A DNA stretch of 64,000 nucleotides, from NCBI RefSeq assembly GCF_003704095.1, contig NW_020846005.1, positions 1-64,000 of the forward strand, in the 5' to 3' direction. The notes beneath the pieces are model-generated. The model was not told where the DNA came from and did not search any database. It saw nothing but the letters and a program-made list of their open reading frames with translations. Both the position numbers and the translations under genes were made by a program. This DNA comes from Pocillopora damicornis. Lineage: Eukaryota. Positions within the stretch are counted from its first letter, which is position 1, and each line of letters starts with the position of its first letter. This document shows, one piece after another, positions 1 through 64,000 of this stretch.

Positions 1-3000
1 CTACATTCAGTGTGAGCAGAGAAAGCCACAGATCGTCATCGCTAATAGTAGCCTCCAGTCTCTCCAGTCTGCCGTCAGAGCACAGCACAGTCAAAATGTC
101 TTCAGAGAGATCAGAGTTCGTGTCACCTTCATTGCTTGTGCCATCGTCCACTGTGGGTAGTAGGAGAGAAAGCAGCAGCTCCCGGTTAGCAACAATAGAG
201 GCCAGTGTGACATCAGAACAAAGCACACTGAGAGCATCTTTAGAAATCTCGTTGGCAGTATCACCCTCGTCAGTTGCGTCCTTGTCGACTTTTGTTGTTA
301 GCAGAGAGACCAAGAGATCGTCATCAGCACATTTAGTGTCCAGGGTGGCATCAAGGCAAAGCACAGTTGGACAGTCTTTTGCAAGTTCAATGCTGCTGTC
401 ACCATCATCTGTTGCAGTATTGTCGATTGATGGTATTAGCAGGGGAAGCAGCAGGCCCTTATCACCACTAATAGTGTCCAGTTTGGCAGCGGGTGAGAGT
501 ACAGTGAAGGCGTCTTCAGAAAGTTCATTGCTGAAAGTACCATCCTCGGTCGTGAAATCGTCGTCTTTTGATGTGAGCAGTTCAATCAATGTATCCTTAT
601 CCTCCATAGTAGTATCCAGTAAGACTTCAGAGCAAAGGACAGTTGAGGTGTCGTCAGAAAGGTCAGTATTGGGATCACCTTTATCGGTAGCATTTTCGTC
701 TACTTTGAGTCTGAGCAGAGAAAGCCAGAGATCGTCATCTTTAATAGTAGCCTCCAGTCTCTCCAGTCTGCCATCAGGGCACAGCACAGTCAAACTGTCT
801 TCAGAGAGATCAGAGTTCGTGTCACCTTCATTGCTTGTGCCATCGTCCACTGTGGGTAGTAGCAGAGAAAGCAGCAGCTCCCTGTTTGCAACAATAGAGT
901 CTAGTGTGACAACAGAACAAAGCACACTGAGAGCATCTTCAGAAAGCTCGTTGTCAGTATCACCATCGTCAGTTGTGTCCTTTTCGACACTTGTTGTTAG
1001 CAGAGAGAGCAAGAGATCGTCATCAGCAGTTTTAGTCTCCAGTGTGGCATCAAAGCAAAGCACAGTTGCACAGTCATTTGGTAGTTCATTGCTGCTGTTA
1101 CCATCATCGGTTGCAGTATTGTCGACTGATGGTATTAGCAGGGAAAGCAGCAGGTCATTATTACCACTAATAGTGTCCAGTTTGGCATCGGATGAGAGTA
1201 CCGTGAAGGTGTCTTCAGAGATCTCATTGCTGGAAGTACCATCCTCACAAATGAAATCGTCGACTTTTGATGTGAGCAGTGCAATCAGTGTATACNNNNN
1301 NNNNNNNNNNNNNNNNNNNNNNNNNNNNNNNNNNNNNNNNNNNNNNNNNNNNNNNNNNNNNNNNNNNNNNNNNNNNNNNNNNNNNNNNNNNNNNNCTGGA
1401 GAGACTGGAGGCTACTATTAAAGATGACGATCTCTGGCTTTCTCTGCTCGCACTGAAAGTAGACGAAAATGCTAGCGATAAAGGTGATCCGAATACTGAC
1501 CTTTCTGACGACACCTCAACTGTCCTTTCCTCTGAAGTCTTACTGGATACTACTATGGANNNNNNNNNNNNNNNNNNNNNNNNNNNNNNNNNNNNNNNNN
1601 NNNNNNNNNNNNNNNNNNNNNNNNNNNNNNNNNNNNNNNNNNNNNNNNNNNNNNNNNNNNNNNNNNNNNNNNNNNNNNNNNNNNNNNNNNNNNNNNNNNN
1701 NNNNNNNNNNNNNNNNNNNNNNNNNCAACCGATGATGGTGACAGCAGCAATGAACTAGCAAAAGACTGTCCAACTGTGCTTTGCTTTGATGCCACACTAA
1801 AGACTAAAACTGCTGATGACGATTTCTTGCTCTCTCTGCTAAGAAAAGAAGTCGATAAGGACACAACTGACGATGGTGATACTGGCAACAAGCTTTCTGA
1901 AGATGCTCTCAGTGTGCTTTGTTCTGCTGTCACACTAGACTCTATTGTTGCAAACAGGGAGCTGCTGCTTTCTCTGCTACTACCCACAGTGGACGATGGC
2001 ACAAACAATGAAGGTGACACGAACTCTGATCTCTCTGAAGACAGTTTGACTGTGCTGTGCTCTGATGGCAGACTGGACAGACTGGAAACTACTATTGAAG
2101 ATGTCGATCTCTGGCTTTCTCTGCTCAAACTCAAAGTAGGCAAAAATGCTACCGATAAAGGTGATCCCAACACTGACCTTTCTGATGACACCTCAACTGT
2201 CCTTTGCTCCGAAGTGTTACTGGATTCCACTATGGAGGATGGAGATACACTGATTGAACTGCTCACATCAAACGTCGACGATTTCATTACCGAGGATGGC
2301 CCTTCCAGCAATGACTTCTCTGAAGACGCCTTCACTGTACTCTCATCCGATGCCAAACTGGACACTATTACTGGTGATAACGATCTGCTGCTTTCCCTGC
2401 TAATATAATCACTCGACAATACTGCAACCGATGATGGTGACAGCAGCATTGAACTTGCAAAAGACTGTCCAACTGTGCTTTGCTTTGATGCCACACTGGA
2501 GACTAAAACTGCTGATGACGATCTCTTGCTCTCTCTGCTAACAACAAAAGTCGACAAGGACGCAACTGACGATAGTGATACTGGCAACAAGCTTTCGAAA
2601 GATGCTCTCAGGGTGCTTTGTTCTGATGTCACACTGGACTCTCTTGTTGCTAACAGGGAGCTGCTGCTTACTGTGCTACTACCCACAGTGAATAATGGCA
2701 CAAGCAGTGAGGGTGACACGAACTCTGATCTTTCTGAAGACAGTTTCACTGTGCTGTGCCCTGATGGCAGACTGGACAGACTGGAAGCTACTATTGAATA
2801 TGACGATCTCTGGCCTTCTCTGCTCACACTCAAACTAGGCGAAAATGCTACCGATGAAGGTGATCCTAACACTGACCTTTCTGATGAAACCTCCACCGTC
2901 CTTTCCTCCGATGTCTTACTGGATACCACTATGGAGGATGGGGATACACTGATTGGACTGCTTACATCAAAAGTCAACGATTTCACTAACGAGGATGGCC

Positions 3001-6000
3001 CCTCCAGCAGTGACCTCACTGAAAATGCCTTCTCTGTACTCTCATCTGATGCAAAACTGGACNNNNNNNNNNNNNNNNNNNNNNNNNNNNNNNNNNNNNN
3101 NNNNNNNNNNNNNNNNNNNNNNNNNNNNNNNNNNNNNNNNNNNNNNNNNNNNNNNNNNNNNNTTCCAGTCTGTCCAGTCTGCCATCAGGGCACAGCACAG
3201 TGAAACTGTCTTCAGAGAGATCAGAGTTCGTGTCACCCTCACTGCTTGTGCCATCGTCCACCATGGGTAGTATCACAGTAAGCAGCAGCTCCCTGTTAGC
3301 AACAAGAGAGTCCAGTGTGACATCAGTAGAAAGCACAGTGAGAGCATCTTTAGAAAGCTCGTTGCCAGTATCCCCATTGTCAGTTGCGTCCTTGTCGACT
3401 TTTTTTGTTAGCAGAGAGAGCAAGAGATCTTCATCAGCAGTTTTAGTCTTCAGTGTGGCATCAAAGCAAAGCACAGTTGGACAGTCTTTTCCAAGTTCAT
3501 TGCTGTTGTCACCATCATCGGCTGCAATATTGTCGACGGATGGTATTAGCAGGGAAAGCAGCAGATCGCTATCACCAGTAATAGTGTCCGGTTTGGCATC
3601 GGATGAGAATACAGTAAAGACGTCTTCAGAGAAGTCATTGCTGGAAGGGCCATCCTCGATAGTGAAATCGTCAACTTTTTATGTGAATAGTGCAATCAGT
3701 GTATCCCCATCCTCCATAGTGATATCCAGTAAGATTTCGGAGGAAAGTACAGTTGATGTGTCATCAGAAAGGTCAGTGTTGGGATCACCTTCATCGGTAG
3801 CATTTTCGCCTACTTTGAGTGTGAGCAGAGAAAGGCAGAGATTGTCATCTTCAATAGTAGCTTCCAGTCTGTCCAGTCTGCCATCAGAGCACAGCACAGT
3901 CAAACTGTCTTCAGAGAGATCAGAATTCGTGTCACCTTCATTGCTCTTGTCACTGTCCACTGTAGTTAATAGAAAAGAAAGCAGCAGCTTCCTGTTAGCA
4001 ACAATAGACAGTAAGACATCAGAACAAAGCACACTCAGAGCATCTTTAGAAAGCTCGTTGCCGGTATCACCATCGTCAGTTACGTCCTTGTCGACTTTTG
4101 TTTTTAGCACAGAGAGGAAGAGATTGTCATCAGCAGTTTTAGTCTCCACTGTGGCATCCAAGCACAGCACAGTTGCACAGTCTTTTGCAAGTTCATTGCT
4201 GCTGTCACCATCATCGGTTGCAGTATTGTCGACTGATGGTATTAGCAGGGAAAGCAGCAGATCGTTATCGCCAGTAATAGAGTCCAGTTTGGCATCGGAT
4301 GAGAGTACAGTGAAGGCGTCTTCAGAGAGGTCATTGCTGGAAGCGCCATCCTCGGTCCTGAAATTGTCGACTTTTGATGTGAGCAGTGCAATCAGTGTAT
4401 CCCCATCTTCTATAGTGGAATTCAGTAAGACTTCAAAGCAAAGGACAGTCGAGGTGTCATCAGAAAGGTCAGTGTTGGGATCACCTTCATCGCTAGCATT
4501 TTCGCCTACTGTGGGTGTGAGCAGACAGAAGCAGAGATCGTCATCTTCACTAGTAGCTTCCAGTCTGTCCAGTCTGCCATCAGGGCACAGCACGGTGAAT
4601 CTGTCTTCAGAGAGATCAGAGTTCGTGTCACCTTCATTTCTTGTGCCATCATCCAGTGTGGTTAGTGCCAGAGAAAGTAGCAGCTCCCAGTTAGCAAGAA
4701 AAAAGTCCAGTGTGACATCAGAACAAAGCACATTGAGAGCATCTTTAGAAAGCTCATTGCCAGGATCACCATCCTCAGTTGCGTCCTTGTCGACTTTTGT
4801 TGTTAACAGAGAGAGCAAGAGATCGTCATCAGCAGTTTTAGTCTCTAGTGTGGCATCAAAGCAAAGCTCAGCTGGACAGTCTTTTGTAAGTTTAATCCTG
4901 CTGTCACCATCATCGGTTGCAGTATTGTCGACTGATGGTATTAGCAGGGAAAGCAGCAGATTGCTATCACCAGTAATAGTGTCTAGTCTGGCATCGGATG
5001 AGAGTACAGTGGAGGCGTCTTCAGAGAGGTCATTGCTGGAAGCACCATCGTCGGTAGTGATATCGTCGACGTTTGATGTGAGCAGTGCAGTCAGTGTATC
5101 CCCAGCCTCCGTAGTGGTATCCAGTAAGACTTCAGAGGAAAGGACAGTTGAGGTGTCATCAGAAAGATCAGTGTTGAGATCACATTCATCGGTAGTATTT
5201 TCGCCTACTTTCAATGTGAGCAGAGAAAGCCAGAGATCGTCATCTTCAACAGTGGCTTCCAGTGTCTTCAGTCTGCCGTCAGTGCACAGCGCAGTCAAAG
5301 TGTCTTCAGAGAGATCAGAGTTCGTGTCACCTTCACTGCTTGTGCCATCGTCCACTGTGGGTAGTAGCAGAGAAAGCAGCAGCTCCCTGTTAGGAACAGT
5401 AGAGTCCAGTGTGACATCAGAAAAAAGCGCACCGAGATCATCTTTACAAAGCTCGTTGCCAGTATCACCATCGTCAGTTGCGTCCTTGTCGACTTTTGTT
5501 GTTAGCAGAGAGAGCAAGAGATCGTCATCAGCAGTTTTAGTCTCTAGTGTGGCATCAAAGCAAAGCTCAGCTGGACAGTCTTTTGTAAGTTTAATCCTGC
5601 TGTCACCATCATCGGTTGCAGTATTGTCGTCCGATGGTATTAGCAAGGAAAGCAGCAGATTATTATCACCAGTAATAGTGTCCAGTTTGGGATCGGATGA
5701 GGGTATAGTGAAGGCGTCTTCAGAGAGGTCATTGCTGGAAACGCCATCCTTGGCAGTGAAATCGTCGACTTTTGATGTGAGCAGTGCGATCAGTGTATTC
5801 CTATCCTCCATAGTGGTATCCAGTAAGACATCGGAGCAAAGGACAGTTGAGGTGTCATCAGAAAGGTCAGTGTTGGGATCTCCTTCATCGCTAAAATTTT
5901 TGCCTACTTTAAGTGTGAGCAGAGAAAGCCAGAGATCGTCATCTTCAATAGTAGCCTCCAATCTGTCCAGTCTTCCATCAGGGTACAGCACAGCTAAATT

Positions 6001-9000
6001 CTCTTCAGAGAGATCAGAGTTCGTGTCACCTTCACTGCTTGCGCCATCGTCGACTGTGGGTAGTAGTAGAGAAAGCAGCAGCTCTTTGTTAGCAACAATC
6101 GAGTCTAGTGTGACATCAGAAAAAAGCACACTGAGATTATCTTTAGAAAGCTCGTTGCCAGTATCACCATCGTCAGTTGCGTCATTGTCGACTTTTGTTG
6201 TTAGCACAGAGAAATCGTCATTGGCAGTTTTAGTCTCCAGTTTGATATCAAAGGAAAGCACAGTTGGACAGTCTTTAGCAAGGTCATTGCTGTTGTCACC
6301 ATCATCGGTTGCAGCATTGTTGACTGATGGTATTAGCAAGGAAAGCAGGAAATCGTTATCACCAGTAATAGTGTCTAGTTTGGCATCGGATGAGAGTACA
6401 GTAAAGGCGTCTTTAGAGGGATCATTGCTGGAAGTGCCATCCTCGGCAGTGAAATTGTCGACTTTTGATGTGAGCAGTGCAATCAGTGTATCCCCATTTT
6501 CCTTAGTGGTATCCAGTAACACTTCGGAGGAAAGGACAGTTGAGGTGTCATCAGAAAGGTCAGTGTTAGGATCACCCTCATCGCTAACATTTTCTCCTAC
6601 TTTGAGTGTGAGCAGAGAAAGCCAGAGATCGTCATCTTCAATAGTAGCTTCCAGTCTGTCCCGTCTGCCATCAGAGCACAGCACAGTCAAACTGTCTTCA
6701 GAGAGATCACAGTTCATGTCATCTTCATTGCTTCTGCCATCGCCCTTTATGGGTAGTAGCAGACAAAGCAGCAGCTCCCTGTTAGCAACAATAGAGTCCC
6801 GTGTGACATCAGAAGAAAGCACACTGAGAGCATTTTTAGAAAGCTCGCTGACAGTATCACCATCGTCAGTTGCGTCCTTATCGACTTTTGTTGTGAGCAG
6901 AGAGAGCAAGAGATCGTCAACAATACCTTTAGTCTCCAGCGGGGCATCGAAGCAAAGCACAGTTGAACAGTCTTTTGCAAGTTCATTGCTGCTGTCACCA
7001 TCATCAATTGCAGTATTGTCAACTGATAGCATTAGCATGGAAAGCAGCAGATCCTTATCACCAGTAATAGTGTCCAGTTTGGCATCGGATGAGAGTACAG
7101 TGAAGGCCTCTTCAGAGAGGTCATTGCTGCATGCGTCATCCTCGGCAGTGAAATCGTCGACTTTTGATGTGAGCAGTGCAATCAGTGTATCCCCATCCTC
7201 CATAGTGGTATCCAGTGAGACCTCGGAGCAAAGGACAGTTGAGGTGTCATCAGAAAGGTCGGTGTTGGGATCACCTTCATTGCTAACATTTTTGCCTACT
7301 TTAAGTGTGAGCAGAGAAAGTCAGAGATCGTTATCTTCAATAGTAGCTTCCAGTCCTTCCAGTCGGCAATCAGGGCACAGAACAGTCAAACTGTCTTCAG
7401 AGAGATCAGAGTTCGTGTCACCTTCACTGCTTGTGCCATCGTCCTCTGTGGTTAGTAGCAGAGAAAGCAGCATCTCTCCGTTAGCAACAATAGATTCCAG
7501 TGTGACATCAGAGGAAAGTACACTGAGATCATCTTTAGAAAGCTCATTGCCGGTATCACCATCGTCAGTTATGTCCTTGTCGACTTTTGTTGTTAGCAGA
7601 GAGAGGACGAGATCGTCATCAGCAGCTTTAGTCTCCAGTGTGGCATCAAAGCAAACAAAAGTTGGACAGTCTTCTGCAAGGTCATTGCTGCTGTCGCCAC
7701 CATCGGTTGCAGTATTGTCGACTGATGGTATTAGCAGGGAAAGCAGCAGATTGTTATCACCGGCAGTAGTGTCCAGTTTGGCATCTGACGAGAGTACAGC
7801 GAAGGCGTCTTCAGAGACGTCATTGCTGGAAGGGCCATCCTCGGTAGTAAAATCGTCGACTTTTGATGTGAGCAGTGCAATCAGTGTATCCCCATCCTCC
7901 ATAGTTGTATCCAGTAAGACATTGGAGCAAAGGACAGTTGAGGTGTCATCCGAAAGGTCAGTGTTAGTATCACCTTTATTGCTAACATTTCCACCTACTT
8001 TGAGTGTGAGCAGAGAAAGACAAAGATGGTCATCTTCAATAGTAGCTTCCAGTCTGTCTAGTCTGAAATCAGAGCACAGCACAGTTGAACTGTCTTTAGA
8101 GAGATCAGAGTTCGTGTCACCTTCATTGCTTGTGCGATCGTCCACTGTGGGTGTTAGTAAAGAAAGCAGGAGCTCCCTGTTAGGAACAATAGAGTCCAGT
8201 GTGACATCAGAACAAAGCACACTGAGAACATCTTTAAAAAGCTCATTGCCAGTACCACCATCGCCAGTTGTGTCATTGTCGACTTTTGTTGTTAGCAGAG
8301 AGAGGAAGAGATCGTCATCAGCAGTTATAGTCTCCAGTGTGGCATCAAAGCAAAGTAGAGTTGGACAGTCTTTTGAAAGTTCATTGCTGCTGTCACCATC
8401 ATCGGTTGCAGTATTGTCGACTGATGGTATTAACATGAAAAGCAGCAGATCGTTATCACCGGTAATAGTGTCAGGTTTCCCATCGGATGAGAGTACAGTG
8501 AAGGCATCTTCAGAGAAGTCATTGCTGAAAGGGTCATCCTTGTTAGTGAAATCGTCGACTTTTGATGTGAGCAGTTCAATCAGTGTATCCTCATCCTCCA
8601 TGGTGGTATCCAGTAAGACATCGGAGCAAAGGACAATTGAGGTGTCATCAGAAAGGTCAGTGTTGGGATCACCTTCATCGCTAGCATTTTTGTCTATTTT
8701 TAGTGTGGGCAGAGAAAGCCAGATATTGTCATCTTCAATAATAGCTTCCAGTCTGTCCAGTCTGCCATCAGGGTACAGCACAGTCAAACTGTCTTCAGAG
8801 AGATCAGAGTTCGTGTCACTTTCATTGATTGTGCCATCGTCCACTCTGGGTAGTAGGAGAGAAAGAAGTAGCTCCCTGTTAGCAACTATAGATGCCAGTG
8901 TGGCATCAGAAGAAAGCACACTGAGAGCATCTTTAGAAAGCTCGTTGCCAGTATCACCATCGTCAGTGGCGTCCTTGTCGACTTTTTTTGTTAGCAGAGA

Positions 9001-12000
9001 GAGCAAGAGATCGTCATCAGCAGTTTTAGTTTCCAGTGTGGGATCAAGGCAAAGCACAGTTGGACAGTCTTTTGCAAGTTCATTGCTGCTGTCACCATCA
9101 TCGGTTGCAGTATTGTCGACTGATGGTATTAGGAAGGAAAGAAGCAGATCGTTATCACCAGTAATAGTGTTTAGTTTGGCATCAGATGAGAGTACAGTGA
9201 AGGCGTCTTCAGAGGGGTCATTGCTGGAAGTGCCATCCTCGGTAGTAAAATCGTCGACTTTTTATGTGAGCAGTGCAATCAGTGTATCCCCATCCTCCAT
9301 AGTGGTATCCAGTGAGACTTCGGAGGAAGCGACACTTGAAGTTTTATCCGAAAGATCAATGTTGGGATCACCTTCATCGGTAGCATTTTCGCCTAATTTG
9401 AGTGTGAGCAGAGAAAGCCAGAGATTGTCATCTTCAATAGTAGCCTCCAGTCTTGCCAGTCTCTCACGTCTGTCCAGTCTGCCATCAGAGCAAAGCACAG
9501 TCAAGCTGTCCTCAGAGAGATCAGAGTTGGTGTCACCTTCATTGCTTTTGCCATCGTCCACTGTGGGTAATAGGAGAGTAAGAACCAGCTCCCTGTTAGC
9601 AACATTAGAGTCCCATGTGATATCCGAAGAGAGCACATTGAGAGCATCTTTAGAATATTCGTTGCCAGTATCACCATCGCCAGTTGCGTCATTGTCGACT
9701 TTTGTTGTTAGCGGAGAGAGCAAGAGATCGTCATCAGCAGTTTTAGTTTCCAGTGTGGCATCAAGGCAAAGCACAGTTGGACAGTCTTTTGCAAGTTCAT
9801 TGCTGCTGTCACCNNNNNNNNNNNNNNNNNNNNNNNNNNNNNNNNNNNNNNNNNNNNNNNNNNNNNNNNNNNNNNNNNNNNNNNNNNNNNNNNNNNNNNN
9901 NNNNNNNNNNNNNGATGACCCTTTCAGCAATGACTTCTCTGAAGATGTCTTCACTGTACTCTCATCCGATGGGAAACTTGACACTATTACCGGTGATAAC
10001 GATCTGCTGCTTTTCATGCTAATACCATCAGTCGACAATACTGCAACCGATGATGGTGACAGCAGCAATGAACTTTCAAAAGACTGTCCAACTGTACTTT
10101 GCTTTGCTGCCACACTGGAGACTAAGACTGCTAATGACGATCTCTTGCTCTCTCTGCTAACAACAAAAGTCGACAATGACGCAACTGGCGAAGGTGATAC
10201 TGGCAACGAATTTTCTAAAGATGCTCTCAATGTGCTTTCTTCGGATATCACAACGGACTCTATTGTTGCTAACAGGGAGCTGGTACTTACTCTCCTATGA
10301 CCCACAGTGGACGATGGCAAAAGCAATGAAGGTGACACCAACTCTGATCTCTCTGAGGACAGCTTGACTGTGCTTTGCTCTGATGGCAGACTGGACAGAC
10401 GTGAGAGACTGGACAGACTGGAGGCTACTATTGAAGATGACGATCTCTGGCTTTCTCTGCTCACACTCAAATTAGGCGAAAATGCTACCGACGAAGGTGA
10501 TCCCAACATTGATCTTTCGGATAAAACTTCAACTGTCGTTAGCTCCGAAGTCTCACTGGATACTACTATGGAGGATGGGGATACACTGATTGCACTGCTC
10601 ACATAAGAAGTCGACGATTTCACTACCAAGGATGGCGCTTCCAGCAATGACCCCTCTGAAGACGCCTTCACTGTACTCTCATCCGATGCCAAACTGGACA
10701 CTATTACTGGTGATAACACTCTGCTGCTTTCCCTGCTAATACTATCACTCGACAATACTGCAACCGATGATGGTGACAGCAGCAATGAACTTGCAAAAGA
10801 CTGTCCAACTGTGCTTTGCTTTGATGTCACACTGGAGACTAAAACTGTTGATGACAATGTCTTGCTCTCTCTTCTAACACCAAAGGTCGACGAGGACGAA
10901 AGTGACGATGGTGATACTGGCAATAAGCTTTCTAAAGATGATCTCAGTGTGCTTTCTTCTGATGTCACACTAGAATCTATTGTTGCTAACAGAGAGCTCC
11001 TGATTTCTCTGCTACTACCCAGAGTGGACGATGGCACAAGCAATGAAGGTGACACGAACTCTGATCTCTCTGTAGACAGTTTGACTGTGCTGTGCCCTGA
11101 TGGCTGACTAGAGAAACTGGAAGCTACTATTGAAGATGACGATTTCTGGTTTTCTCTGCTCACCCTTAGAGTAGGCAAAAATGTTAGCAATGAAGGTGAT
11201 CCCAACACTGACCGTTCTGATGACACCACAATTGTCCTTTGCTCCGAAGTTTCACTGGACACCACTATGGAGAACAGGGATACACTGATTGCACTGCTCA
11301 CATCAAAAGTCGACGATTTCACTGCCGAGGATGACGCTTCCAGCAATGACCTCTTTGAAGAGGCCTTCACTGTACTCTCATCTGATGCCAAACTGGAGAC
11401 TATTACTGGTAATAACGATCTACTGCTTTCCCTGCTAAAACCATCAGTCGACAATACTGCAACTGATGATGGTGACAGCAGCAATGAACTTCCAAAAGGC
11501 TGTCCAACTGTGCTTTGCTTTGATGCCACGCTGAAGACTAAAGCTACTGATGACGACCTCTTGCTCTCTCTGCTTACAACAAAAGTCAACAAGGACGCAA
11601 CTGACGATGGTGATACTGGCAGCGAGCTTTCTAAAAATGCTCTCAGTGTACTTTCTTCTGATGNNNNNNNNNNNNNNNNNNNNNNNNNNNNNNNNNNNNN
11701 NNNNNNNNNNNNNNNNNNNNNNNNNNNNNNNNNNNNNNNNNNNNNNNNNNNNNNNNNNNNNNNCAAACTGTCTTCAGAGAGATCAAAGTTCGTGTCACCT
11801 TCATTGCTTGTGCCATCGTCCAGTGTGGGTAGTAGCAGAGAAAGCAGCAGCTCCCTGTTAGCAACAATAGAGTCCAGTGTGACATCAGAACAAAGCACAC
11901 TGAGAGCATCTTTAGAAAGCTCGTTGCCAGTATCACCTTCGTCAGTTGCGTCCTTGTGGACTTTAGTTGTTAGCAGAGAGAGCAACAGATCGTCATCAGC

Positions 12001-14432
12001 AGTTTTAGTCTCCAGTATGGCATCAAAGCAAAGCACAGTTGGAGAATCTTTTGCAAGTTCATTGCTGCTGTCACCATCATCGGTTGCAGTATTGTCGACT
12101 TATGGTATTAGCAGGGAAAGCAGCAGATCGTTATCACCAGTAATAGTGTCCAGTTTGGCATCGGATGAGAGTACAGTGAAGGCGTCTTCAGAGAGGTCAT
12201 TGCTGGAAGCGCCATCATCGGTGGTGAAATCGTCGACTTTTGATGTGAGCAGTACAATCAATGTATCCCCATCCTCCTTAGTGGCATCCAGTAAGACTTC
12301 GGAGCTAAGGACAGTGGAGGTGTCATCAGAAAGGTCAGTGTTCGGATCACCTTCATCGCTAGCATTTTCGCCTACTTTGAGTGCGAGCAGAGAAAGCCAG
12401 AGATCATCATCTTCAATAGTAGCTTCCAGTCTGTCCAGTCTGCCATCAGAGTACAGCACAGTCAAACATTCTTCAGAGAGATCAGAGTTCGTGTCACCTT
12501 CACTGCGTGTGCCATCATCCACTGTGGGTAGTAGCAGAGAAAGCAGCAGCTCCCTGTTAGCAAGAATAGAGTCCAGTGTGACATCAGAACAAAGCGCAGT
12601 GACAGCATCTTTAGAAAGCTCGTTTCCAGTATCACCATGGTCAGTTGCGTCCTTGTCGGCTTTTGTTGTTAGCAGAGAGAGCAAGAGATCGTCATCAGCA
12701 GTTTTAGTCTCCAGTGTGGCATCAAGGCAAAGCACAGTTGGAGAGTCTTTTGCAAGTTTATTGCTGCTGTCACCATCATTGGTTGCAGTATTACCAACTG
12801 ATGGTATTAGCAGGGAAAGCAGCAGATCGTTATCACCAGTAAAAGTGTCCAGTTTGGCATCGGATGAGGGTACAGTGAAGGCGTCTTCAGAGAGGTCATT
12901 GTATGATACGCCATCGTCGGTATTGAAATCGTCGACTTTTGATGTGAGCAGTGTAATCAGTGTATCCCCATCCTCCATAGCGGTATCCAGTAAGACTTCG
13001 GAGCACAGGACAGTTGAGGTGTCATCAGAAAGGTCAGTGTTGGGATCACCTTCATCGGTAACATTTTCGCCTACTTTGAGTGTGAGCAGAAAAAGGCAGA
13101 GATCGTCATTTTTAATACTAGCTTCCAGTCTGTCCAGTTTGCCATCACAGCACAGCACAGTCAAACTGTCTTCAGAGAAATCAGAGTTCGTGTCCTCTTC
13201 ACTGCTTGTGCCATCGTCCACTGTGCGTAGTAGCAGAGAAAGCAGCAGCTTCCTGTTAGCAACAATAGAGTCCAGTGTGACATCAGAACAAAGCACACTG
13301 AGAGCATCTTTAGAAGGCTCGTTGCCAGTATCACCATCGTCAGTTGCGTCCTTGTGGACTTTAGTTGTTAGCAGAGAGAGCAAGAGATCGTCATCAGCAG
13401 TTTTAGTCTCCAGTATGGCATCAAAGCAAAGCACAGTTGGAGAGTTTTTTGCAAGTTCATTGCTGCTGTCACCATCATCGGTTGCAGTATTGTCGACAGG
13501 TGGTATTAGCAAGGAAAGCAGGAGATCGTTATCACCAGTAATAGAGTCCAGTTTGGCATTGGATGAGAGTAGAGTGAAGGTGTCTTCAGAGAGGTCATTG
13601 CTGGAGGCGCCATCGTCGGTAGTGAAATCGTCGACTTTTGATGTGAACAGTGCAGCCACTGTANNNNNNNNNNNNNNNNNNNNNNNNNNNNNNNNNNNNN
13701 NNNNNNNNNNNNNNNNNNNNNNNNNNNNNNNNNNNNNNNNNNNNNNNNNNNNNNNNNNNNNNNTGCTAATACCATCAGTCGACAATACTGCAACCGATGA
13801 TGGTGACAGCAGCAATGGACTTGCAAAAGACTGTCCAACTCTGCTTTGCTTTGATGCCACACTGGAGACTAAAACTGCTGATGACGATCTCTTGCTCTCT
13901 CTGCTAACAACAAAAGTCGACAAGGACGCAACTGACGATGGTGATACTGGCAGCGAGCTTTCTAAAGATGCTCTCAGTGTGCTTTGTTCTGATATCACAC
14001 CGGACTCTATTGTTACTAACAGAGAGCTGCTGTTTTCTCTGCTACTACCCACAGTGGACGATGGCACAAGCAATGAAGGTGACACGAACTCTGATCTCTC
14101 TGAAGACAGTTTGACTGTATTGTGCTCTGATGGCAGACTGGATAGACTGGAAGCTACTATTGAAGATGACGATCTCTGCCTTTTTCTGTTCACACTCAAA
14201 GTAGGCGAAAATGCTAGCGATGAAGGTGATACCAACACTGACCTTTCTGATGACACCTCAACTGTCCTTTGCTTTGAAGTCTTATTGGATACCACTATGG
14301 AGGATGGGGATACACTGATTGCACTGCTCACATCGAAAGTCGACGATTTCACGACCGAGGATGGCGCTTCCATCAATGACCTCTCTGAAGACGCCTTCAC
14401 TGTACTCTCAGCCGATGCGAAACTGGACACTG
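1..14432. repeat. Coding tandem array, 699-bp (233-aa) unit, ~19-20 copies; unit = 5 monomers (46+46+46+46+49 aa)
   Basis: Identical anchors recur 699 bp apart (3200/3899; 1776/2475). About 13.8 kb of non-N sequence, interrupted by N gaps at 1296-1395, 1560-1725, 3063-3162, 9814-9913, 11664-11763 and 13664-13763. Confidence 0.95.
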
Positions 14433-17400
14433 TTAGTGGTGTTACAGACATTGTACTTTTCTTGACTAGAAAGGTTTGTTTACTCATAGTTTCCTGCGTT
14501 GATTTCTAAAGTGAAAAGTAATTGTAAGATTAATGTATTTTACTCTAAGGAGTGTTTGGATAAACTTAAATATGGTAGAATTCTTGACAAAGATATATAA
14601 ATTTATCAGTAAAAGTTATCAATAGTTTTATTTACAAAGAATTTAGATGGAAGTGATGCTGTAAAATTAAAAATTTTCGATAAAGTCAGGCTACTTATGT
14701 TATTTTATGGAATGAATAACGAAAAATAGGATCTGCATTTCATAGAACAGCCAAAATATACAATGACTACAACATAAGAGAACTATAAAAAAGTGCAACT
14801 ATGGCTTTCATGGAGCTACCAAATAAGCATCTCCTTCTGACTTGAACAATAAGAATATTTGTTTACAGGTTTCTCTGGTTAGCCAAATTCTTATGCAGAA
14901 TGATTTTGAAATATATAATGTCCCTGAATTTTACTACCTCTAGTTGAGTAAAGTCCTAACGAGTGGGCTAGGACTAAGAGTAATCTATTCTTCGTTGTTT
15001 TTGTTTTTTTTTTTTTTGCTGATGTGTCCATTCTTTACCAGGGGAGAGTTTAAGCTCACAAGTGCAACAATCAATTAAAAGTTTCTACATCCCCCTCTTG
15101 GGTGGCCGAAGCAACCCCCTTGGACAAATGAACTGTTGAAGACCAGTTTTATAAATTCCCACCTCAGAGGTAAAAAGATTATCCTCAAATGAACCATCCA
15201 ATATTTTTTTAAAAGTCAAAATCAGCAACCAAACCTTTCTACTCATTGGCCAAGCTTTAAAACCTAGCCCTTGAGGACCTTCTCTTCTGAGCCATTTTCT
15301 TAAGAAAGTGAACATTTCCACATTGAAAGATATAACACTTGTATTCCATGGGAAAGACTTGACACATCCAATTCAAATTTCCCACACCAGCTAGGCAGGG
15401 TTCTAATTCCCCACCCTCAGGGCAAGCACAACAGTCAAATACCTGAAAATTGCCTGCGGTGGGGGGGGGGGGATGTTGAACTTTGAGTGATTGGAGCATT
15501 ATGATACCAATTCATAAGGTTGAGTGTACTGTTTCTCTACTAGCGATAAAAATACTGTTTGTCTCTTTATTAAGTTTTGATTCCAAAAAAAAATCAATAG
15601 AACTAGTTCCACTATTACTTACCAGCTTCAAGGTTCTCAAATTGGTTTTTTTTATTTTCAAACAACAAATCTGGGATGAATCATAGCTTCTAAATACATT
15701 TACTTCTTAACCTGCTAAATTAGTCAAAAACAAAATGTACTCATTTTTCTCAAAATCGAGGACACTATGATAACTCTTGAACCTCTGAAAATAACAGCCT
15801 TGTTTTCTAATTGATGTGTCAATTTCTGAACCCTGTTTCATGATCTCCATTGCATATCACTGAATTGTGATATGCATATCTTTCTAAATCCAAAAATAAA
15901 AATCTATGTATTCAGTTCAGAGCCACCTCAGTATTTTGGTGATAAAAGGTTTTTCTTAACTGCATAGAGTTTTCTTTGATGCAGCAGATAGATGACTGCA
16001 ATCCATTGTGAAAGAATGGGGATCACCAAACTTGTTTTGGAATTAAGCTTAAAATAAAGGGTGTTTATTAGAGGCAGTAGTGTTATTATAGCAAAGCTTA
16101 CAAGTATTAAAAATCAAGAAACCATTTTGAGGAATAATTGGCCATTTTTGACACTATCTTTAAGGGAACATGCCAAAAATTGTGGTAGTATCATCCATTC
16201 ATCTTGGAAATAATGTTTGAAAATAAAAAACAATTAAGGGCCACCTTAATTAAATTCAAATCAGCTGATGGAAAGGTCTGATTACCTCTCCAGGGAAATT
16301 AAATCTTAATTTCATGTAGATGACTACAGAACTAACCTGAGAAGGAGTGGGACTCATTGATTCTTCAATAGAGGAAATAAATTGATTTGAGCTCACTAAA
16401 GCAAATGAAATAAAGTTTCCTCCAGAAGACAATAGGGATGCACTTTGATGTACAGATGAGAGCACAGAAAACACTGTGCTCCCATCCCTTCCCAGAAAGT
16501 GTGATGATTTCTTAGACACCTTTTCTGAAGAAACACTTTCCTCCCTCTGCACATTGCCAGGGCTAGAACTGAATTTCACATAAGAAGAGCTGCGCAACTC
16601 CTCTTTGCTTGAAACACTAAATTCAGTTGAACTCTTTGCTGCTGATGCCATTAATGATGACCTCTCAGAGGCCAAACCATAGCTACTTTCATCTCCTGTT
16701 GAACCAAAACTGAAAGTCCCAGATGACATCATTCCTATCTCCATGCTTGAAACAGAGGCAGATGAAGACTTTGCAGATGATACTAAATACACACTAACAT
16801 CCACTGCCACAGTGGAGCGTAGAATTTCAGATACCACACTGCCTCCCTCTCTACTTGAAATGCCAGCTGATGAAAAAATTACACCAGATAATAAAACCAC
16901 AGATGGTGTCAAAGCCAAAACTGCAGCTGTACTGTGCTTTATTGGAACACTGGAACTTTGCTCTAAACCAGAAGCACCTATTGAGTCCAAAGATTTTGAA
17001 GTGAATATTGCAGTTGTTCTTCCAGAGGCCTTATTTACAGAGGGCCATGAAAGATAACTTGAGTTTTCAGCTGAATTTGCCAGCTGATCTGCTGAGTAAG
17101 ATGAATTGGTGAAATAACTACTCATTTGCAAAACCCCTTGATTGGTCACTTCTGTGGGTGACAAAAGTAACTCCGTGTGGGCAACAGGTACAGTTAACGT
17201 ATTTTCAAGTACCCCTGTACTTTCCAAGTATTTCTTGTTTGAAGAAATTTCTGTAAGCTGCATATCATGTTCATAAGATGAACTCGTTGATTTTTGTAAT
17301 AATTTGATTACATCTTGTGTCCGGTTTGACTGTGACTCGGGGGAGCTGTTCACCGTGATTTGTGATAACGACAAAAACGGGGACGACTGATCAATATCAG

Positions 17401-17557
17401 ACCTGACGCTTGCTTGAGTTGGAGAACTGTTCACTTGCCATAATGTACTATTCAATGGGATTGTGGCACCTCGTAAAATGACATCATCTGTTGAAACGCT
17501 TTCTACAGTGATCATTAAACCAAGGATAAGCACACCCTCCAACAACAACCACAACAT
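1..17557 (-). CDS. Giant secreted Ser-rich (mucin-like) repeat protein; 3' end beyond the window or fragmented by gaps
   Basis: Exon 17592..16286 encodes a hydrophobic signal-like segment (MLWLLLEGVLILGLMITVES, ATG 17557) and a Ser/Thr-rich non-repetitive region. Its phase-0 donor (GAG|gtaatc, 16286) matches the phase-0 acceptor (tttag|AAA, 14505), which reads in frame into the Ser-rich repeat frame (KSTQETMSKQ...STVKASSERS). The Ser frame shows no stop within any contig in the ORF track. Contigs 1-1295, 3163-9813 and 11764-13663 carry it on + (probably mis-oriented). Confidence 0.75.
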
Positions 17558-18953
17558 GCATGATAAAGCTGGATCACCGACTGCCAGTGGTCCTGTAAAT
17601 GGTAGTGAATTTTTCAGAAAGACATATTACTTTATAAACAATAAAATGACGCACAACAGGCAAATTCTTATTACTGCAAACAATTTGAAATACACAGAGT
17701 GAAAAAAACACAACACGTGTCACCTTGTACATTCAATTCCCAACACTCATTGATTTGTTTTTTACCATCAGTTCCAAAAAAGAGTCGAAGTGAATTGGTT
17801 TTAGGCACCCACGTACATTACTATTGTTTGAGAGAGAGGAGCCCTGATGCGATTTCCGGACGGTTTCCGAGCAACTTGTTACAATACTCAAAGACATGAC
17901 TCATTCTGAGAGACGATTATCGAACGAAACGGGAGTTTTTGCCAAGAGTGCACATAATCCACGGATTCAACCGCAAATGAACCGGCGTCTTAAATAACCG
18001 CAGCTCATACTGCCAATGACCCCAGTTGGAAAATTCTGGAATGGCATGGACTTTTCTCATGGAGTTCTACAACAGCTATTCCTTATAACATAAATGTAAC
18101 TGATAAAAAATGAAGACACACATCTGAACAGGATAGAAAAATTCCAACGAAAATTTAATATCAATGAAGAACTTAAGGGGAGTTATTTTTGAAACGCTGG
18201 CGTCAACCGGAAGAATAATATAATTAACTCAGTGGCTCGTTGACCCTAAAATATCGACCAAATTGTGTTGACCAAAAAGGTGTAGTGAGCAACAGGAATG
18301 AACACTTTTAACTTCTCTTAAGTGTTTTTAGTTGATGGTTGCACGAGTCTCTGTTACTTGTATTCGCCCTTTACTCATTCTCAATGTGTTTGTGACCAAT
18401 GCCGGTAAAATCTACAACTTTTTCATTCTCCCGCAATCTCAGTCTATTTGAGCGCATGAGAGAAGCTTACAATTTTTTGCATATTTTTCAGCGTAGACGT
18501 GAGGTTCCATTTTGGGTCAAATATTTTCTTGAGAAATACGATTTACAGTAAAAGAATATGTGAACGCTGAGGAGAATGTTTCGCAAATACACTGTACGTC
18601 TTCAAAAAAGACAAAAGCGAACAATTTTCCTCACCAATACTAATCCAAGACGCCTTTTGGAGAGGTCATATCCTCTGAAAAATTAAAACCTTCATGCCCC
18701 TATTGAGAGCATTTTCGCCTGTGATGTAGATTGATATGTTAGCGGACAAAAAGGAGATTGCCTTTTTCGATGGAATTAAATAACTGAGGTAAGAAACTAC
18801 ATTAGGAAACCTTGATGCAGACGTCTTGGAAAATATGCTTCCCACTTTTGCTAGAAGCGAAAAACAACTTATGTGGAATGGACAAATCACATATATGCTG
18901 ATGGTAGGCAATATCCCTAGCTACAAACCACGCAAGCGAGGGTTGTCTGCGAG

Positions 18954-19017
18954 CTAATCTCGTACCCGAATCCTACCGTCTAACTGCTAGGCCGTGGAAG
19001 GTCTGGGTACGAGACTA
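18954..19017. repeat. Short hairpin / MITE-like remnant
   Basis: Inverted ends taatctcgtaccc ... gggtacgagacta around a ~35-bp spacer. Confidence 0.45.
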
Positions 19018-21401
19018 CCTCTGGGGTAACAAGCCCTTGGTCGCCAGTAAGGAAGTTTGAGGCCAGCCAGGGAGAAGTCTGCTATTGGTCTCAAACCCTG
19101 TGCATACTTCTTCCCGGTTCTCTTTGCTGAAGGCCTAAAACTATCTTACGGGCCGAGAGACGTAGGCGACGGTGATAAAAACTAAATGAAGATACATGAG
19201 AACCTTGACAGAAAAAAAATTTCCCTCATAAGGCCTCAGCGATCGTTATAATAATTTGCGATCACTAAGGAGAACAAAAACAACGGTGATCCGGAATATA
19301 TGAAGCGATGTTGTAATGTTTTTCGCGATGCTCTTGATTGCTAGGATCCCCAATGGACGTGATCTGCTGTCTACATGATCGTTACGGTCATAACCGGTTA
19401 CTTTATTTGATTTAATCTCAATGGTTCCAGACGCCGTTATTTGAAGATCGTTATGATTGATGGGATTGATACAGTCGCTGGTCAAGTTTATGGCGATCAT
19501 AGCGAATGTAAGGATTACATTGAAACCACGCAAGGCGCGCGATATTACGATGCGTAAATCCGCTCATCGATTTGACGCACAAAAGCATAGCATGTGTAAT
19601 ACTTTATGACCAATATGTGACTACAGCTTTTATTTGAAAAGGAGAACAAAAATAAAAACAATGGCCTTTTAAGCGTTCTTTGTCCTTTTCTGTGTTCGGG
19701 GTCTTTCTAGAATACTTTTATACAATCGTCATATACTATTTTTGGCGTTTTCTGTGTGTTAGATGTAATTAAGTTTTGCATTTGCACAAGGCGTAGATCC
19801 TAAAGTAACTTTGTTTAAACAGGGTTTGTTTGTTTTTGTTGCTGCTTTAGATATATGAAAAAAAACTTTGGAGGTAAAACGAATGAAAAAGTCCTTGTGC
19901 TGGGAGAGAAATTTAATATGCATCTACTTGTTAGAAATATAAAGCTTATCATTGCAAAATGCTAGTAATAAAGTGAAAGAGATTGAGCCAAATTTTTCAT
20001 TTCGTATTCAAATCCTTATTAAGCAAATATTTCAAAGTTTGGCTGGAAAACAAGCACTCCTGTCGAAATTACCTTCAAAAGAAAGCGTTGGGGCCGAGGA
20101 AAAATGGTGAACTAATGAATTTAAGTTAACTAATGAATGAGCTTTGTCAGATTCGAACAATTATTTCAGTCTATTCGCTTATATTCAAATAAACTCTGTC
20201 CCCCAAGGTGATAAGGTTTTCAAGAGCACTGTTATGTAAACTGATTCATCCACCCACGTTGTTGTTAAACAATTCAATTTATCACAACCTACAACTTTGC
20301 GCAACACTTAAATAAAGATCCGTTTCGGGTCGGAAAAGAAGTTATTCCCGTGTCTGTTAACTTATTTCATCTCGTAATAAAGCTATCGACAATGTTCCAG
20401 TCTTAAGCCAAACAATTTGTAACTTTTTGTCTAAATTCCAAGGTAATTTTACCAAAATACAAGTCTGGTTTGCTATGGAAATATATTTAGTCCACTGAGA
20501 ATGAACAACATAACATGTAAGATGTACTGTGAATTTAAAAAGTGTTGTTTCGGTGTAAGAAGTAAAGCATAAAATCATTAATCGATGGTGAAATTGGTGT
20601 CCTAGTTGCGCAGTTAATAAAATACGTGGATTTCGATAACTAAGCCGCGCTGTCAGCTCAGAATTTTTTGCTACCAAATCTGGAATACTGCCCGTAAATG
20701 TTTGTCATTTATGATACTGATACCTTTAGGGCTAAACGAACACGTGAAACCAAATTTTGCTTTAACGACGAAATTTTTTCAGTCAACAGTTCATGGGTAC
20801 TACGAGAAAAGACATTTCCCGCGCTCCAAACAGGGGTTGAACTTCGGACAGTCCGTCTAGTATCCGACCTCTCTAATGCCACGCTTTGAATCCTTTATCA
20901 AATCGATTTTTTCCCGATAAACGATTCTGTTTCCTTTTCATACTTAAATCCAGCGGGGAGCTTTTAAAAGACATAACTCATCGATAAGATTAACTAAATC
21001 CGAACTTGTTGCGGAACAACGCAACAAGTTGCTTGAATTCATAACGATAAGAGTGGATACTAACGTTATGTACATGTTTAGTGTATCACTATATTAACGA
21101 CGCAATCTGTGATAAATATAAATATCTTAATAAAAACATTAAGGAAATACTTACCATAAAAAAAAATGTTATTTATCAATCTGCTAACTCAGCTCAGAAA
21201 TTTGCTGGAAACTGTAGGCGGAAAAAGTGCTCGAAATCGAAAATGCCAGGAAATGAAGCCTGGCTAAAACTGCATCTTACACTAAAACTATTTATCGATT
21301 AGAAATCGTCTTACGCCCGACGCCACAAGCAGCTCAAAAAACAGCAATTTGCGGCAAATTTTGAGTCCAATTGGGAAACCATAAGCAAATGACTTACTTA
21401 C

Positions 21402-21438
21402 CTCGTGCAGCCAGATTACATGGCTGGTTATCTTTCAT
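21402..21438 (-). CDS. Tentative first coding exon of the Ser-rich repeat gene (MKDNQPCNLAAR-G)
   Basis: ATG at 21438 gives 12 codons + 1 nt, followed by a strong donor G|gtaagt (phase 1). This matches the phase-1 acceptor atttacag|GA at 17592, which reads GPLAVGDPALSC in frame into MLWLL. No transcript evidence. Confidence 0.4.
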
Positions 21439-23289
21439 ATTTCCACTTGCAACGTAAATACGGCGCTATTCGACCTTCTTAATCGTTCCATAAGTCGAGC
21501 TTTTCACTTGATTTCCATTCAATTACTTGCTCACGCTCAACTCTTCTGTACTGTACTTTATTGCAGATCAAAGTAGCCGTGGGTTGCACAACTCTTACGT
21601 TTTGTGAGTCACAGTGCAAAAAGCGATTTCGTGCATAATCATTTGACGTGTTGTCGATCGTTGTTTCACGAAGCTCTCTGGAATGCTTCCCTTGTCACCC
21701 AAAGCTTTGTTTAAAAAATACAGAATTGTGAAGCATTATACACAATTTTTCTCTTTACAAAAGCGGATCACAACGAGTTTATGGCCTTATGCAAATGTTT
21801 GGTAACACTGGCGCGACTGGCTTGTTGCCTTGAACTCATTTCCCTAAAGAAAAAGATGTTAAGAAAGACAATTCACCGATCGATTCGTTTACCTTGGGAT
21901 AACTCGTCGCTTTCGCACCCTTGAAAAATTGCTAATTACCTGCGATGGGTGACCAGTGCGCAGGCGGATATATGCTTACTAACGATCGGTTTTAATATAA
22001 AATGACCCGCGTCATTTTTTTTTCGAAAATGAATGTCGGGTTTTTTCTTCACAGAGGGGAACGCGATAAACTACAGTAAGAATTGCGAGTTTCGGCACAA
22101 AAAGCGACAAACTCATTAAAAAGTCAATACAGTGTGGTTAAAAGACCTGCCGAGATATCAAGTATTTGTATGTCCTGTAATGCAGTCTAGAGTTTAAACC
22201 TGCTCATGATTTATTGACTGCATGCTGTCGCCCATTAAAAATAAGAATAAATAAATAACCGAAAAAATTTTTGTCTCGGATTAAAGTTGATACTAGAGAA
22301 GTCGTTCCATAGATATTACTGAAAACGATGATAAGTGTCTTTGGCAAGTTAAAGACAAAAAAAAAAGACCACCAAGTAAATATTTGTTCCTCAAAACAAA
22401 CATGTAAGCCATAACGAATTACGCGAAATAACTCTAAAGACCATAATATATCATCAAATCCCTGCCTCCAGGGGATAACCAAACTAAAATATCTGTTCTG
22501 TAAAAACCATAAGAACCGATAAATCTCAATCGCACGTGCAAAAAATCGTACAACCCAGCAGCATCGCTATATCTGAACAACGTCCCCAATACTGCTCACT
22601 GAAAATTCCGGATTATAAGAAATACGAACACAATAAATGGGTGATAATAAATTGATCCTCCGCACAAGCCAGACGAGAGAGTTATGTGAGTTTGCTTTTA
22701 ATAAGCCTCCTAATTGCAATTGTACAACAAATGCGCAAGGGATAGATTTTGCGACGTTGCATCAATCGATGATGATAGACTTGCTAATTTCATGAAGGCA
22801 ACTTATTAAAATTACGGTTACGAATACAGCAAACAAATTAGGCAAATAAAATGACAAAAAATTATGCACGCACGTAGTTTAGCGCAAAGGAGTAAAACGT
22901 ATTGAAAACCGTTCAGTAACATGCTTACACAGTAGGATTAGATGATCGAATGCCAGGTCACACTGTTTGAACAAGAAATATGTCACATTTAATACCATTT
23001 GACTAATGAACTTTAATTCGCTTGTGTCAATTGATGACAGCACGTAACCCTGCTGCCATCTGAATCACGGAATACAGCTGACTAAAACAATAAAAGTTTC
23101 TTGCAATTTCTCTTGAACACAGTATTTTCTAGTTTTTACATATTTCAGTTTCAACTCTTCTTTGGCAAGTTGTTCATATCTCTTCCATTTGCGTGAAATT
23201 TGTGAGCCGAGGCCATAATTAAATCAATCCCAGTCCCGAAACGACAGTTGTTTGTGATTGGATAATGATAGACCGAAAGCTCTTCGGAA

Positions 23290-23480
23290 ACTCCTCCAGA
23301 CTGACCCACGAGGCCCCCTGCTGAACTTCGTCGAGGTCACGAAGAATCTCGACCATATCCGAAGTATTTTGGAAGCCCCTTAGGGACCCCTCCAGACTAA
23401 CCCACGAGGCCTTCGGAAATTCTGCAGAACTTCGTCGAAGTCACGAAGTATTTCGACCACATCCGAATTACTTTGGAAGT
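23290..23480. repeat. ~95-bp tandem duplication immediately 3' of the OXSM stop codon
   Basis: Two copies of cctccagact(g/a)acccacgaggcc...gaacttcgtcga(g/a)gtcacgaag...cgacca(t/c)atccgaa...tttggaag. Confidence 0.85.
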
Positions 23481-23481
23481 C

Positions 23482-26400
23482 TCATAAGCAGACAAAACAC
23501 AGGGAAGCATTCGTGCCACCAAAGCCAAATGAGTTGGTAAGCGCTGTTCTCGGTGTCCGTCGTTCCGAAGCCTCGTTTAGGAGCTGCGACTTAAGTGGTA
23601 CATAGTTTAAGTTAAATTCATCTGAGTCAACGTTGTGCAAGTTTAACGTGGGAGGTACAGCGCCCTTTGAGGAAACAAAACATCTCTCTTAAGAAAGGTA
23701 AAAAAAAATTTAAAAAAAAGAAGCTTTCAAACACAGGACTGAGTCAGATCCTGTGCCACACAAAGCCGCGTTGGCATATGGAAAGCACACAAACATATGG
23801 TCGTGGTAATCAGGAAGCACAGTAACACAACTTACATGGTGTATAGCAAGCACAGTGAATATAGCCTCTACTGCACCAGCCGCTCCCAAAAGATGGCCAA
23901 CAGCTCCTGATTAAAAGAACAACCAAACAAAACTCAACCTGAAGTCTTGGAAATAGCTTTGAATAATTTGTCTCTGGTCAGAACACAATCATAACCAGAC
24001 AATCAGACTGATCGCAGGCACGAATAACAGTATTCATGGAGAAAACACGTCGTTTTACTTTCCCTTAAGAGAAAGAATCCCACCTTTAGTGGAAGAAACT
24101 TGAACATTTCGTGAGTGGTGTCCAAGCAACGTCTTAATTGCATTATTCTCTCCTGCATCTCCTATAATCAACAACAACATTTCGTCAAACTTTTCAAGCT
24201 TTGAAAAGAAATACGAGAGTGAATAGATCAAGAACCTAGAGAGCTGTGTACAGTCTGGCTTGGAGTAAATAAAGCAAAGAAATGCAAAAAAATTACTTGG
24301 TTAACCCTTTACGCCCTAAGATCACGGTATGCATATTCTCCATACTGTTCTTTATACATTTCCTAAGGTGCTGACAAGGAGAATTTGTTTAGCAATCTCG
24401 AGCTTCTTAAGTTGGTGGTCATTTCCTTTATTCTCATGACCTTAATGCGTGACCCAGGGGTGATATTGTAAGGAGAATTTAGATGCTAGTCACTCTTAAA
24501 GATCAGAGGGTTTAGCGTAAATGATACGTTCCTCTTGACTCGTTTCCAGTGGGGTGGTAAAAAGGGAAGTGATGGTAGCGTGTCGGTACCGGGAGACGAC
24601 GAAATTTACTCAGCGGTTTCACCGAGAATCAGTATACTGGCATCGGCGTATGAAATCGGTTACTATAGGGCTAGTATAGTTAAAACTATCAAGAAAAACT
24701 ATGAGCGACAAAAAGAGTATTTTCTAAGGGAAAGACAACAGAAACAGCACTCAAGTGTCGTTGCCTCATACCAAGTGGAGTAGAAGTAGCATGGGCATTA
24801 ATGTAATTCACATCCTCTGGGTTGAGATTAGCATCCTTCAGAGCGTTCCTCATCGCCAAGTATGCCCCATGTCCTCCCTCTGAGGGGGCTGTAATATGAT
24901 AGGCATCCCCTGAAAAAAATCAAAGGCAAGAACGACGTCTTAGTTTCAGCAAATTTATACACAACGCCGGTTGAAAGACACTTAAATAATTTAATTCTTA
25001 GAAAATAGAAACATAATTACAAGTTCTACAGGACGATCAGTCGCGAGAATAGACAATGTGTCAGTCACTACATTATAGAATCGTGAAGGTTTTCCATCAA
25101 CTGGAAAAAATGTAATACCTGAAAGACCGTAACCAACAAGTTCCGCGTACAGCGGAGCACCACGGCTGACAGCATGTTCATATTGCTGAAAGTAGAATGG
25201 AAACAAACAAAGTGTTTTAAAAGGGTCTCATGGTAGAATGTCCATGTTCTTGGCAGCTTAACTGTGGAGTGGGACAATAAACAGTCCCGTTTGCAAAAAG
25301 AGCAGCTACAGAAACTCAGGCTTAAAAATTTTGGAGAAACAAGCACCAAACGTACCAAAGTTCCACTTCAGGGGACAGACTTTTGTGCAGGGTTTCCATA
25401 CATGAAAAACTATTCAGGTACTGCTCATCAGAGGGCCATAGATTCGTGACAGATACGTTTGAAGGCAACACCACTGATAGCAATTGATGAATTCAAACAG
25501 AGAAAGTGCAGCTTACCTCCAATATCATGACCCCTGCACCTTCCCCCATCACAAAGCCACTCCTGTCTCTATCAAATGGCCTTGACGACTCATGAGGATT
25601 GTCATTAAATTTAGTAGTCAAGGCACGCATTCTGGATGCAGGACATAAATATAATTTATATATGAATTCACACTCCAGAAAATGTTAAGAATCGTTTTTA
25701 GTAGTGTAATGTGGCCTGGTATTTCAATGTAGCAGACATTTCTAATTGACATTTAAAAAAAGAAATTGATGCCATAAGTGCCATGAGATAGACATACACA
25801 GGGAATCAACTGGCACACCAACATGCCTGTCATTTATTTTGTAATACAACAGTATGGTATGACTCTCATAAAATTGCTCATAGGTGTGATATAATTTAAG
25901 TAAAATCTGAAATCAAATCCTGATGTGGCCAAATTCATACTTGCAAAAGCCTGCCATGGCTAAGGGGAGAATGCAGGCTTCCACGCCACCAGCAACCATC
26001 ACATCAGCATCACCATGACGAATCATTCTGAAAGCATCGCCAATAGCATGCGCACTGGCTGCACATGCAGTGGAGACTGCATGATTGGGGCCCTACGAAA
26101 AGAAAGAAGAGACTCTTGCATGAGCTGGTGGAGATAAATATTGGAGGACACAGGTCTCTGAATCTAAAAGTACCAGTTTGAGCTCCAGCCAGGGTCATCA
26201 TGTAAAATTCCAGGGTTAGTAACCTAAACCCTTTACAATGCAACTTTAGTTTGCATATTCTCCAAACTGTTCTCTATACATTTCTTTAGGTGCCAAAGAA
26301 AAAAATTGTTTGCTAATGAAGCTCTTCTTTAGTTGGTGATCATTTCCTTCATACTCATGACCAAAATGTGTGATTCAAGGGTGGCAGTGTAAGGAGAAAT

Positions 26401-29400
26401 TATATGCTTGTCACTCTTAGGAGTAAAAGGGTTAAGGTTATGGTCCCTGATCTCCTTTCAGGAGTAGCAATATCTGTAGATATTTCTAAAATATATGGGG
26501 TGATATAACAAAATACCAAAGAATAAGTTGACAACTTGTCAAACATCCCATCCAGGTGGGGAGATGAAATACTTTAATGGAACTCATAATGTAGATACAG
26601 AGGTAAGATCTGTATGCTTTAGTCTTGAGTGCTGACTTTCACTGAGTGAACAGAAAACATGACTCTGTGACACAAACACCAGTTGGTAACCCTTTAACTT
26701 CCAAGATCTCATTTGTAATTCTCCTTACTGTCTGCCATACAGTTCATGTGATGTTAGTTTGCAGAATTTGGTATTGGATCAGCTTATAATCCCTTAACTG
26801 AAATTTTTCTTTATTCTCATCACTTTTCTGCTTGATAATGTAAGGAGAAATTCTGTCTTGGTCACTTATGGGAGTAAAGGGTTAAACTTCACTGAGCAAT
26901 ATAAAGAAACTAACCTGAAGCCCAAATGTCATACTGACAAGTCCAGCTGGCAAATTATGAAGAACTCTGGGAACAAAAAATGGACTCACTCTTCGATAGC
27001 CCTGAAAAAGTTGCTCCCTGTCAGTCCCAGTCAGAAAATATCAATGGTATACCTATCTTTCTTTTAAAAATGCAAGAAAAAAGGGTTTGCAAAATTTCAG
27101 AAATGTGTTGGTTATAAAACACAGTATCTAGTAAGTTAATTGAATTTTGCTAGCTTTGCTTTATATATCAGGCAAAATAATGAATTCAAAATAAACATGA
27201 CAAGCCCTCATCTATGACTTACATTTAACACTACACAGAAGTTCAGCATCATCAATTCAATGTGAACATCCTTAAGTAACATCTTTAGTGTCCGTCTGGC
27301 AACATTACTCAACATGTTGACTTAATGGCCTTCACTCTTGTTCAAAGAGCAGAAGACCATATCTTGCCAACAAAATGTTGAGCCCCATCCATCAGACAGA
27401 GATTATTCAGTGGATAGCATTATCCACTCTTCGCACAACAAGGCCCTGTTCTTAAATCTGACCTGATTGTTGAGTGTATCGCCCTCTTGCAGTATGTCCT
27501 TCAGACCTGTCATTGCCATCCCAATAGACACACCCTAGGATAAAAGGATCATTTTTAATCATAAGTCTGGTGTTCAAATCCACCATCCCTTGAAACTTCC
27601 CTCACAGTGCTTATTGTTATCAGGAAGGAGTCAACTACTATTTTTCAATTAATCTTTCCACTGCCAAGATCTCATTAGTAATTCTTCTTACTGTCTGTGA
27701 CGCAATTCATATAAAGTTAATTTTGAGAATTTAGTTTGGGATCAACTAATAATCTCCTAATTGACAATTTTCTTTATTCTCATCACTTGCCAGTGCTTGA
27801 TATTGTATTGATATTGTTAAGAGAAATTCTGCCTTGGTCACTCATGGGAGTAAGAGGGTTAAGGCCGTTTCTCACTCCTGAAAGTTAAATAAATGAAATA
27901 TTTATGGATAAAAACAAAATGAAAAATCTCATTGAGATAACAATGATGAGGAGGTGACTTTGATCAGGTTAACAGTTGATTAATGCACTGGTGGCCAATT
28001 ATTTTCAATTTGTTTTAATTGCCAGTGTAGCATTATGACATCAATAATTGAGTTTAACAGGAGACTCCTGAGAGATGACCAGCTAACAATGGTATGATTG
28101 TGAAAGTAGAACCACTTGACTTACTGTTCTTTCTTTTTGTTCTTGCCCAACCAGTTTCCATTTACAATCTTCTAGAGCCTCATATGCAGCAACTAATGCA
28201 AACAGGCCTTCTGTTGTGGTACTTCGTCTGTCCTAAGGGGAGAAAAATACCCCATCTTTATCCATCAAATTATTACACTTCCATAACTGATTTTTTTAAA
28301 ATGTAATTAATTAGTGAGACTAATTAATAATCCTTACTATCTTTATTAACATACCATGCTGATGACTCTTTAACTTACCACATTAAGTTTTGTTTCCCAA
28401 TGTTTCCTGTCAAATTCTCCTAGGTTTGTACCCCTTGGTACAAATGCAGCTGAAATTTAAATAAATAAATGAACAAAAAACCATTATTGTAAATTTAAAA
28501 TGGAACCAATGGGATTCACAGTGTTATCAAATTTGTTTGTTTGATCCCTTTCAAGATGCATTGCATTTCAGTTTAATTTTGTAATACCAAATTCTCTCTG
28601 TTTAAACTAATTGCATATGGAAGTTTATTTCTTGTTTGTTAGATTAAAAAAGTATTGTCATTTCAGTTTTTCAGAGCAAATTTGACAATTTAGGGCCTAG
28701 AATACACTGAAGCCATAACATATTTTAAAAGAAAGAGTTTTATATGCTTACCTATTTTGGCTGGAATTCCTTTGAACTCTACCATGAAAAAAAAAAAAAT
28801 TTCATAAGAATATACCATAGATTTTAGTTTCATCTTTCAAATAATTTTGGTGCAAAGAATAATATAGGAAACTATAATTCATACTTTCATCATAAATTTG
28901 TGTTATTCCACATTTTCCTTGCAATAAGTTTTCCCAGACTCTGGTTGTGCCAATCCCAAGAGGAGTAACAAGACCTGCAGGGATACCAACATTCAGTTCA
29001 TTCACAGGTGACACAAGCTCATTTAACCCTTTACACCCCAACATCAGTATGCATATTCTCCATACTGTCCTTCATACATTTCCTGAGGTGCTACTGAGGA
29101 GAATTTGTTCAACAATCAAGAGATTCTTTGGTTGGAGATCATTTCCTTTGATCTCATGACCTTAATGTGTGATTTAGCTGTGATATTGTAAGGAGAAATT
29201 AGATACTAGTCACTCTTAGGGGTCCAAGTTAAACAAGGTTGTTCTTCATCAATAAAACACCAACCAATAACTTATGGATTTTTTTAACGAAAATTTACTT
29301 CAAACCTAAAATAAATATGTTGATGCCCAAATAAAGACCAGTAACTTTGAGGTCTTAATCTTTCCATGCCCAATGTGCAGTTGGATGGCAATCAGTGGTC

Positions 29401-30052
29401 ATTTATAATGTAAAATGCTAAGAGTACTTACAATATGAATAGCAAATTATTGAACGAAAACTAAAACCTCACTTCTGTTTCATAATTTTGATGCATAAAA
29501 GCAACATTATTGAATAAGTTATGAATGAAACTTCACACACCGAGGTTGGGCTACCTGTGGTTAATTTTGGCTTTGCATTTATCAGTCAAATCTAACAGGA
29601 ATCTCTCCAGAGTGCCCATAGTATGATCTTCCTAATAATTACATATCTGTCTTTAATCGTCAAATCTTTAGCTGTTTCAAATATAATTTACTCTTCTCAC
29701 AGCACTACCATTAATTTTGGTATTTTCTGGTATTGGGGTGTACTTCATCAAATCATCAATAGTTTTTTCTGTTTCAATAGTTTTTTCTGTTTCTGTTGAA
29801 TTTTTCTGTTATTGAGAAGTGGCAGAGAAGGAACATTAAGATGGTTTTTTCCCTTTCCCAAAATGAAATTCTATCAGTATCCGACCTAGACTTCCACAAC
29901 ACTTTACTCCACTAAGTTCCTCTCACACCAGCGTTTGTAATCTACTGCCATACTTCACCTCAGAGAGGATCGATCAAAGGAGGATTTGAAAATAGAAAGA
30001 CACGGGGCTTACCAAGGCCGGTAACAACAACACGGCGTTGAGATTTCCACAT
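23482..30052 (-). CDS. OXSM: 3-oxoacyl-[acyl-carrier-protein] synthase (KAS II/FabF-type, mitochondrial OXSM), 14 exons, ~432 aa
   Basis: Exons (high to low): 30052-30013, 28974-28885, 28778-28752, 28449-28379, 28232-28125, 27534-27463, 27001-26915, 26092-25941, 25631-25517, 25185-25119, 24909-24772, 24161-24084, 23906-23836, 23664-23482; all GT-AG and phase-consistent. Motifs: [20 protein letters not shown] (catalytic Cys), [27 protein letters not shown] (His), [14 protein letters not shown] (His), [12 protein letters not shown]. Confidence 0.95.
24301..24514 (+). mobile_element. TTAA-flanked ~210-bp MITE (piggyBac-like termini), subfamily A
   Basis: ttaaccctttac ... gagggttta; internal sequence shared with copies at 26225, 29023, 55712 and 57240. 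Confidence 0.75.
26225..26435 (+). mobile_element. TTAA MITE, subfamily A
   Basis: taaaccctttac ... gtaaaagggttaa; shared core gcatattctcca...tatacattt...gtaaggagaaatt...gtcactctt. Confidence 0.75.
26687..26885 (+). mobile_element. TTAA MITE, subfamily B
   Basis: taaccctttaacttccaagatctc ... gtaaagggttaa; shared core gtaattctccttactgtc...agaatttggtattggatca...aaggagaaattctgtcttggtcact. Confidence 0.75.
27649..27862 (+). mobile_element. TTAA MITE, subfamily B
   Basis: ttaatctttccactgccaagatctc ... taagagggttaa; same core as 26687 and 61576. Confidence 0.75.
29023..29232 (+). mobile_element. TTAA MITE, subfamily A
   Basis: ttaaccctttacacccc ... caagttaa; same core as 24301. Confidence 0.75.
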
Positions 30053-30441
30053 CAAACCTCCACAACTTCTACCTATGATAGATTTGCAATTTCTTGCTCT
30101 CTCGAAAAAAATGAAATCTGGATTGGATTTCTCTCTCAGTATAGCATGTCGGTAGTTTTGTCACAATTTGGCAATATTACAATTCGTAAAGGACACGTTT
30201 TTTCAAAACTTTCCGCCATGTTTTTGGGTAACCAGGCCTTCTAAGTTACAACACCTCTTCTGCCAGTCAGTACTTAGGGTAAACCCAAAACTTGCGTTCA
30301 CTGGTTCAACAAATCTGGTAATCTTTGATTTCTACGTGTGTACGACAGGAGAGGTCAATCTGATATGCTATTTTTCTTTCCCCAGTCTGCTTTTCTCCTC
30401 TTTTTTAGTCTTATGGGCATCCTAAGAGTGGATACCCCAAA

Positions 30442-31797
30442 TATTGGGGGGCCATTTGTGCGAAAATATCAATCGCTAGCGATGAAACTAAATCGTTAGT
30501 GCTAGCAACAAGTCGTAACTGTAAATCAATTTAGTTACCGTTCTAAAATGGTCAATTGTTAGTGCTGAACCTCAATCGCTTTTGTTATTGCACCAAAAGC
30601 CGTTCTCCAATTAATCTCCAATTAAAGCGCTTATTATAAAACGCTGATGCTCTGACGATGGTGTAAAACCTACATGACTTGTGTTATTTTTAAAATACAG
30701 CCATCGTAACGATGGCTATCGAACACTGCAACCCATCGTTTGTGAAAAATAGAAAATCGCTACCGCAAAACATAGATTGTCGTGCTAGTATCGATTTGTT
30801 ACCGATTCTAACTTGAACCAGTCTCCCGCTTGTTTGGCAAGATAACCCAATCAAACCTTGCCAGGAGCGCAGTGATGGGCTCCTGACCTTGCTTACTTTC
30901 TTGCAATCTGATAAAGGACATTGAAATCCAAAAAAAATTTGAATATAAATTCTTTTTAATAAATCCTCATCGAAAAGTTATTGTAAATCTAAAAAAAATC
31001 AACTACAAATTCTGATTAGATCACTCTCTCCACAAATGACTTACTAAAAACCCCAAAATAATTTGCGATCCAAGATTGTTTGTGAAGTTCAGAAAAATGT
31101 TTGAAATCGCAGAAAATGGCTTGGCCCGTGGTTGCCACTATGACTTTCGTCGTTTAAAATACACCGCAAAAAGTAGAAGCGTTTTGAAGGCTGATTACCA
31201 AGCGCAAAACAAATCCAGAATCCTGAATCCCTCATGCGCTACGCTCTGGCGCAAAATCGTATCTACCACTTTCATGAAAGATTGTAGTTCCTCTGAGAAG
31301 CAATTATAATTTGATGGCGACGCCATTTTGTGCTCGTTACGAAGCAGGAAAGTAAAAGACATTTGATGTTTTGCGGAGGCGATTTCTACTTATCTCAAAC
31401 GATCGGTGGCAGCACTGACGATTGGCATCGCTACAATTTCTGTGTTTTACAAATAACACAAGCCGTAAAGGTTTGACACTATCGATAGATTGATATTTAA
31501 CGCTATCGATCTACCTCAGAAAACCAGCGATTTATAATTAGCGCTTTTAATTTATGACAAGGGCGTTTGGGGCAACAACACAAGCGATTGAGGTTCAGCA
31601 CTAACAATTGACCATTTTAGAACGGAAACCAGATTGATTTACAATTACGATTTGTTGCAAGCACTAACCATTGAGTTTTATCACTGGCGGTTGTTATTTT
31701 AACGATTGAGTTTTATCACTAGCGGTTGTTATTTTAGTACTAACGATTGAGTATTATCACTAGCGATTGGTATTTTTGGCACAAATGGCTCCTCATA
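30442..31797. mobile_element. Non-autonomous long-TIR (foldback-like) DNA element, ~1.36 kb
   Basis: Left arm ~30442-30773 (tattgggggg ccatttgtg...ctaaaatggtcaattgttagtgctgaacctcaatcgctt...ccgcaaaacat) is the diverged reverse complement of right arm ~31367-31797 (atgttttgcgg...aagcgattgaggttcagcactaacaattgaccattttag...cacaaatggctcctcata). The right arm contains three ~35-40-bp tandem repeats. No transposase ORF. Confidence 0.8.
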
Positions 31798-32494
31798 CCC
31801 AAACACTTGTGATTTGGGTACTGAGATACCAAAAACCACCGTGACATCGTAAAGAGGAGAGTCCCTGGGGACGAGCTTATCAGAGACGTGGGTCTTGACG
31901 GTAACTCTAAAGTAATAAAGTAAAATAATATTAATTTCTGCATGAGTCACATTCATTGTGAGTTGATAACTCACACCTTCCTGCGGCAATTCATCATAGG
32001 TACCAAGGAAAGAGGATCTTATTCGTCTAACACACTTCATATCCGAAAAAATACTACCCCGCTCGCTCACCAAGGGCTATCGCTCTGAACAGCAGCTTCA
32101 GAAACTCTCAACGATGGACGATTTAAACTATCTTAAATAAAATAAAACCAATTATTTTGTAATACCTCCACTGACGCAGCACCACAATGTCTTTGGAAAC
32201 TTACCCCTATTATTCTTGACGCGCAAAGTCGACTGTTAGAGAAGGCGCTAACTACTAATTAAAGCCTACATAAAGTCAGGATGAAGAATTGATCGGCGAA
32301 CGATTATTAGCGGCAACAAAAGGATGTGTGACGTTGATATTTCGCAAGACTGTAACTGATTCTACGTCATAGAATTGGTAAGTTGTCGATGGCAACATGA
32401 TACACGAGAACGGATAGCTGTCGTCTTTTAAGAGTTCGCACAAACTTCAGTCCACACTGCAACATCGACAAACTCGTTTACATCCTCAAGAATA

Positions 32495-34741
32495 ATGGAA
32501 CAAACTTTCAGGCCTGAGTCTCCTCCAATTCTAGAGGTGGTTATACCGTTTTTGATTAAAGAGGAAATACCTTCCCAACATGAGGGGCAAGAATCGTCAG
32601 AGATTCCAACCGTTCAACCGGGTAAGTTTCCGAGTTCCACACCGATAGAGAAACGACATATTTTTATAATTTCATTTTAAAGCCTGCGATTTCAAGAAAA
32701 AAGAAGGCAAGAGGAGAGCTGTCCGTGATTTTTGTGTGTTTGTATGGTCAAGGAAGAAACTTAGTTAATTGAGAGAAACAGGTATCTAGATATCACACAA
32801 TTTTAGGGCGCTGGATTTCGTTTTAGGCAGTGAGTGCAAAAAATACATCGAATCTTGAGAGTTTCTCGCGACGAAATAGCTTCACACACTGAACGATTGA
32901 AGGAGAAGCGTTTTCCTGATAAATTTGCAGTTTCTCGGGGAGATTACATACGAGGTAAAAAAGGCAGTTATCTTGAGTCAGTTAATTTTCATGGAGAAAG
33001 CATCCAGTACTTGCAAATATCAGTAATATTCTTACTTTACATACTATCACTGTTTTTGTCTTGTTTTTCTAAGCTTGCTTTTCAAAGCTGTTCGTTTCGA
33101 TCGCAGCTGATTGGAAACCTGTGAGAATTCCAGCCTGCCTAATAAGACAAAACGGTCCGATTTTTACAAAGGGACAATTTAACAAAAGTAAAATTTCAGA
33201 GGTTCTTTGATTAACATACTTTTGCCGGTAATGCCTCCTTTCGAAATCAGACCATCTCTATCTTAAGCACTAGCAGAATTTGAAGTTACGAAATGAGACG
33301 ACACAAAATTATTCAAAATTGATTCCGGTAAACTGTTTGGAATGAACCATAAAAATTTATTCCAGTGAATTTCGATCTAAAATAGTGGTATGCCGGTAAA
33401 AATGATCGACTGTGAAGCTAGAAATTATGTAATCAGCGTTTCGTATAAACTGCTCATCAGAGATACTCTCTCAGGTTACACGCTCGAAATAGAGTGCATA
33501 TTTATTTTACGCCTGCATGAAGGAAATTGAGAGTTTTTCTTGTTCCTTCTCATCTCTGAGTCTTGATTCATGGTAAAAGAAAAAAAATAACAAGCTTCCG
33601 GAACGCCATAATGGTGGCTGGAATATCATCTGCTGAGTTTTATTTTTGGAGAGTCATTTATTCATATTTTTTCGCGCTCTTCTTTCCTGATTCTGGAAAA
33701 ACAGCCACGCTTTTTTCTCTATTTTTTTTCTTTCCGACGGAAATAAACGGATGATAAATATTGATGCTGTCCGGGGTCTATTGATTTTGCACCACGTGAC
33801 GTGAAGGAGCCAATAAAATCGCGCGAAAATTAATGAGTTCTGAATAAATTTTGTCCTTTGTTCCATTCTCATATATAGTGAAACACGAACAAGTTTCTCC
33901 AAGCGTCGAGGTGATCAAGAAGCGAGCGTGCCGCACTCGTTTCACAATTTATCAAAGAGCAGAACTGGAGGCGGCCTTTTCAGCATCACCTTACTTGACT
34001 CCTCACCAAAGGATGGCTTTGGCTTCAAGACTCAGAGTCAAACCTGTCGCTGTGCAGGTAATTAACATGACTGCTTTGAAATAAAAATTAGATAACATTC
34101 ATTCAGAACCAGCCACGCACAGAGAAAACAATCTTTGTCCTCTGTAAAGATTCGAACTTTAGGTAAAGTGCACAGTCAAGAGTACAGTCTGTACTCAAGC
34201 CCAGAGGGCCACCCAACCAGAACTAATCCTGGTTTCCATGGCATGAGGTGACTAGGAGTATTACGTCTCCCCCCTGGATGGGATAACAGGGGGTGTGTTA
34301 TCCCATCAGGGGGGAGAGGTTGTATCAAAGGATGCCCCCCTTTGATAAAACCTCGTTGGCGAGCTAGGTCATATGGGAGATTTATATTATAATAATCTTA
34401 ATCTTATAATTCACGTTTGCTTTTTGCTCGCTCCCTATTACAGTTTAATTCCAATGCACTTTAGGTGATTTGCTCGTCATTTCGTGTCTCTCATTTTTCA
34501 GTCATGGTTTAAGAACAGACGATTTAAGTGGCGCAAAGAAGTACGGGAAGGCTCTCACGCCTCGCCAGCTGCGCTACCTGCACCTGCACAAGGTATTTCC
34601 TTGATGTATCAGCCACGATATGTCTACAGTTCTGGTCAGTTTCCAGTGTCAGCTCAGTGCCAAGGATGTTTCACAAGACAACCATCCAGCGACTCGCATT
34701 CACATGTAGACTTCACTCCGTATCCCTATTCTTCTCACTGA
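32495..34741 (+). CDS. Divergent K50 homeodomain protein (PRD-class intron position), 3 exons, ~181 aa
   Basis: Exons 32495-32621 (G|gtaagt), 33879-34057, 34502-34741; 546 nt in frame. Homeodomain KRACRTRFTIYQRAELEAAFSASPYLTPHQRMALASRLRVKPVAVQ|SWFKNRRFKWRKEV has R5, F8, L16, F20, W48, F49, K50, N51, R53, and an intron between codons 46 and 47. Confidence 0.9.
34185..34290 (+). repeat. Interspersed SINE-like repeat fragment
   Basis: tcctggtttccatggcatgaggtgactaggagtatt...cccctggatgg resembles 63838-63890 (tctggtttcggcagcataaagccactagaactatt...ccccatggatgg) and, reversed, ~26545-26575. Confidence 0.5.
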
Positions 34742-36266
34742 CCAACTGTAAAATATCTATGTATCTTTGCCTTATATATATGTATATTTTTAAATTTTCT
34801 CTTTGCCTAAGACACTCCTGAAGACGAGCCGGAGAGGAGGGGAAGAGGCGGAGGTCTTGATCGCAGGAAATAGATCATAATTACTTTTCGTACGCCAGGG
34901 CGAAAGAGATTTCCTTCTTTTTTCCTTTTTTTTCTTTTTCTTTTTTTTGTTTTTGTTTCAGTTCACAGCGATTGATATTTCGGAGTGCCCCCAAATGACA
35001 GAAAGGCTTTAATCAACCCTCTCTTCCCCCTCTGCTCACACCCATGAATTAAATTTTAAACTACGTAGAATTTTTGGCCAATGAAAAATTTTTAAATGTA
35101 AATAGATTTCTATTTGCCTGCTTTTATCTTTGAATACTTTTGACACGTCGCTACGAATCTTATGATAAGACAGTTTTTATTTCTAATTCAGCAAAAATTA
35201 GTATGCGCTGAGACAAAAATTTGTTGCGAAAAGTCCTAGTACATAATTGCGTGTTTTTTTTAAATATCTTCATAAACCTTGTTTTCAAATCTGGTTTGCT
35301 TCCAGTCCCTACTGAGTCTGTTATCTTCAATGAAGGCCCTTTCTAAACGGAAAAGCGCTATGCGATCTTTCAACTTCATTTACAAGTTGGTAAATAGATT
35401 TTTTTTTTTTTTTTACAAATAATTGGTCACCAAGCCAGATACTGGGTTATTGGCTTCATGCTCAAAAACAGCAGCAGGTCTGCTTATTAATTCCTATTTT
35501 GAGTAACCAAACGATGTATTCATAATTGAACCTACATAGATCGACGTTTTAAGATGTGAAAAGTTGTTTGCGAAGAAAAACAGTTTTGTTGTTCAGAAAA
35601 GAGCTGAGCTGAGCTCAAATGTAAAGAAATCGAAAGTATCATGGAAAAAATGGCAATAGTTGATCTCATGAAACTTGGAAGGATGGAACGCTATTAATGG
35701 GGAGATTAAGGTGTGCCCGAGAAAAATCAACTGAATTTATGTCAGTTTTTTTTAATAGAAACACCGAAACGTCGAAGGCAAATTATTTCAACATGCATTA
35801 CCGAGAAATGGTTAATTTGTTAAAATCACTTTATACATTGTATTAGAAATAAACTTGTATGCTGGTATTGCGAAAATAAATCAGTTTTTATTGTTTGAAG
35901 AAAGTGCATAGAAATAGTATAGTGCGTTTAGATTTGTTGTTTGCACAATGGCTTTGATATGAAACTTTAAAAAATCACTCTCTTTCCTTTCCCCCCAAAT
36001 GACTTACGTGACCTATCAACGAGTAAGAAAAGTAACTTTTCATTCAATCCTTGATCTCCATGGTTTGTTCCCTTAAAGCTCAGCCACCGATCTGGACCTG
36101 TGAGGGGATGAATTTTGCCTCCTTTTGAGTTTAGCAAATTTCCGCCCGATTGCTATTAATCCAAGGGGAGATGAGTGAAGTTCGACCTTTAAATTTCACA
36201 CCGAGGTAAAGTGCTCACGAGAGCACTTTCTCAGCCTGGCTAACATGAGCTTTCAATCTTCAACAA

Positions 36267-36337
36267 GCAGAGGTGATTCAGTGGTAGAATTGTATCTTCC
36301 CATGGAGGAGGTCTGGGTTTGATTCTCGGCCATTTTA
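36267..36337 (+). pseudogene. Decayed tRNA-Gly (CCC-type) pseudogene
   Basis: gcagaggtgattcagtggtagaatt...ttcccat...ggtctgggtttgattctcggcca aligns with eukaryotic tRNA-Gly (GCATTGGTGGTTCAGTGGTAGAATT...CCCGGGTTCGATTCCCGGCCA). Acceptor and anticodon stems are broken; several differences are C>T transitions. Confidence 0.65.
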
Positions 36338-37971
36338 TCTTTTACCGCTCTGCTGAGTTGTCTCTCCTTGTCTCCTTAAAGTACTATACCAGACTTTATT
36401 TTCGTGCAAACAAATCAAACGTTTTACATAGGGAGGCTGCAATGATAAAATCTTAGATGCATGGCCAACATAGTCAGGAAGTGAAAAAAATCTGGTGTTC
36501 CAAACTGTTTTCCTTGTCTTACCAGCTGAAGATCAACGGGTACCTGTACCTCGGCAAGTGAAGCATAATAACCTCATGTATGATGCTATCTAGACATGTA
36601 ATGATACATAAAAATTGCAACCTTGGTTCAGCTTGGACTTCTTTCGTGGAGTTTTGAGGAGAGAGACGTGTTCGTCAAACTCTCATTTAGGCTATATTAA
36701 AGTTCACATGGCAACCAGGTGGACAATCAGACATGGTTTGATGCTGCTCTGGTTTACAGATTTAGTGAATGTAACCGAAGAAGTTGCAATTCATAGACCC
36801 AACGTTTCGACCCGATTTAGGCGTTGAATAAATTTTTTTCAGGTTCCCGAAACCAGATAGTAATGAAACCGAAGGCAATTTTGAATAAAGCTCGCCATTC
36901 AGACGAAGAATGAGTGTTCAACTTCAGGTCTCTTTCCCCTTAAAAGCTCTGATGTTTCAATACCTGAGGAATTCCTAAATTCAAACTTCAGAGTTCTCCA
37001 GAGTCCTTTGTGTGAGATTGGCAGAGAGATCATATACCATCACTGAACTTGGAGTTTCACTTTTTTCAAAACTTTTTATTCGTGAATATTCTATACAGTA
37101 GCTGGCTAAACTGATGCAGTTAAAGATATATCCCTAAACAAGTAACATATCAATTACGCCTAAGATTATATAGCGATGTATATACATAAGTCTATAGGTA
37201 AATACAACTTTCAAACGTAAAGTAACCTTACAGTTTAACATGTACTTCACCAGCAGAAACAAAGCAGTCAGCCTGTATAGTTACATAACCGTATAGTACC
37301 TATGTTTGCTATGGAAAACCCTACGAAGAAACGGTTTTTTTTTGCTTCACAGTATGAAGAAATGACAAAACTACAACGGAGCAAAACGGAACAAAATACC
37401 TCTTTGTGGTTCTACGTTTTTCTTACTCTATACAGTTCTCAGAACCAATCCTCCAAAGAGATCGCTTACCGACTACATTATCAAAATAAATATAAAATTA
37501 AAATGGTGGACTTAGAATTAAATAACAATAAGTCATGAAGAGCGGTAAACAACAGCTTTTAAAAAATCTTGTCCCTGTCGGGCAATGATATCAGGAAATG
37601 TTAATCAGAACCTTGTAGGAAAGTTTCTTTTCGGCAGAAAAAATTTGCTTGTAATGTTACCAATGTAATTTCATGCCACTTTGCTCATCTACAAATAAAA
37701 ATTAAAGAACAGAGTGTCACATAGCATTTCTATAATCTGCAGTTAGATAAGGAAGATCGTGAATCTGGTATGGTTCCCAGCTCACGAACGAGTTCTTTGT
37801 AGCATGAGGAAATTCCTTGATTTTGGGTGCGACTTCATTCACTCCTTTTGATCTCTTTCTTTGTTCTTATCGACAGTTCTAATTGCTTTGGTGTAAGTCG
37901 TACCACACTCAATCGAAATGCATCCTAGACATTTAAAGATAGTTATCATTTAGGGCACTTACCACTTGCTT

Positions 37972-63775: not shown

Positions 63776-64000
63776 CTGGAATGAACAGGGTAGCAAAGTT
63801 AGCCTTTGAGCTTCATGAGCAACACTATGAAAGCTTGTTCTGGTTTCGGCAGCATAAAGCCACTAGAACTATTGCTGCTCCCCATGGATGGCCTGGGTGG
63901 AGAAAGGTACTGTAATAGTAAAGTGTTTTCCACAAGAACACGCACAAAAATTAACCTGGCCAAGTCTCAGATCTGGAACCCATAATTCAAAGTTTTTCAT

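Follow-up and report, generated by a model that had tools for sequence, protein, structure and literature searches.

What kind of sequence occupies the left end of this Pocillopora damicornis contig, and is the long serine-rich array that begins there a translated exon or a satellite that happens to be open? The original prediction, made within the 64,000-nucleotide stretch analysed here (hereafter the window), held that a protein-coding higher-order repeat at 3200-9813 contributes to an extracellular polymer of more than 4000 residues, heavily O-glycosylated or phosphorylated.

A higher-order repeat in an open reading frame

The contig at 3163-9813 carries, on its plus strand, a single stop-free Ser-rich frame of 2216 codons without Cys, in which nine complete units are followed by a partial tenth (Table 1). 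From 3194 to 9813 the array consists of a 699-nt unit made of five diverged 138-nt monomers, and the majority unit bears out the proposed decomposition into 46+46+46+46+49 = 233 residues. Both expected periods rise above the control: across 3163-9813 the DNA autocorrelation at lags 699 and 138 reaches 0.70 and 0.52, as compared with 0.281 +/- 0.006 (maximum 0.306) in 200 codon shuffles, and that of the protein at lags 233 and 46 reaches 0.58 and 0.36 versus 0.159 when shuffled. Periods shorter than 138 nt are not prominent in the array. The positions first singled out as conserved (T2, S6, S10, P15, S16, T23, S27, S40 and S41) are identical in all five monomer consensuses, and the SRES motif said to be mostly present at S27 occurs in four of the five.

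Pairwise identity between monomer consensuses is 62-74% at the nucleotide level and 44-63% at the amino acid level, whereas the 13 complete units share 86-93% and 71-85%, respectively, and monomers of the same class a mean of 88.6% of nucleotides over 859 pairs. Moreover, each of the five classes forms one clade in a tree of 65 monomers (support 99-100 / 95-100). Monomers within a unit are, in other words, more diverged than their counterparts between units, and the observation of a protein-coding higher-order repeat is confirmed, with two corrections that concern its extent and its strand.

Diverged monomers nested in multimers that resemble one another more closely also define the alpha-satellite higher-order repeats; these are, however, non-coding and centromeric, whereas the coral array is spliced and open to translation, with selection acting against stops. 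The NBPF/Olduvai triplets differ in having genomic monomers of ~1.6 kb in 3-mers, exon-intron units and no secreted Ser-rich chain, and Chironomus sp-I, whose Balbiani ring repeats are said to be hierarchically arranged, is an insect silk with Cys-bearing constant regions, in contrast to the coral array, from which Cys is purged. Likenesses are described all the same: the Olduvai repeats follow a higher-order pattern, so named, in protein-coding genes (PMC12882164), sp-I comprises giant secreted tandem-repeat polypeptides phosphorylated on Ser (PMC2113727), and the ensemble repeats of the spidroins MaSp1, MaSp2 and MaSp3 place diverged sub-units within a repeated higher-order unit of a giant secreted protein, with or without introns (PMC9779670). 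Spidroins depart from the coral chain in their Gly/Ala chemistry and folded terminal domains, and their ensembles are more homogenised, with a mean amino acid identity of 93.5% reported for MaSp2.2 against the 71-85% found here (PMC9779670). The architecture inside coding sequence is real, but the surprise initially attached to it was overstated, since spidroins and NBPF are described as having it (PMC9779670, PMC12882164).

Table 1. Coordinates of the repeat units, array contigs, exons and introns in the window
Feature	Position	Strand	Size	Remark
Whole unit 1	3194-3892	+	233 aa	
Whole unit 2	3893-4588	+	232 aa	
Whole unit 3	4589-5287	+	233 aa	
Whole unit 4	5288-5986	+	233 aa	
Whole unit 5	5987-6679	+	231 aa	
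Whole unit 6	6680-7378	+	233 aa	
Whole unit 7	7379-8077	+	233 aa	
Whole unit 8	8078-8776	+	233 aa	
Whole unit 9	8777-9493	+	239 aa	
Array contig	1..1295	+	431 codons	Runs off window
Array contig	1396..1559	-	54 codons	
Array contig	1726..3062	-	445 codons	
Array contig, first reported	3163..9813	+	2216 codons	Orientation opposite to gene
Array contig	9914..11663	-	582 codons	
Array contig	11764..13663	+	633 codons	Open in the Ser frame; orientation opposite to gene
Giant repeat exon, start	13764..14505	-		First unit as monomers D-E-A-B-C, after ~22 unique codons
Intron 2, GT..AG, phase 0	14506..16336	-	1831 nt	RNA joint and intron ends
Second exon	16337..17592	-	~418 codons	RNA joints
Intron 1, GT..AG	17593..21401	-	3809 nt	RNA joint and intron ends
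First coding exon, 5' limit provisional	21402..21546	-	12 codons + 1 base	GTAAGT donor

Gene structure and extent of the array

Splicing of the array to a signal exon, on which the original prediction depended, is borne out by two RNA joints that are in frame and whose GT-AG ends place the gene on the minus strand. The joint 21401/17591 is carried by RNA contigs of X15 and X16 (two of the four runs, from two studies) and the joint 16337/14505, which leads into the array, by a single 1131-nt X15 contig (one of the four runs); these contigs have no strand information, and some cover introns. In the joined model an upstream in-frame stop at 21468 precedes the start ATG at 21438, after which the frame stays open through the signal-type exon into the array.

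The second exon holds a hydrophobic signal-type segment at model residues 24-42, judged from hydrophobicity. Behind it comes unique low-complexity sequence rich in Ser, in which residues 60-189 include six N-x-S/T sequons, and residues 234-252 form another hydrophobic stretch, weaker than the first. Its 418 residues include one Cys, located before the signal-type segment, and a monomer profile detected no significant degenerate monomers in it (best 9.5 bits versus 8.0 +/- 3.5 shuffled). Barring introns within the N-gaps, one large tandem-repeat exon lies behind an N-terminal signal-type segment. In all four runs the summed RNA contig depth, which is a measure neither of copy number nor of expression rank, is 56-1330 over the repeat unit versus 0-7 over the unique exon. 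One of five RNA linker variants is present in the window and four are absent, so that the RNA samples must hold units or alleles beyond it; the same DNA was also found in 14 runs of four studies at 85-89% of words (11 guessed to be DNA, three of unknown kind).

The limits originally drawn at 3200-9813 proved too narrow, for the array spans positions 1-14505 in seven gap-separated contigs that together hold ~19.6 units and 4608 codons, with no stop and no Cys in any of the seven. The proposed length of more than 4000 residues accordingly stands, as does, largely, the proviso that the contigs not be redundant, since a single one of the 859 same-class monomer pairs reaches at least 98% identity. 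The units of 9914-11663 are mosaics related to those of 3163-9813, and an 18-nt in-frame insertion is common to both. The gene runs off the window, with its C-terminus outside.

Neutral drift under a purge of stops and cysteine

Among the units, divergence is nearly even over the three codon positions (0.112, 0.122 and 0.124), and dN/dS is 1.06 across all contigs and 1.08 across 12 units, while the distinct substitutions include no stops, against 23.7 expected, and no Cys, against 11.0 expected. Simulation on 12 of the 13 whole units gave expectations of 22.6 +/- 4.8 stops and 9.0 +/- 3.0 Cys, and none of 300 runs was as low as the observed counts; all four indels (three distinct events) are multiples of 3. 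The units drift neutrally while stops and Cys are purged, which is probably the mark of a translated, unstructured and probably extracellular chain, a location that the Cys purge fits. Under a coarse model Ser residues changed less than expected (observed/expected 0.84) and residues other than Ser and Glu more (1.18). The simulation and the tests on units omit one whole unit from 9914-11663 as a possible duplicate, and the whole-array codon and substitution counts omit the first 66 non-repeat bases of 13764-14505. Two single-base changes toward Cys are seen in this array without any Cys codon, so the codons concerned must carry a second change.

As first noted, the chain is Ser/Val/Leu-rich, low in Thr and Pro and Cys-free (S 33.7, V 11.8, L 11.1, E 6.6, T 5.6, R 5.4, P 4.6 and C 0% in 3163-9813), with 27% V, L, I, F and M, a share that appears high for a glycan bottle-brush. 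Ser and Thr together make up 39.3% of 3163-9813 and 42.5% of the majority unit. In the 2117 windows of 100 residues, Ser+Thr is at least 40% in 47% and Pro at least 5 in 56% (above 5 in 18%); both limits are reached jointly in 28%, and in 9% if taken strictly. PTS domains are defined by at least 40% Ser+Thr, with Pro often above 5% (PMC4948705). The statement that the repeat is unlike classic PTS mucins was hence too strong, given that it sits at the edge of that definition, but it holds for the Ser:Thr ratio of ~6:1 and for the aliphatic and aromatic residues. A mucin layout of signal, low-complexity region and one large repeat exon has been described (PMC9080433, PMC13345508), and in mucins with large VNTR or PTS exons (human MUC3A, MUC12 and MUC17 type; Actinia tenebrosa mucin1-like) the signal segment, the low-complexity region, the very large tandem-repeat exon and the degenerate repeats resemble the coral gene, whose Ser+Thr content also lies close to their ~40% (PMC9080433, PMC13345508, PMC4948705). 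The coral array differs from these in the features just named, in Pro below 5% and in its two-tier 5x46 repeat; no sequence similarity to them was found, and the C-terminal SEA/EGF (or NIDO-AMOP-VWD) domains, membrane segment and tail of a transmembrane mucin would lie outside the window. A gel-forming mucin was considered and rejected, because the second exon has neither VWD nor the Cys-rich VWD-C8-TIL N-terminus of that class, with its one Cys and no Pfam family.

Taken together, we consider it rather probable (about 0.58) that a transcribed and spliced animal gene lies here, in which a giant exon of 699-nt higher-order repeats encodes an extracellular, unstructured, mucin-like Ser-rich chain of ~5000 residues or more, predicted to be O-glycosylated and serving as a spacer or mucus-coat polymer. 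A 138-nt coding monomer would have been duplicated into five copies, which diverged; unequal crossing-over would then have multiplied the five-monomer block about twentyfold or more, as the mosaic units support. The signal-type segment, to go by its hydrophobicity, would direct the chain to the secretory pathway, where hydroxyl bulk and length would matter and, with dN/dS ~1, exact sequence would not. The removal of stops and frameshifts would reflect a need to translate the whole array, probably as far as a C-terminal part beyond the window, and that of free Cys the risk of stray disulfides in an oxidising compartment. AlphaFold2 predicts no secondary structure (mean pLDDT 37), a weak indication because it draws on a shallow alignment of 11 near-copies.

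Would the same data suit another reading of the DNA itself? A non-coding satellite, or a coding antisense Asp-rich acidic frame reminiscent of coral skeletal acidic proteins, might be suspected from a dN/dS near 1, from the equal divergence across codon positions among units and from antisense frames of up to 1213 residues that have the third codon position in common with the Ser frame. The antisense frame, however, has eight stops in 4601 codons against none in the Ser frame, and over 12 units its four stops (7.9 +/- 2.6 expected) amount to no clear purge; its openness follows from the rarity of sense codons starting with TA or CA (0 and 6 of 233). With third codon positions differing more between monomer classes (0.45 versus 0.28), with splice ends that indicate the Ser strand and with the transcribed strand lacking an open Asp-rich frame, this reading is already largely refuted and retains next to no probability. 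Orientation raises a related doubt, since three of the seven contigs read plus and four minus as assembled, the reported one being inverted relative to its signal exon, and no gap-spanning read was found in the data examined. The plus contig could then come from an inverted second paralogue, or from an inverted stretch that the transcript does not include, which we regard as very improbable: all five switches fall at N-gaps and none within a contig, the contigs are built of one common unit at similar divergence and in each of them the Ser frame alone is free of stops, and beyond 14505 the window holds neither a second signal exon nor a further repeat copy. The contig at 3163-9813, which would be under coding selection even if truly inverted, was most likely flipped in scaffolding and is probably part of the spliced transcript, although it is oriented opposite to the gene.

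As for the protein, the array might serve a membrane receptor or an adhesion protein (SEA-, GAIN- or polycystin-type) as a passive stalk, which would set only the distance from the membrane while the working domains lie beyond the window. Strict selection for read-through with neutral residues would agree with this, as would the long N-region ahead of the hydrophobic segment, which fits large membrane proteins; such repeat behaviour overlaps, however, with that of the mucin-like chain, and the C-terminal sequence lies outside the window, so we rate the stalk as unlikely. Cnidarian proteins combining signal, low complexity, SEA and a transmembrane segment are described (PMC9080433). Somewhat more doubtful is a phosphoserine polymer, i.e., a cement, fibre or mineral-binding matrix modified by a Fam20C-type secretory kinase. 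The consensus of Fam20C is S-x-E, and the proposed fit of the repeat to it turned out weak: the excess over the whole contig (83 versus 49.7 +/- 5.4) is unreliable, as units are copies of one another, and the nine sites per unit compare with 5.9 +/- 1.9 expected (P=0.088). Residues in S-x-E motifs did change less (21 versus 29.4 expected, ratio 0.71; other Ser/Glu 0.90) and Glu was gained 19 times versus 8.6 expected (one of 20 tests), but Glu overall is not conserved (ratio 1.01) and the net charge is near zero. Giant Ser-phosphorylated tandem-repeat secretory proteins, such as those of Chironomus, are on record (PMC2113727); a literature search on coral, Fam20C and skeleton found nothing related. 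A kindred idea, to which we give slightly less weight still, draws on the fixed Ser/aliphatic pattern, the 27% hydrophobic residues and the S-x-E sites to make the 46-residue monomer the unit of a self-assembling coral fibre or cement, phosphorylated, Cys-free, beta-forming and silk-like, in mucus sheets or at the attachment of tissue to skeleton, instead of a glycan brush. Finally, residues 234-252 (Kyte-Doolittle 19-residue mean 2.09) could span the membrane, leaving a 190-aa N-glycosylated ectodomain, to which six of the eight sequons in residues 1-678 would belong, and behind it a giant Ser-rich tail in the cytoplasm. The summed insertion energy (+1.66 versus -1.02 for the first segment), the Pro, Ser and Thr within the stretch, the lack of a basic cluster after it and a Cys purge that would have no reason in the cytosol make such a tail highly improbable.

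Searches of the collections and significance

Database searches returned no relative. Word-index searches of one unit against proteins of 407-2000 aa, of the second exon against 733-2090 aa and of array residues 10-500 against 1218-3878 aa gave no homologue, each among 8000 candidates crowded by low complexity, and an 11-unit HMMER profile had no match at E<=0.001 among 1.84 billion representatives, a search whose sensitivity composition filters may lower. The ESM Atlas yielded no usable match for two units or the second exon, and in metagenome contigs none of 69 peptide-pattern matches was confirmed and a 22-nt motif had no exact match. DUF6798, assigned to the array by Pfam (E 2.8e-7), was discarded, because its score adds up across the repeats and no single stretch passes alone. 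The literature consulted, which included few subscription papers, contained no description of this protein. That protein searches did not find it in the collections is probably due to short-read assembly, which breaks and flips such arrays.

The first reading is thus partly supported: the coding repeat, its splicing, its length and, largely, the non-redundancy of its contigs stand, while the kinase, the contrast with PTS mucins and the novelty of the design have lost ground. The gene is unusual in composition; its higher-order architecture as such is already known. Descriptions of the protein backbones in coral mucus are said to be few, and the study of coral MUC genes has been called for (PMC11189453); this gene, which is expressed and would encode at least 5000 aa, is a candidate for such a backbone. 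The array is also a natural experiment of ~870 substitutions in ~20 copies, nearly all tolerated except stops, frameshifts and Cys, and a purge of stops and Cys at dN/dS near 1 offers a transferable test to tell coding repeats from satellites. For annotators it further holds a trap, in that its antisense frame can pass for an acidic protein of the skeleton.

Repeat architecture and reading frame

The original prediction held that 3200-9813 carries a protein-coding unit of 699 nt (233 aa) built from five diverged monomers of 138 nt (46 aa), and that self-autocorrelation would bring out both periods; both are found well above codon-shuffled controls, the DNA autocorrelation reaching 0.70 at 699 nt and 0.52 at 138 nt against 0.281 +/- 0.006, and the protein autocorrelation 0.58 at 233 aa and 0.36 at 46 aa against 0.159 after shuffling. 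A + frame without a stop runs through 2216 codons of contig 3163-9813, nine complete units (each 231-239 aa) lie end to end from 3194 to 9493, and DNA identity is 62-74% between the five monomer consensuses vs 86-93% between whole units. The array is a true higher-order repeat: every monomer class forms a single, well-supported clade in a tree of 65 monomers, and the invariant positions listed in that prediction recur when the monomer consensuses are compared.

Divergence among units is equal by codon position (0.112, 0.122 and 0.124), and dN/dS, computed by mutation class with the majority unit as reference, is 1.06-1.08. Among distinct substitutions, neither stops (23.7 expected) nor Cys codons (11.0 expected) are observed, simulation with 12/13 whole units yields expectations of 22.6 +/- 4.8 stops and 9.0 +/- 3.0 Cys, and all four indels preserve the frame. 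A dN/dS close to 1, the missing stops and cysteines and the in-frame indels therefore establish that the serine-rich frame is translated, its residues being nearly free and read-through being required. Serine is retained slightly more than other residues (0.84 vs 1.18); between monomer classes third-position change is 0.45 vs 0.28, and this older divergence suggests either stronger past constraint or saturation. An antisense frame sharing its third codon position with the serine-rich frame is likewise nearly open across 1-14505, with ORFs of up to 1213 aa that read as an acidic Asp/Thr/Leu protein, but it holds 8 stops in 4601 codons with no clear purge and runs opposite to the splice signals; that it is the coding frame, or that the array is non-coding, is scarcely credible, and it is a trap for gene callers.

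Gene model and extent of the array

Strandless RNA contigs, some containing intron sequence, from four public runs in three studies (two runs labelled coral metagenome) were aligned over 13764-23500. They reveal a splice joint from 21401 to 17591 in two runs from two studies and another from 16337 to 14505 in a single contig of one run, both introns having GT..AG ends on the minus strand. The joined model starts with an ATG at 21438, preceded by an in-frame stop, and its frame continues into the array, with a hydrophobic segment at residues 24-42 followed by ~390 unique Ser-rich residues. Repeat contigs occur in all four RNA runs at 85-99% identity, with head-to-tail joints summing to 699, and 85-89% of sampled words are present in 14 runs from four studies (11 guessed to be DNA, three of unknown kind). 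The source is a marine animal that has spliceosomal introns, and the run labels and word matches make a coral likely. The gene is real and expressed; its coding repeat is cleanly two-tiered, and its Ser/aliphatic composition is unusual.

The array (1-14505) consists of seven contigs with N-gaps between them, and no repeat copies were found past 14505 in the window. Over all of them the serine-rich frame spans 4608 codons (~19.6 units) with 0 stops and 0 Cys. The RNA alignment covered 13764-23500, and contig 3163-9813 is probably part of the same transcript; provided every contig belongs to the gene, the product would comprise at least 431 + 4608, ~5040, aa, and its C-terminus lies left of the window. 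Three contigs run in the + and four in the - direction, all switches falling at gaps, and the simplest reading is that the scaffolder placed repeat contigs of uncertain orientation; a true inversion or a second gene seems very improbable. The contigs are mostly non-redundant: same-class monomer pairs (n=859) average 88.6% identity and only one reaches 98%, whereas between an RNA contig and the second coding exon (16337-17592, minus strand) 15/1006 bases differ. At its end, 3163-9813 has about three monomers in common with contig 9914-11663 at 94-97%, plus an 18-nt insertion, so that roughly one unit may be an allelic copy or a recent duplicate. Contig 9914-11663 is also a mosaic, carrying in another order derived changes of several 3163-9813 units alongside the common insertion, and in contig 11764-13663 an echo of two units (1398 nt) appears at 94%; both patterns are suggestive of unequal crossing-over, of conversion, or of a single diverged allele.

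Nature of the product

We favor, at a probability of roughly 0.58, an O-glycosylated, extended, mucin-like extracellular chain that spaces, hydrates or coats. Residues 24-42 would direct entry to the secretory pathway, many of the ~90-100 hydroxyl residues per unit would be O-glycosylated, and the extended chain would act as spacer, hydrator or coat. The array would work like a mucin VNTR exon, has no confident fold (pLDDT 37, from a shallow alignment) and a net charge near zero, and no membrane-like segment was found within it. A PTS domain is defined by an S+T content >= 40% and a Pro content that commonly exceeds 5% (excerpt of PMC4948705), and the array, at 39-42.5% and 4.6%, is a borderline case. 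Human mucin VNTRs have ~25-52% S/T and are in some cases degenerate (PMC13345508); in coral mucus the glycoproteins are O-linked (excerpt of PMC11189453). Unlike gel-forming mucins, the product has no Cys-rich N-terminus and, judged by sequence, is for that reason not one of them.

The purge of Cys points, by the known chemistry of the secretory pathway, to an oxidising compartment, and a cytoplasmic tail is accordingly as improbable as an inversion. A receptor stalk with C-terminal domains beyond the window is unlikely, although a signal, low-complexity, SEA and membrane layout is described for cnidarian proteins (excerpt of PMC9080433). A phosphoserine cement or matrix is slightly less likely again: S-x-E (Fam20C-type) sites have changed somewhat less than expected (21 vs 29.4), but a unit holds 9 against 5.9 +/- 1.9 expected (P=0.088), and the strong whole-contig excess is uninformative because it counts one unit nine times. 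A self-assembling phosphorylated fibre we consider more doubtful still. Giant repeat proteins phosphorylated on Ser are described in Chironomus (excerpt of PMC2113727). Spidroins and NBPF provide coding-gene higher-order repeats (excerpts of PMC9779670 and PMC12882164), and both the architecture and the probable role of the mucin-like chain are of already known kinds. The protein itself was not found in the protein collections searched: word-index protein searches, a full HMMER scan, Atlas and metagenome scans returned no homologue, a negative weakened because the sequence is low-complexity; no description was found in the literature searched, and the excerpts of PMC6031612, PMC4192438 and PMC3748352 hold no match.

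Neighbouring features

Features accompanying the repeat gene in the window
Feature	Position	Strand	Details
ZIP (SLC39) zinc transporter gene, His-rich exons	~48300-59000	+	Pfam PF02535 at 58313-58756 (E 6.9e-17); weak match at 56040-56648
Unnamed gene, close to ZIP gene	38860-41573	-	Exons: very His-rich, 40956-41573; 516-aa acidic Ser/Glu/Asp, 38860-40410
Two-copy 127-nt tandem repeat	60448-60699		

No Pfam family was found in the unnamed gene, which possibly encodes a secreted metal-binding protein. RNA contigs at 22877-23500 in all four runs, one of 1448 nt extending beyond 23500, suggest another transcript ~1.5 kb upstream of the repeat gene's first coding exon. Two short intronic stretches (15060-15420 and 18982-19017) are matched by many unrelated, loose-ended RNA contigs and probably belong to dispersed repeats or to small mobile elements.
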